Shown here: in pieces, positions 1-64,000 of the stretch
Numbering within the stretch: position 1 is the first letter of the stretch
Layout of the letters: every line of letters begins with the position of its first letter
NCBI GenBank assembly: GCA_000092065.1
Contig: CP000593.1
Length of the DNA stretch: 64,000 nt
Strand: one strand, 5' to 3'
Source: Ostreococcus lucimarinus
Taxonomy: Eukaryota
The notes under the pieces: generated by a model
Told to the model about the DNA's origin: nothing
The model's input: the letters and a program-made list of their open reading frames with translations, nothing else
Databases searched by the model: none
Translations under genes and position numbers: made by a program

Positions 1-131
1 TCCGAGAGTTTAATAATTTCGTTCGTTCGTCTTAAAACGCTATCGGTATCGACATGCCCGATTTCTACAGACGTAAAATTTGTGTTGTTGTGTCGAAGGG
101 AGTTCAACTTGTTTTTGCTAGTGAGACTCAA

Positions 132-991
132 TTACGCGTCGAGCAACTCGTCATCCTCATCCGGCAACGGCTGCGCCGCCGCATCGGCGAGCTCCTTTTC
201 GTACGCGGCAACCTCGGCCAAGTCCACTTGGACGGTCGGCGGCGCCAACGCCGGGGATTCGGTGAACTGCAACGCCGCGTTCCCGCTCAACTTGCGAGCG
301 AGGTACAAGAACGGCTTTTCAAAGTTGTAGTTGGACTTCGCCGACAACTCGTAGTACTGCAAGTTCTTCTTACGGTGGAACGTGATCGATTTCGCGCGCA
401 CCTGACGGTTGCGCACGTCAACCTTGTTACCGCACAACACGATGGGAATGTCCTCGCACACGCGCGTGATGTCGCGGTGCCACGTCGGCACGTTTTTATA
501 CGTCGTCCTCGACGTCACGTCGAACATGATGATCGCGCACTGCCCGTGGATGTAATACCCATCGCGCAGGCCGCCAAACTTTTCCTGCCCCGCGGTGTCC
601 CAGCAATCGAATCGAATCGGCCCGCAGTTCGTGTGGAAATCCAGCGGGTGCACGCTCACGCCCACCGTCGGCAAATACTTCTTCTCAAACTCCCCCGTCA
701 AGTGTCGCTTCACGAACGTCGTCTTCCCTGTCCTCGCGCGTCCCGCGCGTCGCGTCGCGTCGTCAGTCACCCACGTCCGCGTCTCCCGTCGCCCTCGTCT
801 TCTCCCCGCCGCGTCCCGCGCGTCCCGTCGCCCTCGTTTTCCGTTTCCGATGCGCAGATTCGGATTCGCGTCGTTCGATCGCGTTCGGCCCTCATCCGCG
901 CTCGCGTCGCGTCGCGTCGCGCACCCGTCCCGCCGTCGCCGACGAGGATCAGCTTGAACGTCGGCACTTGCCCCTGCGGCGGCGCGGACAT
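132..991 (-). CDS. RAN: Ran GTPase with two exons, 991..925 and 727..132, and a phase-1 intron at 924..728
   Basis: Exon 1 encodes [22 protein letters not shown] and the first G of the next codon; the ATG is at 991..989. Exon 2 starts at GG AAG ACG ACG TTC and reads through [40 protein letters not shown] and [19 protein letters not shown] to the stop at 132. The donor is GTGCGC, the acceptor is CAG, and a CTGAC branch point lies about 40 nt upstream of the acceptor. Confidence 0.9.
728..924 (-). other. Spliceosomal intron of Ran (197 nt)
   Basis: Required to join the two Ran ORF fragments (ORFs 767..1078 and 132..1076) in phase. It has GT..AG ends and a CTGAC branch-like motif. Confidence 0.8.
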
Positions 992-1171
992 CGCGTCGAT
1001 CTCGGCGCGTCGCGCTCTCGCGCATGCCGTCGGCGCGCGCCCTAGGGCGCCCGCTGTTTTTGAATAGAGCACACACACGGTGCTTTATCCACTCTTTATA
1101 CGTACTTCAAACACGTATACTACATCAACCAAGCTCTATATGAAAAGGATCTCAAACCCGGATCGGAACGA
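992..1171. promoter_or_regulatory. Divergent intergenic region between Ran (-) and the starch synthase (+), with a local AT-rich island around 1077-1160
   Basis: It is the only AT-rich stretch in this region and holds a TATA-like tatatgaaaagg element. The two start codons lie 180 bp apart. Confidence 0.4.
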
Positions 1172-3346
1172 GTGGCCCAGCGCGCGCGCGACCGCGGCGC
1201 GCACACCCCGACGCCGCGGCGACGCGACGACGCGATGGCGAGCGCGCGAGGCGCGACGACGGCGACGCGCTCGCGCGGCGTCGCGACCGCGACGCGCGTC
1301 GCGACGCGACGACGACGCGCGACGCGGGCGAACGCGACGAACGACGCGCGCGATGGGTCGAGCAAAGCGGCGCTCGCGGCGAAGATCGCGGCGCTCAGGG
1401 CGGAGAACGAGGCGATCAAGGCGCGGATGACGACGCGAGGCGCGGAGGGAAGCGGCGCGGCGCGCGAGGGGCGCGGGGGGGGGGTAGCGACGATGCGGGG
1501 GGAGACGAAGGCGGAGGCGAGGACGACGGCGAAGGCGGAGGCGGAGGCGTTCGCGGGCGATCTTCCGAGCGCGTACGAGGGGGAATCGGAATACGGCGCG
1601 AAGGCGAAGGCGGCGGCGGCGAAGAAGGCGATGGGGGGGGAGGAGACGGAGGCGACGACGGCGACGACGGCGACGACGGATACCGCCATGTTCGCGGAGG
1701 CGTTACCGCCGCCGACGACGACGGCGCCGACGACGGCGCGACCGCCGGTGGAGAAGACGGATAATCCGATGCAAATCGTGTTCGTGTCGAGCGAGGTGGC
1801 GCCGTGGTCGAAGACTGGGGGGCTAGCGGACGTGTGCGGTTCTTTGCCGCAGGCGCTCGTCGCGCGCGGGCACCGCGTCATGGTCATCGCGCCCAAGTAT
1901 CAAAACGGCTCAAAGTCGGACGTTTTGTACGAAGGCGCGTTCGATACGTGCGTCAAGGCGAAGCTCGGATGCTTCGGTGGCGAACAAGAGGTGGGTTACT
2001 TTCATCAAATGAAGAACGGCGTCGATTACGTCTTCGTCGATCATCCGTCGTTCCACCGCAAGGGTGGACTGTACGGAGATTCGTACGGCGTGTACGGCGA
2101 CAACCAGTTCAGATTCACTTTGTTGTCCCACGCCGCGTGCGAAGCGCCGCTTCAGTTGCCATTCGCGGAGTGCGGTGGTTATTACGGACAAGACGTCGTC
2201 TTCGTCGCCAACGACTGGCACGCCGGTTTGGTACCGACTTTGGTGGCGTCCAAATACCGTCCTCACGGCGTCTACAAGGATGCGCGCACGATTTGCGCCA
2301 TTCACAACATTTTGCACCAAGGCGCGGAACCGTCGACGACGTTCCCGAACCTCGGCGTGCCGAACGAGTGGTACGGCGCGCTCGAGTACCAGTACCCCGA
2401 GCACATGCGCGCGCACGAACTCGATGAGGGTAGAGTGGTGAACATTTTGAAGGGTGCGATCGCGACGTCCGACCGCGTGTTGACCGTCTCTCAAGGGTAT
2501 GCGTACGAAATCACCACCCCAGAAGGTGGTCAGGGCATGGAAGGTTTGCTCTTGAGTCGCCAAAACCGCTTGGACGGCATCGCGAACGGCATAGACATGG
2601 ATGAGTGGAATCCGGAGGCGGATGCGGATTGTGCGGCGGCCTTTACGGTGACGGACATGTCCGGAAAGCTCGAGTGCAAACGCGCGCTGCAGAAGGAACT
2701 GGGCTTGCCGCAACGTGACGACGTGCCATTGATGGGCTTCATCGGACGTTTGGATTGGCAAAAGGGTCCGGATTTGCTCCAGAACGCGCTCCACGACATG
2801 ATGCGCGAGGACGTCCAGGTGGTGATGCTCGGCAGCGGTTTGCCCGAGCTCGAAGACTTCATGCGTTGGGCCGAGAGCACGTACCCGGACAAGTTCCGCG
2901 GTTGGGTCGGTTTCTCCGTTCCCATGGCGCACCGCATTACCGCTGGTTGCGACATTTTGCTCATGCCTTCGCGCTTCGAGCCGTGTGGCTTGAATCAACT
3001 CTACGCCATGCGTTACGGTACGTTGCCCATCGCGCACGCCACGGGCGGTTTGAAGGACACCATCACCGCGTACAACGCGTTCGGCGACGCCGACAAGGTG
3101 TTGGCGGGCACGGCCGATTACAATCAGGGCGAAGGCGTCGGCACGGGTTGGTTGTTCAAAGACATGAACGCCGATGCTCTGATGTGGGCCGTTCGTTCGG
3201 CGTGCGACGTGTATCGCTCCGAACCGAAGATGTGGCGAGCGATGCAAACGCAAGCGATGACGCAAGATTTGTCCTGGGACAACGCCGCGACAAAGTGGGA
3301 AAAGGTTTTCGAGTGGTCTAAGATCGACCCGCCGCACTGCGGTTAG
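1172..3346 (+). CDS. Soluble starch synthase (GT5 ADP-glucose glucosyltransferase), closest to the SSI type, with an N-terminal transit-peptide-like extension
   Basis: Carries the KTGGLADVCGSLPQALVARGHRVMVIAPKY motif and a C-terminal GT1 half (PSRFEPCGLNQLYAMRYGTLPIAHATGGLKDT). The VCGSLP variant favours SSI over SSII or GBSS. The N-terminal region is rich in R, A and T and has a short coiled-coil. Confidence 0.85.
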   Translation: MAQRARDRGAHTPTPRRRDDAMASARGATTATRSRGVATATRVATRRRRATRANATNDARDGSSKAALAAKIAALRAENEAIKARMTTRGAEGSGAAREGRGGGVATMRGETKAEARTTAKAEAEAFAGDLPSAYEGESEYGAKAKAAAAKKAMGGEETEATTATTATTDTAMFAEALPPPTTTAPTTARPPVEKTDNPMQIVFVSSEVAPWSKTGGLADVCGSLPQALVARGHRVMVIAPKYQNGSKSDVLYEGAFDTCVKAKLGCFGGEQEVGYFHQMKNGVDYVFVDHPSFHRKGGLYGDSYGVYGDNQFRFTLLSHAACEAPLQLPFAECGGYYGQDVVFVANDWHAGLVPTLVASKYRPHGVYKDARTICAIHNILHQGAEPSTTFPNLGVPNEWYGALEYQYPEHMRAHELDEGRVVNILKGAIATSDRVLTVSQGYAYEITTPEGGQGMEGLLLSRQNRLDGIANGIDMDEWNPEADADCAAAFTVTDMSGKLECKRALQKELGLPQRDDVPLMGFIGRLDWQKGPDLLQNALHDMMREDVQVVMLGSGLPELEDFMRWAESTYPDKFRGWVGFSVPMAHRITAGCDILLMPSRFEPCGLNQLYAMRYGTLPIAHATGGLKDTITAYNAFGDADKVLAGTADYNQGEGVGTGWLFKDMNADALMWAVRSACDVYRSEPKMWRAMQTQAMTQDLSWDNAATKWEKVFEWSKIDPPHCG

Positions 3347-3403
3347 ATATCCAATTCAGTTTTACAATATTCATGCCGCTATAAATCAACCTACAGTGTT
3401 CCA

Positions 3404-4195
3404 TCACAGCGCGCTCTTTATGACGGCCGCCTCCCCGTCGCGACATCGCGCGTCCCACACCGCGACGCCATCGTCCGCGGCCACCGCGAACTCGGGCTCT
3501 CGACCGTACACTCGTCGCGCGACCTCGATCAAAATCATCGCCGTGAGCCCCCATATCGTGCGCCCCTCGTACTCAAAGTAATGGACGCGCACGGCTGGGC
3601 GCGCCCCGTTCGGCCGCGCCCAGTCGTCGTACCGGTGACGATCCGCGCTCAGAAACATCTCCAGCGGCGCCGTGAACACCTCCGCCACCTCCTCGCGCGA
3701 GATCTCCTCCTCGCGCACGCGAAATCCCTCCCGAACCACCCCCACCACCGGTCGCACGCTCACGCGATGCCTCGACATCACCACCGGCAACCGTCCCACC
3801 ACCTCCACGTCCCTCGGCGTCCGCATCCCGATCTCCTCCCGCGCCTCCCGCGCCGCCGTGCCCGCGTCGCACGCGTCCCGCGCGTCTCGCTTCCCTCCCG
3901 GCAGCGCGATCTCTCCCGCGTGCGATCGCATCGACGTCGCGCGCGTCGTCAGCGTCACGTCCCAACCGTCGTCCCCGCGCGCCGCGAGCGGGACGAGCAC
4001 CGCCGCGCGATCGCTCCCGCGCATTCGCGCGTGCGCCGCCGCGTCGCCGTCGCCGTCGCCGTCGTCGAACAGTCCGCGCAGCGCGTCCGCGCGGCGCGTC
4101 GGCATCGTCGACGCGCCGACGCGTCGCGACGTCGCGACGCATCGTTCCATCCGTCGCGCGCGCCGTCGATCGCGCGCGCGGCGCTTTTGTATCAC
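3404..4195 (-). CDS. Nudix hydrolase of the CoA pyrophosphatase (NUDT7/NUDX15-like) type
   Basis: Has the NuCoA motif LTTRATSMRSHAGEIALPGGK followed by the Nudix box (REAREEIGM). The true start may be an internal Met (M16 or M31). Confidence 0.75.
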   Translation of the reverse strand: MIQKRRARDRRRARRMERCVATSRRVGASTMPTRRADALRGLFDDGDGDGDAAAHARMRGSDRAAVLVPLAARGDDGWDVTLTTRATSMRSHAGEIALPGGKRDARDACDAGTAAREAREEIGMRTPRDVEVVGRLPVVMSRHRVSVRPVVGVVREGFRVREEEISREEVAEVFTAPLEMFLSADRHRYDDWARPNGARPAVRVHYFEYEGRTIWGLTAMILIEVARRVYGREPEFAVAADDGVAVWDARCRDGEAAVIKSAL

Positions 4196-4228
4196 CTTTT
4201 TCGTCGTACACAGTCACCGTTTCGCGCC
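4196..4228. promoter_or_regulatory. Ultra-short (33 bp) divergent intergenic region between the Nudix and SSIII start codons
   Basis: Follows from the two start-codon positions. It implies overlapping 5' UTRs or promoters. Confidence 0.4.
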
Positions 4229-7200
4229 ATGAGTGAAGTCGCGTCGCCGCCGGGTGATGCAAACACCCGGAAGCGCGGATTCGAACGGACGACCACAGCC
4301 ACTCGATCGCGACGCGCGCCATCGCGCGACGCGACGCGACGCGCGTCCAGCGCGCGAGCACGACGCGCGGTGAAACCGCGCGGTGATCCGAACAACCCGC
4401 GGTGCGCGACGCGCGACCGAGCGATCGGTGCGCGGCGTCGACGGCGATCGGCGAAGACGATCGCGGCGGACGGATCGAATCGGTTTTTCGAGACGCGCGC
4501 GCCGCGGGCGATCGAGGCGCGGAAGACGGACGGGATGGCGCGGACGGCGACGCGCGCGGTGAGGACGACGACGACGGGGGGGGGGCGGAGGCGCGGAAGC
4601 GCGGTGAGACGACGCGGGGGGACGCGGGGACGCGCGAGCGCGAACGCGGCGGATGAGACGACGGCGCGCGCGGACGCGGCGGCGGCGGTGCGAGATCTGG
4701 CGAAGACGCAGTTGAACGGCGCGGATGGGCCGAGGGTGTTTACGGTGCCGGCGGTGCCGGTGGCGGGGGCGCCGGTGAGGGTGTTCGCGGACGTGGAGCG
4801 GGCGGACGCGTTGCGGTCGGCGAGCGAGCGCACGCTCGTCGGCGGGTACAACCAGTGGAAGATTGGGTCGTTCGAGAAGGCGATGGAGCGGGTGGAGGGG
4901 ACGAGCTGGGTGTACGTCGACGTTGACGTCGATGAGCGGGCGTACGAAATGTCTTTCGTGTTCAGGGGTGACGGACAGGCGTATGAAAAAGACGAAGGCC
5001 AAGATTTCGTCGCGGCGGTCGACTTCGGGCCGACGCCGGAGGAGTTTGTGGAAATCCTAAAGGTGGTCGCCATGGAAGACGCGGCGCGCGCGGATGCGAA
5101 CGCCATAGTCGACGCTGAAATGGCGTTCGCCCGCGATGGCGTCGCGGGCGTCGGGGCGACGTTTGAAAAGTACGGGCGCCTCATTTGCAAAACCTCCACG
5201 GGGGACGCGGGCGTCGCCGGTAGCACGGAGCGCGTCTTCTGGAACAAGGCACTGAACCCTATTGGCGGTGACGACGCGGAGAAGCTCATCATGCACGTAG
5301 GATTTAACGGTTGGATGCGTGGCGTTGAGGAGAAGTTGACGCTCGTTCGCGCGACGGGCGAAACGAGAGATGAAAATAACGACTGGTGGGTCGCCGACGT
5401 CCCGATTCGTCCTTCGGCGAGCGTGCTCGACTTTGTCATCTCGGACGAGGACGAAATGGCTTGGGACAACAACGAGAACGCGGACTACCGACTCGCCATG
5501 GACGTCACGTCCGACGAGTCCACGTGGGAGGTCTTGCGAGAGCTCACATTCGAAGAAAAACGCGCGGAGGCGCTGCGAGCTTTGGTTGAGGAAAAGCAGC
5601 GCGTCGCCCGCCGCGCGGAGGAGGCCGCGGCGGCCAAGGCGAAGGCTATTGAAGTGGGCTTGAAGCAGCAGGCGTTCATCATTCACACCGAACCGAAAGT
5701 TCCCGAGGTGGGCAAGCCGCTCAAGGTCTTCTACAACAAGAACAACACCCACCTCAACTGGAGCGAAGAAATTTACTTGACTGGCGGCTTCAACCGTTGG
5801 GCGCACGAAACCGCGGTGGCGCCGATGAAAATGACGCCTCCGACTGAGGGCGAAGAATTTTTCTCCGCCACCGTGCCGAGCGTACCGTCTGACGCGTGGA
5901 TGGTCGACTTCGTCTTCAGCAGTGGCGTTGGCGAAGGTGCGCAGTATGATAACAAGGGCGGACGTGACTATCACATCCCGACGCGCGGAAGCGCGGCGAA
6001 AAAGCCGCCTCTGCACGTCGTGCACGTCGCGGTGGAGATGGCACCCATCGCCAAGGTTGGCGGTTTAGCCGACGTCGTCACCGCCATCGGTCGCGCCATT
6101 CAAGATAATGGACACTTAGTGGAAGTCATTCTTCCGAAGTATCAGTTTTTCAACAACTCAGTCTTGCTCGGCGCCAGAGAATACGAAACGCACTTCGATT
6201 GGGCGGGCACGACGATTCGCGTCGAAAAGTGCAAGGTGGAAGGCTTGCAGTGCTTCTTCATCGAGCCGCAAAACGGCATGTTCCAGACCGACTCGGTGTA
6301 CGGTAGAAACGATGATGCTGAGCGTTTCAACTTCTTCTGCAACGCTGCGCTCGAGTTCCTCCTTCGCACGGCTCGTCAGCCGGATATTCTTCACTGCCAC
6401 GACTGGAGTTCGGCAGAAGTCGCGCGAGCTTACTGGGACCACTACCATCACAATGGTTTGACCAAGCCAAAAGTGGCGTTCACGATTCATAACATGAACT
6501 ACGGGCAAGCCAAGCTCGGTGAGGCCGTGCACCACTCACAGATGACGACCACGGTTTCGCCGTCCTATGCGGGTGAAGTCTCGGGCAGCCCGGTGATCGG
6601 AGGCAACGGCGGCAAGTTTACCGGTATTCGTAACGGCATTGATCCCGACATTTGGGACCCCGAAACGGATGCATTCGTGCCGGTCAAGTATAACGCCGAG
6701 AACGCTGAAAAGGGCAAGGCAGCGGCCAGGGCTGAGCTTCGCAGTCGCCTCGGCATGACTGGTTGGGACGACAAGCCCATCGTCGGCGTCGTCTCTCGTC
6801 TCACCGCTCAAAAAGGTGTACACCTGATCAAGCACGCCGCACATCACACCATCAGTCGTGGTGGGCAATTTGTGTTGCTTGGTAGCGCGCCTGATCCCAA
6901 AATTCAAGGAGATTTCAACGGTCTCGCCAATCAACTCGCCGGCGACAACTCTGGTTTCTTCTTCGCGTTTGACGAGCCGTTGTCGCACCTCATGTACGCT
7001 GGTTGCGACATCATCTTGGTCCCGTCTATGTTCGAGCCGTGTGGTTTGACACAGATGATTTCCATGCGCTACGGTGCTGTACCTGTCGTTCGTGCCACTG
7101 GTGGCCTGCGTGACACCGTCTTCGACGTCGATAATGAAAAAGAGCGCGCGGCTTGGGAAATCGCCGGTTCCACCGACTGGGAAAAAGATGGCGACATGAC

Positions 7201-7390
7201 GAACGGCTTTAGCTTCGAAGGGACCGATGAAGGTTCGCTCAACTACGCGCTCGATAGATGCCTCGATGCCTTCTACAACGATCGCGTGTGGTTCCGTTCG
7301 CTTCAAAAGCGTTGCATGCTCCAAGACTGGTCCTGGAACAAGCCCGCGCTCGAGTACGAAGAGTTGTACTTCAAGATGCTCGGGCAATAA
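4229..7390 (+). CDS. Starch synthase III with three N-terminal CBM53 starch-binding modules and a GT5 catalytic domain
   Basis: Carries the KVGGLADVVTAIGRAIQDNGHLVEVILPKY motif (the KVGGL form typical of SSIII/IV). The three CBM53-like modules include LKVFYNKNNTHLNWSEEIYLTGGFNRWAH. The C-terminal half has SMFEPCGLTQMISMRYGAVPVVRATGGLRDT. The six-frame ORF runs from 3581, but its first 216 codons overlap the Nudix gene on the other strand, so the first non-overlapping in-frame ATG at 4229 (MSEVASPP) is taken as the start. Confidence 0.85.
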   Translation: MSEVASPPGDANTRKRGFERTTTATRSRRAPSRDATRRASSARARRAVKPRGDPNNPRCATRDRAIGARRRRRSAKTIAADGSNRFFETRAPRAIEARKTDGMARTATRAVRTTTTGGGRRRGSAVRRRGGTRGRASANAADETTARADAAAAVRDLAKTQLNGADGPRVFTVPAVPVAGAPVRVFADVERADALRSASERTLVGGYNQWKIGSFEKAMERVEGTSWVYVDVDVDERAYEMSFVFRGDGQAYEKDEGQDFVAAVDFGPTPEEFVEILKVVAMEDAARADANAIVDAEMAFARDGVAGVGATFEKYGRLICKTSTGDAGVAGSTERVFWNKALNPIGGDDAEKLIMHVGFNGWMRGVEEKLTLVRATGETRDENNDWWVADVPIRPSASVLDFVISDEDEMAWDNNENADYRLAMDVTSDESTWEVLRELTFEEKRAEALRALVEEKQRVARRAEEAAAAKAKAIEVGLKQQAFIIHTEPKVPEVGKPLKVFYNKNNTHLNWSEEIYLTGGFNRWAHETAVAPMKMTPPTEGEEFFSATVPSVPSDAWMVDFVFSSGVGEGAQYDNKGGRDYHIPTRGSAAKKPPLHVVHVAVEMAPIAKVGGLADVVTAIGRAIQDNGHLVEVILPKYQFFNNSVLLGAREYETHFDWAGTTIRVEKCKVEGLQCFFIEPQNGMFQTDSVYGRNDDAERFNFFCNAALEFLLRTARQPDILHCHDWSSAEVARAYWDHYHHNGLTKPKVAFTIHNMNYGQAKLGEAVHHSQMTTTVSPSYAGEVSGSPVIGGNGGKFTGIRNGIDPDIWDPETDAFVPVKYNAENAEKGKAAARAELRSRLGMTGWDDKPIVGVVSRLTAQKGVHLIKHAAHHTISRGGQFVLLGSAPDPKIQGDFNGLANQLAGDNSGFFFAFDEPLSHLMYAGCDIILVPSMFEPCGLTQMISMRYGAVPVVRATGGLRDTVFDVDNEKERAAWEIAGSTDWEKDGDMTNGFSFEGTDEGSLNYALDRCLDAFYNDRVWFRSLQKRCMLQDWSWNKPALEYEELYFKMLGQ

Positions 7391-7583
7391 ATAGTCGCGC
7401 GTCCGAGGGATTGCGCGAGTGCGCGAAAACTTCATCACACACAACCGCTAGCAACGCAAGATTAATTCAAATTCAATCACTGTACGCTATCGACCGATCC
7501 TTCAAGTCGCGCGTTTCGCCTTTCCGTCCCGAGGCGCTATCCTTGGGACAAGATGATGCGTTGACGTCAGACACCCGCCCGCG

Positions 7584-8291
7584 ATGCCCACCGCGCTCGC
7601 CTCGCGCGCTTCCACGTTCATCGGGCGCACGAACGCATCTTTGCGCGCGTCCTCGCACGCGTCAACGTCCACGGCGCGTCGTCCCGCGCCGATTCGAGCC
7701 GATGTTCGTCGTTCGTGGCAAAGCCAAAAATCGCTTCGCATGACTTTACAAGACGAACACGAGCGCCACACGTTCGAGTCGTACCTCTCCGACGGTGAGC
7801 GCGTCATCGGAGTCACGTTTCCCGACGGTCGAAGGCGAGAGAAGCTGGACGAGACGACGTGGCGCGTGCGATTGCTGCCGTTTGAGTTTTTGGGCCAACG
7901 CGTGACGGTGTACGCCACGCTCACGCTCACGCCGCTCGAGGAGGGATTGACGATCGGAGCGAAGGAACTGGAGTTCGTGGGATTACCGAAAGAGATGGAT
8001 TTACAAGGCAAGGTGAAACTCACGATGGAAGGCGCGCTTCGACCGCCGAGGGGTGATAAGACGGTGAACGGAGACGTGACGCTCACGCTCGACGCGGCGG
8101 TGAACGACTTCGTCGCGATGACTCCGGGGTTGGATTTCGTGGTCAACGGCATCAACGATACGGTACTGGCTAATTTACAAGGTTCTATCGAAGACAATCT
8201 GCTCGCTGATTACGCTCGATGGTGGAAGCAATGCCAGAGGTTGGCGGCGGTTCGCGCTTCTCGCGCCGCCGCCGCCGCCGCGACCGAGTGA
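7584..8291 (+). CDS. Conserved hypothetical protein, probably plastid-targeted (an N-terminal stretch rich in S, T and R, then a ~150-aa globular part)
   Basis: Clean ORF between SSIII and the WD40 gene with protein-like composition (TLTLTPLEEGLTIGAKELEFVGLPKEMDLQGKVKL). I recognise no domain with confidence. Confidence 0.45.
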   Translation: MPTALASRASTFIGRTNASLRASSHASTSTARRPAPIRADVRRSWQSQKSLRMTLQDEHERHTFESYLSDGERVIGVTFPDGRRREKLDETTWRVRLLPFEFLGQRVTVYATLTLTPLEEGLTIGAKELEFVGLPKEMDLQGKVKLTMEGALRPPRGDKTVNGDVTLTLDAAVNDFVAMTPGLDFVVNGINDTVLANLQGSIEDNLLADYARWWKQCQRLAAVRASRAAAAAATE

Positions 8292-8506
8292 TCCAACATT
8301 CCACGCTTTGCCCTTCGATTCGCGCCGCGTTCCCTCATTCGCCTCGTCGCGTTGATTTTCACGGTCAAGTTGTTTGTAATTTATGATGCCCTAGCCCACA
8401 TCCACGTCGTTCGCCGTCATCCGAATCTTCGCTCGTCTCGCGCCGCGCTTCGCGCTTCGCGTCCCGCTCCGACGTCGTCGCGCCGCACACTCCGTCGTTC
8501 GTCGCC

Positions 8507-9853
8507 ATGGCCACCTCCGCCCTGGACGACGTCGTCCTCATCGCCAGCGCGGCGAAGGACTCGCACATCGTCGCCTTCGACGCGCGCACGGGCGCCGTCG
8601 TCAAGCAATACGTCGCCAAGGACGGCGCCGCCGCCCTGTGCGTGAGCAACTGCGAAAGAATCATCGCCATCGCGCCCGATAAGCGCGCGATGACGACGCA
8701 CGGCGTCGATAAAGAATCTCTCGAACGCGCCTCCGTGCTGCCCGAGCGGCCGAGCGCGGTGTGCGCGTCGAGAGACGGGGCGTACGTCGCGAGCGGGTCG
8801 GCGAGCGGGACGTGCGCGGTGTGGGAAGCGCGGAGCGGGCGGTTGCTCGCGAGGTTTAAAGCGCACTTTAAGGGCGTGACGACGATGACGTTCACGCCTT
8901 GCGGAAGCGCGCTGGTGACGGGAGGAGAGGATGGGGCGGTGCACGCGTGGAGGGTGAGCGCGCTGTGCGACGACGGCGGCGCGGGGACGCGAGCAAACGC
9001 GTGGAGAAGTTGGACCGAACACGCGCTGGGCGTGAGCGGGGTGACGTGTGGGAGCGTCGCGGGCGCGGGTGGAGACGTGAGCGTGGTTTCGTGCAGCGCC
9101 GATCGGACGTGTAAGATTTATAGCTTGGGGAATGGGACGACGCTTCGGCAGGTGCGATGTCCCACGGCGTTGACGTGCTGCGCGTTGGACGCGTGCGAAG
9201 CCACGCTCTACGCCGGTGGGGTCGATGGACGCGTGTTTGAGATCCCACTTAACGGTGCACCGTCGGTGGCGGCGAGTTTGGACGGCGGCATCGACGCGAG
9301 AGACGGCATGGTGGCGCTCGTCGGGCACTCGAAGAAGCTCGTGAGCGTGCGGTGCTCGAGCGACGGCAACTCCATCATCTCCGCGAGCGAAGACGGTACC
9401 GCGCGCGTGTGGGACGTCGCGTCTCGCCAGACGTTACACATTTTGCGTCATCCCAAGGCGCCCATCAGCGACATTGCTCTCATTCCTCGTTCGCGATACA
9501 GCGGTCAAGGCAGAGGCGATTACGGCGCCGATAGAAAGCGCGCCAAGACTTTGCCCGCGCCGACGTTCAGCAAGTTTCTCATCGGTCCGGGGGATCGAAG
9601 TGGATTGAAACCTTGGCAAGGAACGTCGGTTTCTATCTCCGGCATTTCCAAGAAGCGCGCCGTCGATGCATCTCAAACCGTCGGCCACGACGACGCGCCG
9701 ACGACATCCGGCGCCGTAGACGACGACGCTCGCGCCGCGCTCGCCAAGAAATCCACCGAGCTCGATCGCGCGCGCGCCGAGGTGGAAGAGTGGAAAAAGC
9801 TCTACGGCGACCTTAAGTCCTTAGTCGATCGCCAGCTCGTGGACGCGCCGTGA
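8507..9853 (+). CDS. WD40-repeat protein, WDR18/Ipi3-like, with a C-terminal coiled-coil
   Basis: Has several WD repeats (GSASGTCAVWEARSG, GGEDGAVHAWRV, SADRTCKIY, SASEDGTARVWDV) and a C-terminal coiled-coil (ELDRARAEVEEWKKLYGDLK). The architecture resembles the rixosome subunit WDR18. Confidence 0.7.
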   Translation: MATSALDDVVLIASAAKDSHIVAFDARTGAVVKQYVAKDGAAALCVSNCERIIAIAPDKRAMTTHGVDKESLERASVLPERPSAVCASRDGAYVASGSASGTCAVWEARSGRLLARFKAHFKGVTTMTFTPCGSALVTGGEDGAVHAWRVSALCDDGGAGTRANAWRSWTEHALGVSGVTCGSVAGAGGDVSVVSCSADRTCKIYSLGNGTTLRQVRCPTALTCCALDACEATLYAGGVDGRVFEIPLNGAPSVAASLDGGIDARDGMVALVGHSKKLVSVRCSSDGNSIISASEDGTARVWDVASRQTLHILRHPKAPISDIALIPRSRYSGQGRGDYGADRKRAKTLPAPTFSKFLIGPGDRSGLKPWQGTSVSISGISKKRAVDASQTVGHDDAPTTSGAVDDDARAALAKKSTELDRARAEVEEWKKLYGDLKSLVDRQLVDAP

Positions 9854-10055
9854 CACTGTACTAATATAATCGTAGCCAACGCACAACTTTGTCCCGAAGC
9901 GCGTCAACCAACTCCGCACACGCGCGCGCGTTCGCCCCGCACCCGTCATCGCGCGCGCCTGGCGCAGAAAACACGCGTTTTTGACCGTGACTCGCGCGCG
10001 TCGCGCGAACGGACGCTCAACGCGCGCGTGAGACGGATCGAAAGGCGCCGCCGCC

Positions 10056-12821
10056 ATGGGCAAGAAACGAAACGAATCGCGCGACGAACGCGTCGATGAC
10101 GACGCCGACCACGACGCGTGGCTGCGCGACGACGAGTCGTGGCGGTCGTTAAGCGTGAACACCAACGCGCTCATGCTCGGGGCGCAAGAAGAAGGATTCA
10201 TGAGTTTGGAAGTTTTGGACCCGTCGGCGGCGAGCGACTACGCGAAGACAAACGCGTCAAACGGCGACGCAAAGGGAACGACGAAGAAAGGTGAAACGAA
10301 AGCGAAAGCGTCAATGAAGAGCGATGGTGATCGAGCGAAGGCCAAAGCGGGGAAGAAGAAGGCTTCGAAGAAGTCGAATGAGAATTCGACGACGACGGCG
10401 GTGCCGAGCGCGTTAGCGGCGCTGGACGAAGCCGCTCTGGAGGGCTTGTCGGGGAAGGAGGCGCGAATTATGAAGAGAAAACTGCGCTGGAAGGCAAAGA
10501 TCGAGGCGAAGAAAATAGCGAAGAAGAGTGGTGCGGTGGCGGTACCGGCGGCGAAGAAGAACAGTGGTGACGGCGTTGCCATCGTGGACGACGCGCCGAC
10601 AACGTCTGGCGCGACTCAAGCTAAGAAGAAGAAGGACACGAAAGTCACAGAGAAGAAAGAAAACAGAAAGACTTTAGTGAAACCGGATGAAGAGCTCGTT
10701 GCGGATGCAGCATTGGACGTGGAAGAGGATTGGGAAAAGATTACACACAAAAAGGTGGCGGCGAAAGATGCGCCGATGAATAAGGCGTCGACGGCGAGTG
10801 GTTTCGATTACAACAAGCACCCGACATCAGGAATGAGTGCTGTCGTCGATGGCGTGGATTTAGATCGTGGTTGCGACGTGAGTGCATGGTTTGAGTTTGA
10901 TTTACACCCGCTCATCATGCGCGCGATTCAAGATTGCGGTTTTACCACGCCAACGCCTATTCAGCGCGAGTGCTTGCTACCGGCGACAAAGGGTCGATGC
11001 GATATCATCGGTGCGGCGCAAACGGGGAGTGGGAAAACTTTAGCGTTTGCGTTGCCTATTTTGCAACGCTTACTTTCCCAAGGTATCGGTTTACCCGAAG
11101 GATACGCGACGAAAGAGGAAGAAGATTCAGAGCAATTGCCAGACGTGCTTCGAGCACTCATCGTCGCGCCCACGCGCGAATTAGCGCTCCAAGTCTGCGC
11201 CATGATGCGCGCAGTCGCGGTGTACACGAAAATTGACGTATGTCCTGTCGTTGGTGGGATGTCGAAGGAAAAGCAAGAACGACTTTTGAATAGGAAACCG
11301 GCAGTCATCGTCGCCACGCCTGGGCGGATGTGGGACACAATGCAAAGCGGCCACGAGCACTTGACCGAACTCAGCGCGCTTTCGTTTTTCGTCCTCGACG
11401 AAGCCGATCGTATGGTGGAGCGAGGTCATTTTAGCGAGCTCACGAGCATCATTCAGAACATCCCGCAGCCGCCGCGCATCAAGCGTCCGGGCGGCGCCGC
11501 AAAGCTCACTAGCGTAGAACGCGAGGCTGCGGGGGCGACGGATGCGTTCGCTGAGGACACGGAAGAGGATGATAAACAGAAAGTGTTAGCCCTGCGCCCA
11601 AAGCAGATGCTTGATCGACAAACATTCGTCTTCAGCGCTACGCTCACGGTTCCGGATTCTGTGCGCAGAAAGTTGAAAAAAGGTAAGGCGTGGACGTCGA
11701 AACGTCCGGCATCCATGAGCGGAAAGCCGCAGAGCGGTTCTTTAGAATCACTCATGGAGGCTGTTCCGTTTTACGGGCGTGTGAAAATGGTCGATCTGAC
11801 CACAAAAGAGCGTAAAGGGGGTGCCGTGGCGAAATCAATCGCGGAAAGTGCGCTGGAGTGCACCGAGGACGATCGCGACTCGCTGTTGTACTATCTCCTC
11901 TCGGCGCATCCCGGGATGACCATCGTCTTCGTCAACGCTATTTCATGCTTGCGTCGGGTCGTGGCGCTTTTGAAGATTCTTCGCGTGCCCGTGGAAGGGC
12001 TTCACGCGGGTATGCAACAGCGTGCTCGTTTGAAGGCGCTCGATCGATTCAAAGCCGCTGCGGCGGCGGCGGACAAGGGCGATCGCCACGCGCACTCGGT
12101 GCTCGTAGCCACCGACGTCGCCGCACGAGGTCTCGACGTCAAGGGCGTGGAACTGGTCATTCATTACCAAATCCCACTCAGTGCGGACACGTATATTCAT
12201 CGAAGCGGCCGCACTGGGCGCGCGGATAAGTTGGGCGCGGCGGTTTCCTTGGTGACGCCGAAGGATCGCGCGCGATATTACTCGCTGTTGAAGTCTCTCA
12301 ACCGCGACGGACCATTAGACCCGTTCCCGATCGCGGAAGAGACTTTGACCGCCGCGAGCAGACGTTTAGCCGTGACGCGTAAGATCGACAAGCTGTCGCA
12401 CGCGAAGAAGAAGGCCAAGGCGGACAAGGAGTGGCGCAAGACGAACGCCGAGGAGCTCGGCATCATTCTCAGCGAATCCGAGTCCGACGAAGATTTACAA
12501 GAGTACCAAGAAGACCAAAGCGCCAAGAGCACGGCTGCGGCAAACGAGCGCAAGCTTCGCGCTGAACTCGATGCCATGATCGCCATCCCGCTCGGCTCTC
12601 ATCGTCACTCCTTGATCGGAAGCGCGAAATTCCCCAGTCGCGGCGGCGGCGACGCGTTGCTCAAAGCCAAGCGCGCGCGCGCTCGAGACGAATCCAACGT
12701 CTCCGCCGTCGCCATGCTCAACGGCGACAAATCCTCAAAATCTCAGCCTTTACCCGCCGCAATCACCGGCGCCATCGCCGGCGGCGCTCGCGGCAAGCGT
12801 CGCAAGACCAAGAAAATGTAG
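10056..12821 (+). CDS. DEAD-box ATP-dependent RNA helicase, DDX24/MAK5-like
   Basis: Q-motif/motif I (TPIQRECLLPATKGRCDIIGAAQTGSGKT), motif Ia (APTRELALQV), motif II (VLDEADRM), motif III (SAT) and motif VI (HRSGRTGRA). The lysine-rich N-terminus and the long insert between DEAD and SAT are typical of DDX24/Mak5. Confidence 0.85.
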   Translation: MGKKRNESRDERVDDDADHDAWLRDDESWRSLSVNTNALMLGAQEEGFMSLEVLDPSAASDYAKTNASNGDAKGTTKKGETKAKASMKSDGDRAKAKAGKKKASKKSNENSTTTAVPSALAALDEAALEGLSGKEARIMKRKLRWKAKIEAKKIAKKSGAVAVPAAKKNSGDGVAIVDDAPTTSGATQAKKKKDTKVTEKKENRKTLVKPDEELVADAALDVEEDWEKITHKKVAAKDAPMNKASTASGFDYNKHPTSGMSAVVDGVDLDRGCDVSAWFEFDLHPLIMRAIQDCGFTTPTPIQRECLLPATKGRCDIIGAAQTGSGKTLAFALPILQRLLSQGIGLPEGYATKEEEDSEQLPDVLRALIVAPTRELALQVCAMMRAVAVYTKIDVCPVVGGMSKEKQERLLNRKPAVIVATPGRMWDTMQSGHEHLTELSALSFFVLDEADRMVERGHFSELTSIIQNIPQPPRIKRPGGAAKLTSVEREAAGATDAFAEDTEEDDKQKVLALRPKQMLDRQTFVFSATLTVPDSVRRKLKKGKAWTSKRPASMSGKPQSGSLESLMEAVPFYGRVKMVDLTTKERKGGAVAKSIAESALECTEDDRDSLLYYLLSAHPGMTIVFVNAISCLRRVVALLKILRVPVEGLHAGMQQRARLKALDRFKAAAAAADKGDRHAHSVLVATDVAARGLDVKGVELVIHYQIPLSADTYIHRSGRTGRADKLGAAVSLVTPKDRARYYSLLKSLNRDGPLDPFPIAEETLTAASRRLAVTRKIDKLSHAKKKAKADKEWRKTNAEELGIILSESESDEDLQEYQEDQSAKSTAAANERKLRAELDAMIAIPLGSHRHSLIGSAKFPSRGGGDALLKAKRARARDESNVSAVAMLNGDKSSKSQPLPAAITGAIAGGARGKRRKTKKM

Positions 12822-12916
12822 ACTTCGCCGCGATTCGCGCTCTCATCAATGCACGCGTCGCCGTCATCTCATCGCCTCGCGCGCGTCACACCTCGCCGCG
12901 TCTCGCGCCCGACCGC

Positions 12917-13565
12917 ATGCCGTCGCGATCGATCGACGATTTCTGCCACCTCCCGCGCGACCTCGCGCCCGGGTCGATCGGCGCCGACGTGCACTGCCTG
13001 CAAAGACTCCTCGTCCGGGAAAAGTTTTTGAAACGCGGCGCCCGAGCCGATGGACGATACGATGCGAACACGCGCGACGCCGTCAAGGCGTGGGCGACGG
13101 CGAACAAGTGGGCGAACGTCAGTGGCGGCGTAGACTCCGCGATGCGGCGCGCGTACGGCGAGGTGCGTGATGGACGCGGACCGATGACGAACGACCGACC
13201 GACCGACCAGTTGGACCGAAGACTGACGAGACGACGGACGCGCGCGCGCGAGATAGGCGAACGATTACGCGACGACGTCGAGCGGACGGTTGGTGAACGA
13301 TTGCGCGAATGGGAAAAATGTCGATGGGTTGGCGTGCGTGGACGTGTGCGTGGAACACGGGGAGACGACGCAGTATTGTCAGACGAAGTGCGCGACGCGA
13401 GACGACGATAAAAAGTTTGCGTGCAGAGCGGCGTGTCAGGACGCGTTCGCGGGTGCGTGCGATCGTGCGTTTCCACCGACGAGCGAAGAAAATCGGGTGA
13501 AGTTTGAGGGGTGCTTAGAAAACATGGCGGCGGAGTGCGCGCGCTCGTGCAAGCGATGGAAGTGA
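12917..13565 (+). CDS. Small cysteine-rich protein with a peptidoglycan-binding-like (PF01471-type) domain; predicted exons 12917..13162 and 13257..13565 joined by a 94-nt intron
   Basis: Exon 1 carries GSIGADVHCLQRLLVREKFL...DGRYDANTRDAVKAWATANKW, which fits the PG_binding_1 pattern. The GTGCGT donor at 13163 lies in phase 0, and the ATAG acceptor ends at 13256. A CTGAC branch point lies about 22 nt upstream of the acceptor. Exon 2, in the other frame, adds a C-terminus rich in cysteine (VNDCANGKNVDGLACVDVC...CKRWK). Confidence 0.45.
13163..13256 (+). other. Predicted short spliceosomal intron (94 nt) containing a (GACC)4 microsatellite
   Basis: Donor AG|GTGCGT, CTGAC branch motif and TAG acceptor. 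It joins two ORFs in different frames into one plausible protein. Confidence 0.4.
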
Positions 13566-13727
13566 TGAAATCGTCGAGTCAAACGTGTAAATCGCGCGGC
13601 GTAGCCGGCTCTGGATTAACATTTTCACAACAAACTCGGTCGGCGTCGTCTCCCTAACGGCATCCTAACGGCTCATTCCTCGAGATTAATCGAGTTTCCT
13701 AGTCGCTCGTACAATTTCTAAATCTCG

Positions 13728-14090
13728 TCAGTCGTCGAACGCGCGCGCGGTCCGACGCGCGAGGCGCACCTTTTTCAACTCCTCCATGCCTTCTCGCAAC
13801 ACCTTCCTCTCCCCCTTCAGCGCCTCCAACGCCGCGCGCTCGCGCGTCAGCATCGCCTCAACCTTCGCCTCCGCCTGTTCGTTGTCCATCTTCACGAAGC
13901 ACTCCCCCATGAGCACGCACGCGTCGTCCTCGTCGTTGACCGCGAGCTCGGTCGAGGCTTCGTCCAAGTCATCGATCTGCTTCTCTTTGTGTTTAATCTC
14001 CGAGTTTATCTCGTGCGCGCGCGCGTTCATGCGCGAGAAGGCGCATATGCGCTGTTGGTCCTCCCACGTCACCTCCTTCGCGGCGCTCAT
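13728..14090 (-). CDS. PFDN4: Prefoldin subunit 4
   Basis: MSAAKEVTWEDQQRICAFSRMNARAHEINSEIK matches the PFD4 N-terminus (VTFEDQQKINKF...). The rest is the coiled-coil beta-prefoldin. Start set at the Met of MSAAKEV (ATG 14090..14088); the ORF extends upstream but has no homology there. Confidence 0.8.
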   Translation of the reverse strand: MSAAKEVTWEDQQRICAFSRMNARAHEINSEIKHKEKQIDDLDEASTELAVNDEDDACVLMGECFVKMDNEQAEAKVEAMLTRERAALEALKGERKVLREGMEELKKVRLARRTARAFDD

Positions 14091-14522
14091 GGGCGCGGCG
14101 AGGCGTCGTCTGGCGCCCGCGCGATGGTTGGCGCGAATGACCCGGGCGCGCGCGCAGCGCAAATCCAAGAGCGATCGGCGTAAAAAAAGTAACGCATCTT
14201 CAAGTCCACCTGGAGCGACGCACGCGTGAGTCACGGAGTTCACGACGCGGACGCGCGGCACGCACCTCCTTAACCACTCGGACACAGTGACCGCGTCGCG
14301 CGAACGTCACCGACGAGATTTGAACTCGCGCACGCATAGCGTAGTGGATATCTTTAATACGAAAGAATACTGCATAAATGCACATGTCGGCTTCAGTGCG
14401 TTCGCGCGATGCGATTTCGTTGATGTTACAGGTTGAATACGAAACCACGCGCGGGGCGTCGGACGATGCTCGACGAGAGCGCGGGGAGGCGTCGCGAGGG
14501 CGAACGCGAAAAGGGAGAAGCG

Positions 14523-16853
14523 TTACAATTTCGCGCCGCACTCGTAACAAAACTTGAGCGCGACGGCGCCTACGGGATGGTTGAGCGCGCACGCGCACGC
14601 GGGACACGAAATAGACGATGATTTTGCGACGTGGTTTTCCTTGAGCGGATCTCGCGCGTCGGCGGCGACGGCGTCGAACGCGAGCGCCTGGTGACGTTGC
14701 GACTGTTGCGCCGCCGCCGCCGCGCGCGGACGCGCGATGGCGTCGCGCTCGATGATCGAGGACGATGTCGTCGTCGCCGTCGAAGGTTTGCGTATACCGA
14801 GCGCCAAGAAAGTCTTCTCCCTGCGTTCTTCGATCTGTCGCTTGCGTTCGGCGCGACGCTGCGCTCTCGCGTCCTCATCCGTTTCGCTGATGAGCTGACG
14901 GAACGACTTCTCACGCGCCTCGGCGTCTTCGACGACGTTCGATCGACCTATTCTCGGTAGAATGGTCGCCGCCGCGGCGTTTTGATCGAATTGCGACATC
15001 GCGACGTCGATTGATTTCGAAAACGTCTCGATGAGGAACCCTTCGACGAGGGCGTCTTGTTCGCCAACACGACGAGACGTCGGATTTGACACGCTGGATT
15101 CGTTCACGTCCATCAATCTATCCGCGATATCGTCGAATCGTAGCGCGTACGCGTGCGAGGCGGCGGTATTCGTAGCCTTCGTCGCGCCGGGATCGACGCG
15201 AATGCCGACGCGCGTCGCTTCGCCGCCGCGATCCCATCGCCGCGCATACGCGGCGTACGCATCGCCTTCGCTCGATCTGGTCCCACGCGACGCCGCAGCG
15301 ACGGCGGAAAAGATTTGCGAGCTCTTCACGGCACCGATCTCGGGCGAGATCGCTTCGTCGAGCGGTACCAAATTCGGTTCGGCGTCTTTGTACACGTCTT
15401 CGTTCACGTCTTCGACGACGTCTGCGTCTTCCACGATATCCTTGAGCTTGACGCTCTGTCGAGCGCTGAGTAAACCGAGCGCGTGATCCGCTTCGTCTAA
15501 TGCGTTTTGACGTGCGAGTGTGCTCATGTTGTCCATCGCGACGTTGACTTTGTTCAACCCACTCGCGCCCGCGCTCGCGGAGAGACGCCGCAACAATTCG
15601 GGCACCGTCGCGAACGCACGAAGATGAAACTCTAACCCATCGGCACCGCGGCGCACGGGATAGAGCAGCATCGGCGTAGCGTCGAGTTGTCCGTCGCTCG
15701 ACACGTCGCGGTACTGACGCCGCGCCGCCGTGCCGCTCATCCATTGAGTCTTCACTACCATCGCCGGGACGTCGCCTGGCGTCGGCGCGTCCGCGAACGC
15801 CGCGCTCCACGACGAAAACAACGCCTCGCGCACGTCTCGCGACTCCGGGACGTCGTCCATGCGCACGCACAGAGATAACGTCGAGCTCAAGTACACGCTC
15901 GGGATGTCGCGCGCGCGCACAATTTCCACCACGCGCAACGCGCTCGCTCTAGGCGGCGCGGGCGCGGGCGGTCTCGGCGCCGAGCTCGTCGTCGCCGTCG
16001 CATCCATCGTCTCCTCCTCCCCATCATCCGCGCTCGCTCGCGGCTGCAAACGCGTCGCGCGTAACCCGTGAATTTCTACCCTATCTTTCCCGCTCGACGA
16101 CGCGAACGCCAACGTTCCTCGCCACCGCTCGCCCAAATCCACCGTCTCGTCGTCGCCGACGTTTGAAATCGACGCCCCCGCGGCGTCCGCCACCGCTCGC
16201 GCCATCTCCGACCCCCCCCCCTCGCCGCACAGCACCACGCGACACCGCGCGAACGTCCCGAAGCACGCCTTCGCGCGTCGAAACACGCCGTACGCCGCGA
16301 CCATTCCCGTCGTCCACGCCGCGCCGCGTTTAAAATCGCCGACAGCCGCCGCGTTCGGCGCGAACCAAATCACATCCACCCACACCCCTCGCTCGCGATT
16401 CGCTCGCTCCATCGCCCCGCACGCGCTCGCCGCCGCCTCCTCCGCGCTCGCGCCGCGTCCGCCTTCGCCGTTTTCCCGCGACAATTCAATCCTCGCGTCT
16501 CGCAGCGTCTCCCGCAGCGTCTCCGCGTCGACCCCCGTCGTCGTCTCGCTTTCCCGCCCATCGCTCGCGAGCGCGCGCGCGATCCCGGTCCCCCACGCGC
16601 GCGCGACGTATCGCGCTCCCCTCGACGCCGCGCCGAGGCCGTTCGCGCGCAGCGCGTCGTCGTCGTCGTCGTTCGCGCGCGTCGTCCGCGTCGCGCACCC
16701 ATCGTCGTCGTCATCTTCCCCGTCCCGCATCGCGCGTTCGCACGCCGCGACGCCGTCGAGCGCGTCGATCGCGTCCGCGCACCACCGCGCGCTCGCGGCG
16801 CGCGCGTCGAGGTCGCTCGCGGCGTCGCCGACGAGCGCGACGACCAAACGCAT
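14523..16853 (-). CDS. Hypothetical 776-aa protein with a possible vWA/Rossmann-like N-terminal region and a C-terminal C4 zinc ribbon
   Basis: Long ORF with non-repetitive composition. The N-terminus [15 protein letters not shown]...[10 protein letters not shown] is Rossmann-like. The C-terminus has a CPACAC...(16 residues)...CYEC zinc ribbon. I cannot name a family. Confidence 0.5.
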
Positions 16854-16922
16854 CGCGGCGCGGCGACGAATGAAGTCGAAAATTCGTCACAACGCCGCGT
16901 CGCGCGGTGCGGCGCGCGCGCG
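16854..16922. promoter_or_regulatory. 69-bp divergent intergenic region between the 776-aa hypothetical gene and the bZIP gene
   Basis: Follows from the two start-codon positions. Confidence 0.4.
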
Positions 16923-17390
16923 ATGTCGCCGCGCTCGAGCGCGATGACGCCGACGCCCGGTAAGCACCGACGGTCGCTGAGCACGCCCGTGGACGTGCTG
17001 GCGTCGAGCGCGCTGCAACGGGCGCTCGATCGCGCGCGGGACCGACACGGCGGCGACGACGCGCCGAGCCGAAGCGATTCGCTGTTCGGGGACGAGGACG
17101 CGATGGCGCACGCGATGGCGATCGATTTGGACGACGCGCCGCTGGACGTGCGAGAGCTGGCGATGCAGGATCCGAAGCGAGCGAAGAGGATTTTGGCCAA
17201 CCGCCTGAGCGCGGCGCGGAGCAAGGAGCGAAAGACGCGATACGTCAAGGGGTTGGAAAAGAAACTGAACGAGCTGGAGGAGTGCGAGAGGACGTTGATT
17301 TTGGAGAGAGAAAGAATGGCGACGGCGGTGGCGACGCTGGCGGCGGAGAATAGCGCGTTGCAGATGATGATGGGGACGCCGGCGCGGTGA
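16923..17390 (+). CDS. Plant-type bZIP transcription factor
   Basis: Basic region [20 protein letters not shown] (the plant N-x7-R signature [16 protein letters not shown]), followed by a heptad leucine zipper ([36 protein letters not shown]). Confidence 0.8.
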
Positions 17391-17526
17391 GACAATCGGA
17401 GGGGAACGTCGAGACGAGGGGAATTTCGATGAAGAAATGTAATTTTACTGCAAGTGTACCGTACTGGACGACGCGCGTAAGAGCTAAGATGCGTTCTAAG
17501 CGCTCGCGGCGAGAGCGTGCGCGCGA

Positions 17527-18459
17527 TCATCCAAAGTGGCTAAAAAATTCGTAATCTGGGTGCACCGTCTTGCGCATGCGAAGCCAGGTGTAGGCGCCGT
17601 CCATGAGCTTGTTCATCCAGTCAGTGACGTCGTCGTTCGCGGCCCAGACGTCGCCTTGCATTTTGTACATCGATAATCCGAACGGGCGAAGGATGTGTGC
17701 GTGCGGTGCGGCGGTCGATCCGCCGCCCGCGCCCGCGTCGTCCGACGCAGACGCCCGCTCCTTCGCTCGCGCGGCGCGCAGCGCGAGCAAATCTTCCGAT
17801 AACATCGTCATCTCCGGCGGCAACGGACACGCGATGTCACCATCGCACAATTCTCCCGCGTACAACGCGTGATAGGTCAAGAAACACCCCTGCACGTCGT
17901 GTAACATCGTCCCTTGCGGTATGCGATAAATCGGATACCACGCCACGCTCATCCAACTACTCGGCGCCAAGTCCGCGCTCGTCATCGTCCTCAACTCCGC
18001 CCGCTCATCTAGTATCAAATCAATTATCTCTCGAAACGGCGCTCTCGAGTACGGCGACGCCTTTTCAAAGAATTCATAAATCAATCTCGTCCCCGTTCCG
18101 ACTCGTCTTCGTCTCGCGCCGTCCTCGCCGTCCTCGCCGTCCTCGCCGTCCCCGCGCACGAACAACTGCATTCCGGACAAAAACGGCACGTAATACTGCG
18201 ACACGCACGGTTGGCCGTCTTGCAAGCGCAGCGGGACCTCGGCGCCGAACGCGCTCGGCTCGGTAAACGCGTCCCAAAGCTCGGATAAGGCGAAATCTCG
18301 ACTCGACTCGGCGCGCGACGAGAAAACGGGCGCGGACGACGCGACGAAGGCTTCGATGTTCGCCATCTCGTGCGTCGACGCGAGGTCGAGCGCGGGAGGC
18401 GCGCCGGCGTCGACGCGCGCGGCGGGCGTGCGCGGGACGTCCGCGTCGGGGGCGGACAT
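17527..18459 (-). CDS. DUF789 family protein (plant-lineage protein of unknown function)
   Basis: Has the SWMSVAWYPIYRIP signature and the C-terminal HPDYEFF motif typical of DUF789. Contains a short (GED)3 repeat. Confidence 0.7.
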   Translation of the reverse strand: MSAPDADVPRTPAARVDAGAPPALDLASTHEMANIEAFVASSAPVFSSRAESSRDFALSELWDAFTEPSAFGAEVPLRLQDGQPCVSQYYVPFLSGMQLFVRGDGEDGEDGEDGARRRRVGTGTRLIYEFFEKASPYSRAPFREIIDLILDERAELRTMTSADLAPSSWMSVAWYPIYRIPQGTMLHDVQGCFLTYHALYAGELCDGDIACPLPPEMTMLSEDLLALRAARAKERASASDDAGAGGGSTAAPHAHILRPFGLSMYKMQGDVWAANDDVTDWMNKLMDGAYTWLRMRKTVHPDYEFFSHFG

Positions 18460-18580
18460 CGCGACGCGAGGCGCGCACTGCGGCGCGGCGCGAGGCGACG
18501 ACGAGAGAAGACCGAGCGGAGCGTCGAGATCAAGTCGCGGTTCGCCGCGCGAGTGATAATTACACTGATGATAACATTCT

Positions 18581-19522
18581 TCACGAAGACGCGGCGGCGG
18601 TCGCGACGGCGGCGTTCGGGGCGAGGAGAAGCCTGACTTTGGCGTACGAGCTCGCCGCGCGCACGAGAAACGAGGCGACGCGCAAGAGTTTCGGTAATCC
18701 GCTCGTCACGCCTTCCCTGCGCTCTTCGCGCCCGGCCCAGATGCGAACCTCGCTGTGGGCGACGAGCAAGGCGAGATTTCCCGCGCTGCTCGCGCTCCGC
18801 GGCAGGGATACGCCCTTTCGTCGTAACAACGCGTTCGCCGCGCTCTGAATCCACGCGCGCGAGTACTCGTTCAACCGATCCCTCGCTCGGAACGAAAACC
18901 AAAACCTCGGCCCGCGTCGCGCCTCCTTGCTCCAAATTTTCGATTCGTACGTGTAATTCGCGTGACACACCCTGCACTGCGTCTCGCGCGCGCCGCGCGT
19001 TTGATAACTCACGCGCTGCCATCGTCGTAGGCACCTCTTGTGCACGTACGCCTGCGACCCCGCGCACGCGCACGGCTCGATCAGCGTCCCACACTCGGAC
19101 CCCGTGAAACAAAACCTGCACGTCCCCTCCGACGCCTTCTTCGCCGACGCGACGCTCGGCGACGTCTCCACCGCCGCCGTCGCCGTCGTCCCGCTCGTCG
19201 TCCCGCTCGTCGTCCCGCTCGCCGTCCCGCTCGCCGCGCTCGCCAGCTCCCTCGCGCTCGCGCTCCTCGACAGCCGTCCCATCGCCGCGCGTCCGCTCGG
19301 CGACATCCGACGCGCGTTTACCTCTTCCGCACCGCGCGCCGGCGTCGCGCTCGCATCGCTCGCGTCGCTCTCGTCGTCGTCGTCGTCCTCGCGCGCCTCC
19401 TCGTCGTCGCTCGAGCTCGTCTCCGCCTCGCTCGCGCTCGCGCGCGCGCGCGCCTCGGCCTCGTTCGCGCGTCGGTGCGCCTCGAGCAGGGCGAGCCCGG
19501 TGAGAATCACGGGCGAGCTCAT
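18581..19522 (-). CDS. RING-CH (MARCH-type, C4HC3) zinc-finger protein, a putative E3 ubiquitin ligase
   Basis: The RING-CH/RINGv domain reads CRFCFTGSECGTLIEPCACAGSQAYVHKRCLRRWQRV...CRVCHANY. Start chosen at MSSPVILTGL (ATG 19522..19520). The upstream part of the stop-to-stop ORF is an R-rich antisense artefact over the WOX gene. Confidence 0.7.
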   Translation of the reverse strand: MSSPVILTGLALLEAHRRANEAEARARASASEAETSSSDDEEAREDDDDDESDASDASATPARGAEEVNARRMSPSGRAAMGRLSRSASARELASAASGTASGTTSGTTSGTTATAAVETSPSVASAKKASEGTCRFCFTGSECGTLIEPCACAGSQAYVHKRCLRRWQRVSYQTRGARETQCRVCHANYTYESKIWSKEARRGPRFWFSFRARDRLNEYSRAWIQSAANALLRRKGVSLPRSASSAGNLALLVAHSEVRIWAGREERREGVTSGLPKLLRVASFLVRAASSYAKVRLLLAPNAAVATAAASS

Positions 19523-19816
19523 CGCCGACGCGCGCGGCGTCGCGCTCTGCCGCGCGCGTCCGCGTCGCCGCGAAACCGAAAGGTCGAGGCGAAGGGTCGT
19601 TGGCGTCGACCGCGCGCTTCGGCGCGTCGCGCGCGCGCGCGAGCGGCGCCGACCGCCGCGACGCGCGATCGATCGTCGGTTCGCGCGCGCGGGCGCGCGG
19701 CGGCGCGCGGCGCGCGGGCGCGGCGTCGACGATCGATCGCGACGGCTCGGGACACGGCGACGCGACGACGCGCGAGGACGACCGCGCGAGCGACGGCGCG
19801 CGCGAGGACGACGGCG

Positions 19817-20623
19817 ATGGACGGCGGTGAAGTCGAGGCGGCGGCGCGCGCGCGCGAGGGCGACGCCGCGGGCGAGGCGGGACGCGACGGCGACGACGAG
19901 GGCGCGAAGGCGATGAACGCGACGACGACGACGACGGCGACGACGGGCGGCGACGACGACGACGGCGCGACGGCGAACGCGACGGCGGAGGACGCGCGCG
20001 CGATGCCGCACAACGCGGCGACGGTGACGCGGCCGGGAGAGGGGAAGGCGCCCCCGCGCGGGGCGGCGGTGCACATGACGGAGCGACAGTTGTACGCGTT
20101 TCGGCAGCAGATCGCGGCGTACGCGCACATATGTCAACAGTTGTTGCAGATAACGACGGTGAGCGCGACGCAACAGACGCCGAGACAGCGTGAGGCGAGG
20201 TACGAGGTGCCGGGATCGGCGGGCGCGCACGCGGGGGCGAACGCGAGCGCGCAGGCGTTCGCGGCGATGGCGGCGAGCGGGACGGCGAACGCGCAGCAGA
20301 GAAAGACGTACGAGGAGGGACAGCGCGTCGGACGCGGGGAAGATAAGGGCGTGCGAGGACCGAGATGGAGTGGAACGCCGGATCAGTACAAGATTTTGGA
20401 GGATTTGTTCTTGGCGGGCGAGCAACCGCCCGTGCGAGCGAGATTGACGGAGATTACGAAGCGGCTGCAAGAACACGGGCCCATTCAAGAACACAACGTG
20501 TACAATTGGTTTCAAAACCGACGGAGCAGGGAAAAGAAAAGGTTGGCGGAAGAACGCGCGTCGAACGATGCGGCGCTCGACAATCAACCGCTCGCGTCGC
20601 GGTACGGCGTGGGCGAACGATGA
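19817..20623 (+). CDS. WOX-family (WUSCHEL-related) homeobox transcription factor
   Basis: The homeodomain RWSGTPDQYKILEDLFLAGEQPP...EITKRLQEHGPIQEHNVYNWFQNRRSREKK carries the WOX-specific YNWFQNRRSR and the typical loop insertion. Upstream is a QLQ-like motif (ERQLYAFRQQIAAYAHICQQLL). Start taken at MDGGEVEA (ATG 19817); the real start could be elsewhere in the overlap. Confidence 0.75.
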   Translation: MDGGEVEAAARAREGDAAGEAGRDGDDEGAKAMNATTTTTATTGGDDDDGATANATAEDARAMPHNAATVTRPGEGKAPPRGAAVHMTERQLYAFRQQIAAYAHICQQLLQITTVSATQQTPRQREARYEVPGSAGAHAGANASAQAFAAMAASGTANAQQRKTYEEGQRVGRGEDKGVRGPRWSGTPDQYKILEDLFLAGEQPPVRARLTEITKRLQEHGPIQEHNVYNWFQNRRSREKKRLAEERASNDAALDNQPLASRYGVGER

Positions 20624-20693
20624 ACGACAAAGCGCGCGAGGTGTAATACGTAGCTACATACTTTTGCGAATAATATTAAATCGAATCGTCTGC

Positions 20694-21539
20694 TCAGTCG
20701 AGTTGCCCGCGGCGGCGCAATCGAAGCGTGATCTCTTCCAACCTTTCGCTCGCCGTGGGGTTGTTCGGCGACAACACTAAGCTCTCCTCGTAGCACTTGA
20801 TCGCTTCCTTGAGCTCCTTCTTCTTCTCGTACGCCTCGCCGAGATTGTTCCACGCCGTGACGTAGCCAGGCTGTAACGCCACCGACTTCTTAAACTCCAC
20901 GATCGCGTCATCAATCTTATCGGTATTGGAGTATCCAAACCCCAAAGCGTTGTGCACCAACGCCAAGTCCTGTTCGTCTCCGTCCCAGTTCTCCTCCGCC
21001 GCCTGCAAATTTCTCACCGCCTGCGTGAACACCTTCTTCCTCAACAAAATGCTCCCCATCTCGAAGTAATCCTCCGCGCTCGCGTTCCCCGCCCGTATTC
21101 TCTCACCCATTTTCTTCGCTTGGTCGTCCAACTCTCGACGAATCAGCACTTGTCGCACGACGATGAACCCGGCGCCGCCGAGGATCGCGAGCAGCGTCCC
21201 CAGGTAAAACGCCTGGATCCCTCCCTCGAGTTCCGCCGTCTGCGCGATCGCCCGCGCGTGCGCGACGTGCGTCGACGCCGAGGCGTAATCTATGTCACTC
21301 AGCGACACGCCGCGCGTCGCGTGCGTCGCGCCGCGTCGCGCCGCGACGACGACGCGCGCCGATCGTCGATTGGATAAAGTCGACGCCGGCGCGCTTCTCG
21401 CCGCGCCGGCGCGACGCGGCGGCGCGCGCGGCGGCGACGTCGAGCGCATCGCGAGCGTCGCTTCCGCGGCGAGCATCGTGGCGCGGGCGATCGAGCGCGC
21501 GCGAGGGTGTGGCGCTTCGCCGATCGCATCGCAGCGCAT
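20694..21539 (-). CDS. Plastid-targeted TPR protein with one transmembrane helix, Ycf37/PYG7-like (photosystem I assembly factor family)
   Basis: N-terminal S/R/A-rich presequence, then a TM segment (AFYLGTLLAILGGAGFIVV) and three TPRs (AEDYFEMGSILLRKK, LHNALGFGYSNTDKIDDAIVEFKKSV, YVTAWNNLGEAYEKKKELKEAIKCYEESL). This matches the Ycf37 layout. Confidence 0.6.
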   Translation of the reverse strand: MRCDAIGEAPHPRARSIARATMLAAEATLAMRSTSPPRAPPRRAGAARSAPASTLSNRRSARVVVAARRGATHATRGVSLSDIDYASASTHVAHARAIAQTAELEGGIQAFYLGTLLAILGGAGFIVVRQVLIRRELDDQAKKMGERIRAGNASAEDYFEMGSILLRKKVFTQAVRNLQAAEENWDGDEQDLALVHNALGFGYSNTDKIDDAIVEFKKSVALQPGYVTAWNNLGEAYEKKKELKEAIKCYEESLVLSPNNPTASERLEEITLRLRRRGQLD

Positions 21540-22067
21540 CGCGACCGCACTCGAACGCGCGCGATGTCGCTCGCGATGACGACGCGCGCGCGAAGCGCGC
21601 CGGTGGTGGGCGTCGATGCGCGCAGACGACGAGGCGCGAACGCCGACGTCAAGGCGCGCGCGCGATGCGTCGCGCGAGCGTCGGAAGCGAACGATGACGA
21701 CGATGGCATCCAGCTCGGAACGGCGAAACTGCCGCCGACGTGCGATGAAACCGCGCTATGCGATGCGCTGTACCAGTGGGCGAGCACACTGACGAGCTCG
21801 GGGCAAAATTTGCCGTTCGCGCTGTCGCAGCGCGTGGATCGGACGAACGATGGGTTTGAGTTGGCGTTTTTGACGGCGGCGAAGAACGGCGCGCCGGGGG
21901 AGTTGGCGGCGGTAGGGGCGATCGCGGCGAGCGTTGAGGTCGCTGGACAAGAGAAGGTGTTGATGATACGTGGATATGGGAATGTAATGAATTTGGTGGA
22001 CACGCCTGTGGTGATGGGGGCGATGCCGGCGGCGATTCGACGCGCCGTCGCGATGTCTTCGGCGTGA
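21507..22067 (+). CDS. Hypothetical small protein, possibly organelle-targeted (alternative start at 21564, MSLAMTTRARS)
   Basis: ORF with a conserved-looking C-terminal core (VLMIRGYGNVMNLVDTPVVMGAMPAAIRRAVA). No domain recognised. It overlaps the 5' end of the PYG7-like ORF if both use their first Met. Confidence 0.35.
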   Translation: MWRFADRIAAHRDRTRTRAMSLAMTTRARSAPVVGVDARRRRGANADVKARARCVARASEANDDDDGIQLGTAKLPPTCDETALCDALYQWASTLTSSGQNLPFALSQRVDRTNDGFELAFLTAAKNGAPGELAAVGAIAASVEVAGQEKVLMIRGYGNVMNLVDTPVVMGAMPAAIRRAVAMSSA

Positions 22068-22189
22068 GTAAAGAGTTGGCGTCTTACGCGTTTGATTTGC
22101 GTCTTTTCGGCCGATATTCGCGGTCGTCGCTCTTGTACAGCGTTGCATAAATTAATTTTACATATTTAGATCGCGCGACGTCGCCGCGC

Positions 22190-22966
22190 CTACGCGCGCG
22201 GCCCAGGAACGATGCTATTATAGTGCACTTCTGCAAAGAAGGACAGCCATAAACTTCTCGGCGAATTCACATCGGCGCCCTCTTTTGGTGTAATCTCGAT
22301 GAAACCGTGCTCGGAGTACGAAGTTATGATGTTTATATCGACTCCGTACGCATCTGCCGCGGCTTGCAACGTAATGTGATCGCCCCACTCGCCCGCGTTT
22401 GACATTTTCTGGACGTATTCGTCGAAATCGAGAGGAGCGGCGTAAGGCGCGTAGTCGTCCGGATTTCGCACCAATCGATCGCAAACTGCCGCGCGGACGG
22501 CGTCGTGATTTTCTCCCCCATCCCGAAATAATTGATCACTGAGCGCTCGAAACTGACAGTTCCCATCGCCAGTGATGATTTTTTCCCGAACGCCGTAGAA
22601 GTCCAGACGCAACAGCAAGCGTGAGTGGTCAGCATCGACTACCGCCGATGCCGGTGGGCCTGTCGTAGATGCATCGACGACGAAATCGTTCAATTTCGGC
22701 ACGAACGCATTCTTTAACGCAGACCGCTCGCCGATGACGTCCACGAGACCGGCCTCGGCCTCCGCCACGGCGCGCGCGATGGCTCGGTCAAGTTCGCCGT
22801 CAACGTCCAAGACCAACTCCTGTGCATCACTCAAGCTCCTGGCGAGCGCCGCGTCGCGCTCAATTTGTGCGTCGATACTTGCGACGTCGCGTTCGTCGAT
22901 CGATAACGCCGCGGCGATGGCAGCGTCGTCGATGGTCGAGTCTTCACCGCGCTCATTCGTCCCCAT
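22190..22966 (-). CDS. OTU-domain cysteine protease (deubiquitinase) with two N-terminal ubiquitin-interacting motifs
   Basis: OTU catalytic motifs GDGNCQFRALSDQL and HYNSI. Two UIM-like motifs: DDAAIAAALSIDERD and ERDAALARSLSDAQE. Confidence 0.8.
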   Translation of the reverse strand: MGTNERGEDSTIDDAAIAAALSIDERDVASIDAQIERDAALARSLSDAQELVLDVDGELDRAIARAVAEAEAGLVDVIGERSALKNAFVPKLNDFVVDASTTGPPASAVVDADHSRLLLRLDFYGVREKIITGDGNCQFRALSDQLFRDGGENHDAVRAAVCDRLVRNPDDYAPYAAPLDFDEYVQKMSNAGEWGDHITLQAAADAYGVDINIITSYSEHGFIEITPKEGADVNSPRSLWLSFFAEVHYNSIVPGPRA

Positions 22967-23203
22967 GGCGAGACAGTTACTCCGCGGTGGCGGCGAAGAA
23001 ATAGACGTCGCGCAGCGCTTCTAATACGTGACGATGCGAAACATTTCTTTCACCTCCACGTCGATGATTCGCGTCGCGGAGCGCGCGCGGACGGGGACGC
23101 GCGCGATGCAAAGTGAGGAGACGCGAGCAAGCGCGGGCACGGTGTTCGTATCAAAGCTTCGTATCAAAGGTCAGAGTCTTGATGCGCTCGGCGAACCGTC
23201 GTT

Positions 23204-26200
23204 TCACGACGTTGCACAGAACGCGGCGTCTTCGGTGAAGATGTTAGCGATGGTGACGTTCTGCTCAGGGAGCTGTAACGCCAAACCGTCGATGTGACGA
23301 ACGGTGAAGAGGGCGCTCGATGGACCGCCGACAATCCAGCACTCGGCACAGAGAGAGATATCGCGGAACGTGAGCTCGACGCCGGCCTCGACAACTTTAG
23401 CTTCGACGTAGACGCCACAGCCATTGTCATCGCTTGATGGTGGTCCATCGCGAGATCGCACGCCGACGAAGATGCAATCGACGATGAAGTCTTCTGGAGG
23501 CGCGACAATCGGAGCTTCGTTCGCAGCAACGACGATTCTCTCAAATGGAAGCATCACGGCGACACCATTCAGGCAGATTTGATCGCTCACGCGTCCAAAA
23601 TTGATCGCTGTTCCTGTAACGACAGCTTGAGAACCACCTTCGCCGCGTAAGAGCTGGAGACTCAAGCGTGCGTCCGTCTCGCGTAAACGCTCTGGCGCGG
23701 ACTCCGTCGGACAAATCGTTGCGTCGTCGGGTGAGCACGTTCTCGAAAGTCCATCGACCGGAATCGGCGCCGGAGTCGGTGTGGATGGCGGTGCACCAGG
23801 AGGCAACTGTGCGCCCGGTATTACCGTAATCGTCGACGCTGGGATCTGCACAGGGACACCAGGCTGAAGAGTGAAGTAAGTCGCGGAATCCGGAGCTGGA
23901 GGCGTGGGCGATGATTCTGTCGGAGGCGTAGGCGTAGGCGTTGGCGTAGGCGTTGGCGAAGGCGTTGGCGTAGGCGTTGGCGAAGGCGTTGGCGAAGGCG
24001 TTGGTGAAGGCGTTGGCGAAGGCGTTGGTGAAGGCGTTGGTGAAGGCGTTGGTGGTGGTGATGGCGATGGTGGAGACCTTTGCGTAGGAAACCATCCGCT
24101 CGTCCAAGGAACGTCCGGACCTCGATCCCATGCGGCAATTTCCGTAGGTCCACGCTCCGCGGTGTATCCACCGCCAATCGCCCGTTTCAACCAACACGAG
24201 TGATATGCAAAGTCTTTGCAATCGCCGGTACAGTAAACCCACGTATCACAGTCGCGCGTTCGAAAGCATGCTTGGCAACACGCCTCTTCGGTATCGACGA
24301 TGAATTTTGAGCCATCGCGAAGAAGTATGCCTTTGAGGTTCAATCCTTTTTCGCCGTTGCACACGAGACCGTTTACCGGTGTTGGCGTCATCGGAGGTGA
24401 AGTCGGAAGCATCGCAATTGGCTCAACGAGTTGTCCTTGTATGTCTCTTCGACAAGTGGGGTTTCCAACCGATGGCCCAACGTAATCAAAACGCGCGCCC
24501 GAAAGCGATACAACGCGAAACAAGGTCTCATTGTCGCCCTGGAGTTTGCATCCAGCACACAGCGTGACGTTCGACAGGGAGACTTCGAGCAAAGTAACTT
24601 TCGGCAGTGGTCGTCCACTCGCCTCGTTGAAGACGCCGTCGGGTGCGTACGATGCCATGCGGAATTGAAGCCCTGCACAAGGTTCGAGGCTCGGAGTGCG
24701 AGATTCGCCGTTCACGACGGTTATCATCAAACACTCAATGGCGTACTCGTCGAAAGGATTTTGAACTTCTCTCCACGTACCGTTGATGTCATTTACCCAC
24801 GAACTCAGCACGATTGGGATGTTGACATCAATCAACCGAATCGCACCACCGTCGTTGTTTACTCCAATCGAGCCGCGGAAATCATAGCGGTTGAATGGCG
24901 CGACTCGGAAGTCGCCACCGACGTCGACGCGTTCACCAAACCACGACAGCGAGGCTTGAACGCGTGGAAGGACATCGAGACAATCCACGGGGCGTCCTCC
25001 ATCTGAGGTTTCGCCGTCGAAACCGTCGCGAAAAGATGGACGTGCGTATTGCGTCAAATTGAAGCCAGCGAGCGGTCGTAACGGCGCGATCGATGGTGTG
25101 ATGTCTGTGCGATTTGCGTCGCCAAACTGGTCTTGATCTGGAAAGAAGGGAATGCCACCAAAGAACTGTAGCAATTTGCGTCGTGAATCGTTAGGAGGAC
25201 TCTCGAATACGTCTGTCCAACTACCTCCGACATCGCATTGAAGCGCTCGAATCGTTGGCGCGAGTGCGTCGAGTGTCGCCTCTGATTCATGCTTTGCGGT
25301 GAACAGTTTACCATCTTGAACACGTCCCGTGATGGCGGCATCCGGAGGAATCGTCAAGTTTGCAAGTGTTATTTTGATACCGGCGATACTTTCTTCAATC
25401 GTCGCGCGATCGCACAGCGTATCATCTAGGACTTCTCCGCGAGCGGATATGAGCGAGAGTCCAGCGCATTCCACAGATGGAACGCTCAAAGCATCAACGA
25501 ATTCATTCATGTTACCTTCCCGACGTCGATAGCCAATCACGACCGTGACTTCAGGAACACGAATTGTGCTATTCGCGCAACAACCGATTGCGCCGAGAAC
25601 GTCGTAATCGGTCGAGTTTGGCCGCGAGGCGACGACGAGAAAGTTCTTCAGTTCTCGGACCGGATCGCACTCGCTGCGTCCAGGCGTGTCGCTTGGAATC
25701 ACTTGACCGTTTTCAACGACAACACCGTATCCTTCAAGCGGGCGTGTAATGGGTGGAGTGTCCGTTCCGATCGGAATCGTCGGATCGGTGTCATTTCCGG
25801 GCCGTTCAACGACGATGGTTTGAACCCCTAATTCCTCGGAGAGCGCCGGGCAGGCTTCCGTCAAATTGAACCCGCATCCTAGCGGCGTGAACCCAACAAT
25901 CTCTCGCAAGAACATGACGTTATCGTCGGTGATGAGTGTGAAATCATCGCACAGACAGCTTTCGTTGTGCAATCGAGCTGCAGCGCCGCAGCACGGTGCA
26001 AAATCAGAGATGCGTGGTATCACTCCGACATCGTTTTGCTGAATCGCGCTGCAGTATTTCCGCGTCACGTCAATCGTATCGGCGCAGGAGATGTCATCTC
26101 GCAACGCGCCACCATCGTCAACAATGCGCTCCCACTTTTCGTCGGGGATGACGAACTCGGGTACCGCAGTCGGAGTGCTCAAGAATTGCGTCAAAAGCTG

Positions 26201-29200
26201 CTGATCCTCGCACACGTCACCGACTTTGATTCTAAAACCGCACGCAAGAGGCGTAAATGCTGAAAGTTCACCTACGGACGGGCGGATGCCTTCGAAACTT
26301 TGAATGAACTCTGGAACGCAGAAACATCCAGCTTCATCCAAGTCGCTCAGCGCAACGCAACAACTCGGGAACGAAGCAGGGTTCGGACCACTGATGGTCG
26401 CAGTTTCAAATCCCACGCACAGTTCTTCGACACGTGGGATATTCGACACGCACAACGATGTGAGCTGCGAGTATTCCGAAGTCGGTACGAGAGCTATGAC
26501 ACGAACAAGGCGTTCTGCGGAGACATCGCATCCACCTGAGTCACGCACTCGGTAATACACGCGATAAGTGCCGACACGACTGGTGTCCACTTCGCTTGTG
26601 TCTGCCTCGATTGCGTCTGAAATGTCACCGTCGAGTTCATCCGTCGCAACAGCCCCGGGGTCAACGTACAGCGAGTTGAGCAAGACTTCATTTTGCACTG
26701 CATTTGGTCCGCCGACGAGACGTAGCGTTGGGCATTCATCGACTGGAGGTGGTGGACTCGGCGGTGGCGGTGGAGGCGGCAACGGTGGCGGCGATGGTGG
26801 AGGGGGGCTTGGTGGCGGGGGGCTCGGCACTGGAGGCGGCGGTGGTGGACTCGGCGGCGACGGCGATGGGGGCGATGGGGGTGGTGGTGATGGGCTCGGT
26901 GGTAGAGGACTCGGCGGCGGCGGCGATGGAGAAGGCGGGCTCGGCGGCGGCGGCGATGGAAGCGGACTCGGCGGCGGTGGCGATGGCGGAGGTGGACTTG
27001 GAGGCGGACTCGGAAAGCAAGACAGGCCGGAAACGAGCTCAAGTCCAGAGTCACAGAGAGTCGGTGCAGTGATTTGAACGGTGCGAATCGCATCACCGAG
27101 TTCGTCGATGATGGCTGTATCGCAAAAGCAACGCTCGACGTTCATTCCCCTAACAATGTCGCAGCATGACGGATCGAAAGCTTCGTCATTTTCGATGCCA
27201 AAAATTGATCCACATCGACCTTGTAAATCCTGAAGAAGTCGGAGACAAGTAGGAAGAATCGGAGGGGATGGAGATGGCACCGCCACCGGCGGTGGAGGTG
27301 GCGGCGATGGAACTTCCACCGGCGGTTGCGGCGGAGGTGATGGCGATGGAACTTCCACCGGCGGTTGCGGCGGAGGTGATGGCGATGGAACTTCCACCGG
27401 CGGTTGCGGCGGAGGTGATGGCGATGGAACTTCCACCGGCGGTTGCGGCGGAGGTGATGGCGATGGAACTTCCACCGGCGGTTGCGGCGGAGGTGATGGC
27501 GATGGAACTTCCACCGGCGGTGACGGCGAGGGAGGTGATGGTGATGGAACTTCCACCGGTGGAGGAGGAGACGGTGAAGGTTGCACGATCGGAGGCGATG
27601 GTGGTGGTGATGGCATCATGACTTCAGCGCCGACTACGCCGCTTGTCCATGTCACGTTTTCCCCGCGTTCCCAAGCCGGCACCGGAATCGTTTCCACATC
27701 TTCTTTCGAAAGCTTCTTCAGCCAGCATTCGCCGAACTTGTAGTCGTAGTACTCGTTGCCACAGCCATCGATAGACGCGCAGAATACCCAAGCATTGCAC
27801 TTTTTCATTTTTTTGCACTCGGCGCAGCATTCGGTTTCGCTATCGACAACCAAGTCCGAGCCGCTATTCAACGGATGTCCCTTGTAATTGGCGTTTTCTT
27901 CTACTCGACACCCCTCAATCGACGGGACGGGTTCAGGAATTCGATCGACGAGCGAGCCACTGACCCAAGGAACGCCGTCGCCTCGCGCGATGGCTGGTGG
28001 TTTTTGAGGGTCGCCGCCGACGAGAAAAAGTTTCAACACACACGTCTGGTAAGCGAATTCGCCATCGCATCCGCTGACGTCATCGCAAAAGTTCCACACA
28101 GCACACGCTGGATCAGCGAGGCAAGCGTCGCAGCACGCGCTCCAAGAGACTGCGTTAACAATTGAAATCTGGATTCCGTCGTAGTTTGCGTTTGTCTCTG
28201 CTCGACATTCTTTGCGCTCGTTTGATGTATCAAACGGCACTGGCTCCACTTCTTTATCACGCAGCGCACCGGAGATATAAGTCGCGTTTGGTCCACGTTT
28301 GCCAGGAATGGTGTCTTGAGAAATGATTTCCGGTGCGGCGTACTTGAGTTCGCAGGATGAGTACGAATAAGCGAACTCCGATCGCCCGCATCCGTCGTTG
28401 GCGGTACAGAACGTCCACACGTTGCAGTTTGGATTTTCTCTACAGGCTAAGCAGCAAGCTTCGGGAGATGGAACCAAGAACAAACCAGTAGTGAGTGTAG
28501 ATCCTTCGTACTCTGCGTTTGCCTCCTCGTCGCACGGGCGGACGAGCTCCGCGTCAGTCGGCCCGTCGCCCCGCGGAAATCCAGCGCAAATCGGTTCGCG
28601 TAAACCATTCGGCGAAATTTCTGTGCTCGAGAAACCACGACCATCCGCGTACGAGAGATCGAGAACGACGTTGTTTGGACCACCGACGATGAAGCAGCCC
28701 GGGCACAGCACTAAATCATCACCAAAACTGAGTTCTACGCCTCGTTCGGTAACGACGGCTTTGCATGTTGCCGCGGCGTCGCTCATGGGTACCGATGAGA
28801 TCGGATAGACGATTTGCAACCCCTCGCACGCGGCTTGCAACTGAGACTGCTCGTAGTCTCCGCCGAGATCGATCGCGAACGTCACCTTTGACGCGTCAAG
28901 AGTGCTGCACGAGCGATGTCCGACGATGCCGCGAATTCGAGCGACGCCGTCTTCAATCTGAGACTCGAGAGTGCTGAAGACGACGTCGAGAAGACTCGGA
29001 CACGCACTCAGCATGATTTGAGCGTTTGGATTCCAGCCAAACGTTGACGTTGGTGCGACACTTACGATTGAGGATGCGGTGGTAAACGCGCTGGGATCGC
29101 ACGTGGGATCGAGCGCGCGCACCGATTCGGCGTCAAGCACGCGCGATTCGCGATCTCGAAAAGAAAACAAAAAGTTCGAGTATCCTCCGGCGAGGAACTC

Positions 29201-29644
29201 GCCAGCGTTTAAAGCGATGGCGCCAAACGTCACACGTGGGCCGACATCATTCATCTGGATGCTTAAATCGCCGCAGTCGACGATTCGCCGCGCACCGCTC
29301 GGAGCGACGATCTGCGACCCCCAACACGTAAACTCAAACTCGCCGAGCGTCGTAAACTCGCTCGCGGCGTCATCCAATCGTATCAATTTCGAAAATTCAA
29401 ACTGAACCGTAACTCCATTCAAATTCACCTCGCGATCGGCATCATTCACGATCAACACGCTCGCGTACGTCTCGCGCGCGCCGCGATCCGCGTCGTCGGC
29501 GCGCGGCGCGTCGACGCCGACGCGAAGCATCGAATCCGTCGGCGTCGAGTGACTCCACGCGTACGCATCGATGGACAACGCCCCACCACCGAATCCTTCG
29601 CAATTCACACCCGCAAAATCCACGTTCGTCGCTTCATCGTCCAC
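23204..29644 (-). CDS. Giant (>=2146 aa) mosaic extracellular protein with extensin/HRGP-like proline repeats, four PAN/apple-like modules, three plant 8-cysteine-motif (nsLTP/HyPRP-like) modules and a novel ~100-aa module repeated four times; the 5' end is incomplete
   Basis: Continuous 6.4-kb ORF. Proline-rich blocks: SPPPPSPPPPSP..., (PPQPPVEVPSPSPP)x7 and (PSPTPS/PTPT)n. PAN-like units: CCLACRENPNCNVWTFC, CCDACLADPACAVWNFC, CCAECKKMKKCNAWVFC and CCQACFRTRDCDTWVYC, each followed by a W(T/V)SG motif. The three 8CM units follow C..C..CC..CXC..C..C. The repeated module reads ...GVEL(S/T)F(G/R)D..LC..C.IVGGP.... The ORF begins directly after a TAG with GTG as its first codon, so no ATG or signal peptide is present at the ORF start and the first exon is probably upstream. 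Confidence 0.8.
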   Translation of the reverse strand: MDDEATNVDFAGVNCEGFGGGALSIDAYAWSHSTPTDSMLRVGVDAPRADDADRGARETYASVLIVNDADREVNLNGVTVQFEFSKLIRLDDAASEFTTLGEFEFTCWGSQIVAPSGARRIVDCGDLSIQMNDVGPRVTFGAIALNAGEFLAGGYSNFLFSFRDRESRVLDAESVRALDPTCDPSAFTTASSIVSVAPTSTFGWNPNAQIMLSACPSLLDVVFSTLESQIEDGVARIRGIVGHRSCSTLDASKVTFAIDLGGDYEQSQLQAACEGLQIVYPISSVPMSDAAATCKAVVTERGVELSFGDDLVLCPGCFIVGGPNNVVLDLSYADGRGFSSTEISPNGLREPICAGFPRGDGPTDAELVRPCDEEANAEYEGSTLTTGLFLVPSPEACCLACRENPNCNVWTFCTANDGCGRSEFAYSYSSCELKYAAPEIISQDTIPGKRGPNATYISGALRDKEVEPVPFDTSNERKECRAETNANYDGIQISIVNAVSWSACCDACLADPACAVWNFCDDVSGCDGEFAYQTCVLKLFLVGGDPQKPPAIARGDGVPWVSGSLVDRIPEPVPSIEGCRVEENANYKGHPLNSGSDLVVDSETECCAECKKMKKCNAWVFCASIDGCGNEYYDYKFGECWLKKLSKEDVETIPVPAWERGENVTWTSGVVGAEVMMPSPPPSPPIVQPSPSPPPPVEVPSPSPPSPSPPVEVPSPSPPPQPPVEVPSPSPPPQPPVEVPSPSPPPQPPVEVPSPSPPPQPPVEVPSPSPPPQPPVEVPSPPPPPPVAVPSPSPPILPTCLRLLQDLQGRCGSIFGIENDEAFDPSCCDIVRGMNVERCFCDTAIIDELGDAIRTVQITAPTLCDSGLELVSGLSCFPSPPPSPPPPSPPPPSPLPSPPPPSPPSPSPPPPSPLPPSPSPPPPSPPSPSPPSPPPPPPVPSPPPPSPPPPSPPPLPPPPPPPSPPPPVDECPTLRLVGGPNAVQNEVLLNSLYVDPGAVATDELDGDISDAIEADTSEVDTSRVGTYRVYYRVRDSGGCDVSAERLVRVIALVPTSEYSQLTSLCVSNIPRVEELCVGFETATISGPNPASFPSCCVALSDLDEAGCFCVPEFIQSFEGIRPSVGELSAFTPLACGFRIKVGDVCEDQQLLTQFLSTPTAVPEFVIPDEKWERIVDDGGALRDDISCADTIDVTRKYCSAIQQNDVGVIPRISDFAPCCGAAARLHNESCLCDDFTLITDDNVMFLREIVGFTPLGCGFNLTEACPALSEELGVQTIVVERPGNDTDPTIPIGTDTPPITRPLEGYGVVVENGQVIPSDTPGRSECDPVRELKNFLVVASRPNSTDYDVLGAIGCCANSTIRVPEVTVVIGYRRREGNMNEFVDALSVPSVECAGLSLISARGEVLDDTLCDRATIEESIAGIKITLANLTIPPDAAITGRVQDGKLFTAKHESEATLDALAPTIRALQCDVGGSWTDVFESPPNDSRRKLLQFFGGIPFFPDQDQFGDANRTDITPSIAPLRPLAGFNLTQYARPSFRDGFDGETSDGGRPVDCLDVLPRVQASLSWFGERVDVGGDFRVAPFNRYDFRGSIGVNNDGGAIRLIDVNIPIVLSSWVNDINGTWREVQNPFDEYAIECLMITVVNGESRTPSLEPCAGLQFRMASYAPDGVFNEASGRPLPKVTLLEVSLSNVTLCAGCKLQGDNETLFRVVSLSGARFDYVGPSVGNPTCRRDIQGQLVEPIAMLPTSPPMTPTPVNGLVCNGEKGLNLKGILLRDGSKFIVDTEEACCQACFRTRDCDTWVYCTGDCKDFAYHSCWLKRAIGGGYTAERGPTEIAAWDRGPDVPWTSGWFPTQRSPPSPSPPPTPSPTPSPTPSPTPSPTPSPTPSPTPTPTPSPTPTPTPTPTPPTESSPTPPAPDSATYFTLQPGVPVQIPASTITVIPGAQLPPGAPPSTPTPAPIPVDGLSRTCSPDDATICPTESAPERLRETDARLSLQLLRGEGGSQAVVTGTAINFGRVSDQICLNGVAVMLPFERIVVAANEAPIVAPPEDFIVDCIFVGVRSRDGPPSSDDNGCGVYVEAKVVEAGVELTFRDISLCAECWIVGGPSSALFTVRHIDGLALQLPEQNVTIANIFTEDAAFCATS
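23895..24065. repeat. Tandem 6/12-nt repeat (ggcgtaggcgtt / ggcgaaggcgtt units) encoding the (PSPTPS/PTPT)n track of the giant protein
   Basis: Direct periodicity visible in the sequence at 23904-24060. The alternate frames give the NAFTNAFANAF... and GVGVGEGVGEGV... ORFs. Confidence 0.85.
26740..27040. repeat. Low-complexity GGN/CCN-rich block encoding the SPPPP-type extensin-like region
   Basis: ggtggcgg... and ggcggcgg... runs. The giant ORF reads PSPPPPSPPPPSPLPSPPPPSPPSPSPPPPSP here. Confidence 0.8.
27268..27610. repeat. 42-nt tandem repeat (about 7-8 copies) encoding the 14-aa unit PPQPPVEVPSPSPP of the giant protein
   Basis: The plus-strand unit ggcgatggaacttccaccggcggttgcggcggaggtgatg recurs nearly perfectly, giving the ELPPAVAAEVMAM x5 periodicity in ORF 27268..27621. 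Confidence 0.85.
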
Positions 29645-30117
29645 CTACACCGCCGCGCGCGCGTCAGTCGCGTCCTTCATCCTCGTCTCGCGATTCCATC
29701 GCGGCGTCTCGACGCCGACGCCGCGTCCCGCGCGAATCCTCGCCTCGCACCTGCAGCATCGTCCGCGACGTCCCGAGCCCTTCCCGCGCGCGCGCCACTC
29801 GCGTCTTCGTCCCACCGCCGCGCTTTCGTCAGTCTTTCCCTTCGTCGTCGCGCGCCGTCCCGTTCGAATCGTCCTTCGTCGCGTCGCGTCGCTTTCGAGA
29901 TACGAAGCGTCGTTCGGTCCCATCGTTCGCGTCGTTCGCACCATCGCGCACGCCGCGACGACCGCGTCGCGCACGCGCGCCGCGCCGCGCGTCGTTCGTC
30001 GTCGCGTCGCTCTCGCGTCGCGTCGCATCGTTTCGTCGTTCCCCGTCGTCGCGATGTGTCGTCCATCGTCCGTCCGTCATCCATTCACTCATCATGCATT
30101 CGACCCGGTCGCGCGTC

Positions 30118-30175
30118 GTCGATGTCGACCGACCGACCGACCGACCGATCGATGCGATGCGATGCGATGCGATGG
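30118..30175. repeat. Compound microsatellite (GACC)5(GATC)(GCGAT)5 in the 5' region of the ACBP gene
   Basis: cgaccgaccgaccgaccgaccgatcgatgcgatgcgatgcgatgcgatgg, read directly. Confidence 0.8.
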
Positions 30176-30207
30176 ATGACGCGCGGCACACGTCCGCGAC
30201 GCGCGGC

Positions 30208-31311
30208 ATGGCGAGCGACGCGCGAACGAATCGCGCCAAGGCGTACGCGTACGCGTGCGGACTCGCGATCGGCGCGTTCGCCGTCGTCGCGGGCGCGATG
30301 CGCGACGGACGCGCGGGGACGATGACGGCGGTCGCGCGACGCGCGATGACGGGCGACGGCGGGACGCGCGAGGGCGCGACGGCGATGACGGAGGACGAGA
30401 AAGGGACGACGACGACGACGAGGACGGACGAGGACGAGGACGCGAACGAGGACGAGGACGTCGGGGAGATGGAACGAAGATTCACGCGGTGCGCGGGACA
30501 GTTTAAAAAGTTGCTCGCGGACGCCGACGCGTACTTTGAGCCCGGGCTCAAGGCGAAGATGTACGGGTTGTATAAGCGATGCACGAAGGATTTCGATCGA
30601 GAATTTGAGGGTGGTAAAACGTTCGGCGCGTTGGATGTCGTGGCGAGGGCGAAATACGAGGCGTGGAAGGAGGTGAAGGATTTGACGCGGGAGGAGGCGA
30701 TGGAGCGATACGTGCGGACGTTTGAGATGTGGGGGGCGAGGCGGGACTCGATGCGACCGTCGACGGCGACGCGGAACGCCGATGGGTTCACCGAGGAGGA
30801 CAGACTCGCCGCAGAGGAGTTTCACGCGAGAGATGAGGAGGAGAAGGAGGTGTACGCGAATATGTGGTCGATAAACCGGTCGCAGAGTCGACCGGCGCCG
30901 CTCGAGGACGACGACGAAGCGTCGCAGAGCGCGTCGAACAGCGGCGAGTTGGGGGCGCTGAGCGCGGCGTGTAAGGCAGGTGATGAGGACGCGGCGATGA
31001 AAGCGATCGAGGGCGGTGCGGATGTTAACGAACGCGATGCACTCGGGCGAACGCCGTTGCATTGGTGCGCAGACGGCGGACACTCGAAAATCGCCATGCA
31101 CCTGGCGCTTTTGAAGGCTGACGTCAACGCTCGCGATAGATACGGGCAAACGCCTTTGCACTTTTCGGTCAACTTAGATGACACGGAGACGGTAAATTTA
31201 TTCCTTGACTGGGGCGCAGATCCTTCGATCGCGGACGAGGAAGGGGAGACGCCTGAATCGCTCGGGATTTGGCAGCTCGCCGCGGCGCGCGAAGAAAACG
31301 CGACGGCGTGA
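30208..31311 (+). CDS. Acyl-CoA-binding protein with an N-terminal membrane anchor and C-terminal ankyrin repeats (plant ACBP1/2 or ACBD6-like)
   Basis: TM-like AYAYACGLAIGAFAVVAGAM. ACB domain KKLLADADAYFEPGLKAKMYGLYKRCTKDFDREF...ARAKYEAWKEVKDLTREEAMERYV. Two or three ANK repeats (GRTPLHWCADGGH..., GQTPLHFSV...). Start at MASDAR (ATG 30208). Confidence 0.85.
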   Translation: MASDARTNRAKAYAYACGLAIGAFAVVAGAMRDGRAGTMTAVARRAMTGDGGTREGATAMTEDEKGTTTTTRTDEDEDANEDEDVGEMERRFTRCAGQFKKLLADADAYFEPGLKAKMYGLYKRCTKDFDREFEGGKTFGALDVVARAKYEAWKEVKDLTREEAMERYVRTFEMWGARRDSMRPSTATRNADGFTEEDRLAAEEFHARDEEEKEVYANMWSINRSQSRPAPLEDDDEASQSASNSGELGALSAACKAGDEDAAMKAIEGGADVNERDALGRTPLHWCADGGHSKIAMHLALLKADVNARDRYGQTPLHFSVNLDDTETVNLFLDWGADPSIADEEGETPESLGIWQLAAAREENATA

Positions 31312-31377
31312 GGTATCTACTTTATTGTGTAAAAGAATCTTCTATCGTACAATGGAAATTTCGCTAGCGTCCTAAAT

Positions 31378-33078
31378 CTATTTTTTCTTCACGTTAGTCG
31401 CGGCGGAAGTCTTCGCCGCTGTCATCGCAGCCGTCGCCGCGTGCGTCTTCGACACTTTCCAAAACGCGATGGCGAGCTGGCTCTTCAGCAGCATGAGCTG
31501 AAGTGGAAGCAGTGAAATCGCCACGGCGTCTCCAAGCTTCGCGCGCGCACGGGCGAAAGCCCCTCGCTTGATGGTCGATACATCGTCGTGTGGCGAGGGC
31601 GTCGAGGATTTCGCCAACCCCTCGCTCGCGCTCTTCCAAATGATCTTGTAACGATTGACGGGCGAGCCCAACTGCTCGTTGACGTATCGCAACAAATTAT
31701 TCGCCTTGAGCACGAGCAAAAGATCGCGAGGCAAGGTCTCAAAAAGCTTTGTTTGATCCTCTAATTTTACCCCCATGATTTGCTTCATGACCGAGCGCTT
31801 TTCCGCCACGGTGAAAGAGTCAGAGGAAGAATCGTCGTTTCGCTTGATCGACCCCGCGAGAGGCTCCTCAACGACGCGCGTCGGAACGACGGCGAGAATG
31901 AGCTTGAAGAACTGCGACATGTCGGGATCTATCCCAAGTGATCCAGTCGCTTCGCGCAAAGCGTTATCGTCCGATCTAATGATAGAGAGCCATACATTTG
32001 CCCACTTCTTTCGCAAATCGTCGTCGAGCGTGCGATACACGCCGTGATCAAGCAGCACAATGCCTCCCTTATCTGTAATCAAGATGTTCCCCGGGTGCGG
32101 ATCAGCGTGCACGAATCCGTGCACAAAAGTCATTTGCGCGAATATTTTCTGTATTCTCGCCGCGACGTCGGCTAAATCGATCCCCTTGCCTTTGAGCGCC
32201 TCGACGTCGTCTATTCTCACCCCGGGCACAAACTCCATCGTGAGCACTCGCTTACCGCTCAAATGTCTGTGCACGCGCGGTATCTTCAACTCACTCTCGT
32301 CGAACTCATCCGCGAGCATCTTGCTCGCCTTGAGCGCGTTCGCTGCCTCGCGAGTAAAATCCATCTCCTCTCCCATGTGCCTTCGCGTCTCCTTTGCCAG
32401 CCACCCAAATCGCAACGACGGCACGAGCCATTCCATGAGCGAGTAATACCCTTCTATCGTAAAAAGATCGCTCTCCAGGAACCTCGCCACCGGTCGCTGC
32501 TGAATCTTCACCGCGACATCTTCCCCCCCGAACGTTTTCGCTCGATACACCTGCGCCAACGACGCCGACGCCACCGGCGTCTCGTCGAACTCCGCGAACG
32601 CCTCTTCGATTTCCAACCCGGTTTCCTCCGCGAACGTCTTTCGATCCTCCTCAAACGGCCGTCGCGCCGCGTCGTCCATCAGCGCTCGCAGCACGATTTG
32701 AAAAGGTTTCGGCGCGATCGGCTGCGCCGCCAGGTGTTGCCCAGCCTTGACGTATATCCCTCCCAGCGCCCGCGCGCACGCCAAAAATCGCTCGCTCACC
32801 GCGCGCCACAAAATTTGTCTCGACGCCCGTCGCTCGTCCTCGCTCGCGCTCGCCCCGAGCGCGCGCACCCGCGCGCGGTGTTCGCGATAATCGATCGCGT
32901 ACATCGGCACGAAGTGCGTCGACGCCACGGCGAAGCGCCGCGCGGACGTCACCGCGCGATCGACGTCGTCGACGAGGCGTCCCGGCGTCGGCGTCGACGT
33001 CGACGTCGCGACGTGCGCGAGCGCGGCGCCGCACGCGAGCGCGGGCGCGAGGGCGCGCAACGCCGGCGCGCGCGCCAT
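31378..33078 (-). CDS. ABC1/ADCK (UbiB-family) atypical protein kinase with an N-terminal targeting peptide
   Basis: ABC1-domain motifs: SLAQVYRAKTFGGEDVAVKIQ, MDFTREAANALK and FVHADPHPGNILI with the LLDHG loop. Confidence 0.85.
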   Translation of the reverse strand: MARAPALRALAPALACGAALAHVATSTSTPTPGRLVDDVDRAVTSARRFAVASTHFVPMYAIDYREHRARVRALGASASEDERRASRQILWRAVSERFLACARALGGIYVKAGQHLAAQPIAPKPFQIVLRALMDDAARRPFEEDRKTFAEETGLEIEEAFAEFDETPVASASLAQVYRAKTFGGEDVAVKIQQRPVARFLESDLFTIEGYYSLMEWLVPSLRFGWLAKETRRHMGEEMDFTREAANALKASKMLADEFDESELKIPRVHRHLSGKRVLTMEFVPGVRIDDVEALKGKGIDLADVAARIQKIFAQMTFVHGFVHADPHPGNILITDKGGIVLLDHGVYRTLDDDLRKKWANVWLSIIRSDDNALREATGSLGIDPDMSQFFKLILAVVPTRVVEEPLAGSIKRNDDSSSDSFTVAEKRSVMKQIMGVKLEDQTKLFETLPRDLLLVLKANNLLRYVNEQLGSPVNRYKIIWKSASEGLAKSSTPSPHDDVSTIKRGAFARARAKLGDAVAISLLPLQLMLLKSQLAIAFWKVSKTHAATAAMTAAKTSAATNVKKK

Positions 33079-33324
33079 GCCGAGCGCGCCGCGTCGCGTC
33101 CGCGCGCGCGAGTGCGGTCCGACGGGCGGACGAGGCGACGACCGTCACGTCGCGACGCGTCGCGCGGGATGCGAGGCCGCGCGCGCGCGGTCGCGGCGCG
33201 ATCGGCGCGTCTGATCGCGCGCGATGCGCGACGGCGCGCGGTCGTCTCGCGCGCGAGCGGTGATGGGCGCGAGGCGCTCGTGCCGCGCGCGCGCGAGGGA
33301 GCGACGGCGCTCGCGACGCTGAGC

Positions 33325-34224
33325 ATGGCGAGCTACTGGCGCTTCGGACAGCGCGGATACTTCGACGCGGACGCGCGAGAGGCGGAGTTAGACTTCGCGA
33401 CGCCGCTTGGATTCGAACCGCTGATAGGAGACGGGCGAGCGCTGCGGCGAGCGACGCTGGAGGCGTTTCCAAAGCTGAAGCGACTGTCGTGGAACGACGG
33501 CGGCGAGGCGACGACGCGCGCGGGGGTGTTCGCGACGAGCGATGAGGAGTGGGTGGTGGTGGTTTTCAGAGGTACGACGCCGAGCCCGCTGAGAGGGTTG
33601 ATTCGAGAGTCGCAGATCAACGGTAGGGCGGGGCAGGTGAAGATGAAGGAAGGACGCGCGCACGCGGGATACGCGCGGGCGTACGAGGCGTTACGAGACG
33701 AGATCGAGACGACGGTGCGCGATGAACTAGAGCGTGGACGCGGAAAGAAAGTCGTCGTCACGGGACACTCGTTGGGGGGGGCGCTGACGACGCTGTGCGC
33801 GGCGTCATTGGCGGAGGCGCACGCCGACGTCGAGGTGGAGGCTGTGACATTCGGACAACCGCGCGTGGGCGACAAAGCCTTCGCGCGTTACCTCGATCAA
33901 GGGTTGACAAATTTGAATTACGCCCGCATCGTGCACGGCGGCGATTTATTCGCTCGCGTGCCAACGAGCGGTTATTGGTTGCCGTCCGCAAATGACGGGA
34001 AATTTGCCGTCGAGTACGCGCACGCGGGTTCGATGCTCTGGACGAATTCAAACTCAGGCGGCGGTCACACGTACGTCGCCAAGGGCGAAGAAGAACCCGA
34101 AGAGTTTTCTCGCGACGTGCGCATGCTGAATCCAATCACGGTGGCGAACCATCACAGCGGGTACGCGCGTTTCTTCGAGGACTCGACCATCGCCGACGCG
34201 TGGCCGAAGGCTGGTCTACTCTGA
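33325..34224 (+). CDS. Class-3 (fungal-type) lipase / alpha-beta hydrolase
   Basis: GHSLGGALTTL nucleophile elbow with the preceding VVVTGHS. Start taken at MASYWRF (ATG 33325); the upstream in-frame ORF is an artefact overlapping the ABC1 gene. Confidence 0.75.
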   Translation: MASYWRFGQRGYFDADAREAELDFATPLGFEPLIGDGRALRRATLEAFPKLKRLSWNDGGEATTRAGVFATSDEEWVVVVFRGTTPSPLRGLIRESQINGRAGQVKMKEGRAHAGYARAYEALRDEIETTVRDELERGRGKKVVVTGHSLGGALTTLCAASLAEAHADVEVEAVTFGQPRVGDKAFARYLDQGLTNLNYARIVHGGDLFARVPTSGYWLPSANDGKFAVEYAHAGSMLWTNSNSGGGHTYVAKGEEEPEEFSRDVRMLNPITVANHHSGYARFFEDSTIADAWPKAGLL

Positions 34225-34429
34225 GACGCGACATCTAGCGCGCTTGGAATCGCACAGTAGCGCATCGTTGTATTTCATTGTTGTATTTTATGAAATTTTA
34301 TGAATTGATCGCGCGATTCGCGCGCGCCTTCGCGCCGATCGTCCGCCCGCTCTTCGCCTTGCGCGCGCCTTCGCGTCTCGCGAGCGCGAGCTCGCTCGTT
34401 ATCCAAGCCTCACACACGCGCTCGACGCG

Positions 34430-35110
34430 ATGTCCGCGCGCTCTTTCGCGTCCACCGCGCGACCGCACGTCGCGGTGCGATCCAAAGCCCCGTCGCGCAC
34501 CGTCGCCGTTCGCCGCCTCGCCGCGATTCCGTGCACGGCGAGCGCGTCGTCGTCGTCCGAAGACGACGCGCGCCACGTCACCAAGCGTGGTCGTCGACCG
34601 CTCATCGTGCTCCCGCTCGCCGGCGCCGCGCTCGCGGCCTCCGCGCCGAGCGGCGACGCGAAGGCGAACGGTGAATTCGTCACCGACGCCCAGCTCGCCG
34701 TGCTCGAGCGACGGGGACCGATCGCGTTCACGGAGGATGAGTGGAAGAACAAGCTGGAACCGTTCTCGTACAAGGTGCTGCGGAAAGAGGCGACGGAGCG
34801 ACCGTTTTCGAGCGAGTTGAACTCGGAGAAACGAACTGGACGGTTCGTGTGCGCTGGGTGTGGAACGCCGCTGTTCGACTCGAAGGCGAAGTACGATTCG
34901 GGGACGGGTTGGCCGAGCTTTTACGAGCCGCTCGCGGGCGCGGTGATGGAGGTTCCGGATTACTCCATCATGTTCTTACCGCGCTCGGAGGTGCGATGCA
35001 CGGCGTGCCAAGGGCACCTTGGGCATGTGTTCGAAGATGGGCCGCCGCCAACGGGCTTGCGATACTGCATGAACGGTGCGGCGATGAAATTTGAGCCGGC
35101 GTCGGCGTAA
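34430..35110 (+). CDS. MSRB: Peptide methionine sulfoxide reductase B (SelR domain), plastid-targeted
   Basis: SelR motifs: FVCAGCGTPLFDSKAKYDSGTGWPSF...CTACQGHLGHVFEDGPPPTGLRYCMN (the CxxC...CxxC zinc site and the catalytic RYC). N-terminal S/A/R-rich presequence. Confidence 0.85.
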   Translation: MSARSFASTARPHVAVRSKAPSRTVAVRRLAAIPCTASASSSSEDDARHVTKRGRRPLIVLPLAGAALAASAPSGDAKANGEFVTDAQLAVLERRGPIAFTEDEWKNKLEPFSYKVLRKEATERPFSSELNSEKRTGRFVCAGCGTPLFDSKAKYDSGTGWPSFYEPLAGAVMEVPDYSIMFLPRSEVRCTACQGHLGHVFEDGPPPTGLRYCMNGAAMKFEPASA

Positions 35111-35128
35111 AAAATATTGCACGATATG

Positions 35129-37726
35129 CTAGAAATTTGTAGTGTCGGAAACCGCACAGTTTTGTTCGTCGATCCACTTAAACCAACTTCGCCACATCTC
35201 ATTGTTTGACAAAGTTTTGCGATTTCCGAGGACGATCAATCCACGTTTCGCTCGCGTGATTCCCACGTTGAGCCGGCGCGGGTCGGCGACGAAGCCGATG
35301 TCTCCAGACGGGTTGCTTCGCACGGTGCACAAAACGATCACTTCCTTTTCTCTGCCTTGGAATCCATCAACGGAACGTATTTCGAGCTCCTCTATTTTAT
35401 CCTCTTCGGTGTAGTCCAAGTAATTTCGTTTCGGACTTCCTCCTACGCCGTATTCTTCTTGCAACCGTCGAACTTGCGCGGCGTACGGCGAGATGACGCC
35501 GATGTCCCCGGGTCCCGCTAAATCGCCCGCCGCGAGAAGTTTTCTCACCACACCGATGGCCATCTTCGCTTCTCCGACGTTATACAGACTGTTTCCATCG
35601 GGTGCTCGCGATTCAGGGGCGGAGATTTCTACGAAGGCTACTGGAACGTTCGGCGACGGCCAAGCGATACCCGGCACCAACGGACGATCTTGCGGCGTCG
35701 GTACCGATCCTACTTTCCCTTTGTAAAACGCCAGAGACGGAAATTCGGCGATTTGCGGATGCATGCGGTACTGCATGTCTAGCAAAGACACCTTCACCCC
35801 GAGCCTCTCCATGCGCTCAAAGATTGAAACTTGTAAGCCAGCGTCGACGGCGTCACGAGACACCACCGTGGGAGGCAATTGCTTGGAATCACCCACGAGC
35901 ACGGCGCTCAAGGCTTTCGTGAGAGAGATTAACGCTCCTGGTTCGGTGCATTGTGTCGCCTCATCCACGACAGCCACTGGGAACGTGAAGTCCTCCAGTA
36001 ACTCGTCGCCTGCGCCGACGCATGTGGTGCACACGACATCCACAGACTTTAATATGCTCTTCGCAGCCGTCAGTTCCAACTGCGTCGCTTGCTTGCGCTG
36101 GCGAGCAAACGCTGGACCAGATTGTCCTCGGATAGCTTCACGCATGGCCGCCGCTTGACGCCCGAGAGGGTGCAACGCGATTTGAGCATCCAGCGTGAGT
36201 TGCTGAAGCCAAGGTTGCACCTTTGCGGGCGCTCCCACGCGCACGACTCGCAGCGGTCGTCCATCGACGATGAAAGATTCTTTTGCCAGTCCTTCGAGGA
36301 TATTATCCACGGCTACGTTCGACGCAGCGGAAGCGAGAACGATCGGACCCCTTCCTCGCCTCTTTTGGATGGACGCCAGGTGTACGGCAGCACCGATGTA
36401 CGCTATGAGCGTGCGAGTCTTACCCGTACCGGGCGGACCTTGCCAAACCGCGAGCGAAGAGCTTAGCGCGCTTTTCACGGCGACGCGCTGGCTTGGGTTC
36501 AACGGCTCTCGCACTTCCTTCAACGCCATCGCGAGTTGCGGCTTTTGCGCCTTGCCCGCCCAATGCGGCGGCGTCGCCGCCAATTCCTCCAGCGTTCCGT
36601 TTTCATCGGGCACGCCGAGCAAGGCGCGCTGCAAAGTTGCGTACGCCGTGGAAGAACTGTTCTTATCGCTCGCGCGCGTGGACATGGAAGACGCGCCGGA
36701 CATGCCTCCCGGTTCAGAAAATGCGACGAGCGCCGCGAGCGAGCGATCGTGGGCCACCGTGTTCGCGCTCAAATCCACCCTCCATCTCGAGCCTTCGGAC
36801 ACGAGTCGAGAGAGATCATCCTCGTGAATGGCGACGGTGATGAAAAACATCGACCTCAGCGCGACGACGCCCGTGATTCCACCCGCGGCTTCGTGGTCGT
36901 CGCCTTCGCTGAGCTGTACCATGTCTCCAGTCGTGAAGCGATGATACGGCAACTCTTGTCCGAGCGGATTCGCCTCGCTCGCGTCCTTGTAAGGAATCGT
37001 CAAACGCACGAGCGAATCTCGCTGAAGCGTTCCTTCGTACTTCGCGCGCACGCCTAAAATCGCGTATCCCTCCGCGACGAGCCGCTCTCGCGGCCACGTG
37101 TTCAATCGCTCCTCCGCGAGCGCCATCTCTTCCTCGAGCTCGCACTTCAAACCTTTCGCAAACCTCTCCCTGTGCGCGGCGTACCCCAATCGCAGCGCCG
37201 CTCGATTACTCCCTCTCGATCTCGACGACGACGACGCGGACGAAGACGCGTTCCTCGCGTCTCCGTCGAGCAAGTGCGCGTACCGCGCGCCCCCGCTCTC
37301 GCCGCCCGTCGCCCCCAACCGCGCCCACATCTTTTCCCGTTCCTCCGCCGCCTTCCTCGGATCTCTCGCCCCCGCCTTACTGTACCCGATCGTCTTCTCC
37401 GCCCTCTCCGGCGTCGCCGTCAAGTCCCTCACCCTCGTCCGTCGCCGCGCCGGCGCCGCGCGCGTCCCCTCTCCTCCCCTCGTCGTCGCGTCGCCGCGTC
37501 CCGTTCCCTCCACCTTTCGTCGCGCGCGCGCCGCCCGACGTCGCTCGCCCCTCGCGCTCGCGCTCTCCGTCCTCGTCGCCTCCGTCCCGTCGTCGCCATC
37601 GCGCGCGTCGTCGCCCGTCCGTCGTCGTCGTCCCGTCGCCGCGACGCGACCGCCCCGTCCCTTCCCGCGCGCCGTCGTCGTCGCGACGCCGCGACGCGCG
37701 CCATCGCGCGACGCCGCGACGCGCAT
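35129..37726 (-). CDS. SF1 UPF1-like helicase, IGHMBP2/SMUBP-2 (Hcs1)-type
   Basis: The N-terminal domain aligns with IGHMBP2 (EEEMALAEERLNTW...GYAILGV...FTTGDMVQL...GVVALRSMFFITVAIHED). Walker A is GPPGTGKTRT, motif II is VVDEATQ, then GDSKQLPPTV, YRMHPQIAEF, and the C-terminal SVDGFQGREKEVIVLCTVRSN...NVGITRAKRGLIV. The extreme N-terminus (R/G/T-rich) may be shorter than the ORF. Confidence 0.85.
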   Translation of the reverse strand: MRVAASRDGARRGVATTTARGKGRGGRVAATGRRRRTGDDARDGDDGTEATRTESASARGERRRAARARRKVEGTGRGDATTRGGEGTRAAPARRRTRVRDLTATPERAEKTIGYSKAGARDPRKAAEEREKMWARLGATGGESGGARYAHLLDGDARNASSSASSSSRSRGSNRAALRLGYAAHRERFAKGLKCELEEEMALAEERLNTWPRERLVAEGYAILGVRAKYEGTLQRDSLVRLTIPYKDASEANPLGQELPYHRFTTGDMVQLSEGDDHEAAGGITGVVALRSMFFITVAIHEDDLSRLVSEGSRWRVDLSANTVAHDRSLAALVAFSEPGGMSGASSMSTRASDKNSSSTAYATLQRALLGVPDENGTLEELAATPPHWAGKAQKPQLAMALKEVREPLNPSQRVAVKSALSSSLAVWQGPPGTGKTRTLIAYIGAAVHLASIQKRRGRGPIVLASAASNVAVDNILEGLAKESFIVDGRPLRVVRVGAPAKVQPWLQQLTLDAQIALHPLGRQAAAMREAIRGQSGPAFARQRKQATQLELTAAKSILKSVDVVCTTCVGAGDELLEDFTFPVAVVDEATQCTEPGALISLTKALSAVLVGDSKQLPPTVVSRDAVDAGLQVSIFERMERLGVKVSLLDMQYRMHPQIAEFPSLAFYKGKVGSVPTPQDRPLVPGIAWPSPNVPVAFVEISAPESRAPDGNSLYNVGEAKMAIGVVRKLLAAGDLAGPGDIGVISPYAAQVRRLQEEYGVGGSPKRNYLDYTEEDKIEELEIRSVDGFQGREKEVIVLCTVRSNPSGDIGFVADPRRLNVGITRAKRGLIVLGNRKTLSNNEMWRSWFKWIDEQNCAVSDTTNF

Positions 37727-37968
37727 GTCGGCTTGTTCGCTTCGTTCGCGCGTCGCGTCGCGCGCTCGCGCCGACGCGTCTCGCCGCGCGCGTCGACGCG
37801 CCGAGCTGTCGCCGGCGGATTCGAATCGGATTTGAATCCGTGTTGTGAACGAGTCTCGAATGCGTGACGGTCCGTGTGTGAGAACACCGACACGAAACCG
37901 AACCGACGGCGACCCGCGCGACGGCGACGGAGCGCGACGCGCGAGCGACGGCGACGGCGCGACGCGCG

Positions 37969-39066
37969 ATGATGCTGACCGCGACGACGACGACGACGAC
38001 GACGACGGTGCGGTGCGCGCGCGCGAGACGGACGCCGACGACGACGGGCGCGGGACGGGGACGCGCGCGGTTGACCTCGCGCGCGCGCGCGACGGGACGC
38101 GCGACGCGCGCGCTGGGACGCGAAACGACGCGCGAGCGCGCGAGCGGGACGCGGGATGGACGCGACGCGGCGCGGAGAGGCGCGAACGGGCGCGCGAGGG
38201 CGACGAGGGATGGGATGGAGGGCGACGCGCGCGAGGACGACGCGCGCGAGGGTCTCGCGCGCGAGGACGCGCGGGAAAAACGCGGTCGGGCGCTCGGGGC
38301 GTGCGCGATGGTGGCGTGCGCGGTGGCGGTGACGGCGATGGTGATGCCGGAGAGCGCGCTCGCGGCGAAAGCGGCGGCGGTGGCGTCGTCGAGCGAGGGC
38401 TTGTTGGCCAAGGCGTTGTCGTGGGTGATGCACTTGGACAAACACCTCGCCGAGTTGTTCGTGAGTCAGGGGATGTTTGCGTACGGGATCTTGTTCGCGA
38501 TCATCTTCGCCGAGACTGGGTTCGTGGTGACGCCGTTCTTGCCGGGGGACTCTCTGCTGTTCGCCACCGGCGCGCTCGGCGCGCTGGGCGTGGTGAACTT
38601 TCCGTTGACGTGCGCTCTGCTCTTCGCCGCGGCGACGCTCGGGGACACGGTGAACTACTCCATCGGCTCTTACGTCGGTGCGAATTTCATGGAGACGCAT
38701 CCGAAAATCTTTCCTCCTGAATATATCGCGAAAACACGAAAGTTTTACGATCAGTACGGTGGTAAGACGGTGGTCCTCGCGCGCTTCTTCGTAATCGTGC
38801 GCACGTTTGCGCCGTTCGTCGCCGGCGTGGCAAACATGAACTATTCCAAGTTCATCACGTACAACGTTGTGGGTGCCGCGTTATGGATCGCGAGTTTCAT
38901 GGGACTGGGTTACTTTTTCGGCGCCATTCCCGCGGTGCAGGAGAACTTTGCCCTCGCCGTTGCCGGCATCGTCGTTCTCTCGCTCGTGCCCGTCATCGTA
39001 GAAATTATTCAACACGCCACGGGCAGTAAAGGGGACGAGAGCGAGACCGCCCCGGCCGCGACGTAA
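37969..39066 (+). CDS. DedA/TVP38-family (SNARE-associated Golgi protein-like) membrane protein with a long low-complexity N-terminal extension
   Basis: DedA core: FAETGFVVTPFLPGDSLLFATGALGALG...LGDTVNYSIGSYVG...GGKTVVLARFFVIVRTFAPFVAGVANMNYSKF. The real start may be a downstream Met. Confidence 0.8.
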   Translation: MMLTATTTTTTTTVRCARARRTPTTTGAGRGRARLTSRARATGRATRALGRETTRERASGTRDGRDAARRGANGRARATRDGMEGDAREDDAREGLAREDAREKRGRALGACAMVACAVAVTAMVMPESALAAKAAAVASSSEGLLAKALSWVMHLDKHLAELFVSQGMFAYGILFAIIFAETGFVVTPFLPGDSLLFATGALGALGVVNFPLTCALLFAAATLGDTVNYSIGSYVGANFMETHPKIFPPEYIAKTRKFYDQYGGKTVVLARFFVIVRTFAPFVAGVANMNYSKFITYNVVGAALWIASFMGLGYFFGAIPAVQENFALAVAGIVVLSLVPVIVEIIQHATGSKGDESETAPAAT

Positions 39067-39097
39067 ATCTCTTACAACATTCGTTCAATTTCGTGCG

Positions 39098-39877
39098 TTG
39101 CTTTTCAATATCCATTTTTCAATAGTTTTCGCTCGGCGCCGCACAACGCCGCTCTCGACGATGGCGTCTCTCGCGCGCGTAACCCCTCTCCTCCCATCGC
39201 TCTCGCGAGCGCACGCCCGTCGACGCGCGTCGACGATTAGAGCATCCTCGAGCGGCCCGAACGAAGGGCAGAGTGGGTACCTTCCCGGAACGATGGCGTC
39301 GGCGGAAGAGATTCTCATGCAAGTCATCGACCGAAGAGAGTTCAAGCCCACGAGCGAAGAGTGCCCGTTCTGTCGCGAAGCGCGCGTGAAAGAGAACGGG
39401 TCGAAGTGCTTGGGGATCTGTCGAAACCCGCAAAACGTGCCGGGGCCTCTGGTGTACCCGCACGCGATGCAAACGTGGGAAGACGCGGTTGATTGTATAT
39501 TGTGGGCGATGAGAGACATATCGACGCCGCGAACCGACCACGGCGTTCAAGTGATGTGGGAGTACGCCGTGGAGCACGGAAATATGGAACGCTCGCGATT
39601 CTTTGGGTTTTCGAGTGATATGTATCACTTTGACCATTTCATCGGCAAGGCTTTGAACACTTACGACGCCTTCGTGAGGAACACTGGGCACGAAATCACG
39701 CAAGTGTCGACTATGGAAGACGGCCGAACAAGAGTTGATGTTCGAGTGAAGGATAGGGTAGGAGAGGAGACCGAATGGATTTTCATCATGGTGCGTAGGA
39801 CGTTTGGGAAATACGAGGGCTGCATCCAGGCTCATCGGATCGTGCGCGCGGATTTTCCGCACCTCGGCGATATTTAG
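39098..39877 (+). CDS. Hypothetical protein, probably plastid-targeted (likely start MASLARVTPLLP at 39161)
   Basis: Clean ORF with a transit-peptide-like N-terminus and a diverse globular C-terminal part (CPFCREARVKENGSKCLGIC...). No domain recognised. Confidence 0.45.
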   Translation: MLFNIHFSIVFARRRTTPLSTMASLARVTPLLPSLSRAHARRRASTIRASSSGPNEGQSGYLPGTMASAEEILMQVIDRREFKPTSEECPFCREARVKENGSKCLGICRNPQNVPGPLVYPHAMQTWEDAVDCILWAMRDISTPRTDHGVQVMWEYAVEHGNMERSRFFGFSSDMYHFDHFIGKALNTYDAFVRNTGHEITQVSTMEDGRTRVDVRVKDRVGEETEWIFIMVRRTFGKYEGCIQAHRIVRADFPHLGDI

Positions 39878-39898
39878 GCCTTGTCATATCATAATCCT

Positions 39899-40954
39899 CT
39901 AGACATTCTCTACTTCGCGCGGCATCTCGCTCATTTCCTCGCTTCTATCTAAATCTACTTCCCTAAAGGCTCCTGGATCGCGATGCGTCGGCTGGAACGA
40001 TTTGCTTATCGCGGTGAGAAGAGGCGTGCCTTTCGGCGCGTACGTCCAACCGCTCTTCCACGCCAACAAGCACAAAATCCCAAGCGAAAACACCTGCACG
40101 AACTGATAAAACGTCGGCACGCCGCTCGCGACGCCGACGACGTTACACGCCGATCCTGCGCTCGATGCGCACGACGGATCGTCCTCAAATGAGCTTAAAA
40201 TCACCGCCAACGAGATGGCGGTGTTCTGATAGCACACCTCGATGGCCACCGCCAGGGCTTGAGGCATATCCAACCGAGTCAATTTGGCGAATCCCAAACT
40301 AACCACTAATCCAGCGACGCAGGGCACGATGAGGGCGACGTAGAACTTCCATTCGCGATCCCAAATCGGCGCCGAAGAATTTGACGAAAAGAAGAACCCC
40401 AAGAGCACAAGCAAGACGCCGCACACGTTGCCCACAAAGTTGAGAGGCGCGCGCGCTTTCGGCGCTCGCCGACCGACAAACAACCCCAACACGATCCCGC
40501 TAATCACCATCGAGATCGACAGAAACAGTCCCCCCCATTTCATCCGCACATTCGTTCCGTTAGGATACGCTCCCTCGGTGTACATGTACAGATTCAGCGG
40601 TAAAAATCCCACCGATAAAATCGAACTCACCGTCGTCATCGCCACGCTCAGCGACAGGTCCGCGTTGAACAGTGACGTCCACCAATTACTGTACGAACCC
40701 CCAGGCGAGCTCGTGGTGATAATGAGCGGTATTCCCAGCGCCGGTTGATCCCACAGCAGCGTCCGCGCCATCGTAAACCCAAACAGCGGTAAGAAGACGA
40801 ACTGCGAAAACACGCCTATGACCAAACCTCGGCTCCTCAACGACTTTTTAAACGCCTCGAATTCCACCGTCACCGCTAATCCGAGCACCAGCGCGAATAA
40901 CAGCACGTTACCCACGATCGCGGCCCACGACCCGAGCCCACCGCTCACCGCCAT
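39899..40954 (-). CDS. Bile acid:sodium symporter (BASS/SBF, SLC10-like) family transporter
   Basis: Multi-pass hydrophobic protein with the SBF signature PGGSYSNWWTSLFNADLSLSVAMTTVSSILSVGFLP. Confidence 0.8.
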   Translation of the reverse strand: MAVSGGLGSWAAIVGNVLLFALVLGLAVTVEFEAFKKSLRSRGLVIGVFSQFVFLPLFGFTMARTLLWDQPALGIPLIITTSSPGGSYSNWWTSLFNADLSLSVAMTTVSSILSVGFLPLNLYMYTEGAYPNGTNVRMKWGGLFLSISMVISGIVLGLFVGRRAPKARAPLNFVGNVCGVLLVLLGFFFSSNSSAPIWDREWKFYVALIVPCVAGLVVSLGFAKLTRLDMPQALAVAIEVCYQNTAISLAVILSSFEDDPSCASSAGSACNVVGVASGVPTFYQFVQVFSLGILCLLAWKSGWTYAPKGTPLLTAISKSFQPTHRDPGAFREVDLDRSEEMSEMPREVENV

Positions 40955-41293
40955 GACGTCTCGAACGTTCGATCAAACGCGCAGTCAATCGGCCGGAGAC
41001 GACGCTCGCATCTCCGCTCGAGGTCTTCGCCCGCGTCGCGTCGACGCGCGCGCGTTTTCGTCGATCGATCCGCCGTCCGACGAAAGATACAGCGCGCGCG
41101 CGTCGCTCGCGTCGCTCGCGTCGCTCGCGTCGCTCGCGCGCGCGACTGTGACCGGATAAACAGCGCGCGGCGACCGGACGCTTTTGCGGTCGGTCGCCGC
41201 GCGCGGACGTTGGCGCCACGCGAATGTTGATTTTGCGACACCGCGAGGCGGCGACGACGCGGCGTCAGATCGCGCGCGCGACCGACGCCGACG

Positions 41294-42169
41294 ATGGCGC
41301 GCGATCCGCGCGGGTTAGATCTGTTACTGCGCGCCGCGCGCACGGCGACGGAGGCGCGAGCGAGGGATAGGGATGAGACGGTGAAGAAGAGCACGACGGT
41401 TCGATTTCAAACCGCCGACGCGACGGGACGAGTCGAGGCGAAGACGAGACGACAGGGCAAAGCGCGAGCCGATGGGGCGATGCGGGACAGGACGAACGAT
41501 TTTGAACGAGGCGGGACGGCGGGTAAAGGGAAGAGAGGACGCGGGCGAGCGACGATGACGATGAAGGCGAAGGCGAACGCGCCGCCGCCAGACGTCGACG
41601 ACTCGGCCGAGGCGACGACGGTGCGCGAGGAAACGTTAGCGATCGGGGCGGAGACGTTGGCGAGGGAACACGCCGATGTGGTGATTGAACGTGTGCGGCA
41701 GTGGTTAGATGTGATGATGAGCGATGCGCGCGGGCGGTTAACGGCGCTCGAACGGAGCCAAACGAGGACGCATCGCGCGCTGGAAAAATACGACTCAGAG
41801 GAAGCACAGGACGACGTCGGGATCGAGATGCTGGTCGAGTTCGATAAGACATTGGAAATCGAGCGCAGCATCCTGGAGGAGACGATGAAGAATTTGGAGG
41901 CGATGCGCACGAAGGTTGAGTTTGAGAGCGCGAATTTGGCACTTCGGTGGTTACGCCGCTCAAATTGTGGAGGCGATGACGACGGCCAGGCGAGCGAGGA
42001 AGATCAAGCGACGGATGGACGCAAGTATTTTTATTCCTCGAGTGCGTACGCATTTCTTCAAACCGCCATCGGTGCGTTCATGAACGACACCACGCCCGCA
42101 AAGTCGGCAAAGAGCGCCGATGCGCACTCGCCGAGCGGCGTTCTAGACGCCGCGCGACTCTTTACGTGA
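41294..42169 (+). CDS. Hypothetical coiled-coil protein
   Basis: ORF with protein-like charged and hydrophobic heptad regions (LEIERSILEETMKNLEAMRTKVEFESANLALRWL). The antisense ORF 41265..42053 is S/P/R low-complexity and judged an artefact. Confidence 0.35.
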   Translation: MARDPRGLDLLLRAARTATEARARDRDETVKKSTTVRFQTADATGRVEAKTRRQGKARADGAMRDRTNDFERGGTAGKGKRGRGRATMTMKAKANAPPPDVDDSAEATTVREETLAIGAETLAREHADVVIERVRQWLDVMMSDARGRLTALERSQTRTHRALEKYDSEEAQDDVGIEMLVEFDKTLEIERSILEETMKNLEAMRTKVEFESANLALRWLRRSNCGGDDDGQASEEDQATDGRKYFYSSSAYAFLQTAIGAFMNDTTPAKSAKSADAHSPSGVLDAARLFT

Positions 42170-42345
42170 TCCCACTCGCACTAGGCCGCACTAGGCGCTG
42201 AAAAACGTAGTACGAATTGAATGCCGATCTTAGCCGCGCGCGTAGCATTTTTAATCGGTAACCACGCCGTCGACAGATTGACGCCAAACCCTGGCGCGCG
42301 TACGAGTGCGCGCGCGCCTGCGTTCGTCCCCAGAAGCCGCCCGTC

Positions 42346-43446
42346 ATGCCCGTCGGCGTGTGCGTCATCACCGGTTTTCTCGGCAGTGGCAAGACGACGC
42401 TGGTGAATTACATCTTAAAAGCTGATCATGGGTACAGGATAGCCGTCATTCTCAACGATTTCGGCGCCGAACTCGGCGTGGAGAAGATGCTCGTCCAACA
42501 GGATGGCGTCGACGGGGACAACGCCTCGCGCACGCTCGTCGAGGATTGGGTCGAACTTAACAACGGATGCGTGTGTTGCACGGTTAAGGGGAGTTTGGTG
42601 CAAACCATCGAGGGTTTGCTGGAGAAGCGGAAGGAGATGGGGGAAAAGTTTGACTTCATCCTCCTCGAAACCACCGGACTCGCTGACCCGGGGCCAGTGG
42701 CGCGCGAGCTGTGGGTAGACGACGAACTCGTGGAGGAAGACGGGGCAGTTTTAGACTCCATCGTGACTTTAGTCGACGCATCGAACATCGAGAAGCAGAT
42801 CGAGGAGAACAAAGAGGCGACGCTGCAGGTGGCGTATGCGGATACGATTTTGTTAAATAAAGCCGACTTGGTGAAGGCGGAAGACTTAGAGCGCGTGAAA
42901 GCGCGAATAGCAGCGATTAACGCCGAAGCCGAGATAGTGGTGACGACGAGATCGAGCGTGGATTTAGGCATCGTGCTCAATCAAGGCACGGTCGCCGGTG
43001 GAGGTTGCGGTAGGAAGCCGGTTTTAGGCGAATTCGCGTCGGCGCCTCCGAGCGCGGTGGTCGCCTCGGGGGGCGGTTTCTGGGCCAAGGGTGTCGAAAA
43101 GTACGCACCTGCGTCGAGCGTGCACAATTCAGACATCAGAACCGTGTGCATCGCCACGAGTGGGTTCTTGGATGGCGAATCCTTTCAAAACTGGCTCGAA
43201 GACTTGCTGTGGGAACGACGAAACGCCGAGGGCGGCGCGGACATTTTACGCGCCAAAGGTCTCGTTTACACCGCAGGATCGGACAAGCGCCGAGTGTTAC
43301 AAGCGGTTCGCGAAGTGTACGAAATCACGGACGGGCCCGTCGAAGAGAACTCGGACGAAGTGATGAACAAGCTGGTGTTCATCGGACGTAACTTGGACGA
43401 AGACGCCTTGGCAGTCGGCCTGAAATCGTGCGTCGCGCGCGACTGA
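42346..43446 (+). CDS. COG0523/CobW-family G3E GTPase (a CBWD/ZNG1-like metallochaperone)
   Basis: N-terminal P-loop VITGFLGSGKTTLVNYIL, the metal-binding GCVCC motif (NNGCVCCTVKGSLV), ILLETTGLADP, and a CobW C-terminal domain. Confidence 0.85.
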   Translation: MPVGVCVITGFLGSGKTTLVNYILKADHGYRIAVILNDFGAELGVEKMLVQQDGVDGDNASRTLVEDWVELNNGCVCCTVKGSLVQTIEGLLEKRKEMGEKFDFILLETTGLADPGPVARELWVDDELVEEDGAVLDSIVTLVDASNIEKQIEENKEATLQVAYADTILLNKADLVKAEDLERVKARIAAINAEAEIVVTTRSSVDLGIVLNQGTVAGGGCGRKPVLGEFASAPPSAVVASGGGFWAKGVEKYAPASSVHNSDIRTVCIATSGFLDGESFQNWLEDLLWERRNAEGGADILRAKGLVYTAGSDKRRVLQAVREVYEITDGPVEENSDEVMNKLVFIGRNLDEDALAVGLKSCVARD

Positions 43447-43503
43447 CTGTGTTTCATAGAATTCTTTCCATGTATGTAATGTACAAATTGTGTTGCTATC
43501 GCG

Positions 43504-44220
43504 CTAACGTTCGGCCTCGATCTGCGCCAGCGCGCTCACGAGCTTGGGCGCGAGCTCCTCGACGCCGCGTTTCTCGCCATCCTTGGCGCCGACGTTTGCG
43601 CCGTGCTTCGCCAGTCGAATCGCCGCTTCGTCTTGCCCCGCTTCGCACGCCACTAAAAGCGGCGTCTGTCCGCGCTTATCTCTCGCCTCGAGCGCCATTT
43701 TCGGCACCTCTGTCGTCCCGTTCGCGAGCGCGTCCACCAAGAAATCGATCGCCCGCAGCTCCCCTCGCGCCGCCGCCCGATGCAACGGCGTCGCCCCGAC
43801 GTCGTCCTCCATCGTCAACCACCCCCTCCCTCCGCTCACCAGCGTCTCCAGCGTCCCCACGCGTCCCTTGCTCGCCGCGTAGTGCCCCGGCGTCTGCCCC
43901 CCCGGCGTCCGCGCCTCGCAATCCGCCCCTCGCGCGAGCAGCGTCCCGCACGTCTCCCGCTCCCCCAGCGCCGCGCTCGTGTGCAGCGGCGTCCACCCAC
44001 CGTCGTCCGCCGTCGTCACCACCCTCGCCATCGCCTCGCCCTTCATCCGTTCGCGCGCCAGTCGCGTCACGTCGCGTCCGCGCGCGCCCGCGGCGCACGC
44101 GCGATGAAAGCTCGTGCGTCCGTCGTCGTCGCGACGCGTCATCGCGCGCTCGAGCGCGTCGTCGTCGAGCGCGGAGAACCACGCGGCGTCGCCCGCGCTC
44201 GCGCGCTCGAGCGCGTCCAT
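43504..44220 (-). CDS. Ankyrin-repeat protein, gankyrin/PSMD10 (Nas6)-like proteasome assembly chaperone
   Basis: About 230 aa with 6-7 ANK repeats. They align with gankyrin (DDGGWTPLHTSAALGERETCGTLLARGADCEARTPGGQTPGHYAASKGR...GATPLHRAAARGELRAIDFL...GQTPLLVACEAGQDEAAIRLAKHGANV). Confidence 0.7.
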   Translation of the reverse strand: MDALERASAGDAAWFSALDDDALERAMTRRDDDGRTSFHRACAAGARGRDVTRLARERMKGEAMARVVTTADDGGWTPLHTSAALGERETCGTLLARGADCEARTPGGQTPGHYAASKGRVGTLETLVSGGRGWLTMEDDVGATPLHRAAARGELRAIDFLVDALANGTTEVPKMALEARDKRGQTPLLVACEAGQDEAAIRLAKHGANVGAKDGEKRGVEELAPKLVSALAQIEAER

Positions 44221-44255
44221 CGGCGCCGCCGTGTGCCGGTCGCGGGCCGGGGTGA
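44221..44255. promoter_or_regulatory. 35-bp divergent intergenic region between the gankyrin-like and GWD start codons
   Basis: Follows from the two first-ATG positions. The GWD start may be a downstream Met, which would widen the gap. Confidence 0.35.
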
Positions 44256-47200
44256 TTGCGCGATGACTTCCCGGACTGTTTGCCCATACGGAAACTGCCG
44301 CGGACGATTTCGAGCCGTTCGTTCGCCCGTCGCCGCACCGCGCGACGCGCGACGACGGCGACGCGGGCGCCGACGCGCGGCGCGGCGACGACGGCGACGA
44401 TGACGCCGCGCGTCGCGACGACGGCGACGACGCGCCCGACGCCGCGCGCGACGCGAGACGAGAGACGCGCGCGCGGAGGACGACGCGCGGCGGCTGCGGC
44501 GCACGATGGACGACGAAGCGACGCGATGGGACGCGCGATGACGACGCGGGGAGGCGAACGAACGACGCGAGGACGATCGACGTCGTACGATGAAGCGATG
44601 ACGACGCGGGAGTCGGGAGAGACGCGACCGAGACGCGCGGAGACGACGATGGAGGGCGAGGGCGGGTGCGCGGCGACGGCGACGCGGACGACGAACGCGC
44701 AGGGCGTGCACACGGTGTCGATCGCGCTGAAGACGCTGCCGAAGGGAGTGGCGAACGCGAGGGAGGTGACGTTTCATTGGGGGGTGATGCGGGAAAAGAC
44801 GGGGAAGACGTGGCAGGTGTTGCCGAGCGAGTTGCACCCGCCGAACACCGAATATTACAAGGGCGACAAGGCGATGCGGAGCGCGTTTCCGGTGTGGGGA
44901 CCGGTGAACTTAGTGCTCGATCCGCAGGCGAAGAGCGTCGCGTTCGCGCTGTACGTCGAAAAGACTGGAGAGTGGATCAACGCGGTCGGGGGTGGGAATT
45001 TCGAGATCGACCTCGCGGCGGAAACGCCGTCGACGGCGGTCAAAGCGGCGGCGAGCGCCGTCGAAGCGCCCGCGCCGACGCCGAAGGAGGAAATCCTGAA
45101 GACGGCGCCGAAGGTGACTGTGAAGGCGACGGCGACAGAGATGACGAGTGCACTCACCGATCCCATCGAGCTTCTCATCGCGGACATGGCTCGTGTGGAA
45201 TGGGAAGCCGTCGGACGTCCGGGCCTCGACGCCCAGACTCGGGACGACATGCTCAGGCGCGCGGCGGATCAAATCAAAAGTAAGCTCGCCGAGGGTATGA
45301 GTTTTGAGCAAATCGCGGCCGGTGACGCTAGCGTGAAGAGTGTTCCCAAGGTTGTCGCGACTGAAGCGCCCAAGGTGGTTGCGAAGACGATTGAGACGCC
45401 AATCGCGACGAAGAAGTTTTCCCTCGAGGATTTCCAGGCTGTCGCGCAGGACAGAGCGACCGACGACACGAACGTCAAGTGGAATAAACTGTACGAAGAA
45501 GGTGGTACGACGATATTCGTGGAGGCGCGAGAAGTGAATGGTAGTGGGATCCAATTACACGTCTTGGCGGACTCCAAAGACGATCTTATCATTCATTGGG
45601 GCGCGACGACGACGACGGATGGCTCATGGAAACCGCCGCCGCACGGTTTCAGCACTCAACCCTCTCGTTCATGGGCTTCCTCGGGCAGCAGTTGGGAGAC
45701 TGAGCTCGAACGCATCAGTCCCAATCTTCGAGCGGTGACTTTGGATGTGCCGTTGGATGTAAAAGCGCGCGAGGGCATCATCTTTGTGCTACGAACAACG
45801 TCAAACAAATGGATCAAGAATGGTCGAGACGACTTTTTTGCCTCCCTCGAGGGTTCGGTTCTCGAGCGTCCGGCTAAGACGGAGAAAAAGTCGGAGCGTC
45901 GCAAAGATTCCCAACAAGATCGATCGCGTAAAGAGAGCCGTAGCGAACCAGTCGTCGTCAAAGTCGCGAAGAAGGAGAAGCCTGCGCCAATCAAGCGAGA
46001 CCGCTGGGACGTCGACGACATCGCGCTCGATCAGGGCGTATTCCAAAACTTGGGCGGTTTTGTCGCGCAGGATATGGTTGACAGGATTTGTGGCGAAGAA
46101 TCGGGTGCAACACGATCTTTGATGCATCGATACAACGCTGGCGCAGACATGTTGGGCGCAATGCACGGCGCGGGCGAACCCGGACTCACCGCCCTCTTCT
46201 GTTGGTTCCGCTTCATGGCGTTGAGACAGTTGGTCTGGAATAACGATTACAACATCAAGCCACGAGAAATTAGTGCAGCGCAGGCGAGAATGACAGAGGG
46301 TCTGAGTGCGATTTACAGACAAGATCCTGAGTACAGAGACATCGTGCGTCTCATCATGGCTACGATTGGCAGAGGTGGCGACGGAGACGTCGGTCAGCGC
46401 ATTCGAGACGAGATTCTTGCCGTTCAGCAAAAGAACAACTGCAAGGGTGGAATGATGGAAGAGTGGCATCAAAAGTTGCACAACAACACGTCGCCGGACG
46501 ATGTTCCTATTTGTGAGGCGTTGCTCAAATTTATTGCGGCAGATTGCGACATCAGCGTTTATTGGGCGCACCTTCACGCCAACGGCATTGACGCCGCGCG
46601 GATGAAAGCTTACGACCGCCAAATTTGTAGCGAACCCAGCTTCTCTCGAGATCAATACGAAGGTTTGACGGCTGATTTGACCGAGTATCTTCGCACGCTG
46701 AAGGCGGTGCACTCTGGTGCTGATCTTGATTCAGCCGCAGAGGCGTGCCTCGGTTACCACCAAGATGCGTGCAAAGGTAAGGAGATCAATATTCCTCCGA
46801 TTCGTGAAGTTGCGAGCGAACGTCTGGAAGAGCTCTTATGCGCAGCGCGAGAGTTACGTTCTGAAGATCCTTTGCTCGCGCTCGAAGCGATGATTGAGGC
46901 GAGAAGATACCTTTGGACGTGGACTCGTCCCGGCGGAAAATCAAACGATCGCATCAAGGATGTCATTTATCTCGATCTTGCGTTAGAAGGTGCGGCGCGT
47001 TCGGTCATCGAAGGATCTCTTGAATCTTTGCCTACTCGAGCTCCTTACGAAGTTTTGAGAATCATGAGCCTCGTCCTCGAGAATCTTTGCATGTCTGCAA
47101 GCGGCAACCACGAGTTGCGCATTTGCCTGAAAGAGTGGCAAAATGTGCTTGAAGCAGCGAGACGCCAAGGAGATTGGGCTTTGCAGGCAAAAGCGGTGTG

Positions 47201-48833
47201 CGATCGACTGCAAAACTCGCTTGGCGAAATTTCTCAGCGCTATATTGACGCACTTCAGCCGACGGCACAGAGCATGGGAAACAAGCTCGGTGTGGATGGA
47301 CACGTGCTCGACCTGTTCTCGGAAGAAATCATCCGTGGAACTGCAGCGGCGCCACTTTCTCAAATGCTCAGAGTTCTCGACCCAGTTATTCGTAATGTTG
47401 CGAACATGGGCAGCTGGCAAATCGTCAGTAACGCCGAGTGTAGTGGCGTGATTGTTTCGGTCGCATCCCTCGCCGATGTGCAAAATGTCAAGTATTCTCA
47501 ACCGACTGTCATTATTGCCGACCGCGTTGGTGGCGAAGAGGACATTCCGGTTGGCGTGGTCGCGATCGTTACTCCTGATATGCCAGATGTGCTGTCTCAC
47601 TGCGCCGTTCGCGCCCGTAACGAAAAGGTTCTTTTCGCTACTTTGTTTGACGTGAATGTTCTAGAACAGATGAAAGCCATGACCGGGAAATCCGTGCAAC
47701 TCAAGCCGTCTGCGCAGGGCGACGATTTGCAATTCGATGTTGTCGACGGCATCATCGGTACCGACGCGGAGGTCATAGCAACATCGTCGAGCGATTCCGT
47801 TTCGAGTGACATATCGATCATCAAACGTCCGTTTCAAGGAAAATTTGTCGCCACGTCATCAGAGTTTACCCCAGAGCTTGTCGGCGGCAAATCTCGAAAC
47901 TTGCAACTCCTTCGCGGTCGAGTCTCAAACCTCATAAAGTTACCGCCGTCCGTTGCGATGCCTTTTGGTACGTTCGATGCAGTTCTTGATGTCCCTGAGA
48001 ATGCAGGCGCAAAGAGACAAATTGCAGAGTTAGTCAAACAACTTGAAGCGTACGACTCCACAGACGGCGTTGGCTTCAAAGCACTCATTGCGGAAGTCAA
48101 GGCATGTATCGCCACTTTAAAACCGACGGCCGACCTGTCGAAAAGTTTGAAAGTCGCCTTCGAAGCCGAATCACTCGGTTGGCCGGGAGATCTCGTGACG
48201 AGCGCTCAAGGTCAAAAGGCATGGAAGACGATTCTTGGCGTATGGGCAAGCAAGTACAACGAGCGAGCCGTTTTGAGTTGCAAAAAGGCAGGGCTGAATC
48301 ACGCCGATTTGTCCATGGCTGTGCTTTGTCAGCCCGTCGTTCGTGCGCGATACGCATTCGTACTGCACACAGTGAATCCACAAAACAACGACAAGAGCGA
48401 AATTTACGGTGAGCTTGTGTGTGGTCTGGGCGAAGCGCTCGTCGGTAACTTTTCTGGTCGAGCATTGTCATTCAAGACATCCAAGAGCAATTTGGATAAT
48501 CCGACCGTCGTCGGGTTCCCTTCGAAGTCAAAAGGACTTTTCATGGAGCAAGATTCACTTATTTTCCGATCCGATAGTAACGGCGAAGACCTGGAAGGGT
48601 TCGCCGGTGCGGGCTTGTACGATAGCATCACCATGGAGGAGGCAACGTTGAAAAACGTCGACTACTCCACCGACAGCCTCATTACGGACGAAACCAAGCG
48701 ACAAAAGCTTTTAGCGACCATCTCCAAGGTTGCACTAGAGATTGAGACACTTTGTGGGTCTCCTCAAGACATTGAGGGCGCGATATCTGAAGATGGGCAG
48801 CTCTACATCGTTCAAACGCGACCTCAAGTGTAG
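44256..48833 (+). CDS. GWD: Alpha-glucan, water dikinase (GWD/R1-type starch phosphorylating enzyme) with tandem N-terminal CBM45 modules
   Basis: Two CBM45-like modules (VTFHWGVMREKTGKTWQVLP... and LIIHWGATTTTDGSWKPPP...). Phosphohistidine domain PDVLSHCAVRARNEKVLFATLFD. C-terminal nucleotide-binding domain ending EDGQLYIVQTRPQV. The N-terminus is R/T/A-rich and transit-peptide-like. Confidence 0.9.
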   Translation: MRDDFPDCLPIRKLPRTISSRSFARRRTARRATTATRAPTRGAATTATMTPRVATTATTRPTPRATRDERRARGGRRAAAAAHDGRRSDAMGRAMTTRGGERTTRGRSTSYDEAMTTRESGETRPRRAETTMEGEGGCAATATRTTNAQGVHTVSIALKTLPKGVANAREVTFHWGVMREKTGKTWQVLPSELHPPNTEYYKGDKAMRSAFPVWGPVNLVLDPQAKSVAFALYVEKTGEWINAVGGGNFEIDLAAETPSTAVKAAASAVEAPAPTPKEEILKTAPKVTVKATATEMTSALTDPIELLIADMARVEWEAVGRPGLDAQTRDDMLRRAADQIKSKLAEGMSFEQIAAGDASVKSVPKVVATEAPKVVAKTIETPIATKKFSLEDFQAVAQDRATDDTNVKWNKLYEEGGTTIFVEAREVNGSGIQLHVLADSKDDLIIHWGATTTTDGSWKPPPHGFSTQPSRSWASSGSSWETELERISPNLRAVTLDVPLDVKAREGIIFVLRTTSNKWIKNGRDDFFASLEGSVLERPAKTEKKSERRKDSQQDRSRKESRSEPVVVKVAKKEKPAPIKRDRWDVDDIALDQGVFQNLGGFVAQDMVDRICGEESGATRSLMHRYNAGADMLGAMHGAGEPGLTALFCWFRFMALRQLVWNNDYNIKPREISAAQARMTEGLSAIYRQDPEYRDIVRLIMATIGRGGDGDVGQRIRDEILAVQQKNNCKGGMMEEWHQKLHNNTSPDDVPICEALLKFIAADCDISVYWAHLHANGIDAARMKAYDRQICSEPSFSRDQYEGLTADLTEYLRTLKAVHSGADLDSAAEACLGYHQDACKGKEINIPPIREVASERLEELLCAARELRSEDPLLALEAMIEARRYLWTWTRPGGKSNDRIKDVIYLDLALEGAARSVIEGSLESLPTRAPYEVLRIMSLVLENLCMSASGNHELRICLKEWQNVLEAARRQGDWALQAKAVCDRLQNSLGEISQRYIDALQPTAQSMGNKLGVDGHVLDLFSEEIIRGTAAAPLSQMLRVLDPVIRNVANMGSWQIVSNAECSGVIVSVASLADVQNVKYSQPTVIIADRVGGEEDIPVGVVAIVTPDMPDVLSHCAVRARNEKVLFATLFDVNVLEQMKAMTGKSVQLKPSAQGDDLQFDVVDGIIGTDAEVIATSSSDSVSSDISIIKRPFQGKFVATSSEFTPELVGGKSRNLQLLRGRVSNLIKLPPSVAMPFGTFDAVLDVPENAGAKRQIAELVKQLEAYDSTDGVGFKALIAEVKACIATLKPTADLSKSLKVAFEAESLGWPGDLVTSAQGQKAWKTILGVWASKYNERAVLSCKKAGLNHADLSMAVLCQPVVRARYAFVLHTVNPQNNDKSEIYGELVCGLGEALVGNFSGRALSFKTSKSNLDNPTVVGFPSKSKGLFMEQDSLIFRSDSNGEDLEGFAGAGLYDSITMEEATLKNVDYSTDSLITDETKRQKLLATISKVALEIETLCGSPQDIEGAISEDGQLYIVQTRPQV

Positions 48834-48896
48834 ATGCCCGCGCGCGCGGGCACCCATCAAGTATACATCTGCAACGCGCTTCAATTAGTAGTTATT

Positions 48897-48901
48897 GTAA
48901 A
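48897..48901 (+). promoter_or_regulatory. TGTAA polyadenylation signal (green-algal type) 64 nt downstream of the GWD stop
   Basis: tgtaa lies in the AT-richer 3' intergenic region shared with the convergent fumarate reductase gene. Confidence 0.45.
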
Positions 48902-49045
48902 CTTAACGCACGCTAATGATAACGTGAAAGTGAGTCCGAATTTTATTTGACAAAACCGCTATCGAACCGTGATGTACGTACAGTAAATGGAGTGTTGTTA
49001 TAAGCGCAAGATGCGAGTTTTAAGGCGACCGAGTTACGTGTCAAA

Positions 49046-50938
49046 TCACGCGACGGTTCCAATCTTCGCGTCTGGAGAGAGATATTTCTTCAAGACGTTC
49101 GGAGGGTGGAGCATGTTGAACTCTTCAGTGGCATCCTTTCCGGCGAAGAGCATGATCGCTTTCTTTCCACCTGGATGATCGGGCAAGAAAGTCGTGAGAT
49201 CGTAAACGGCGCCCTCGATGATGACCCAGAGGTCGCCCTCGGAGTTGTGCTTCGCGATTTCATCCATGGTGATAGCGCGAGCACCGCCACCGCTAGACAC
49301 TGGCGCGGCGGACGCCGTGCTCATGGATGGGTTGATCTTGTCGTTCAAGTTAGCGACGCGATTAAGAGCGACGGATTGACCAGATCTAAGCGCCTTGATA
49401 GCCGTCGCCATGAGGTGTCGAGAAACTGAGGCACCCGCGACGCGACCAAAGACGACGCAATCCAACAGAGAGTTACCACCGAGTCGGTTACGGCCGTGAA
49501 TACCCCCAACGACCTCGCCCGCACCGTATAAACCAGGAATCGGTCCTGACGACCCGACGATTTGCGAATCAGTGTTGATGGCGAGTCCACCCATGGTGTA
49601 GTGCACGACGGTGCACACGATGGCGGAGTGAAAGAAATCATTCATTTCGAACGGAGCGTTGGTGAAAAACTTTTTACCGAACGGACACTTCTTCGTTCGA
49701 GCGGCTTCGTTGTACTTGGCAAAGGTGTCGGCGAGCTTTTGTGGACTGATGCCCATTTCTTTTGCAACTTCGGCACCCGTATCGTGACGCTTCATGATGC
49801 CTCGCCCGACGTAATGCTTGCAGTGCCATTCGATCTCCTTTGAAGCCTTGCCGTTCAGAATCAAACGGAAAGGCCCTTTGTTTCTGTTCATTTCACCACT
49901 GACGTAGTCTCGTCGACCGAGCTCATCGGCGAATCTGTTCCCGTCTGCGTCCAGGAGGATGCCTCCGACGCCTCGAAGCGCCTCGGCGGCTAAGAACTTC
50001 ACCTTGGAATCTGGCTCTGAAGGGTTGACTAATCCGGTAGGATGCACTTGCACAGACTCCATATCGATCGTATCCGCTCCGACGGCCAAGGCCATCTTGA
50101 TTCCATCCCCCGTGCAGTGGTCACCGTTCGTCGTCGGCAGCGCCTGCAAGTCGGGTCGGTACTTTTTCAACAACGAGTCTGACTGGTAATCCGCACCGAA
50201 ACCACCGGTAGCGATGACGACTGGACCGTACTCTTGATGTAAAGCGCCACCCTTCTCGTATTCCACCCCGATCACGGTACCACTTCCGTCCTTTAGCAAC
50301 CGCTTTGCCTCGGCTTTGGTCACGATTCGCGCAATTTCCCCATTCGTCTCCTCCATAATCTTCTCCAACCCCTCCATCAGGGCGTACGTGATCGTGAACC
50401 CTGGGAACCGCTCTTTGCCTCGATGCGTTCGCGGGAACGAGTGCCCACCGAGCTGCGCGACGAGGGACAAGTCAAGGTTAAACTTTTCCATCAACCAATC
50501 CACGCTCGAACCGCTTCCTTGCGCCAGCACCTTTGCGAGCGGCACCGTGTGTGCCGGCGCTTCGGTGTGCCCGACGCCCGCCGCGCCCTTGATGATATCA
50601 TCTTCAAACTTATCAGCGCTGTCGGGAATGTTCAACCGCGCCTGCGTCTTCGTCAACGCTCCGTTAATCCCACTCGTCGCCTTCGTGCTGTTCCCGCCCA
50701 GGAAGGAACATTTGTCGAGCAACACGACGCGCGCGCCGTGTTCGATGACGGTGTGCGCCGCGGACAGGCCCGCGAGACCACCGCCGATGACGATGACTTG
50801 ATCAGCCATGTCGACGGCGAGTCTGACGACGCACGACGACGCGTTATGACGACGAACACGCGCCGCAATCCGATCGCGATTATTTTTAACGACCTCGCGA
50901 TGGGACGTCGGTCGAGGTTCGCGAACCGCGCTCGGCAC
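49046..50938 (-). CDS. Soluble FAD-dependent fumarate reductase (OSM1/FRDS-like flavoprotein) fused to a C-terminal cytochrome b5 domain
   Basis: FAD-binding N-terminus QVIVIGGGLAGLSAAHTVIEHGARVVLLDKCSFLGGNSTKATSGING, then the flavocytochrome-c fumarate reductase core. The C-terminal b5 domain reads ITMDEIAKHNSEGDLWVIIEGAVYDLTTFLPDHPGGKKAIMLFAGKDATEEF. An alternative start is MADQVIVIGGG (ATG 50809); the upstream 43 codons look like a targeting peptide. Confidence 0.85.
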   Translation of the reverse strand: MPSAVREPRPTSHREVVKNNRDRIAARVRRHNASSCVVRLAVDMADQVIVIGGGLAGLSAAHTVIEHGARVVLLDKCSFLGGNSTKATSGINGALTKTQARLNIPDSADKFEDDIIKGAAGVGHTEAPAHTVPLAKVLAQGSGSSVDWLMEKFNLDLSLVAQLGGHSFPRTHRGKERFPGFTITYALMEGLEKIMEETNGEIARIVTKAEAKRLLKDGSGTVIGVEYEKGGALHQEYGPVVIATGGFGADYQSDSLLKKYRPDLQALPTTNGDHCTGDGIKMALAVGADTIDMESVQVHPTGLVNPSEPDSKVKFLAAEALRGVGGILLDADGNRFADELGRRDYVSGEMNRNKGPFRLILNGKASKEIEWHCKHYVGRGIMKRHDTGAEVAKEMGISPQKLADTFAKYNEAARTKKCPFGKKFFTNAPFEMNDFFHSAIVCTVVHYTMGGLAINTDSQIVGSSGPIPGLYGAGEVVGGIHGRNRLGGNSLLDCVVFGRVAGASVSRHLMATAIKALRSGQSVALNRVANLNDKINPSMSTASAAPVSSGGGARAITMDEIAKHNSEGDLWVIIEGAVYDLTTFLPDHPGGKKAIMLFAGKDATEEFNMLHPPNVLKKYLSPDAKIGTVA

Positions 50939-51051
50939 CGGGACGAGATTTTAGAGACTGTGCTCGACAAACGACGCGATGAAGTCGTCGAGGGGGGAGA
51001 GAGTGGAGCGAAAACGACGCGATGACAACACAAAAATAGTATAATGTTACA

Positions 51052-53655
51052 TCACGCCGCGAGCTCTGTCGCGAGCGCGCTCAAGAGGACGTCGCACGCG
51101 TCTTTGGACGTCGTCGGCGCGCACATGAGGTAGACGACGTTACCCAGAGGACGCGCTTGGATGGAGTGGGGAAGAAGACGCATGACGACGTCTCGAGCGG
51201 CGTTGGAGCTATAACCACCTTCACCTTCGACCTCGAGCTCGACGGCGAGGACACAACCCTGACCGATGACTCGGCGAACGTTGCTCAAAGTGGAAATTTT
51301 CTTCAACGCGTCCTCGTCCCAGAGCTCGCGAAGCACCGACGTAGGCTCGCCCGTACTCGAAGACTTTGAGACGATCACGTTGCGATTTTTCGCGGGGTCT
51401 TTGTACATAGAAAGCGCTTTCGCCGCCACGGCGCATCCCATGGGGTATGCCGTGTACGAGTGCCCGTGTAACAAGCCCTGGGCTTTTCCAGGGCCGTAAA
51501 AAGCGTCGAAGACATCCGCCGTCGCGAGCGTGGCTGACATGGGAATGAGCCCACCAGTGAGAAGTTTTGCGTAGCACGAAATATCGGGTTTTTCGCCTAT
51601 GATTTCCCACGCACCTTCCGTGCCTAATCGCCAAATGCCAGCAAATACCTCGTCCAAGACGACTGGAATCTTTCGCTCGCGGCACGACTTCATGAGAATG
51701 TTTTGAAACAACGGATCAATCAAAACCATCCCACCTGCACCGTGAAGCACGGGTTCCATGATTAAAGCCCCGACGTGACCCATGTTATTATCCTTGGCGT
51801 CTTTCGCGGCGCGTTCTAAGACTTTGTCGATCGCAATTTTGTATTCTTTTGCGAGCGGGCTGTCGAGACGCGCAGCGATGTTGAAAGCCGCCTCCTTGCT
51901 AGTCCAACTGGTGTTCTCATCCACATCTTTGCCTTCGCGGAAGAGTCGATCGCCGTCGTTCAATAATCCATCACGCGGCAACGCCACGTTCCAACGTCCT
52001 TCTCTGATCGCTAAACTCGGAGGCTGAAGGAACAGTCCGCGAGGTTGGTACCAGGGCGTTTGCATTGGACCCGTAAAAACGCTCGGTGATTGCATATCCA
52101 TCGCACCGAGAGTATCACCGTGATACGAACCATCCAATGCTATTATTCGCAGCGGAGGTAAGTCATCGGCTCCTTTGTTGACGAGATCTTTCGCTCTCTG
52201 ATTGCCGTCTTTAGACACAAAGCCTGCGTCGACGTAAAACTTGCGAAAAGCCATTTTCAACCCAACCTCTGTCGCAGTCGATCCGTTGTCGGAATAAAAT
52301 GCTCTAGCTGCCCAACCTTTCCCAGGTCCTTCTAATAATGCCGTCGTCGCGTCCACGGCGGGCTGGTGCACGTTTTCTGGAAACATCGCGTGCCCGAATC
52401 GTCCCGCCGCATGCGTCGCGGTGCGAACCAACTCTTGCTGCAATTCTGGACTCAAACCTTGCGTCCACCAACTCGCTGAACCATCAAAGCGAAGTACTAT
52501 GGAGCCATCTTTCGATGAGTGCGTGTTTTGGGCGTAGATTGCGAAATCTTCACCATATCTCCCATCGATCACCGTGACGGCGTCGCGCTCCACCATCGCG
52601 TGCTGCGTAAACGGCCACCAAATCTTCGTCAGAGCCTCGTCTGGAAGACTTTGCAGAGTTTTGATGCGATCGTCGTGCCATTTTGTGATGTATTTCAGTA
52701 AATCGTCGAACGTGTGCTTTGAGTCTTCGAGCCAAGCGTCCGCTTGTCCTTCTGGGGGCAGAGGCGGAAGCGCCCAGACGCGGGTTTCGCTCGGCAAAAT
52801 CTTTGCCATGGCTTTGTGATTGGCCAAACCATCATCGTCCGCCATGACGATGGCGACGATGTCGTACCCTCTCGCGTGCAGTGATTCGTACGCGGCCGTG
52901 GTGGCAGATATCCCGCCCAAACGCCCGTCACCCACGAGTATGGCTGGCAATCGTAGCCCGCGCAAAAGCTCGCATTGCAGCGTTCCCGACGGCCCCGGAC
53001 TCGCCACCCCTCCCGCGGTTTCGACGAGCGCCAACGCTCGCTGCTGCCCCGATTCGTTCGCTCGCATTTTTTCCGCGAATTCTCTCAAATATCTCGACGT
53101 CGCTCGCACGATGTCATCGTCTAAAACGCCTCTCCCCTCCTCCGCCGCGCTCACGTGCGGCCCCGCGGGGCGTCGCCACGCAAACTCGGTGTGCGCCCAC
53201 GCCCCTCGATCGCCCTCTAATCCTTTCCTCGCCGTTTCTCCCGCCGCCACCGCCGCGTGTTCGCCCATGCTCTCCACGCCACCGCTCACGCGCGCCACGA
53301 ACGCGGCGTCTGAATCTTCTGGGAATCCCGTCTGCACGGGTTTCACGAAGAGCGTCCCCGCCTCCGCGCTCCGCGCCGCGCGCGCCAGTCCTCCCGACAC
53401 CAGCGTCTTCCCGACCGCGGTGTTCGCCCCCCACACCGCGAACGCGGCGCACGTCAGTTCGACGTCCCGCGCCGCCCGCGTCGCCAGCGCGCGGCGTCCC
53501 GCGTCCCGCTCGACCCGTCGCTCGCGCGCGCGCGGTAACCGCCGCGCCGTCGTCGTCGTCGTCGTCGTCGTCGTCGCGCCCGTCGTCGCGCCCGTCGTCG
53601 CGCCCGCGCATCGTCGCGCGAGCGCGCGCATCGCGTCGCGTCGTCCGCCTCGCAT
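51052..53655 (-). CDS. BIO3-BIO1: Bifunctional biotin-synthesis enzyme: dethiobiotin synthetase (BioD) fused to 7,8-diaminopelargonic acid aminotransferase (BioA), the plant/fungal BIO3-BIO1-type fusion
   Basis: BioD part: AVWGANTAVGKTLVSGGL P-loop and LVETAGGVASPGPSG...PAILVGDGRLGGIS. BioA part: the class-III aminotransferase fold LIMEPVLHGAGGMVLIDPLFQ...VLDEVFAGIWRLG. Start chosen at MRGGRRDAMRAL (ATG 53655); the stop-to-stop ORF extends to 54021 but overlaps the CSN7 gene. The N-terminal transit peptide contains a T9 run and (GATT)3. Confidence 0.85.
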   Translation of the reverse strand: MRGGRRDAMRALARRCAGATTGATTGATTTTTTTTTARRLPRARERRVERDAGRRALATRAARDVELTCAAFAVWGANTAVGKTLVSGGLARAARSAEAGTLFVKPVQTGFPEDSDAAFVARVSGGVESMGEHAAVAAGETARKGLEGDRGAWAHTEFAWRRPAGPHVSAAEEGRGVLDDDIVRATSRYLREFAEKMRANESGQQRALALVETAGGVASPGPSGTLQCELLRGLRLPAILVGDGRLGGISATTAAYESLHARGYDIVAIVMADDDGLANHKAMAKILPSETRVWALPPLPPEGQADAWLEDSKHTFDDLLKYITKWHDDRIKTLQSLPDEALTKIWWPFTQHAMVERDAVTVIDGRYGEDFAIYAQNTHSSKDGSIVLRFDGSASWWTQGLSPELQQELVRTATHAAGRFGHAMFPENVHQPAVDATTALLEGPGKGWAARAFYSDNGSTATEVGLKMAFRKFYVDAGFVSKDGNQRAKDLVNKGADDLPPLRIIALDGSYHGDTLGAMDMQSPSVFTGPMQTPWYQPRGLFLQPPSLAIREGRWNVALPRDGLLNDGDRLFREGKDVDENTSWTSKEAAFNIAARLDSPLAKEYKIAIDKVLERAAKDAKDNNMGHVGALIMEPVLHGAGGMVLIDPLFQNILMKSCRERKIPVVLDEVFAGIWRLGTEGAWEIIGEKPDISCYAKLLTGGLIPMSATLATADVFDAFYGPGKAQGLLHGHSYTAYPMGCAVAAKALSMYKDPAKNRNVIVSKSSSTGEPTSVLRELWDEDALKKISTLSNVRRVIGQGCVLAVELEVEGEGGYSSNAARDVVMRLLPHSIQARPLGNVVYLMCAPTTSKDACDVLLSALATELAA

Positions 53656-53787
53656 CGCCCTCGACCGCGCCGACGTCGCGATGTGACCGCGGAGAGAAGA
53701 ATGGATGCGTGGATGGATGGATGAACAGATGGCGCGATTGGGATTCGGGGCCGATCGATCGACACTCGCGCGCGTCGTTCGCTCGCG
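53656..53787. promoter_or_regulatory. 132-bp divergent intergenic region between the BIO3-BIO1 and CSN7 start codons
   Basis: Follows from the two start-codon positions. Confidence 0.35.
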
Positions 53788-54564
53788 ATGCGCGCCGACG
53801 ACGAGGACGATGCGATGGCGTCGATGACGCCCGACGACGGCGCGGTGACGCGGTGCGCGACGTCGATCGCGACGACGAAGACGCTCGATCGCGACGCGCT
53901 CGGCGAGGCGCTCGAGGCGCGCGACGCGATGCGCGTGACGAAGATACTGCACGCCATGGAGCGCACGGAGGGGTTCGAGTGCGCGGCGGAGGTGCGCGCG
54001 ATGGTGGAAATATTCGCGCACGGCACGCTGCGCGAATATCGCGCGCGAGCGGCAAACGAAAAGTTGCCGACGCTGACGACGCGCGAGGAGGCGAAACTGA
54101 AGCGACTGTCGACGTGCGCGCTGTGCGCGGAGGGAGGGACGATCGCGTACGTACGATTGATGCGAGAGCTGGAGTTCACGAGCGAACGCGCGATGGAAAA
54201 GTTCATCGTCGACGAGTGCCTGGGAGAAATCGTGTGGGGAAGGCTCGATCCGAAAAATAAAGTTTTACGGGTTCGACGCGCGAAGGCGAGAGACGCGCGA
54301 GCGAGCGCGCTCGACGGCGTCATCGCGGACGTCTCGCGGTGGCACGCGATAACGGAAACGATGTTGGCGAGTTTGAATGAGCAAATTGCGTACGTGTCGA
54401 GTGAAAAAGCGGAATCACTGGCGCGCGAGGACGAGCTCAACGCCGCGATAGAGGAGACGAAGAAACAACTCAAAGCCGCCGAGCCGGACGTCGCCGAGCG
54501 CGTCGACGAGGACGAGGACATGGACGAGGACGGTCCGAGCACGGGCGTGAAACGAAGACGATAG
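53788..54564 (+). CDS. CSN7: COP9 signalosome subunit 7 (CSN7)-like PCI-domain protein
   Basis: PCI region EIFAHGTLREYRARAANEKLPTLTTREEAKLKRLSTCALCAEGGTIAYVRLMRELEFTSERAMEKFIVDECLGEIVWGRLDPKNKVLRV aligns with CSN7 (FAHGTWGDYK...LKQLTVLTLAE...GKLDQ). It has an acidic C-terminal tail. Confidence 0.7.
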   Translation: MRADDEDDAMASMTPDDGAVTRCATSIATTKTLDRDALGEALEARDAMRVTKILHAMERTEGFECAAEVRAMVEIFAHGTLREYRARAANEKLPTLTTREEAKLKRLSTCALCAEGGTIAYVRLMRELEFTSERAMEKFIVDECLGEIVWGRLDPKNKVLRVRRAKARDARASALDGVIADVSRWHAITETMLASLNEQIAYVSSEKAESLAREDELNAAIEETKKQLKAAEPDVAERVDEDEDMDEDGPSTGVKRRR

Positions 54565-54595
54565 CTACGTCACGATTAGATGCGGCGCGATGATG

Positions 54596-54600
54596 TGTAA
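54596..54600 (+). promoter_or_regulatory. TGTAA polyadenylation signal 32 nt downstream of the CSN7 stop
   Basis: tgatgtgtaattttag. Confidence 0.4.
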
Positions 54601-54655
54601 TTTTAGTTGAATGCGCGTTTAGGAATTTGGTTTGAGCAGGCGTTGCTTCGTTCAA

Positions 54656-54660
54656 TTACA
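54656..54660 (-). promoter_or_regulatory. TGTAA polyadenylation signal (minus strand) about 53 nt downstream of the RACK1 stop
   Basis: The plus strand has ttaca at 54656-54660 within the convergent 3' intergenic region. Confidence 0.4.
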
Positions 54661-54712
54661 CAGTCTCGCTATTTGCTAAGAACGTGAACGAAAGCCAGTA
54701 AGCGTGAGCCGC

Positions 54713-55986
54713 TTACATCATGCCGGTGCCCACGGAACCGACCGACCAAACGCGAATGACGTTATCGGTGTAGCCCGTGTAGAGGGTGGAACCGTCCGCC
54801 GACCATTGGAGGGAGGTGCAGTACGGTTGTTGGGACTTCTTGCCAACCGGCGGGAACTCCGGGCGGAGCTCGTCGACGATGGACTTGGATTCGAGGTCCC
54901 AAATCTTGACGCAGGACTCGGTCGCCGCGCACAACCAGTAGCGGTTGGGGGAGAAGCACAAGCCGTAAATGATGTCACCCGCATCGAGGGAGTACAATCG
55001 CTTGCCCTCGCCGAGATCCCAAAGCATGGCGACGCCATCCTTGCCGCCGGAGGCGCACAAGGAACCGTCCGGAGAGACGGTGACGGCGTTGATGTAGCCG
55101 GTGTGACCAACAAGGTTGGTGCGAATCTTGCAGTTGGTGAGGTTCCAGACCTTGACGAGCTTATCCCAGCCCCCAGACACGATGATCGGGTTGGAGGTGA
55201 CCGGGGAGAAGCGCACGCACGACACCCACTCGGAGTGCGCGTCGGCGTCTTGAATCGTGTACTTGCACTCGCCGAGCGTGTTCCACAACTTGATCGTCTT
55301 ATCCCGGGAGCCGGAGACGATTTGGCGGTTGTCCACGGAGAAAGCCACCGAAAGGACATCCTTGGTGTGTCCGACAAAGCGTCGGGTGGTGGTACCGGTG
55401 TTAAGGTCCCACAATCGAAGGGTGCCGTCCCAAGACCCCGAGAGCGCGAATTGCCCGTCCGAGGAGATGACGACGTCTTGCACGAAGTGCGAGTGTCCGT
55501 GAAGCGATCGGCGCGGGTAACCGTAGTTCTCTTCCTCGCGCGTCAGGTTCCAAAGGATCACCGTCTTGTCTCGCGAGGACGACAAGAGAATGTCAGAGTT
55601 ATCCAACGGAGTCGCGATGGACGTGACCCAGTTTTCGTGCCTGCGCGGAAATGAAAAAAACGTGTGGGTTAGTGTCGTCGTTCGACGTCGTGATCGAGCT
55701 CGTCGAGCTCGAGTCCGTTTCGCGTGAACGGTCACGCGCTCGAGACGACGCGCGTTCGACGCGTGAAATAATCATCGCACGAACGCGTCGCCGTCGTCGC
55801 GCGTCCCATCGCCGCGCGCCGCCGCCGCGAGCGTCAACGTCCGCCTCGTTCGATGGCGCAGACCCTATTCCACGAACGATCGGTTCGCCGCGCGTTCGCC
55901 GTCGACGCGACGCGACGCGCGCTCGGATCATCGATTCGCGCGACGCACCCCTTGAGCACGCCTCTGAGCTGCATTTGAGTCGCCAT
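54713..55986 (-). CDS. RACK1: RACK1 (guanine nucleotide-binding protein subunit beta-like, seven-WD40 ribosomal scaffold) with two exons, 55986..55949 and 55640..54713, and a 308-nt phase-2 intron
   Basis: Exon 2 has near-identity to green-algal RACK1/Cblp over its whole length (WVTSIATPL...[32 protein letters not shown]...). The ORF's own N-terminus does not match RACK1. A short exon 1 encoding [13 protein letters not shown] (ATG 55986..55984) ends ...AAG GG|GTGCGT, and the acceptor CGCGCAG|G restores GG+G=Gly then HENWVT. An ACTAAC branch point lies 29 nt upstream of the acceptor. Confidence 0.88.
55641..55948 (-). other. 5'-proximal spliceosomal intron of RACK1 (308 nt)
   Basis: GTGCGT donor, ACTAAC branch motif, poly-T tract and CAG acceptor. 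It is needed to recover the conserved RACK1 N-terminus. Confidence 0.8.
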
Positions 55987-56127
55987 GTCGCGCGTCGAAC
56001 GCGTCGCGTAGAGGCGGACGTCGTCGCGCGCGCCATCCACCCGGTCGCGCGCGCGGGTGATTGTGATGGTCCGTGTGTTTGACACCGCGGGCGGTCTCAC
56101 GACGTCCCGACGCGCGCGGTCGTTTCA

Positions 56128-56133
<6 letters not shown>

Positions 56134-56178
<45 letters not shown>
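56134..56178. repeat. (GAC)n trinucleotide microsatellite, about 16 units, in the 5' region of ADA2
   Basis: cgacgacgacgacgacgacgacgacgacgacgacgacgacgacgacg, read directly. Confidence 0.85.
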
Positions 56179-56180
<2 letters not shown>

Positions 56181-56307
56181 GCGCGAGTCGCGCGTGAACG
56201 CACGCGAGTGAGCGCGCGCACGACCGTCGAGGACGCGCGCGACGGGAACGCGGACGCGGAGGTAACGCGACGCATCGGCATCGGCGTTCGGCATCGCATT
56301 CGGCGCC

Positions 56308-57954
56308 ATGGCGAGCGCGCTCGTGCCGAAACGGCGACGGGTGGCGACGGAAAACGCGATGACGAAGCTGAGTGGGAACGGGGAGTCGTGCGCACTGTTT
56401 AACTGTAACTATTGCCAAAAGGACATCTCGAACGTGGTGCGCGTACGGTGCGCGGAGTGCGCAAACGTGGATCTGTGCACGGAGTGCTTCGCGGTCGGCG
56501 TGGAGCCGCACCCGCACAAGGCGTATCATCAGTATCACGTCATCGACAACATGTCGTTTCCGCTGTTCACGCGAGATTGGGGGGCTGACGAAGAGTTGTT
56601 ATTGCTGGAGGCAGTGGAGATGTTCGGGTTGGGGAACTGGACCGAGGTGAGCGAACACGTCGGGACGAAGACGCGCGCGCAGTGTCACGCGCACTATTTT
56701 GAAGTCTACGTCAAGTCTCCTTGCGCGCCGTTACCGGATATGTCGAAGATTTTAGGAAAAGGCGTCGCGCGTATGACATCAGACGAGCTCAAAGCGGAGG
56801 CGGAGCAAAAGGCGAACGAAAATAAGGATGTGGAGGAGGAGGAGAAGCTTCTCGAATCGCTTGCTAACCCGAACGCAGTGAAGACGGAGGGCAACGTGCA
56901 GGAACTCACAGGTTACAACATCAAGCGCAATGAGTTCGATCCCGAATACGACATGGATGCCGAACTTCCCCTGGCGGAGATGGAATTTCGCGAAAACGAC
57001 ACCGAAGAAGACGTCCAGATGAAGCTGCGAATGATTGAAATCTACAACAGCCGGCTTCAAGAACGAGCGAGAAGAAAACAATTCATTCTCGAACGCAATC
57101 TGCTGAACGTGAAAAAGCAACAAAACGTGGAAAAGAAGCGTTCACAATACGAGCGCGACTTACACGGCACCATGCGTATATTTGCACGCTTTCTCACGAG
57201 TACCGAGTACGACGTCTTGCTCGAGGGTCTCGCCGCGGAGCACCGAATCCGAACCCGCATCACCGAACTGAAAGAGTACAGACGCAATGGTATTCATACC
57301 ATCGCAGAGGGCGAGGATTACGATTTGGAGAAGCGTCGTCGTGAGACGGAGTTCGCTCGTCTACACGCGATCGAGCATCCAACTAGCAAGAACATAGCCA
57401 GAGCGAACAAGTTCATCGTGCGAGATGCCACACAAATCAATGAGCAGTTGACTCGCATGAACGACGAAGACAAGACGGTATCCGTGATCCCGACGCCTCG
57501 TACGTCGAGCTTAGGTCCTCGCCGTCGAATGTACTTGTCACTTGATCTCGCCGATCTTCCAGGCGTAGACCTTTTGAACGACGACGAAAAGGAGTTGTGC
57601 AGGAGCTGTCGCTTATTGCCTGTGCAGTATCTCTCGATGAAGGTGGAGTTGATGCGAGAGGGTCTCAAGTCCGAAAAGCCGCTCAACAGAAATCACGTTC
57701 GGAATATGTTCAAAGTAGACCCACTCAAGGCTATTCGTGTGTATGAGTTACTCCTACAGCACGGCTGGGTGTTGGAAGACGGCTTCGTGAACCCAGGTGA
57801 GGATGAAGACTCCGAACCTGCGCCGAAAAAGTCAGCCAGCGCAGACGAGGAGGAAGACGAGGAGGACGATGAAGTAGATTACGAAACCGACGATAACGAC
57901 GAAGACGAGGACGAGGAAGACGACGAGGAAGAGGATAGCGAGGAAGACGATTAG
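56308..57954 (+). CDS. ADA2: Transcriptional adaptor ADA2 (ZZ zinc finger, SANT/Myb and SWIRM domains)
   Basis: ZZ finger CNYCQKDISNVVRVRCAECANVDLCTECFAVGVEPHPHKAYHQY. SANT domain WGADEELLLLEAVEMFGLGNWTEVSEHVGTKTRAQCHAHY. C-terminal SWIRM-like region LLNDDEKELCRSCRLLPVQYLSMK. Acidic tail. Confidence 0.85.
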   Translation: MASALVPKRRRVATENAMTKLSGNGESCALFNCNYCQKDISNVVRVRCAECANVDLCTECFAVGVEPHPHKAYHQYHVIDNMSFPLFTRDWGADEELLLLEAVEMFGLGNWTEVSEHVGTKTRAQCHAHYFEVYVKSPCAPLPDMSKILGKGVARMTSDELKAEAEQKANENKDVEEEEKLLESLANPNAVKTEGNVQELTGYNIKRNEFDPEYDMDAELPLAEMEFRENDTEEDVQMKLRMIEIYNSRLQERARRKQFILERNLLNVKKQQNVEKKRSQYERDLHGTMRIFARFLTSTEYDVLLEGLAAEHRIRTRITELKEYRRNGIHTIAEGEDYDLEKRRRETEFARLHAIEHPTSKNIARANKFIVRDATQINEQLTRMNDEDKTVSVIPTPRTSSLGPRRRMYLSLDLADLPGVDLLNDDEKELCRSCRLLPVQYLSMKVELMREGLKSEKPLNRNHVRNMFKVDPLKAIRVYELLLQHGWVLEDGFVNPGEDEDSEPAPKKSASADEEEDEEDDEVDYETDDNDEDEDEEDDEEEDSEEDD

Positions 57955-58072
57955 CATGAGACGTTTTCTCCTCATTAGATTTTACAGTGCTGTAGTGACA
58001 TATGACGGGAGTCATTTATTATTAATTTTTTCCCCAGCGTAGAAGCGATCGCCCCGTGCTGCCTGTCGTCTA

Positions 58073-59590
58073 CTACGTGAATTTCACTCTGTTTTGAGGG
58101 TCCATGCTTTCTTTGATTCCACGATACACCAATCCAAGCGAACGGCCTGCGTTAGAGAGAGTAAGTCGATGCACAAAATAATTAATTTCAAACGCACCAA
58201 TTAATGTCACCAGTAACCAAGAAGCCACCCGGCTGCAGTTGTTCAGTGCGCTTCTGAACAAGGGAAGGCTCACATCAGCGAGTTCTATTATCATAGAAAC
58301 AGCTAAACGAAATCCCTTCACCTTTGCGAGCTCTGGCTGGCGACAAACGTGAATTTTCCTCGTCACGAGCTGTGTGAAAAATAATTAATTTCAGCGACAA
58401 ATTAAAAAATTAATTCAAACGCGCCGTCGCGCGGAGATACGTACCTCGCCGTTTGCATTCATGCCCCACAATTTATGCCAATCTTCGTACATCGCGACCA
58501 CGTCGTAATAATTGCGTGCAAGCCACGTGCGCAATGATGTTTCATTTCGAAATTTTTCCAACGAACGTGTGCTCTTCAAGCGAACGCTCAACGCGTCTCT
58601 GAACGGTGGAATGCGCACGACCGCTCCTGTGTCCTCCGTACGTGCGACTCCACCATTTACAGGCGCTTGTAGCCCGCTTTCACGCGCACACGTCACGTAA
58701 GCACACGCCACGGAGTCGGCAATATTTAATACCACGTCCTGCAAAACCGAAACGCACACCGAAGCCATAGGAGAATTGAAGAATTCCAGCACCGGTTCGA
58801 CGTCTTGAGTGTTAATTTTCGTCGATTTCTCAACGACTTGAACGCTTTCGGAAATATTGTCCGTTCGATTGGAGTTCTGCGATGATTGAAATAATTCAGA
58901 ATAATTAAATAAATATTTGTGAAGCTCAGCGAAAGTTAGACGTACCTTGGCCAAATACATCATCACTCCGGCATACAAAGCCATCTTACTTCCTTCAAGT
59001 ATTTCTCCTGTGAAAAACGCGATCAGCTCGGTCGAAGACGAAAGCGAGATCATACGTACCGTTCTGCCAAATTTTTTCATCGGCCACGTCTCCGGCCACG
59101 CGAACCACCCGAGCGCACCGCTCCTTGGCGCCGATGTCAAGCGCCATCGAATTCATCCAATCATTCGCGGAGACCCTAGCCACTGTTTGAATGAGTTCAC
59201 GCAAGCTTCCGTTGCTCTCTTCTATGTTCTCGAGCCCTTCTTTAAGCGCCAAGAGCACCACCCCTATGAGTTGTGCCCTGGCGCCGTCGTTGAGCGCCTG
59301 CAATTCAAGTTGCGGGGACGTGCCTTCTACCCCGCGTGAGTCCCACCAACCAATCGCTACGACGTCGCCTCCGACACCAGCTAACCCTTGACCCGCGGCG
59401 TGGAATATATCATCTCTTCCCGCGTCGGGCTTAAGCAAACTCTCCACGCGCGCCTGGGTGAGCTCTGCGGCTCGCGTTCTCGAGTTTGTCTTCGCGGCGT
59501 CTAACGACTCGTTTTCCCGCTCGATTTCGACAGTATCGTCGTGTCCAAGCAGTATTGGTAACGCCTTCGATGCCTACGAATGAAAATAAA
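58073..59590 (-). other. Probable intron-containing protein-coding locus of unknown function on the minus strand. Only ORF fragments are seen (59447..58995, 59140..58415, 58366..58073); the exon structure is not resolved.
   Basis: Local drop in GC with frequent in-frame stops, which is unusual for this window. Yet three minus-strand ORF fragments have protein-like, non-repetitive composition (for example LIAFFTGEILEGSKMALYAGVMMYLAKVRLTFAELHKYLFNYSELFQ). Confidence 0.3.
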
Positions 59591-60262
59591 TCGGTCAGCC
59601 TCAATCTTCGTCGCGTTTGCGCTCGTTTGCTTCACCGAGAGCGTGCGGCGAGAGGCAACAAAACCACTCTTGACATCGCTCTGTCGGCGCGCACCGATCG
59701 ATTTTAGGTCCGAATCTCGCGCTTGTCGATAACGTACCCTTTGAACGAACGTCTCCAACCCGTTTCTCGCCGCGTCGACGAGATCGACGCCGATTTGCGC
59801 CCGTCGAACCGTTTCTAACCTGCTCCCGCCGCGACGCCCACGCCATCCTCGGCGCGCCGTCGGTGCGCTCGCGAGCGATCGCGACGACGTCGAAACCGAG
59901 AGCATGTTCGTGTGGACGCTTTCGCAAATTTCGCCGCGCGCTGTGACGCGCGCGCGGTCTCGCGCTCTGGTTCGGCGCTTCAACGGTCGCCACGAACGTC
60001 GCTTCGTTCGCGCGCGCGGCGCGCGGGGGCCGACGCGGCGTTTATCGCGCGCGTACCGTGTTTGCAGATAGTTCTAAATTGTCTTTGAGTGCGTGATTTT
60101 TCGACGACGATTTCGTAGGGTTGCGCGCCCTCGAGACGCCCACGAAATCGCTCGACGCGCGTTCGTTTTGGCGTTCGTTCGTTCGAAATCGACTCGACGC
60201 GCGTCCACGTCGACCGCGCGCGTGATCGGCGGTGCGCCCGCAGACGGACGCGCGCGGCGCGC

Positions 60263-61312
60263 GTGCGGACGAATATCATGCACGTCACCAACGTCGGCGG
60301 TTCGTTAACCACCGCCGTGTGTCTGTCTCTCATCGCCTGGTCCGTGCGCGTCTTGCGAAGCGCCAAGCACAGAGATCGAGCGAGACAGCGAACGACGTCG
60401 AGCTCGCAACCGACGGTGAAATTGAACAAACAGACGTACGGGGTGCTGAGTGCGAAAGCGTTTTGGATGTTGGTTCAAACGAAACCGGTGAAATACTTGC
60501 TATTAGACGTCAGACCGAAGAGCGAGGACGGGGGGGCGACGGCGGTGACGAAGCTGAGCGACAGACTCGCCGTGACGCACATCTTACCGGAAGAGTTGGC
60601 GAACTTGTTGCGCAATCGTAACACACTGTGGAAGAAGAGATTTCCAAACATTCCCGTGCCGAGTTTAAGGACGACGATGATTTTTGTGAGCACGCACGGG
60701 CATAGCTCGTCGCACGCCGCGGCGCTCGCGACGAGCCTGGGATTCACGCGGTGCTCCATCGTGGACGGCGGACTCGCCGCGGCGGTACCTCTAGCACACT
60801 TCGACGAACCCGCTGTGTTTTCATCAGGGAAAGATCGAGCTCTGAGCTTCGACGCGGTGTTACTTCTCCTGGAAACGGTGAGAGACGACGGCAATGCGCT
60901 GGGACTAGTGATTTTGGACATTCGAAGGTTTGACGAGCGCGCGCTTTACGGAACACTCGAGGGGTCAACGCACGTCCCGGTGGATCATCTGCCCAAAGCA
61001 GTGCATATGAACGATGAAGAGTGGGTGCGGATGTTCCGATTTCACAAGCCGACGTCGGATAATCTCATCTTGTTGCATAGCCGAAGCAGTAGTTCCGCGG
61101 CGTGGGCGAAGCAGCTGCTTTCAGACGCCGGTTTGCACAACTGCCATTCTTACGTCGACGGCGCGTATGCCGGTCCTGATGGGACTTTAAGAAGTTACGA
61201 GGCATACGAAGAGGGTGGTGCACCCCCGGAGCCGGTGAGTATCGGACAAAGTGTGACGTTTAATCGAACGAGCGCCGAGCGAGAGTTGCTCAACTTGAGA
61301 ATTCGTGTGTAG
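60263..61312 (+). CDS. Tandem rhodanese-like domain protein with both catalytic cysteines replaced (non-catalytic, TROL/STR-like)
   Basis: Two rhodanese-fold units (YLLLDVRPKSE...IFVSTHGHSSS and LVILDIRRFDERALYGTLEGSTHVP...LILLHSRSSSSAAW). The active-site loops have Ser/His where the Cys would sit. N-terminal hydrophobic anchor. Confidence 0.7.
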   Translation: MRTNIMHVTNVGGSLTTAVCLSLIAWSVRVLRSAKHRDRARQRTTSSSQPTVKLNKQTYGVLSAKAFWMLVQTKPVKYLLLDVRPKSEDGGATAVTKLSDRLAVTHILPEELANLLRNRNTLWKKRFPNIPVPSLRTTMIFVSTHGHSSSHAAALATSLGFTRCSIVDGGLAAAVPLAHFDEPAVFSSGKDRALSFDAVLLLLETVRDDGNALGLVILDIRRFDERALYGTLEGSTHVPVDHLPKAVHMNDEEWVRMFRFHKPTSDNLILLHSRSSSSAAWAKQLLSDAGLHNCHSYVDGAYAGPDGTLRSYEAYEEGGAPPEPVSIGQSVTFNRTSAERELLNLRIRV

Positions 61313-61431
61313 TTTGTAAGTTAGAATTAGATCAAAACAATGATGAGGCGGAGGTGTAAGTATATCACAATAATCGTATTTCTGTCGTTTGCTCGTTTGA
61401 AGTCAACAAGCGCGTAAGGTAAGTTATAATT

Positions 61432-63297
61432 CTAATTGATGGCTGGCGAAAGTTGCGGGTTCGCGAACTTCGGAAGTAAAACGTCGTCGATTTGCTCCGC
61501 CGTGCCCATGTCTCTGACGAATTTCCAGAACGCGACGAAAATGCCGGGAAGTGTTCTGTATGACGAGTAAGGAATGCCCATCTTCGCCGCTTCTTCCGCG
61601 ACAATTTTCGCGATCGCGGGGTAGTGCACAAAGCAAATCGCCGGGAACAGGTGATGCTCGACTTGCAAGTTCAGACCGCCGGTGAAAAAGTTTCCAATCT
61701 TTCCACCCCAGTCAGCGCTAGTCACCAACTGCTGCACGCCCCAATCTCTTTCCCACGCCTCTCCACCGGTATCTTCAGGGAGTTTGGCCTCGGGCACGTT
61801 GTGACTCACCGCGAACGTACACGCGAGGACGACTCCTTGGCACGCCATGAAACCGACGATGCCGGCGACGACGGCGGAAGCCGCGTGGCTCATCAAAGGT
61901 GCAGCCAACAAACCGAAGTGCACAAACTTGCCGATAACTACGGTGGCAAGTTCCCAAGTGGTCGCCCCGTGGAGCTTTGCGCCTTCGGTATCGCGAGTGA
62001 ACAAACCGACGATGTCGCCGACTTGGAACGCCACCTGCAACAACGGAAAGGCCAAGAACATGTACCAGTGCTGGAAGCGGTGGTACCACGCCTTGGGACG
62101 ACGAGCGTCGAAACGCAAGAGAGGCATGGCGGTGTACACGTCTTGATCCATAGCATTGTCGTTGCAGTGAATGTGGTGGCTCACCTGGTGGTGGTATCGC
62201 CACATCAAAGACGAGCCGCCGATGAGATCGTTCGTCAAACCGAGGACGCCGTTGACGGCGGGCGACGGTGACATCGCCCCGTGATTGGCGCAATGCTGAA
62301 TCGTGAGCCCGATCCACGCACCAGCTAAGCCAAGGAGGCAACCCGAGAGAAAGCCCGGGATGGTGGCGTACACACCGTACGCAAACGCGGCGAAAGACAA
62401 AATCGTTATCGTCGCGTGGTCGCCACCCATTCTGTGTTTGTTCTTCCCTTCTTCCGGGAAAAGTTCCTCGCGAACGCGATTGCGGATGTTGTTGTACAGC
62501 GGCGAATCGTTCGGTCTCGGTGACTTCGCCACGGCGTCGACCGGGAACCCCTCGAGCTTGGGTAACATCCTGAAGCGCGCCGTCGCCACCTCTGGTCGCA
62601 AGTGATAGGATTCCATGAGCGCCGTGCAGTCGCGACCGATGGCGAGGTTCAACAACCAGTTCCCGCCCGGATGCTTCTCAAAGAACGGTCCGAGGTCGTA
62701 CGCCACGTCTCGAAACACCGTCCACTTCACCTTTTGCCACTTCTCATCGTTCCACGGATCCTCCATCCCCGGCGCCGCGACGTCCGGGCGCGGCAACCTC
62801 AGCGCCTCGCGTCTCGCCTCCAGGGACATCATCTTCTCCCCCTCCTCGCCCTCGACGCTTCTTTCGACGACCGCGGCGTTCCCTTCGCCCTCGATCGATC
62901 GCGGAACGATCGCATACCTCCCCGATCGCGCGCGCCGCGCGTCCGCGCGCACCGCGCTCGTCGTCGCGCGCGTCGTCGTCGCTCGACGGCGATAATCACA
63001 CCTCGCGCTCGACGTCGTCGTCGTCGCGAACGCGCGCGCGACGGTGCGCATGGCGGGCTCGATCGCTCGGCGCGGATTCGTGGCGTTCGGATCCGTCTCG
63101 GGCGCTTCGCGCGTTCGGGCGTTCGAGCGCTCGCTGTCCCGGACGCGCGCTGTGACGAGCCGACGCGACGACGCCGACGCGACGACGCCGCGCGCGGATC
63201 GGATCGCGTGACGTCGGTCGGGGCGCGTCGGGCGTCGAGGGACTCGTTCTCGAGTCGAGACTCGTCGATGGGATCGGTGTGGTCCGTGTGTATCCAT
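61432..63297 (-). CDS. Front-end fatty-acid desaturase with an N-terminal cytochrome b5-like domain, preceded by a long transit-peptide-like extension (alternative start at 63051)
   Basis: b5-like domain VFRDVAYDLGPFFEKHPGG. Histidine boxes HCANHGA, WRYHHQVSHHIHCN and QVEHHLFP (the Q-x-x-HH box is diagnostic of front-end desaturases). Several TM helices. The first ~150 codons are S/R/T/A-rich. Confidence 0.85.
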   Translation of the reverse strand: MDTHGPHRSHRRVSTRERVPRRPTRPDRRHAIRSARGVVASASSRRLVTARVRDSERSNARTREAPETDPNATNPRRAIEPAMRTVARAFATTTTSSARCDYRRRATTTRATTSAVRADARRARSGRYAIVPRSIEGEGNAAVVERSVEGEEGEKMMSLEARREALRLPRPDVAAPGMEDPWNDEKWQKVKWTVFRDVAYDLGPFFEKHPGGNWLLNLAIGRDCTALMESYHLRPEVATARFRMLPKLEGFPVDAVAKSPRPNDSPLYNNIRNRVREELFPEEGKNKHRMGGDHATITILSFAAFAYGVYATIPGFLSGCLLGLAGAWIGLTIQHCANHGAMSPSPAVNGVLGLTNDLIGGSSLMWRYHHQVSHHIHCNDNAMDQDVYTAMPLLRFDARRPKAWYHRFQHWYMFLAFPLLQVAFQVGDIVGLFTRDTEGAKLHGATTWELATVVIGKFVHFGLLAAPLMSHAASAVVAGIVGFMACQGVVLACTFAVSHNVPEAKLPEDTGGEAWERDWGVQQLVTSADWGGKIGNFFTGGLNLQVEHHLFPAICFVHYPAIAKIVAEEAAKMGIPYSSYRTLPGIFVAFWKFVRDMGTAEQIDDVLLPKFANPQLSPAIN

Positions 63298-64000
63298 TCA
63301 ATCGCACCATCGGTCGCATCGTCCGATCGCGACCGCTCGCGACCGCTCGCGCTCGCGCTCGAGGCGGACGCGCGGGACGCCGCGGGACGACGACGAGACG
63401 ACGATCCGACGACGCGACGACGCCCGGCACAGCGACGCGCGTCGTCGTCGTCGACGTCGTCGTCGACGAGTCGCGAGCGTCGTCGACGCGCGCGCGTCGT
63501 CGACGCGCGAACGCGACGCGCGCGCCGTCGACGCCATGGCGCTGGATAGGGCGCTCGCGACGCGCGCGCGCGCGAGCGGGGCGTCGACGTCGACGTCGAC
63601 GCGCGACGCGAGCGGACGGCGACCGGGACCCGGCGCGCGAGGACGGCCGGCGAAGGGGCGCGGACGGGGGAAGGTGCGCGGCGACCGACGCGACGCGACG
63701 CGCGCGCGACGCGCGTCGATCGGGACGGGACGGGACGTCCGAGGCGCGGTTTTCGCGCGATGGGGGGGGACGGCGACGTCTAAAACCGCGAGCGACGCGC
63801 GAGAAAGGCGCGAGTGCGACTCGATGGAATCGTGACACTGACCGACGGCGATCGCGCGCGCGCAGACGACGACGAACGCGGTTTTCGACGCCTTGAAGTT
63901 TGACCCGGACAGAGTGTCGGTGGCGTTCGACGCGAGCTCGACGCGGGTGGAACCGGAGTCTTTATTGCAGCGGCGTTACACGCTGACGCACAACGATGTG

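Follow-up and report, generated by a model that had tools for sequence, protein, structure and literature searches.

Short head-to-head intergenic gaps in a gene-dense stretch of Ostreococcus lucimarinus nuclear DNA

The short head-to-head gaps that can be found in a 64,000-nucleotide stretch of Ostreococcus lucimarinus DNA (contig CP000593.1; the whole stretch is referred to below as the window) form the lower tail of a uniform genome-wide compaction and are no class apart. They are a local instance of a published, already known feature of Ostreococcus genomes. The focal gap lies between a gene for a bZIP transcription factor and a gene for a lineage-restricted protein of 776 amino acids. Like the other truly short gaps (69-132 bp), it is a bidirectional promoter region in a structural sense, and the closeness of the two focal genes alone does not mean that they are co-regulated.

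Gene content and head-to-head gaps of the window

The window is ordinary, gene-dense nuclear DNA of the O. lucimarinus type. Read from its second methionine (Met8), the bZIP protein is identical to XP_001420935.1 from O. lucimarinus CCE9901, the same sequence being found on many marine metagenome contigs, and the order of the genes is that of the O. tauri chromosome CAID01000013.2. GC content ranges from 0.52 to 0.70, and the codon-position GC of the long ORFs points to a GC3-rich eukaryote pattern. By means of a codon log-odds model, Pfam and orthologs, 33 genes were mapped between positions 132 and 54564, with a coding fraction of 0.90 in this mapped part. Identity to a named genome, a high GC content and about 90% coding sequence are as in a standard Ostreococcus (Mamiellales) nuclear chromosome. 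The statement in the preliminary description that such compaction is typical of picoeukaryote genomes is borne out by the identity to XP_001420935.1 and by the 90% of coding sequence. An Rfam scan of the whole window gave zero matches. A tRNA-Pro(CGG) called by ARAGORN at 34512-34587 (minus strand), inside the N-terminal portion of the SelR/MsrB ORF, has no Rfam match even at E<=1 and is probably a false positive.

Some other loci of the window deserve a brief mention. An ORF of about 2100 aa at 23204-29644 (minus strand), which is split variously by gene callers, exhibits an atypical codon usage (log-odds of about 0 per codon) and a GC3 of 0.55 vs. about 0.75 elsewhere; its O. tauri counterpart, of 2150 aa, harbors PAN_4 and Bact_surface_Ig-like domains. 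At 54713-55771 (minus strand), a protein with seven WD40 repeats is encoded in an open frame that lacks any ATG before residue ~248. Its first exon is therefore placed beyond an intron in 55772-56307, and the WD40/ADA2 gap is not measurable. The region 57955-60277 (about 2.3 kb, GC about 0.52) has no confident gene, although several minus-strand ORFs of 150-245 aa can be found in it, for which Pfam returned only a weak DUF3685 match; it may correspond to a multi-exon or fast-evolving gene.

The preliminary description listed five pairs of divergent genes with start codons very close together. All five exist, all are divergent and their gene names are right, as judged from Pfam, PDB and the reading of exons, Pfam supporting bZIP, NUDIX, the starch synthases, ankyrin, GWD, and dethiobiotin synthase together with aminotransferase (BIO3-BIO1). 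The lengths fare less well: the range of 33-132 bp given for these gaps is wrong, the best-supported range for the five pairs being 69-384 bp (Table 1). Downstream starts that widen the gaps, named beforehand as the observation that would count against the claim, can be found in three of the five pairs on the evidence of sequence and orthologs rather than of TSS data, the lengths given for the focal pair and for BIO3-BIO1/CSN7 being correct. Codon scores of the three claimed upstream extensions are about zero or negative.

Table 1. Features of the window and classes of gene junctions
Feature	Position	Strand	Details
776-aa lineage-restricted (orphan) protein gene	14523-16853	-	ORF; start ATG 16853
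bZIP transcription factor gene	16923-17390	+	Pfam bZIP_1, E=1e-6
Focal head-to-head gap	16854-16922		69 bp; 90 bp (to 16943) with the second bZIP Met as start
Imperfect dyad symmetry (palindrome)	16849-16904		inverted-repeat search
Upstream ORF, 25 codons + stop	16870-16947	+	overlaps bZIP ATG 16923; ends ATGA on second Met
Ran/starch synthase gap	992-1234		Ran exon 1 from 991 (-); starch synthase ATG 1235 (+)
Nudix/SSIII gap	4151-4534		Nudix ATG 4150 (-); SSIII ATG 4535, or in-frame ATG 4229 (+)
TPR/DUF7148 head-to-head gap	21477-21563		87 bp with Met22 start; absent from the preliminary list
ABC1 kinase/class-3 lipase head-to-head gap	33079-33168		90 bp; GC 0.82; no AT-rich patch; absent from the preliminary list
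Ankyrin (gankyrin-like)/GWD gap	44221-44399		ankyrin ATG 44220 (-); GWD ATG 44400 (+)
BIO3-BIO1/CSN7 gap	53656-53787		BIO3-BIO1 51052-53655 (-); CSN7 53788-54564 (+)
Divergent junctions			n=11; median 179 bp (best-supported starts: 242 bp)
Tandem junctions			n=11; median 202 bp
Convergent junctions			n=10; median 68 bp

For BIO3-BIO1/CSN7, the claimed 132 bp is confirmed, both genes beginning with an ATG (53655 and 53788). CSN7 matches PDB 8h38_G (E=3e-19) with an N-terminal offset to human CSN7b of only 4 residues, and its strand carries seven upstream ATGs, at -59 to -107, all at least 59 nt before the start. The 180 bp claimed for Ran/starch synthase was counted to position 1172, which is a GTG; the first ATG, at 1235, gives 243 bp. 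The starch synthase has 703 aa here vs. 708 aa in O. tauri, where the gap to Ran is 413 bp. In the window the middle of this gap is AT-rich over about 100 bp (1051-1158) and includes TATA-like strings on both strands, separated by about 36 bp. Ran itself (767-991 and 132-800, minus strand) is interrupted by an intron immediately behind the P-loop, exon 1 ending in GDGGTG and exon 2 continuing with KTTFVKRH in another frame, so that Ran does not begin at 1025, where the long ORF has its first in-frame ATG.

Similarly, the 33 bp claimed for Nudix/SSIII depended on a GTG at 4195, the first ATG of Nudix being at 4150, which leaves 78 bp to the ATG at 4229 and 384 bp to the ATG at 4535. From ATG 4150, Nudix has 248 aa, and its orthologs 245-258 aa. 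Codon usage and orthologs indicate that SSIII most likely starts at 4535, with a gap of 384 bp rather than 78 bp: the codon score of 4229-4534 is -3.0 vs. +24.2 for the next 100 codons, the alignment with the curated 943-aa SSIII of O. tauri, whose frame is closed 35 codons further upstream, begins at the Met at 4535, and this start also fits the ortholog models (O. tauri and others), which have 943-951 aa. In relatives, the Nudix/SSIII gap is 557 bp (O. tauri) and 552 bp (lineage L022).

The 35 bp claimed for gankyrin/GWD does not hold either: position 44256 is a TTG right after a TGA stop, and the first ATG, at 44400, gives 179 bp, the codon score of 44256-44399, upstream of GWD, being -1.9. 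Since the ankyrin protein begins at Met27 in a UniProt entry derived from a transcriptome, this gap may exceed 179 bp. A search for homologs of the GWD N-terminus gave four matches, the one with 80% identity being on a contig with 53 nt ahead of the call, so that it cannot fix the start, and a look-up through the partial ankyrin protein for NCBI O. lucimarinus models around GWD returned no record. An out-of-frame upstream ORF of 46 codons (44263-44403) ends with ATGA exactly on the GWD start at 44400, and the upstream ORF of the bZIP gene does likewise on Met8 (16944-16947); both endings may be due to chance in CG-rich sequence or to termination-reinitiation. Three starch-metabolism genes lie within 48 kb, i.e., a soluble starch synthase (1235-3346), SSIII with CBM53 modules (4535-7390) and alpha-glucan water dikinase (44400-48833), the first two also adjoining in O. 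tauri.

Among the 32 junctions of the mapped genes, 11, including that of the focal pair, join genes on opposite strands with adjacent 5' ends, which is not a significant enrichment (P=0.15). ATG-to-ATG distances at these divergent junctions are 69-563 bp, with no significant difference in length from tandem gaps over the 32 junctions (Mann-Whitney P=0.87; 0.67 with best-supported starts). Transcription start sites lying within these gaps would thus be separated by less than 1 kb, the distance by which bidirectional promoters are operationally defined. Since divergent gaps are not shorter than tandem ones, general compaction accounts for the short gaps. An additive spacing model (divergent equal to twice tandem minus convergent) was tried and rejected, its deficit not being significant (P=0.12-0.18) and becoming smaller with best-supported starts. 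Two further short head-to-head gaps are listed in Table 1. In one of them, TPR/DUF7148, the distance is 24 bp by the first ATG, the Met22 start yielding a protein of 260 aa, equal to that of O. tauri, in which the gap is 144 bp. Convergent spacers go down to 18-21 bp (35111-35128 and 39878-39898), and the 3' UTRs at convergent junctions almost certainly overlap.

The focal pair and its counterparts in other lineages

The gap of 69 bp between the focal genes is as first described, with a CAT at 16851-16853 and an ATG at 16923. For the 776-aa gene, a start at ATG 16853 is well supported by protein alignments, its N-terminus aligning with MARLVVALVE of O. tauri and with the N-terminus of lineage L009. 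The protein has a CxxC...CxxC motif at its C-terminus; neither Pfam nor PDB searches gave a match, and 10 homologs were found, O. tauri among them. The bZIP protein has 155 aa from ATG 16923 or 148 aa from ATG 16944, the latter being the start of the NCBI model XP_001420935.1 (148 aa). Lineage L009 (91% identity) has no equivalent of the first bZIP ATG and uses the second Met, and in five lineages a conserved N-terminal motif of 10 residues can be found 7-30 aa from the start. Because of these two candidate bZIP starts, the focal gap is given as 69-90 bp. Taken together, the conserved N-termini in O. tauri and in three to four metagenomic lineages make both focal start codons well supported.

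The head-to-head arrangement of the bZIP and 776-aa genes recurs in four other Ostreococcus lineages, with gaps of 23-108 bp. The distance between the two ATGs is 108 bp in the curated annotation of O. tauri (L019 7893-8000), 83 bp in L009, 60 bp in L005/L006, where the start is less certain, and 23-74 bp in L007, the most distant lineage (37% protein identity). Gene orientations, start codons, the spacer's length and composition and the conservation of the arrangement in Ostreococcus are thus matters of observation. In the Ostreococcus-like lineage L008 (50% protein identity), the bZIP gene is absent between DUF789 and the 776-aa ortholog, which follows DUF789 in tandem after a spacer of 171 bp (L008 1357-1529 vs. 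window 16854-17526). Such an arrangement implies that a head-to-head pair has cleanly lost (or gained) an entire gene. As the 776-aa gene is kept in L008 without the bZIP gene, its promoter is therefore independent of the partner.

The sequence of the focal spacer itself is poorly conserved. In the five orthologous bZIP gaps, no common k-mer was found beyond the expectation from dinucleotide shuffles (P=0.05-0.36). Within O. lucimarinus, the gap is identical across 7 aligned metagenome contigs of this type, and 13 such contigs show a single SNP (16861 C>A) in 90 bp, a rate equal to that of silent sites. A scan of metagenome contigs with an exact 27-nt pattern taken from the gap recovered six long genomic contigs, none of which ends inside the gap, and was uninformative for start sites.

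What sets the focal spacer somewhat apart is an imperfect dyad symmetry. Its arms (16849-16871 and 16882-16904) are 23 nt each and 78% complementary, around a core GACGAAT-N10-ATTCGTC, and the DNA fold of the gap has a z of -2.7, as good a fold being reached by 1 in 200 shuffles. The folds of the orthologous gaps have a z of -2.9 in L009, -1.8 in O. tauri, where the dyad reads GACGATGA-N17-TCATCGTC, and -0.4 in L005. The symmetry can thus be found in three of the four lineages tested although the sequences differ, which hints at a symmetric element serving both sides; it is absent in L005. The same analysis of the other divergent gaps of the window gave no significant fold. This conserved, dyad-symmetric bZIP/orphan spacer is the sole mildly unusual lead of the analysis.

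The dyad arms carry CGTCA/TGACG-like half-sites. Such half-sites can be found in all five orthologous bZIP gaps, but their background is 3.7 per kb, they were chosen post hoc and some overlap start codons, and they were rejected as a finding and retained as a speculative lead. It can be imagined that the two genes form a conserved, co-regulated module in which the bZIP protein would bind a palindrome with inverted TGACG/CGTCA half-sites (a site of the bZIP type) in the 23-108 bp spacer and thereby regulate both itself and its neighbor; we regard this as very unlikely. If true, the bZIP/orphan module would rank among the smallest known eukaryotic promoters that are both bidirectional and autoregulatory. 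As for the upstream ORF at 16870-16947, the O. tauri equivalent is only ATG-AAC-TAA (2 codons) and L009 has no upstream ATG. Without conservation, it is therefore probably untranslated or non-functional, and it does not qualify as a conserved-peptide upstream ORF of the sucrose-control type of plant bZIP genes. The structure of the bZIP leader RNA gave no signal (z=+0.8).

Composition of the divergent gaps and competing explanations

Gap composition differs with orientation, the GC content being 0.63-0.82 in divergent gaps and 0.28-0.54 in convergent ones (window 132-54564). Divergent gaps hold 24 runs of (CG)4 or longer per kb, as opposed to 9.5 for tandem gaps and 3.2 for coding sequence, i.e., an enrichment of about 8-fold in divergent gaps over coding sequence, and the top discriminating k-mers of the divergent gaps are all of CG-repeat types. 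A single TATA-like hexamer is present in 2253 nt of divergent gaps, which in composition belong with promoters of the CpG-island type (TATA-poor). Five of the divergent gaps have a single central AT-richer patch with CG-rich flanks reaching each ATG; in the focal gap (GC 0.72), the scan for such patches places the single central patch of lower GC at 16866-16894. The scan found no AT-richer patch in the ABC1/lipase, ankyrin/GWD, RINGv/homeodomain and TPR/DUF7148 gaps. A GATTCG/CGAATC motif, recurrent by eye, was discarded: it is only about 3-fold enriched on 7 and 5 counts and does not figure in the list of top discriminating k-mers.

A scarcity of upstream ATGs is limited to the 40 nt next to start codons (6 observed vs. 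10.5 expected, P=0.09), and this confinement of the depletion to about 40 nt suggests short 5' UTRs that need not overlap. Over 13 contigs covering 6950-27300, segregating sites amount to 0.79%, 0.51% and 1.42% at first, second and third codon positions, respectively, and to 2.3% in divergent, 1.1% in tandem and 0.6% in convergent gaps. The same 13 contigs give no deficit of segregating sites in divergent gaps (2.3% vs. 1.4% at third codon positions). The most variable spacer is that of RINGv/homeodomain (19523-19816, GC 0.81).

The explanation that we favor, with somewhat better than even confidence, is that each short divergent spacer is one CpG-rich, TATA-poor promoter region that probably fires both ways as a result of compaction. 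Compaction throughout the genome would reduce every intergenic spacer to roughly 20-400 bp, and a head-to-head spacer would then amount to one promoter region, at most about the size of one nucleosome-free region, from which RNA polymerase II probably initiates both ways. In the focal gap, the central dyad-symmetric and less GC-rich patch (about 16864-16894) would be the shared initiation zone. Transcription would start back to back at or near the edges of this patch, and the CG-rich flanks would be very short 5' UTRs, of about 10-50 nt each. These transcription start positions and UTR lengths are inferred, and so are the existence of one nucleosome-free region and a possible common use of regulatory factors. 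A pre-initiation complex covers about 70 bp. With a gap of less than 100 bp, two initiation complexes or core promoters must occupy the same DNA, and in the truly short gaps (69-132 bp) one stretch has to accommodate two core promoters along with two 5' UTRs.

This physical constraint bears directly on the view that two independent minimal promoters stand back to back with nothing shared, the closeness being a by-product of the deletion of dispensable DNA. Each gene would then have its own sites in its 5' UTR or in the transcribed sequence of the neighbor, and expression within pairs would be unrelated. Several observations agree with such independence, namely the lack of a common conserved motif in the orthologous bZIP gaps, the absence of a polymorphism deficit in divergent gaps, the functionally unrelated partner genes, the retention of the neighboring 776-aa gene in L008 without the bZIP gene, and the TATA-like strings on the two strands of the Ran/starch synthase gap. 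To judge from its citation in PMC2850359, the footprinting study of Piganeau 2009 also inferred that bidirectional regulatory elements are fewer in Ostreococcus than in yeast. However, two pre-initiation complexes cannot fit into 69-90 bp without physical overlap, and the dyad symmetry in three lineages hints at an element that serves both sides of the focal gap; on balance, full independence is rather unlikely. That the gaps only look short through misplaced start codons, the true starts being downstream Mets and the promoters of normal size, applies to three of the five claimed pairs (GTG or TTG codons), and SSIII (most likely 4535), TPR (Met22) and possibly ankyrin (Met27) do start further downstream. 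As a general explanation it is hardly credible, given that conservation of both focal N-termini across lineages begins at the first or second Met, that the curated O. tauri gap is 108 bp, that CSN7 is offset by so few residues from its human counterpart, and that even the corrected gaps (179-384 bp) are still small.

Divergent transcripts could also cross, each starting inside the 5' UTR or coding sequence of the other gene and overlapping it antisense at the 5' end, as the preliminary description proposed with its overlapping 5' UTRs and as other compacted eukaryotic genomes show. Overlapping UTRs do concatenate RNA-seq assemblies of O. tauri (Blanc-Mathieu 2014, PMC4378021), and the ABC1/lipase and TPR/DUF7148 gaps, having no AT-richer core, may have their promoters in flanking coding sequence. 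In the focal gap, however, a bZIP transcript starting upstream of 16870 would meet the ATG of the out-of-frame, non-conserved upstream ORF first. The seven upstream ATGs on the CSN7 strand and the limitation of upstream-ATG depletion to about 40 nt likewise speak against crossing, and overlaps in Micromonas are mainly tail to tail (PMC4815162). Crossed transcripts are for these pairs decidedly improbable, and the single promoter region that fires both ways is retained as the preferred reading.

Relation to known systems and significance

Compaction in Ostreococcus was reportedly described in the genome papers of Derelle 2006 and Palenik 2007. The window belongs to the same group and shows the same phenomenon, its medians (179-242, 202 and 68 bp for divergent, tandem and convergent gaps) fitting the genome-wide compaction of Ostreococcus and the Mamiellales; nothing essential differs, the shortest values of the preliminary description having come from non-ATG codons. 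Yeast bidirectional promoters, which share one nucleosome-free region (as reportedly found by Xu 2009 and Neil 2009), are alike in belonging to a compact genome with divergent pairs a few hundred bp or less apart. Unlike the AT-rich promoter regions of yeast, the divergent gaps of the window are CpG-rich (GC 0.63-0.82), and the shortest ones (69-90 bp between starts) are below typical yeast divergent spacers. Mammalian head-to-head genes with start sites less than 1 kb apart reportedly have CpG-island bidirectional promoters, as Trinklein 2004 is said to have found, and share with the window a CpG-rich, TATA-poor spacer. However, in the sparse genomes of mammals such pairs form a distinct, enriched class, frequently with co-expression, whereas the divergent junctions of the window are neither significantly enriched nor shorter than tandem ones. 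In the extremely compacted genomes of microsporidia and nucleomorphs, for which Williams et al. 2005 reportedly described overlapping transcription, the loss of intergenic DNA likewise pushes transcript ends into neighbors; the pattern there is mostly one of read-through and multi-gene transcripts.

Among algae, the VCP promoter of Nannochloropsis is active in both directions by experiment (PMC3566019). Nannochloropsis also has a small genome with many divergent pairs less than 1 kb apart, but it is a stramenopile, and there a single fragment has been demonstrated by experiment to drive both directions, whereas the Ostreococcus gaps are candidate two-way promoters. Intergenic regions are below 200 bp in both Ostreococcus genomes (Monnier 2010, PMC2850359), 2288 bidirectional transcript pairs have been counted in O. 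tauri (Liu 2014, PMC4035068), and the mean intergenic distance in Micromonas is 167-211 nt (PMC4815162). TSS information was unavailable for these algae at the time of Reineke 2011, and no later TSS map was found in a literature search.

With regard to significance, there is little beyond annotation hygiene. The lesson for annotation is that stop-to-stop ORFs in a genome of 60-65% GC yield starts that are too early, at GTG or TTG codons or at spurious in-frame ATGs, and gaps whose lengths are consequently underestimated. For the engineering of Ostreococcus, those gaps that really are short (69-132 bp) offer compact candidate two-way promoters, and short gaps such as these are test cases for two initiation complexes that share less than 100 bp.

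Follow-up and report, generated by a model that had tools for sequence, protein, structure and literature searches.

A head-to-head RING-CH and WOX13-type homeobox gene pair in an Ostreococcus lucimarinus-like alga, and the partial resemblance of the WOX13 motif to the QLQ domain

Introduction

The Arabidopsis members of the WOX13 group of homeobox proteins are AtWOX13, AtWOX10 and AtWOX14. To our knowledge, the WOX proteins of this ancient clade possess neither the WUS-box nor the EAR motif, the two elements that explain the action of the modern WOX proteins.

The closest described systems are the WOX genes of Ostreococcus. One WOX gene per genome was reported for O. tauri and O. lucimarinus, and the O. 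tauri protein, OtWOX, was placed in the WOX13 group (Deveaux et al. 2008, PMC2584047). OtWOX carries the WOX13 motif, and its gene is constitutively expressed in O. tauri as judged by RT-PCR (PMC2584047). The same study defined the 39-aa WOX13 MOG motif (PMC2584047), which was later given the name T1WOX motif (Wu 2019) and which has been reported from nearly every WOX protein of the ancient clade, among them OtWOX (PMC2584047, PMC6788696). A further mark of the ancient clade is the signature NVYNWFQNR, as opposed to NVFYWFQNR or NVFYWFQNH (PMC6788696). A second system that bears on the present locus is the QLQ domain of the SWI/SNF ATPases. Mutation of Q176/Q183 of BRG1 abolishes SS18 binding, and mutation of the equivalent Q252/Q259 of Snf2 likewise abolishes the binding of Snf11 (PMC9117659).

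The window analysed here is a stretch of 64,000 nucleotides from O. lucimarinus (GenBank assembly GCA_000092065.1, contig CP000593.1). A preliminary description of positions 18581–20623 proposed a WOX homeobox gene with a QLQ-like motif, divergently paired with a RING-CH gene and buried under long antisense open reading frames (ORFs); the two sequence strings named there, YNWFQNRRSREKK and ERQLYAFRQQIAAYAHICQQLL, are both present. We conclude that the locus almost certainly comprises two ordinary nuclear genes of an O. lucimarinus-like alga arranged head to head, a RING-CH gene on the minus strand and the single ancient-clade WOX gene on the plus strand, and that neither the 668-codon nor the 527-codon ORF is a gene.

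Results

Organization and conservation of the locus

The region between 18.5 and 20.7 kb has a G+C content of 58–79%. Its features are listed below in window coordinates.

18581..19522, minus strand: gene for a RING-CH (RINGv) protein, 313 codons and a stop, Pfam RINGv PF12906
18965..19120, minus strand: RING-CH zinc-finger domain, C4HC3, RING-CH residues 135–186
19040..19816, plus strand: non-coding upstream extension of the plus-strand 527-codon ORF, consisting of the RING-CH antisense shadow plus the spacer
19523..19816, no strand: spacer between the WOX and RING-CH start codons, 294 bp, 81% G+C
19523..20587, minus strand: non-coding upstream extension of the minus-strand 668-codon ORF, consisting of the WOX antisense shadow plus the spacer
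19817..20623, plus strand: gene of the WOX family (WOX13 / T1 / ancient clade), 268 codons and a stop, intronless, Pfam Homeodomain
20054..20173, plus strand: WOX13 MOG / T1WOX motif, WOX residues 80–119
20069..20134, plus strand: QLQ helix-A-like core of the WOX13 MOG motif, WOX residues 85–106
20354..20539, plus strand: WOX-type homeodomain, WOX residues 180–241, helix-3 NVYNWFQNR

The proposed divergent pairing is confirmed, the two genes lying head to head with start codons 294 bp apart. The ATG at 19522 starts the 313-aa RING-CH protein on the minus strand, and the ATG at 19817, the earliest in the plus frame, yields the 268-aa WOX protein. The limits that had been proposed for the two genes are correct and agree with those given by gene callers in relatives, where the RING-CH orthologues are called at 268–322 aa. 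Pfam RINGv (PF12906) matches residues 135–186 of the RING-CH protein with an E value of 1.4e-10 and 41.6 bits, against a cut-off of 21.6, and a pattern search locates the C4HC3 arrangement at the same residues; the product is presumably an E3 ubiquitin ligase. The spacer is rich in CG-rich low-complexity repeats and is the stretch least conserved with respect to the closest relative (L001, 92% DNA identity), with 11–23 mismatches per 100 bp. It presumably accommodates a shared bidirectional promoter and the 5' UTRs.

The WOX protein has 68 homologues, all but two of which (P0005 and P0064) have a precomputed Homeodomain match. It differs by 2 aa from a protein that occurs on 109 contigs (P0110), and its 90% cluster includes the UniRef entry A0A7R9T560 from Ostreococcus sp. 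'lucimarinus'. The length of the low-complexity tract at the WOX N-terminus differs between strains. The gene order DUF789, RINGv (minus), WOX (plus), TPR (minus), DUF7148 and OTU is retained in related marine contigs, and the RINGv/WOX/TPR core is retained in far more distant relatives at 40–50% identity.

Overlapping ORFs and coding strands

The 668-codon ORF on the minus strand (18581..20587) and the 527-codon ORF on the plus strand (19040..20623) are present and overlap as had been claimed. Taken at face value, they would correspond to one 668-aa minus-strand gene across 18581–20587, or to a 527-aa plus-strand ORF encoding the true WOX protein, and the relatives also show long antisense stop-free runs. 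Against this reading, the upstream extensions of both ORFs are without any Pfam family; the Homeodomain match is found solely in the last part of the plus ORF and the RINGv match solely in the last part of the minus ORF. It is domain content, not ORF length, that delimits the genes, as the preliminary description held.

Both long ORFs keep exactly to the codon register of the real gene on the opposite strand, which they read as its reverse complement. In this register an antisense stop is possible only opposite a sense TTA, CTA or TCA codon. None of these occurs in the WOX gene, which has 11 Leu and 8 Ser codons, whereas the RING-CH gene contains three such codons. All three are located upstream of 19040, and for this reason the plus ORF begins there, directly past the RING-CH TTA/CTA codons. 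The 527-codon ORF begins with GTG, with no in-frame ATG before 19817, and its extension includes the reverse complement of RING-CH, which also speaks against a 527-aa WOX protein.

The expected frequency of such an overlap was estimated by resampling, with synonymous codons drawn from the local codon usage and the spacer shuffled separately. The WOX antisense frame was stop-free in 24.5% of the synonymous resamplings and the spacer frame was open in 50% of the shuffles, both being open jointly in 12.5% (~ 1 in 8). At a joint chance of ~ 12%, it is therefore unremarkable that the long ORFs overlap. The sense strand is purine-rich, with 64% A+G and 9.5% T. The long antisense ORFs are a compositional artefact of the codon register and the GC composition; the statement that the genes are buried under antisense ORFs is correct in that the ORFs exist, but the effect is trivial. 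Each long ORF is a real gene prolonged across the spacer, which is poor in stops at 81% G+C, into the reverse complement of the neighbouring gene, read in register.

Codon positions were compared in conserved blocks with more distant relatives. In the block of the WOX motif the differences at codon positions 1/2/3 of the plus frame number 1/2/9 (L007), 7/3/15 (L005) and 11/7/24 (L006), and in RING-CH those of the minus frame number 43/25/75 and 51/36/86. If the antisense frame coded, its most variable codon position would be the first. The third-position excess reflects purifying selection on the WOX plus frame and the RING-CH minus frame. The strand assignment of both genes rests on comparative evidence, in which these blocks were decisive. 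Whole-gene comparisons of this kind are diluted by the disordered N-termini, and the test is uninformative for L001, in which the substitutions are few and clustered in repeats. The long frames are broken at the spacer in L007, and they break or shift there in L004 and L005. The single long minus-strand gene was rejected, as frame breaks in relatives, codon register, resampling and codon-position pattern are all contrary to it; either form of the long-ORF reading is exceedingly improbable. The overlapping ORFs provide a useful caution for the annotation of GC-rich genomes.

The homeodomain and clade membership of the WOX protein

The Pfam Homeodomain family (PF00046) matches residues 180–241 of the 268-aa protein with an E value of 2.1e-11 and a score of 43.9 bits (cut-off 22.9). 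The best solved relatives identified with phmmer in the PDB are STENOFOLIA (STF; accession number 6WIG, E value 2.7e-12) and WUSCHEL (WUS; 6RY3, 1e-10), followed by DUX4 as the next class (5e-4), eight orders of magnitude behind. AlphaFold2 predicts the three homeodomain helices with pLDDT of ~ 90, and each of the 11 best Foldseek matches of the model is a homeodomain of STF or WUS, for the most part with TMt of 0.85–0.91 and RMSD of ~ 1 Å. Helix 3 is NVYNWFQNRRSR (residues 227–238) and contains NVYNWFQNR. Pattern searches of the window WOX protein found neither the WUS-box (TLxLFP) and the EAR motif nor the angiosperm-specific YxDpl and ESExE motifs.

By both sequence and fold, the homeodomain is of the extended-loop WOX type, and the signature, the upstream motif and the relatives assign the gene to the ancient (WOX13/T1) clade. 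Both the identification as a WOX homeobox gene and its description as a single ancestral member therefore stand, the latter in agreement with the published count of one gene per Ostreococcus genome (PMC2584047). The protein is predicted to comprise a disordered acidic Thr-rich N-terminus, a long conserved helix formed by the WOX13 MOG motif, a disordered linker and the homeodomain, which would bind DNA as WUS and STF do.

The motif upstream of the homeodomain

The stretch of the window WOX that had been described as QLQ-like is identified as the published WOX13 MOG / T1WOX motif, because a profile of the motif alone retrieves essentially only WOX proteins. Searched against 1.84 billion representative proteins, the profile gave 26 matches, nearly all of them WOX proteins or short fragments that contain only the motif, and these range from Mamiellophyceae-like algae to land-plant-like WOX13 proteins. 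WOX13-like matches of the land-plant/streptophyte kind (P0080/82/83/85/86) exhibit the same architecture of motif and homeodomain; in the land-plant-like WOX13 proteins the motif reads VMTEEQLE.LRRQI.VYATICQQLVEMH and is followed by a homeodomain that ends in NVYNWFQN. The preliminary description had not recognised this motif, which is not an unusual addition to the homeodomain protein. The remaining matches are due to repeats or to chance; one of them, a protein of 2162 aa that the motif profile hits 32 times (P0069), was discarded as a repeat artefact.

Across 24 relatives the segment AAVHMTERQLYAFRQQIAAYAHICQQLLQ hardly varies and is better conserved than the homeodomain. AlphaFold2 predicts the motif to form one continuous helix, residues 89–118, with pLDDT of ~ 92. 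This helix may serve as a protein–protein docking site.

Resemblance of the motif to the QLQ domain

A profile search had been put forward as a check on the QLQ similarity, with lack of support counting as refutation, and in its plain Pfam form it fails. The full window WOX protein has no match to Pfam QLQ (PF08880), and the bare 30-residue segment scores 13.3 bits (E value of 0.066), below the cut-off of 23.8, over profile positions 1–20 of 35. Nonetheless, QLQ is the sole family among 24,736 Pfam families that recurs when motif segments are searched, matching 12 of 16 with a best E value of 7.5e-5. Full WOX13-like proteins score 12–18 bits against Pfam QLQ, and one protein that carries the motif twice reaches 27.3 bits, above the cut-off. 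These matches favour a reading in which the motif is a genuine, if divergent, helix A of the QLQ type that binds the SNH domain of a small SSXT/GIF-like protein and couples the ancestral WOX to SWI/SNF, although the window WOX itself remains below the cut-off.

For profile–profile comparison, a QLQ profile was assembled from proteins annotated with PF08880 plus the QLQ of BRG1. The BRG1 core (residues 171–207) was checked against PDB entries; its few flanking residues were added by hand, and of these the C-terminal ones agree with P0107. The program hhalign aligns the motif to this profile with a probability of 89.7% (P = 1.8e-6, score of 28.8) over 22 of 40 columns, which cover helix A only. 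In 300 column shuffles the score was 8.7 ± 1.9 and never exceeded 16.3, so that none reached 28.8, and the controls gave 8.2 for the reversed profile and 5.6–15.3 for unrelated helical profiles. The SNF2-type and GRF-type QLQ, two accepted subfamilies, align to one another with a score of 36.2; the motif is closer to the SNF2-type (27.6) than to the GRF-type (16.0).

The helix-A pattern, Gln-x3-Leu-x2-Gln with an aromatic residue after it, is represented in the motif by Q91, F95, Q98 and Y102, which align to Q176, L180, Q183 and Y187 of BRG1, respectively; other lineages have Leu in place of F95. No variation is seen at Q91, Q98 and Y102 all the way from these algae to the WOX13 proteins of land-plant-like type, and the two Gln correspond to the residues on which SS18 binding depends (PMC9117659). 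A candidate partner exists in the genus, namely an O. tauri SSXT protein of 83 aa (P0219; E value of 2.6e-24), 68% identical to the SNH domain of plant GIF1, and similar SSXT proteins occur on related marine contigs. Both the alignment of the two Gln and the candidate partner speak for a true QLQ helix A.

Against that reading, the match to QLQ extends over only ~ 22 helical residues. With hhalign the motif matches the first half of QLQ with a probability of 93.9% and the second half with 0.1% (score of 4.5), and the global alignment yields 19%. The Pro-x-Pro turn and helix B that form the second half of the domain are absent from the motif, which contains no prolines, and the AlphaFold2 helix is continuous rather than a helix-turn-helix. 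With the motif profile, a HMMER search of 1.84 billion sequences did not yield a single QLQ protein, and against the PDB sequences it gave chance matches only (von Willebrand factor, ARAC7), with neither SMARCA4 nor Snf2 among them. An approximate GRF-type QLQ query identified in the PDB only the BRG1 QLQ, with 16.5 bits overall and 10.3 for the QLQ stretch; genuine QLQ subfamilies therefore match each other only weakly. Taken together, a true QLQ helix A that couples WOX to SWI/SNF is somewhat unlikely.

The resemblance is probably convergent, that of a generic Gln-rich amphipathic helix, with the motif serving in dimerisation, in contact with another cofactor or in control of the homeodomain within the same molecule. 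The match to half a QLQ domain only and the missing reciprocal HMMER match are consistent with convergence, as is the conserved helix running on as ICQQLLQ.T/H, which has no counterpart in QLQ. On the other hand, the Pfam and hhalign signals are specific to QLQ, both among the Pfam families and against the controls, and both functional Gln and the Tyr are exactly conserved at QLQ spacing. The profile comparisons indicate that the likeness to QLQ is real but covers half the domain, being limited to the first helix. The term QLQ-like thus holds for helix A but not for the domain as a whole.

Discussion

Neither the gene nor its motif is new, since both the WOX13 motif and the one WOX gene of Ostreococcus were described in 2008. 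The gene itself adds nothing to this, and the link to QLQ is a side lead. A literature search found no paper that names QLQ together with WOX13. By its likeness to the QLQ helix A of the SWI/SNF ATPases, the motif may, as a hypothesis, dock on an SNH/SSXT protein; it is nonetheless somewhat unlikely that the WOX13 MOG / T1WOX motif is a stripped-down QLQ helix A whose docking partner is the SNH domain of SS18/GIF-type proteins. If true, the ancient-clade WOX factors would recruit SWI/SNF via GIF/SS18, as the GRFs do, which would provide a concrete and easily tested mechanism for the hallmark motif of the clade and would connect WOX13 with GRF–GIF, both of them families of plant regeneration factors.

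Comparison with known systems

The RING-CH protein shares the C4HC3 zinc finger with the MARCH / RING-CH (RINGv, PF12906) E3 ligases, and the remainder of the protein is without any family match.

The WOX13 MOG motif shares the pattern [FM]-T/N-x-x-Q-L-x-x-[LF]-R-x-Q-I-x-x-Y with the QLQ domain (PF08880) of the SWI/SNF ATPases BRG1 and Snf2 and of the plant GRFs, including the two SNH-contacting Gln spaced 7 apart. It differs from the QLQ domain in that the helix simply continues in place of the Pro-x-Pro turn and helix B, in its score below the Pfam cut-off, and in its location within a homeodomain protein rather than beside an ATPase or WRC domain.

The homeodomains of WUSCHEL and STENOFOLIA (6RY3 and 6WIG) are 34–39% identical to that of the window WOX and adopt the same three-helix fold, with RMSD of ~ 1 Å. 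Over 63 residues the alignment to STENOFOLIA is gapless, and that to WUSCHEL contains one gap of one residue. WUSCHEL and STENOFOLIA belong to the modern clade, with NVFYWFQNH, a WUS-box and, in WUS, an EAR motif, whereas the window WOX has neither WUS-box nor EAR.

The closest counterparts are OtWOX and the described O. lucimarinus WOX of the WOX13 orthologous group (ancient/T1WOX). The window WOX shows no essential difference from them; it lacks YxDpl and ESExE, which are angiosperm-specific, and has in common with them the WOX homeodomain with NVYNWFQNR, the upstream WOX13 MOG motif, the lack of WUS-box and EAR, the intronless structure and the single copy per Ostreococcus genome (PMC2584047, PMC6788696).

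Start codon and N-terminus of the WOX protein

The members of the 90% cluster of WOX proteins are 236, 254, 268 or 272 amino acids long. The 272-residue relatives, whose proteins begin MTTAMDG, start four codons further upstream; in the window (19805-19819) this upstream ATG reads AGG. Thus, translation of the WOX gene in the window must start at 19817. The N-terminal repeat tract exhibits indels relative to L001, the closest relative.

19881-19976 (+): GAC / GCGACGACG repeats coding for the Thr/Asp-rich disordered N-terminus of WOX

Coding repeat of the RING-CH gene and its distance from WOX

19184-19233 (-): 12-bp tandem repeat, 4.2 copies, within the RING-CH coding sequence

Translation of this repeat yields the TSGT repeats of the RING-CH protein. 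Because L001, with 82% identity, contains one 12-bp unit fewer, the repeat is an in-frame length polymorphism. In L005, one of the more distant relatives, ~2.6 kb (L005 2359-5000) lie between the RING-CH and WOX genes, an interval in which ORFs of 92 and 560 amino acids were called, neither of them with a Pfam match. Either this segment was inserted or its GC-rich ORFs are spurious.

Long antisense and putatively compositional ORFs

Window 16370-17530 (-): Arg-rich 386-codon ORF, adjoining the DUF789 gene (17527..18459, -)
L006 4822-5808 (-): 329-codon stop-free antisense run across the WOX gene

The stretch holding the Arg-rich ORF (window 16250-17250) has a G+C content of 72-75%, and the ORF looks like another compositional one. 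In relatives, however, its neighbourhood contains a bZIP-like gene and a 774-residue protein without an assigned family. The antisense run in L006, a relative with 50% G+C, is out of register with the WOX gene and is probably caused by the purine-rich (Glu/Lys-rich) sense strand.

WOX13 motif and SSXT proteins outside the window

The motif-only profile search identified P0073, a 216-residue protein that carries two WOX13 motifs in tandem and lacks a homeodomain; it alone among the sequences in the set passes the Pfam QLQ cut-off (27.3 bits). Very small SSXT proteins (80-96 amino acids) consisting only of the SNH domain are encoded outside the window, namely P0219 of O. tauri, P0220 and P0229-P0248; they share 66-70% identity with the plant GIF1 SNH domain. 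Besides O. tauri, the sources are related contigs from marine metagenomes, probably of Mamiellophyceae origin. As a group, these SNH-only proteins resemble animal SS18L2.

Follow-up and report, generated by a model that had tools for sequence, protein, structure and literature searches.

Long chimeric extensins (EXTs) are green-algal proteins of more than 2000 amino acids in which SP3-5 repeats lie amid globular non-extensin regions (Liu et al., 2016; PMC4769139). The class is restricted to chlorophytes and, outside Ostreococcus lucimarinus, is known from Chlamydomonas and Volvox alone, whose very long hydroxyproline-rich glycoproteins it includes; three of the four O. lucimarinus members have predicted signal peptides, and the catalogue left the non-extensin domains of these proteins unanalysed (PMC4769139). 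A second relevant family comprises proteins with the 8-cysteine motif (8CM). Land-plant hybrid proline-rich proteins (HyPRPs) are small and consist of a signal peptide, a Pro-rich region and one C-terminal 8CM. 8CM proteins have also been reported from chlorophytes, where O. tauri has two nsLTPs and some members are Pro-rich at the N-terminus; the survey of Huang et al. (2023) recovered no nsLTP in Bathycoccus or Micromonas (PMC9832785). Finally, PAN/apple domains are found in adhesins and in contexts such as proteases, lectin kinases and micronemal proteins.

We analysed a window of 64,000 nucleotides of O. lucimarinus DNA (contig CP000593.1, assembly GCA_000092065.1). The ORF listing and its translation contain a single uninterrupted ORF of 6.4 kb, at 23204..29644 on the minus strand, that encodes 2146 amino acids plus a stop, just as the earlier note on this DNA had read it. 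This ORF is the main exon of a chimeric extensin-like gene corresponding to JGI O. lucimarinus model 93602: its length and its SP3, SP4, SP5 and YXY counts (9/9/2/2) equal those of the S1 Table of Liu et al., where the model is entered as a "Long Chimeric EXT" with the annotations SP: No and GPI: No (PMC4769139). The ORF is a real gene that had already been catalogued as a long chimeric extensin, while its module content had not been described. The earlier note, which did not recognise the architecture, overstated its novelty in this respect. Its guess that the DNA came from a wall-less picoalga was right: the protein encoded at 56308-57954 of the window and XP_001422948.1 of O. lucimarinus CCE9901 match with 100% identity.

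As proposed from the sequence, Pro-rich tracts and modules rich in cysteine do form a mosaic (all exons and modules given below are on the minus strand). From the N-terminus, a pair of beta-sandwich units comes first, then a run of three PAN units, a Pro-rich tract with an 8CM unit behind it, a second Pro-rich tract of SPPPP type and an Ig-like domain; thereafter follow, in order, the other two 8CM units, beta-sandwich units 3 and 4, PAN unit 4, the third Pro-rich tract and the last beta-sandwich unit. Taken as a whole, we think that the gene is probably functional and single-copy, and that it encodes a modular chimeric hydroxyproline-rich glycoprotein (HRGP) of the extensin type.

All three kinds of Pro-rich repeat that had been noticed are present, with Pro contents of 49-71%. 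Tract A (aa 684-799; 27248..27595) is 53% Pro and is built of the repeat VEVPSPSPPPQPP, whose length is 13 amino acids rather than the 14 first reported; at the DNA level, TRF places a tandem array at 27289-27559 with a period of 39 nt, 6.9 copies and 96% matches. Tract B (aa 877-970; 26735..27016) consists of extensin-type SP3-SP6 repeats and is 71% Pro. Tract C (aa 1862-1915; 23900..24061) is a (PSPT/PTPS)n sequence encoded by an array at 23924-24052 with a period of 12 nt and 10.8 copies (TRF). By the criteria of Liu et al. (2016), chimeric EXTs have at least two Ser-Pro(3-5) repeats in an HRGP-type domain rich in Pro/Ser/Thr/Val; the protein contains nine SP3, nine SP4 and two SP>=5 repeats. 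A motif count over the 2146 residues found no YxY in the extensin tracts, the only two such motifs (aa 426 and 633) being located within PAN units 1 and 3, so that extensin-style Tyr cross-linking is unlikely. Hydroxyproline arabinosylation has been reported in the genus as unpublished data (Hyp-Araf3 in O. tauri), and chlorophytes have arabinosyltransferase orthologues (PMC8012813). What sets the protein apart within its class is the combination of PAN, 8CM, Ig-like and CBM3-like modules in a gene model without a predicted signal peptide. Its sequence showed no similarity to the HRGP domains of volvocine algae, and a pherophorin-type domain was rejected because the ORF has no Pfam match to one.

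The PAN modules carry the clearest family assignment. Searched with the whole ORF, Pfam returns PAN_4 (PF14295; cut-off 27 bits) with 154.9 bits and E 5.1e-46 over four stretches, in agreement with the four PAN/apple-like units of the earlier note; three orthologues also score above the gathering threshold. Units 1 (aa 371-470; 28235..28534), 2 (aa 478-575; 27920..28213), 3 (aa 579-683; 27596..27910) and 4 (aa 1762-1861; 24062..24361), also recovered by self-BLAST, contain eight Cys each, with the spacing C-x(23-26)-CC-x2-C-x5-C-x5-C-x(3-5)-C-x(7-11)-C kept among them. Four PAN_4 modules above threshold with eight Cys apiece resemble the PAN/apple-domain adhesins. Unlike in those proteins, the units are trailed by a conserved extension of about 30 residues ending in (W/Y)-x-S-G, and they stand in a chimeric extensin instead of a protease, lectin kinase or micronemal protein. 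The trailing motif had been described as W(T/V)SG, which holds for three of the four units; PAN unit 1 has YISG.

Between tract B and the second 8CM unit lies an Ig-like domain (aa 971-1049; 26498..26734) that was absent from the earlier list of modules. It matches PF16403 (Bact_surface_Ig-like) at aa 990-1049 with E 2.3e-12 when the ORF is searched and with E 2.4e-14 (53.5 bits; cut-off 27) when the segment is searched alone. In the PDB, its sequence matches 2kpn_A (E 6.5e-5), and Pfam finds the PF16403 domain in every orthologue.

Three modules exhibit exactly the C..C..CC..CxC..C..C pattern. Unit 1 (aa 800-876; 27017..27247) was delimited by its Cys pattern, a sub-threshold Pfam match and an AF2 model, units 2 (aa 1065-1145; 26210..26452) and 3 (aa 1187-1265; 25850..26086) by the Cys pattern. 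A search with this pattern identified 15 units across four orthologues, and the eight Cys are invariant in 13 of 13 aligned units from these four. None of the window's own three units matches PF00234 or PF14368 above threshold: unit 1 reaches 14.8 bits against PF00234 (cut-off 21.7; E 0.035) and E 0.11 against PF14547, both sub-threshold, and units 2 and 3 have no match to a Pfam 8CM family. The link to known families comes instead through relatives. One 8CM unit of P0003, the Bathycoccus-like orthologue, passes PF00234 with 26.9 bits. In an exhaustive profile search, 26 of the 62 profile relatives match PF00234 (best E 6.8e-11) and 10 match LTP_2, and nine of ten isolated relative domains match prolamin-superfamily families exclusively. 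The profile links thus lead to the families of the HyPRP/prolamin superfamily (PF00234, PF14368, PF14547) alone. Against the PDB, a profile of the 13 units gave no match, whereas the profile enlarged with relatives retrieved, below E = 2, only the 2S albumin 1s6d (E 0.043) and two nsLTPs. The AF2 model of unit 1 is a helical bundle (pLDDT 81.8), and a structure comparison of predicted models found fold similarity to nsLTPs that was not significant. Homology of the 8CM units to the prolamin superfamily is accordingly supported transitively, through intermediate sequences, and the original 8CM call, which on the window sequence fails the Pfam check that the earlier note itself had proposed, is supported by the three exact Cys patterns together with this transitive homology.

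The 8CM units differ from both described types of 8CM protein. They do not fit the strict definition of an nsLTP (a secreted protein of about 7-10 kDa with a signal peptide and one 8CM), being embedded in 2146 residues of a protein in which no signal peptide was found, nor do they reproduce the full HyPRP architecture. A local likeness to land-plant HyPRPs exists at aa 684-876, where a Pro-rich tract directly precedes an 8CM with a hydrophobic residue in its CxC; here, however, three 8CM units reside in a 2146-aa multidomain protein with 16 further modules and tracts. The same pairing of tract and 8CM recalls the Chlamydomonas nsLTPs, which bear a Pro-rich N-terminal region, and the units share with the chlorophyte nsLTP lineage, which includes O. 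tauri, the possession of green-algal 8CM domains with non-canonical spacing (PMC9832785). The earlier note had compared the combination of Pro-rich sequence and 8CM with land plants; 8CM proteins, some of them Pro-rich, are already known from chlorophytes (PMC9832785). Those chlorophyte nsLTPs are single-8CM secreted proteins (PMC9832785), while the multi-8CM arrangement seen here recurs in Bathycoccus-like and Micromonas-like orthologues, indicating that 8CM domains exist in these lineages as multi-copy modules of large proteins.

These units could be taken as the functional core of an extracellular lipid-handling scaffold, which would bind lipids and other hydrophobic molecules and present them at the cell surface, with the remainder of the protein serving only as an anchor. 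Such a role would agree with the 8CM pattern and its prolamin-superfamily link, with the hydrophobic residue (F or L) between C5 and C6, as in most nsLTP types except type I, with the six 8CM units of P0003 and with the binding of fatty acids in vitro by Chlamydomonas CrLTP2 (PMC9832785). Since the window's own units score below the Pfam thresholds, lack significant structural similarity to nsLTPs and contribute only some 11% of its residues to the protein, we regard this reading as quite improbable.

The remaining globular module is a repeated unit of about 100 residues. The earlier note had counted four copies; iterative HMM searches and alignment confirm the repeat and bring the number to five. 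Unit 1 (aa 69-170; 29135..29440; iterative HMM E 1e-33) has no CxxC pair. Unit 2 (aa 233-337; 28634..28948) is matched by the HMM at 263-337 and extended by alignment. Unit 3 (aa 1357-1458; 25271..25576) has lost in O. lucimarinus a CxxC pair that P0002 and P0003 retain, and unit 4 (aa 1599-1719; 24488..24850) has an insertion; both were found by iterative HMM and alignment. Unit 5 (aa 2019-2123; 23276..23590) is the copy used for the structure model. The unit is predicted to be all-beta, and its alignment reveals two invariant Cys and one near-invariant Gly. The designation "uncharacterised" is correct insofar as none of the five units matches a Pfam family, including CBM_3, even at E <= 10, so none belongs to CBM3 by Pfam profile. 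It needs qualifying in that CBM3 modules are the best, albeit weak, structural matches of the unit 5 model, and that the only PDB match of the sequence profile, also weak, is 4b9c_A, a CBM3 sensor module of RsgI-like type (E 0.17). The unit departs from CBM3 in its matched length (about 105 residues compared with about 150) and in its two invariant Cys and CxxC pair, features not known from CBM3. The alignment shows no conserved strip of aromatic residues, and Ostreococcus is not known to synthesise cellulose. Searches with the profile of this unit and with the N-terminal 370 residues returned orthologue fragments alone, and the five copies form a domain family that Pfam does not yet include.

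The gene is conserved across orthologous loci that resemble Ostreococcus, Bathycoccus and Micromonas (Mamiellales). A protein search with the whole ORF returned only four proteins, Pro-rich tracts saturating the candidates. The orthologues P0001, P0002 and P0003 are 71%, 58% and 43% identical, respectively, with the same module order and with Pro-rich tracts of varying length. Synteny is conserved as well: the divergent ACBP-ankyrin gene lies upstream in the orthologous loci L001 and L002, and OTU, DUF7148 or TPR genes lie downstream. For each module class, dN/dS against the orthologues is 0.06-0.25, which indicates that the gene is under purifying selection throughout.

These data also bear on whether interaction with viruses or grazers has shaped the protein, for example as a prasinovirus attachment target or decoy. 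Beyond the general logic that exposed glycoproteins serve as receptors, the variable length of the Pro-rich tracts is the one feature in its favour; a neighbourhood of housekeeping rather than strain-specific genes, the conserved synteny, the purifying selection and a scan of viral contigs with aa 971-1760 that found no relative all argue against it, and we consider it highly improbable.

Directly upstream of the ORF we identified a predicted intron of 106 nt (29645..29750) with the donor CAG|GTGCGAG, a branch-point-like CTGAC and the acceptor TAG|G; it had been missed in the first reading of the sequence. Four Ostreococcus-like loci share both splice sites and a branch-point-like motif of CTGA type; their introns measure 106, 99, 84 and 123 nt and contain in-frame stops or shift the frame. 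The candidate coding end of exon 1 is ATG CTG CAG (29751..29759), encoding MLQ, and its ATG is the sole in-frame ATG upstream of the donor in the O. lucimarinus genome. In all orthologues the exon 1 peptide ends in R-x-x-L-Q. Together, the conserved splice sites and this ending bear out the prediction of a 5' exon.

MLQ|VDDEATNVDF..., the N-terminus with the best support, is hydrophilic. Neither the ORF nor the approximately 450 bp between it and the divergent ACBP-ankyrin gene, read in every frame, yielded a signal peptide; the ORF contains no transmembrane segment (its top Kyte-Doolittle window of 19 residues scores 1.71 and includes charged residues) and no hydrophobic C-terminal or GPI-type tail. 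Two candidate signal peptides were rejected: an upstream ORF of the window beginning with an ATG (MRRDARATRRR...AVVAACAMV) is too weak and has no splice-site support, and a hydrophobic 73-aa ORF directly upstream of the L002 orthologue is mostly a translation of T-rich intron sequence. Because signal peptide, transmembrane segment and GPI-type tail are all absent from the searched region, the surface location is one that we infer, and the label "cell-surface" given in the earlier note is unproven.

An intracellular Pro-rich scaffold, or a gene model lacking a secretory route, with a misleading resemblance to extracellular modules, would account for these absences and for the "SP: No" entry of the catalogue (PMC4769139). 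Several observations nevertheless make a protein that is not secreted quite improbable. The 89 Cys in conserved patterns, invariant over the orthologues, and the 15 N-x-S/T sequons are indicators of the secretory pathway. Modules of the PAN, 8CM and Ig-like families, holding 89 conserved cysteines, require an oxidising compartment. Many relatives of the 8CM units carry clear signal peptides. In addition, the spliced N-terminus of the L002 orthologue is weakly signal-like and exon 1 of the Bathycoccus-like locus runs off its contig, so that a signal may lie farther upstream.

The chimeric HRGP that we favour is anchored in what the locus itself displays, namely the ORF, its modules, their conservation, the purifying selection and the intron; for its secretion, glycosylation, ligand binding and role in adhesion or matrix we infer the following scheme. 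A short exon 1 ending in R-x-x-L-Q would be joined across an intron of about 100 nt to the 6.4-kb exon 2, and the product would enter the secretory pathway, where the 89 cysteines would pair into disulfides within individual PAN, 8CM and beta-sandwich domains. Both the Ser-Pro(3-6) and the (S/T)P tracts may be hydroxylated and O-arabinosylated or O-galactosylated, giving stiff polyproline-II spacers that would keep the globular binding modules apart. The PAN and CBM3-like modules might then have protein or glycan ligands, and the ligand of the 8CM modules might be a lipid or another hydrophobic molecule. The outcome would be a scaffold for adhesion or for an extracellular matrix, on a cell that is otherwise naked.

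The vegetative cell of Ostreococcus is naked, with no obvious matrix in which the protein could reside. As a special case, the chimeric HRGP reading would place it in a cryptic sexual or resting stage only, as an adhesion or zygote-coat protein and the Mamiellales counterpart of the agglutinins and zygote-wall HRGPs of Chlamydomonas. Only Chlamydomonas and Volvox are otherwise known to have long chimeric EXTs (PMC4769139), extensin-like HRGPs are the main material of Chlamydomonas zygote walls, and both Chlamydomonas 8CM nsLTPs, with their Pro-rich N-terminal regions, are expressed specifically in late zygotes (PMC9832785). The gene, moreover, is single-copy and kept at the orthologous loci found. 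On the other hand, we detected no homology to Chlamydomonas agglutinins or pherophorins. Nor is sex known to have been observed in Ostreococcus. We hold it unlikely that an unobserved sexual or resting stage of Mamiellales uses the protein as its adhesion or coat scaffold, equipped with lineage-specific modules that include a new CBM3-derived family and multi-copy 8CM domains. If this were true, the scaffold would be functionally analogous to the agglutinins and zygote-wall HRGPs of Chlamydomonas, and the HyPRP-like design of Pro-rich sequence plus 8CM would have arisen in chlorophytes either before seed plants or independently of them.

As the gene is already catalogued and falls within a known class, the locus refines our knowledge of long chimeric extensins and does not amount to a new kind of system. 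No free-living eukaryote is smaller than Ostreococcus, whose cell has neither wall nor scales, and yet a 2146-aa protein with the design of a wall or adhesion glycoprotein is kept there under purifying selection. The place and time of its production would show what extracellular matrix such a cell has, and the chimeric extensin could serve to mark a hidden stage of the life cycle at the molecular level.

The giant ORF on the minus strand (23204..29644) is a single, uninterrupted reading frame of 2146 codons plus a stop, a length well beyond what chance could leave open, and encodes 290 prolines and 89 cysteines. In an extensin (EXT) survey, O. lucimarinus gene 93602 is entered as a 'Long Chimeric EXT' of 2146 amino acids with SP3/SP4/SP5/YXY counts of 9/9/2/2, and signal peptide and GPI both 'No' (Liu et al., 2016, S1 Table, PMC4769139). 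Our motif count across the 2146 aa gives nine SP3, nine SP4, two SP>=5 and two YxY; the equal counts and length identify the ORF as protein 93602, which is thus already on record as a long chimeric extensin. The non-extensin parts of such proteins were left unanalysed in that survey (PMC4769139), and the domain-level description given here is new. The observation in the earlier note was accurate but for small corrections; its interpretation was partly right, as set out for each module below.

Three proline-rich tracts punctuate the protein. Tract A (aa 684-799, 53% Pro) is encoded by a tandem array at 27289-27559 (period 39 nt, 6.9 copies, 96% matches); its repeat, VEVPSPSPPPQPP, is 13 residues long, one fewer than first described. 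Tract B (aa 877-970, 71% Pro) is of the extensin Ser-Pro(3-6) type, and tract C (aa 1862-1915) consists of (PSPT/PTPS)n encoded by an array at 23924-24052 (period 12 nt, 10.8 copies).

The PAN modules proposed from sequence alone are confirmed, with Pfam PAN_4 matching four stretches of the ORF (E 5.1e-46). Self-BLAST and a cysteine map place these units, with eight cysteines each, at aa 371-470, 478-575, 579-683 and 1762-1861. Each is followed by a conserved extension, '(E/D/K)RG..V.(W/Y).SG', which reads W(T/V)SG in all but one unit. Absent from the earlier list is an Ig-like module at aa 990-1049, which matches PF16403 (Bact_surface_Ig-like) with E 2.3e-12 in the whole protein and E 2.4e-14 as an isolated segment (53.5 bits, cut-off 27), in agreement with a PDB sequence match to the corresponding bacillolysin domain (2kpn_A, E 6.5e-5). 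This Ig-like region, at 43% identity and 4% of the query, is all that a 2811-aa metagenomic protein (P0004) has in common with the giant protein; P0004 pairs it with PKD, HYR and other adhesin-type domains, showing large surface proteins to be a setting in which this 'bacterial' Ig-like domain circulates.

Three units, at aa 800-876, 1065-1145 and 1187-1265, carry the pattern C-x10-C-x15..18-CC-x10-CxC-x22..25-C-x7..11-C, exactly the cysteine pattern of the 8-cysteine motif (8CM) that had been recognized. A pattern search found 15 such units over the four orthologues, and the eight cysteines are invariant in all 13 that were aligned. The Pfam check proposed for them fails on the window's own units: the whole protein matches no 8CM family at E <= 1, unit 1 alone reaches 14.8 bits against PF00234 (E 0.035, below the cut-off of 21.7) and E 0.11 against PF14547, and units 2 and 3 searched singly have no Pfam match. 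Homology is instead reached through intermediates. One unit of the orthologue P0003 exceeds the PF00234 threshold (26.9 bits). With a 13-unit profile, an HMM search run exhaustively over 1.84 billion representatives (E <= 1e-3) retrieved 62 proteins, of which 26 carry PF00234 (best E 6.8e-11), 10 PF14368 LTP_2 (best 2.7e-9) and one PF14547; nine of ten isolated domains of these relatives match prolamin-superfamily families and nothing else. Against 177,635 PDB sequences (E < 2), the relative-enlarged profile matched only sunflower 2S albumin 1s6d (E 0.043) and two nsLTPs (E 0.7 and 1), with CC, CxC and the seventh cysteine in register. Structural evidence contributes little: AlphaFold models unit 1 as a helical bundle (pLDDT 81.8) whose best Foldseek match, a pea LTP, is weak (E 2.7, TM 0.34). 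The sequence links place the units, as divergent members, in the 8CM/prolamin superfamily but outside the nsLTPs in the strict sense.

Chlorophyte 8CM proteins have been reported previously, including two nsLTPs of O. tauri and Chlamydomonas members with Pro-rich N-terminal regions; the same survey found no algal nsLTPs in Bathycoccus or Micromonas (PMC9832785). What is new here is the presence of 8CM units in several copies in the Bathycoccus-like and Micromonas-like orthologues. The profile search also retrieved a family of proteins of 400-650 aa from GC-rich algal-type sequences (P0117, P0122, P0123, P0126-P0129, P0132, P0133 and P0137), each with two or three 8CM units in tandem, spaced by Pro-rich linkers, and most with clear N-terminal signal peptides. 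PMC9832785 contains no description of such secreted multi-8CM proteins.

The ~100-aa unit that the earlier note called novel occurs five times rather than four. An iterative HMM built from the C-terminal copy converged on five copies in each of the four orthologues, located here at aa 69-170, 263-337 (233-337 in the alignment), 1357-1458, 1599-1719 and 2019-2123 (E 1e-21 to 4e-36). Their alignment contains two invariant cysteines, one near-invariant glycine and, in most copies, a CxxC pair, which is missing from unit 1 and lost from unit 3 in O. lucimarinus. Each copy lacks a Pfam family even at E <= 10, so that 'novel' holds in this respect, yet the unit looks CBM3-like. Copy 5 is modelled as all-beta (pLDDT 83.7, pTM 0.72), and its best structural matches, weak ones, are CBM3 modules. 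Independently, the sequence profile has a single PDB match, also weak, to one of these, the RsgI-like sensor module 4b9c_A (E 0.17). Weak one by one, these results together indicate a divergent beta-sandwich of CBM3-like type. In the whole set of retrieved proteins, this new five-copy module is confined to orthologues of the giant protein.

Module order is common to the giant ORF and its orthologues P0001 (71% identity, 2136 aa), P0002 (58%, 2030 aa) and P0003 (43%, 3278 aa, Bathycoccus-like composition). Each of the three has five beta-sandwich units, four PAN units and one Ig-like domain, while 8CM units number six in P0003 and three in P0001 and P0002, and Pro-rich tract length varies. Micromonas-like fragments were also found (P0111, P0112, P0180). 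A divergently transcribed ACBP-ankyrin gene adjoins the giant gene in the window and in the orthologous loci L001 and L002, and OTU, DUF7148 or TPR genes lie downstream in these three loci. Against the closest relative (94% aa identity; comparison over the N-terminal 357 codons) dN/dS is 0.23; against L001 and L002 it lies between 0.06 and 0.25 in every module class, with dS saturated in some segments. The giant gene is functional and conserved over the orthologous loci found.

The 5' exon that the earlier note expected is borne out by predicted splice signals. A TAG stands directly before the ORF start. Aligning the DNA upstream of it with the corresponding DNA of three Ostreococcus-like loci revealed a conserved donor, CAG|GTG(C/A)G (window intron start 29750), a conserved acceptor, YAG|G (ending at 29645), and a CTGA-type branch-point-like motif. 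The intron measures 106, 99, 84 and 123 nt in the four loci and contains in-frame stops or a frame shift in three; the Bathycoccus-like locus, whose exon 1 extends past the contig end, has a matching donor too. Exon 1 ends (window 29751-29775, minus strand) in an R-x-x-L-Q motif in every orthologue: SRTMLQ, SRSMLQ, SRALLQ or PRRALQ, and PRRLLQ in the intron-less Micromonas-like ORF (window, L001, L003, L005 and P0180). The conserved intron and this motif are new, and the motif could be a processing or sorting signal. A similar motif, SRRKLLQFFGGIPFF, lies inside the giant protein at aa ~1485-1500 (window ~25145-25190) and is kept in all four orthologues, and RRSLLQ follows the signal peptide of an unrelated 8CM protein, P0130.

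The only in-frame ATG of window exon 1 is the one giving MLQ (29759-29757), with a stop 26 codons upstream, and none of the frames across the ~450 bp between the two divergent genes codes for a hydrophobic signal peptide. The giant ORF has no hydrophobic tail and no convincing transmembrane segment (top Kyte-Doolittle window 1.71, charged residues included). The spliced N-terminus of L002, MKRERRWTRRVFDVVDFIAVT|AMCATIGAMAQA|PDG, is weakly signal-like. A hydrophobic, signal-anchor-like stretch in a 73-aa 'protein' called at L002 4838-5000 is probably an artefact, being the translated T-rich intron of the 58%-identity orthologue. No secretion signal was found, so the kinds of module present, the 89 patterned cysteines and 15 N-glycosylation sequons are the sole grounds on which we infer secretion; the cell-surface location proposed earlier is putative. 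The intergenic region (29645-30093), mostly GACG/CGAC-type repeats, separates the giant gene from the ACBP-ankyrin gene (30094-31311, plus strand) and is presumably a bidirectional promoter; the divergent arrangement also recurs in L005.

The window's other genes are ordinary metabolic and housekeeping genes, with no glycosyltransferase or surface-protein cluster among them. They include a DDX24-like helicase, a UPF1-like helicase, ADA2, an ABC1 kinase, a bile-acid/sodium symporter and a cytochrome-b5 desaturase. Two tandem starch synthases (1172-3346 and 3581-7390, plus strand, the second with two CBM53 modules) and, 37 kb away, an alpha-glucan water dikinase (44256-48833, plus strand) make the window rich in starch-metabolism genes. 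Exact-sequence comparison of such neighbours assigns the window to O. lucimarinus: ADA2 (ORF 56308-57954) is 100% identical to XP_001422948.1 of O. lucimarinus CCE9901, and further neighbours belong to 90%-identity clusters in which the named members come from Ostreococcus sp. 'lucimarinus'. The ADA2 record lies on a 321,799-bp contig, and XP_001421091.1, a 466-aa model in the cluster of the UPF1-like gene, on a 528,469-bp contig; either the latter model represents a paralogue or a different locus that shares the 90% cluster, or the window stems from a strain or assembly whose arrangement differs from that of CCE9901. G+C falls to 0.52-0.54 at 46000-50000 and 24000-26000, against 0.60-0.70 elsewhere; one dip falls within the giant ORF, across its central part without Pro-rich tracts. 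A scan with aa 971-1760 found no relatives in viral contigs.

Support for a secreted, glycosylated protein comes from two sides: Hyp-Araf3 is reported, as unpublished data, from O. tauri, and arabinosyltransferase orthologues are present in chlorophytes (PMC8012813); three of the four long chimeric EXTs of O. lucimarinus have predicted signal peptides (PMC4769139). Both YxY motifs sit within PAN units, which makes Tyr cross-linking of the extensin type unlikely. A sexual or resting-stage role would be attractive by analogy, because hydroxyproline-rich glycoproteins (HRGPs) resembling extensins build Chlamydomonas zygote walls and Chlamydomonas algal nsLTPs are late-zygote specific (PMC9832785). 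Our best reading is that the giant protein is a secreted or surface HRGP serving as a matrix or adhesion scaffold, in which the Pro-rich tracts, glycosylated and in polyproline-II conformation, would form stiff spacers between disulfide-stabilised binding modules.

Follow-up and report, generated by a model that had tools for sequence, protein, structure and literature searches.

The window analysed here is a 64,000-nucleotide stretch of the Ostreococcus lucimarinus genome. It is GC-rich eukaryotic DNA (60.4% GC over its whole length) and, outside the locus described below, is tiled by uninterrupted ORFs, the longest of 2,108 aa. The interval 58000-59600 has a GC content of 49.7%, and only 1.6% of the 1.6-kb windows reach a GC as low as this. 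The initial annotation, made from the letters and a list of ORFs, had drawn attention to this interval as a lower-GC segment with no long clean ORF, and both observations were upheld by the GC profile and the ORF list. The dip is real but had been drawn too narrowly, the low-GC tract running from ~56.5 to ~59.2 kb and taking in the 3' half of the neighboring ADA2 gene. The flanking genes had been named correctly: Pfam identified ADA2 on one side (56308-57954, plus strand) and a rhodanese-domain gene on the other (60278-61312, plus strand), beyond which lies a gene for a cytochrome-b5 fatty-acid desaturase (61432-63297, minus strand; Pfam). The three protein-like fragments noticed on the minus strand are exactly the ORFs 58995-59447, 58415-59140, and 58073-58366. 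The statement that every other locus of the window is intron-poor holds broadly, given the long uninterrupted ORFs, although introns are not entirely absent: a gene elsewhere in the window encoding a RACK1-like WD40 protein (Pfam) has one intron of 308 nt (65% GC).

The unspliced sequence of the interval contains stops in every frame, and removal of five introns leaves a single 473-aa ORF, giving a minus-strand gene at 59905-58073 with six exons. The ORF fragments end at G/GTACGT (the slash marks the exon-intron boundary) at positions 59737, 59059, 58945, and 58444, and within 52-164 nt after each of these donors lies a pyrimidine tract with a CAG or TAG, which brings the next fragment back into frame. 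The introns measure 164, 52, 69, 75, and 51 nt in order; four have the donor G/GTACGT and one G/GTGCGT, and all five have YAG acceptors. The branch motifs resemble CTRAY (CTGAC, CTGAT, CTGAA, CTAAC); the distance from the motif to the downstream acceptor is 19-25 nt in introns 1-4 and 9 nt in intron 5. The proposal of several introns, based on three fragments, was right, the full count being six exons and five introns. The interval given was too short: the gene does lie there, but it starts ~300 nt beyond 59600, with exon 1 at 59905-59738 and a 5' UTR reaching at least 60221.

That 5' UTR (59906-60221, minus strand) is at least 316 nt long, nucleotides 1-316 of the contig L001 described below aligning to 60221-59906, and no upstream ATG was found in these 316 nt. 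Exon 1 (59738-59905, 168 nt, aa 1-56) begins with the ATG at 59905 and is followed by intron 1 (59574-59737, 164 nt, 53% GC), which is absent from L001 and carries the signals AGG/GTACGT, GGCTGACC 25 nt before the 3' splice site, and TCGTAG. Exon 2 (59060-59573, 514 nt) encodes aa 57-227. Intron 2 (59008-59059, 52 nt, 50% GC, phase 1; ACG/GTACGT, CTGAT, CACAG) separates it from the small exon 3 (58946-59007, 62 nt). Because intron 3 (58877-58945, 69 nt, 30% GC, phase 0) is in-frame and stop-free, exons 3 and 4 are spanned by one 241-aa ORF. Exon 4 (58445-58876, 432 nt) encodes aa 249-392, the match to Pfam DUF3685 starting at aa 345, and intron 4 (58370-58444, 75 nt, 37% GC, phase 0; GAG/GTACGT, CTGAA, CACACAG) leads to exon 5 (58198-58369, 172 nt, to aa 449). 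Intron 5 (58147-58197, 51 nt, 37% GC, phase 1; TTG/GTGCGT, CTCTAACGCAG) is likewise in-frame and stop-free. It was revealed by comparison with orthologs. It interrupts the invariant block SWLLVTLIG/RSLGLVYRGI and is missing from the transcript-derived ortholog P0003 and from all Micromonas-like orthologs; with this intron taken out, the DUF3685 match scores 68.9 bits in place of 52.1. Exon 6 (58073-58146, 74 nt) includes the TAG stop at 58075-58073. A distance of 118 bp separates this stop from that of ADA2, which is convergent, and at the other end the 5' UTR reaches to within 56 bp of the ATG with which the divergent rhodanese gene starts.

Direct support for splicing came from L001, a 3,653-nt contig in Logan from the public run SRR28369099, which we take as RNA-seq from the structure of the contig and not from the metadata. 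L001 is collinear with window positions 60221-56158 and aligns in six blocks of 99.8-100% identity; the gaps between the blocks are precisely the five predicted introns, a pattern for which spliced RNA is the sole explanation. The RNA alignment that the initial annotation had proposed as a check therefore bears out its reading of a probable multi-intron gene, five introns restoring one frame and all being absent from the RNA-derived contig. The alternative outcome, plain intergenic DNA of uniform GC with neither transcript nor homology, did not materialise: the GC dips, and both a spliced transcript and homologs were found. The spliced 473-aa product is identical to the database protein P0001, itself derived from L001, and no insertions across the five junctions were seen in the independent MMETSP transcript-derived ortholog P0003 (473 aa) and 23 more Mamiellophyceae orthologs. 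L001 runs on antisense through ADA2, which indicates that the convergent transcripts of the two genes abut or overlap.

The gene is already present in public databases in incomplete form. The NCBI entry P0006, "predicted protein [Ostreococcus lucimarinus CCE9901]" (275 aa), is an exact C-terminal suffix of our product, the two being identical wherever the entry is annotated; 198 residues at the N-terminus are missing from it, corresponding to exon 1 and most of exon 2. The syntenic O. tauri ortholog is P0002, "hypothetical protein BE221DRAFT_205744 [Ostreococcus tauri]" (581 aa), in which intron 5 has been left in and the translation continues into a spurious tail rich in Ser. With splicing like that of the O. 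lucimarinus gene, the O. tauri gene also encodes 473 aa.

No family had been assigned to this locus, but one can be: aa 345-461 of the product match Pfam PF12452 (DUF3685) with 68.9 bits (E = 6.3e-19), above the gathering threshold of 25 bits, and this Ycf55-like family is the sole Pfam assignment. The match covers only positions 73-188 of the 192 in the model. An NCBIfam search of the algal protein gave no match, and no second recurrent domain was found across 34 family members. Overall, the best explanation of 60221-58073 (minus strand) is a transcribed, spliced nuclear Ostreococcus gene for a 473-aa DUF3685 or "Ycf55-like" protein, a reading to which we give a probability of about 0.85.

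Relatives of this protein are widespread. A profile of 25 Mamiellophyceae orthologs retrieved 489 cluster representatives at E <= 1e-3 from 1.84 billion proteins, and 20 of the 20 representatives scanned contained DUF3685 only. The representatives that bear a name are listed as "hypothetical" or "uncharacterized" in green algae (Chloropicon, Myrmecia, Apatococcus), streptophyte algae (Closterium, Spirogloea), and land plants (Marchantia, Riccia, Adiantum, Coffea, Apostasia), the exception being one from Anthurium, named "Ycf55-like protein." In cyanobacteria, members of the family consist of a NarL-class receiver and a DUF3685 domain that replaces the usual HTH output domain. When compared with these Response_reg+DUF3685 proteins by hhalign, aa 142-467 of the algal protein aligned with positions 283-572 at 98.1% probability (E = 8.8e-14), and on this alignment nearly the whole mature algal protein corresponds to the post-receiver module of cyanobacterial NarL-class regulators. 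No match to the Response_reg domain was found in the Ostreococcus protein or in 19 other eukaryotic members (20 representatives scanned). The absence of a receiver is also seen in the modelled N-terminal half, which is helical and not alpha/beta, and in the hhalign match, which begins after the receiver.

Plastid ycf55 of red-lineage algae has been described as a divergent CheY-like regulator, whose terminal DUF3685 is common with cyanobacterial CheY-like regulators and was hypothesised to be an effector domain (PMC4226036). According to two further papers, plastid ycf55 is variably present and appears dispensable in some cryptophytes and haptophytes, so that its function need not be essential. 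Searches of the literature for "DUF3685," "Ycf55," and "PF12452" returned plastid-genome annotation papers only, with no experimental study, localisation, or function for any DUF3685 protein in the literature searched, and word-indexed searches found no characterised member among further homologs. The gene neighborhood of the cyanobacterial members was also explored. An association with FtsH was considered and rejected: FtsH abuts the receiver-DUF3685 gene in one cyanobacterium, and tblastn of 33 cyanobacterial-type loci returned only the two contigs of that organism. In 18 of the 33 loci the gene is preceded by an ORF of 600-790 aa on the same strand; this ORF matches no Pfam or NCBIfam family and gives no functional clue.

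The AlphaFold model of the protein (mean pLDDT 64, core blocks 70-92) consists almost entirely of helices; a single beta-hairpin occupies 381-399, and the invariant Gly/Arg-rich motif lies on a long C-terminal helix (412-464). A C-terminal transmembrane anchor was evaluated and discarded, the best Kyte-Doolittle value being 1.59 and the hydrophobic stretches being interrupted by charges. Foldseek against the PDB returned nothing at E <= 0.001, and a sequence-profile search of the PDB gave noise only (best E = 0.15). The N-terminus is rich in Arg, Ser, Thr, and Ala and poor in acidic residues, and the first 30-50 residues of six orthologs besides P0001 contain 6-11 Arg and 0-4 acidic residues. 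The gene would descend from a cyanobacterial or plastid ycf55 that was transferred to the nuclear genome within the green lineage. Its N-terminus, judged from its composition, is probably a transit peptide directing the protein to the chloroplast, import there being suggested by this composition together with the cyanobacterial and plastid ancestry. Having lost its receiver, the protein might, quite tentatively, serve in the plastid as an output module that is constitutively "unplugged," working by contacts with other proteins or with membrane surfaces and not as a phosphorylation switch, and these contacts could be made by the near-invariant basic and Gly-rich C-terminal helices (STRSLEKFRNE; IGRSLGLVYRGI). 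Such a receiver-less module is our best, weakly supported, guess. The protein could instead be an integral or peripheral organelle-membrane protein, a helical bundle of the Tim17/Tim22/OEP16 (PRAT) type and not a module derived from signalling; the resemblance to Tim17-like proteins is too faint to use, and we hold this to be improbable.

The initial annotation had also allowed for a pseudogene or a foreign insertion, and neither fits the evidence. If the gene were a decaying copy, its stops and frame changes would be mutations rather than intron boundaries, as the stops in every frame and the low local GC might at first suggest. All frame breaks, however, fall at introns of the form GT(A/G)CGT...YAG, whose removal leaves one intact ORF, and spliced RNA of this gene exists. 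The product is 68-71% identical to other Ostreococcus orthologs, with a C-terminal block that is near-invariant across the 25 Mamiellophyceae sequences, making decay hardly credible. A horizontally acquired or mobile insertion would account for the deviant GC, which is ~10 points under the window mean, and in Mamiellales an excess of putative HGT genes has been described for outlier regions of low GC (PMC3491373). Against this, O. tauri and three Micromonas-like loci carry the gene at an unchanged position and orientation, with rhodanese on one side and ADA2 on the other. Its homologs occur throughout the green lineage and in cyanobacteria, the low-GC tract takes in the 3' half of ADA2 as well, and the flanks showed no notable repeats. 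A foreign origin is accordingly as implausible as decay, and the gene has been inherited vertically in its ancestral setting. The order desaturase-rhodanese-DUF3685-ADA2 is kept in O. tauri and the three Micromonas-like loci, a fourth locus (L047) holding DUF3685 and ADA2 only.

We then considered whether the gene belongs to the "big outlier chromosome" (BOC1) compartment and carries introns of that type. BOC1 introns are <75 nt and <43% GC, lack conserved signals, and occur on the big outlier chromosome only (PMC3879977). Introns 3-5, at <=75 nt and <43% GC, fit BOC1 in size and composition, intron 3 and intron 5 falling within both limits, intron 4 being exactly 75 nt, and introns 1 and 2 lying outside on GC; five introns are also far above the ~0.15 introns per gene reported outside BOC1 in Bathycoccus (PMC3491373). 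Other evidence points the other way. At 60.4% GC, the window consists largely of intronless ORFs, the locus shows collinearity with Micromonas, which BOC1 lacks between genera (PMC3491373), the introns have strong GT(A/G)CGT donors and CTRAY motifs unlike the signal-less introns of BOC1, and the NCBI protein is on a 321,799-bp contig. Membership in BOC1 is therefore very unlikely.

An ordinary nuclear gene with canonically spliced introns thus remains the preferred reading, and the history of these introns can be followed among its orthologs. O. tauri has introns at five of the five homologous positions (donors GTGCGT, GTGAGA, GTGCGT, GTGAGT, and GTGCGT), which are 62-77% identical to those of the window, and its locus shows the GC dip as well. 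Four other Mamiellophyceae-type orthologs each consist of one unbroken ORF (63-72% GC), and the homolog in Closterium has four introns, none at the Ostreococcus positions. The Ostreococcus introns thus look lineage-specific, the alternative to gain being a single wholesale loss in the sister lineage. We infer that the low GC and stop-rich appearance of the locus come from four small AT-rich introns and from the below-average GC of the 3' exons. O. tauri shows this state too, and none of the further Mamiellophyceae-type genomes examined does.

A further feature is common to introns 4 and 5. The motif AATTAATT(A/T)TTT has three copies in the 64-kb window, with 0.04 expected, two of them in intron 4 and one in intron 5. 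The two introns have in common an AT-rich stretch of 15-22 nt, GCGTTTGAA(A)TTAATT(A/T)TTTT. This stretch is conserved in O. tauri, whose homologous introns contain a related GAA(A)TTAATT motif; neither the 64-kb window nor, apart from the homologous introns, the 14-kb O. tauri locus yielded further copies. The excess of the motif in introns 4 and 5 is a minor point. One of the two introns could have been copied from the other by introner-like propagation, in a genus not known to have introners. The four intronless Mamiellophyceae-type orthologs, the differing positions in Closterium, and the motif excess would support a scenario in which five short introns, AT-rich or small in four cases, and a local GC drop arose in situ in the Ostreococcus lineage, in ancestral synteny and outside BOC1. 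We regard this scenario as unlikely as it stands; were it true, this locus would show on a small scale how "BOC1-like" gene architecture arises in nature.

Much of this was known in outline, as the gene is in NCBI in N-truncated form, the full-length P0001 is in a public assembly-derived set, and the family is a known DUF. Apart from its number of introns the gene is an ordinary one that will not surprise specialists. What is added is a transcript-verified model that corrects two public annotations (the O. lucimarinus N-terminus and the O. tauri C-terminus) and the finding that intron richness and low GC are specific to Ostreococcus at a syntenic locus. The DUF3685/Ycf55-like family is receiver-fused in cyanobacteria, plastid-encoded in red-lineage algae, and nuclear in the green lineage from picoalgae to flowering plants. 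Ostreococcus can be transformed, and with a single copy of the gene in the loci seen it offers a convenient knockout system.

Like plastid ycf55 and the cyanobacterial regulators, the algal protein has the motifs STRxxE(K/R)FRN and IGRxxGLxxRGI. Unlike Ycf55-type regulators, it is without the receiver and its phospho-acceptor region and has a transit-peptide-like N-terminus, and whereas ycf55 is known as a plastid-encoded gene in red algae, haptophytes, and cryptophytes, the Ostreococcus gene is nuclear and has spliceosomal introns. Canonical Mamiellophyceae introns, described as "a few per gene," have the donor AG/GTGCGT and the branch point NCTGAC/GACTGACG (PMC3879977). All five introns of the gene have the boundaries, donor, branch motif, and removal from mRNA of this class, with GT-AG ends, GT(A/G)CGT donors, a CTRAY-like motif, and a polypyrimidine tract. 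They differ from it in that four of the five donors are GTACGT and not GTGCGT, introns 2-5 are only 51-75 nt and introns 3-5 AT-rich (30-37% GC), and five introns in one 1.8-kb gene are many for the class. With BOC1 the locus shares small, AT-rich introns, a multi-exon host gene, and a local drop in GC, but not the genomic context or the want of conserved splice signals. The gene is thus atypically intron-rich, with introns that are BOC1-like in size and composition, and by its context and splice signals it is not a BOC1 gene.

The public models of the DUF3685 gene are faulty in both O. tauri and O. lucimarinus. The O. tauri model (KZ155784.1; positions 6001-8131 of the 14-kb locus L002, which holds the ortholog) leaves the 52-nt intron 5 in place and reads past it into a spurious Ser-rich tail, giving a protein of 581 aa; once correctly spliced, the ortholog encodes 473 aa. 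The O. lucimarinus entry, a 275-aa “predicted protein” (P0006), is missing the N-terminal 198 residues. Introns 3 (58877-58945; 69 nt) and 5 (58147-58197; 51 nt) of the O. lucimarinus gene are both stop-free and multiples of three in length, and retention of one or the other would add 23 or 17 residues, respectively, instead of leading to nonsense-mediated decay. This in-frame length is not conserved, as the corresponding O. tauri introns measure 88 and 52 nt, and is probably accidental.

An AT-rich motif, AATTAATT(A/T)TTT, was present in three copies in the 64-kb window against 0.04 expected, and none of 100 shuffles contained at least three copies. All three were located in introns 4 (58370-58444) and 5 of the DUF3685 gene, enclosed in a similarity of 15-22 nt shared by the two introns, GCGTTTGAA(A)TTAATT.... 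Within the O. tauri locus, GAA(A)TTAATT was likewise found only in the homologous introns (L002 7485-7561 and 7734-7785). The motif common to introns 4 and 5 could reflect shared ancestry, could serve as a splicing or regulatory element, or could be the trace of an intron duplication.

Only 118 bp (57955-58072) separate the stop codon of the DUF3685 gene from that of the convergent ADA2 gene, and an assembled transcript contig (L001, nt 1664-3653) passes from the DUF3685 gene directly into antisense ADA2; the two 3′ UTRs probably overlap or abut. On the other side, about 56 bp (60222-60277) lie between the 5′ end of the contig and the ATG of the divergent rhodanese gene, implying either that the two genes share a bidirectional promoter region of very small size or that their 5′ UTRs overlap.

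The initial annotation described every other locus of the window as intron-poor. This description holds, as long as it is not taken to mean intron-free, since the RACK1-like WD40 gene on the minus strand (ATG at 55986) is interrupted by a single canonical intron (55641-55948). This intron is 308 nt long, has a GC content of 65%, and bears a GG|GTGCGT donor, the branch motif ACTAAC and the acceptor CGCAG; its removal gives a 321-aa protein. The interval from the RACK1-like gene to the start codon of ADA2 contains a trinucleotide microsatellite, (GAC)16 (~56134-56181), which accounts for the pseudo-ORFs of poly-Arg, poly-Ser and poly-Val among the listed ORFs. GC is also low (50-52%) at ~46300-48300; this second stretch lies wholly within an uninterrupted plus-strand ORF of 1,477 aa (44400-48833), and low GC alone is therefore no sign of introns in this window.

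Directly upstream of the Response_reg+DUF3685 gene and on the same strand, an ORF of 600-790 aa was found at 18 of the 33 cyanobacterial-type loci (L018 1518-3878, L013 1960-3798, L029 1670-3940 and 15 further loci). It matched no Pfam or NCBIfam family, and is a possible conserved operon partner.
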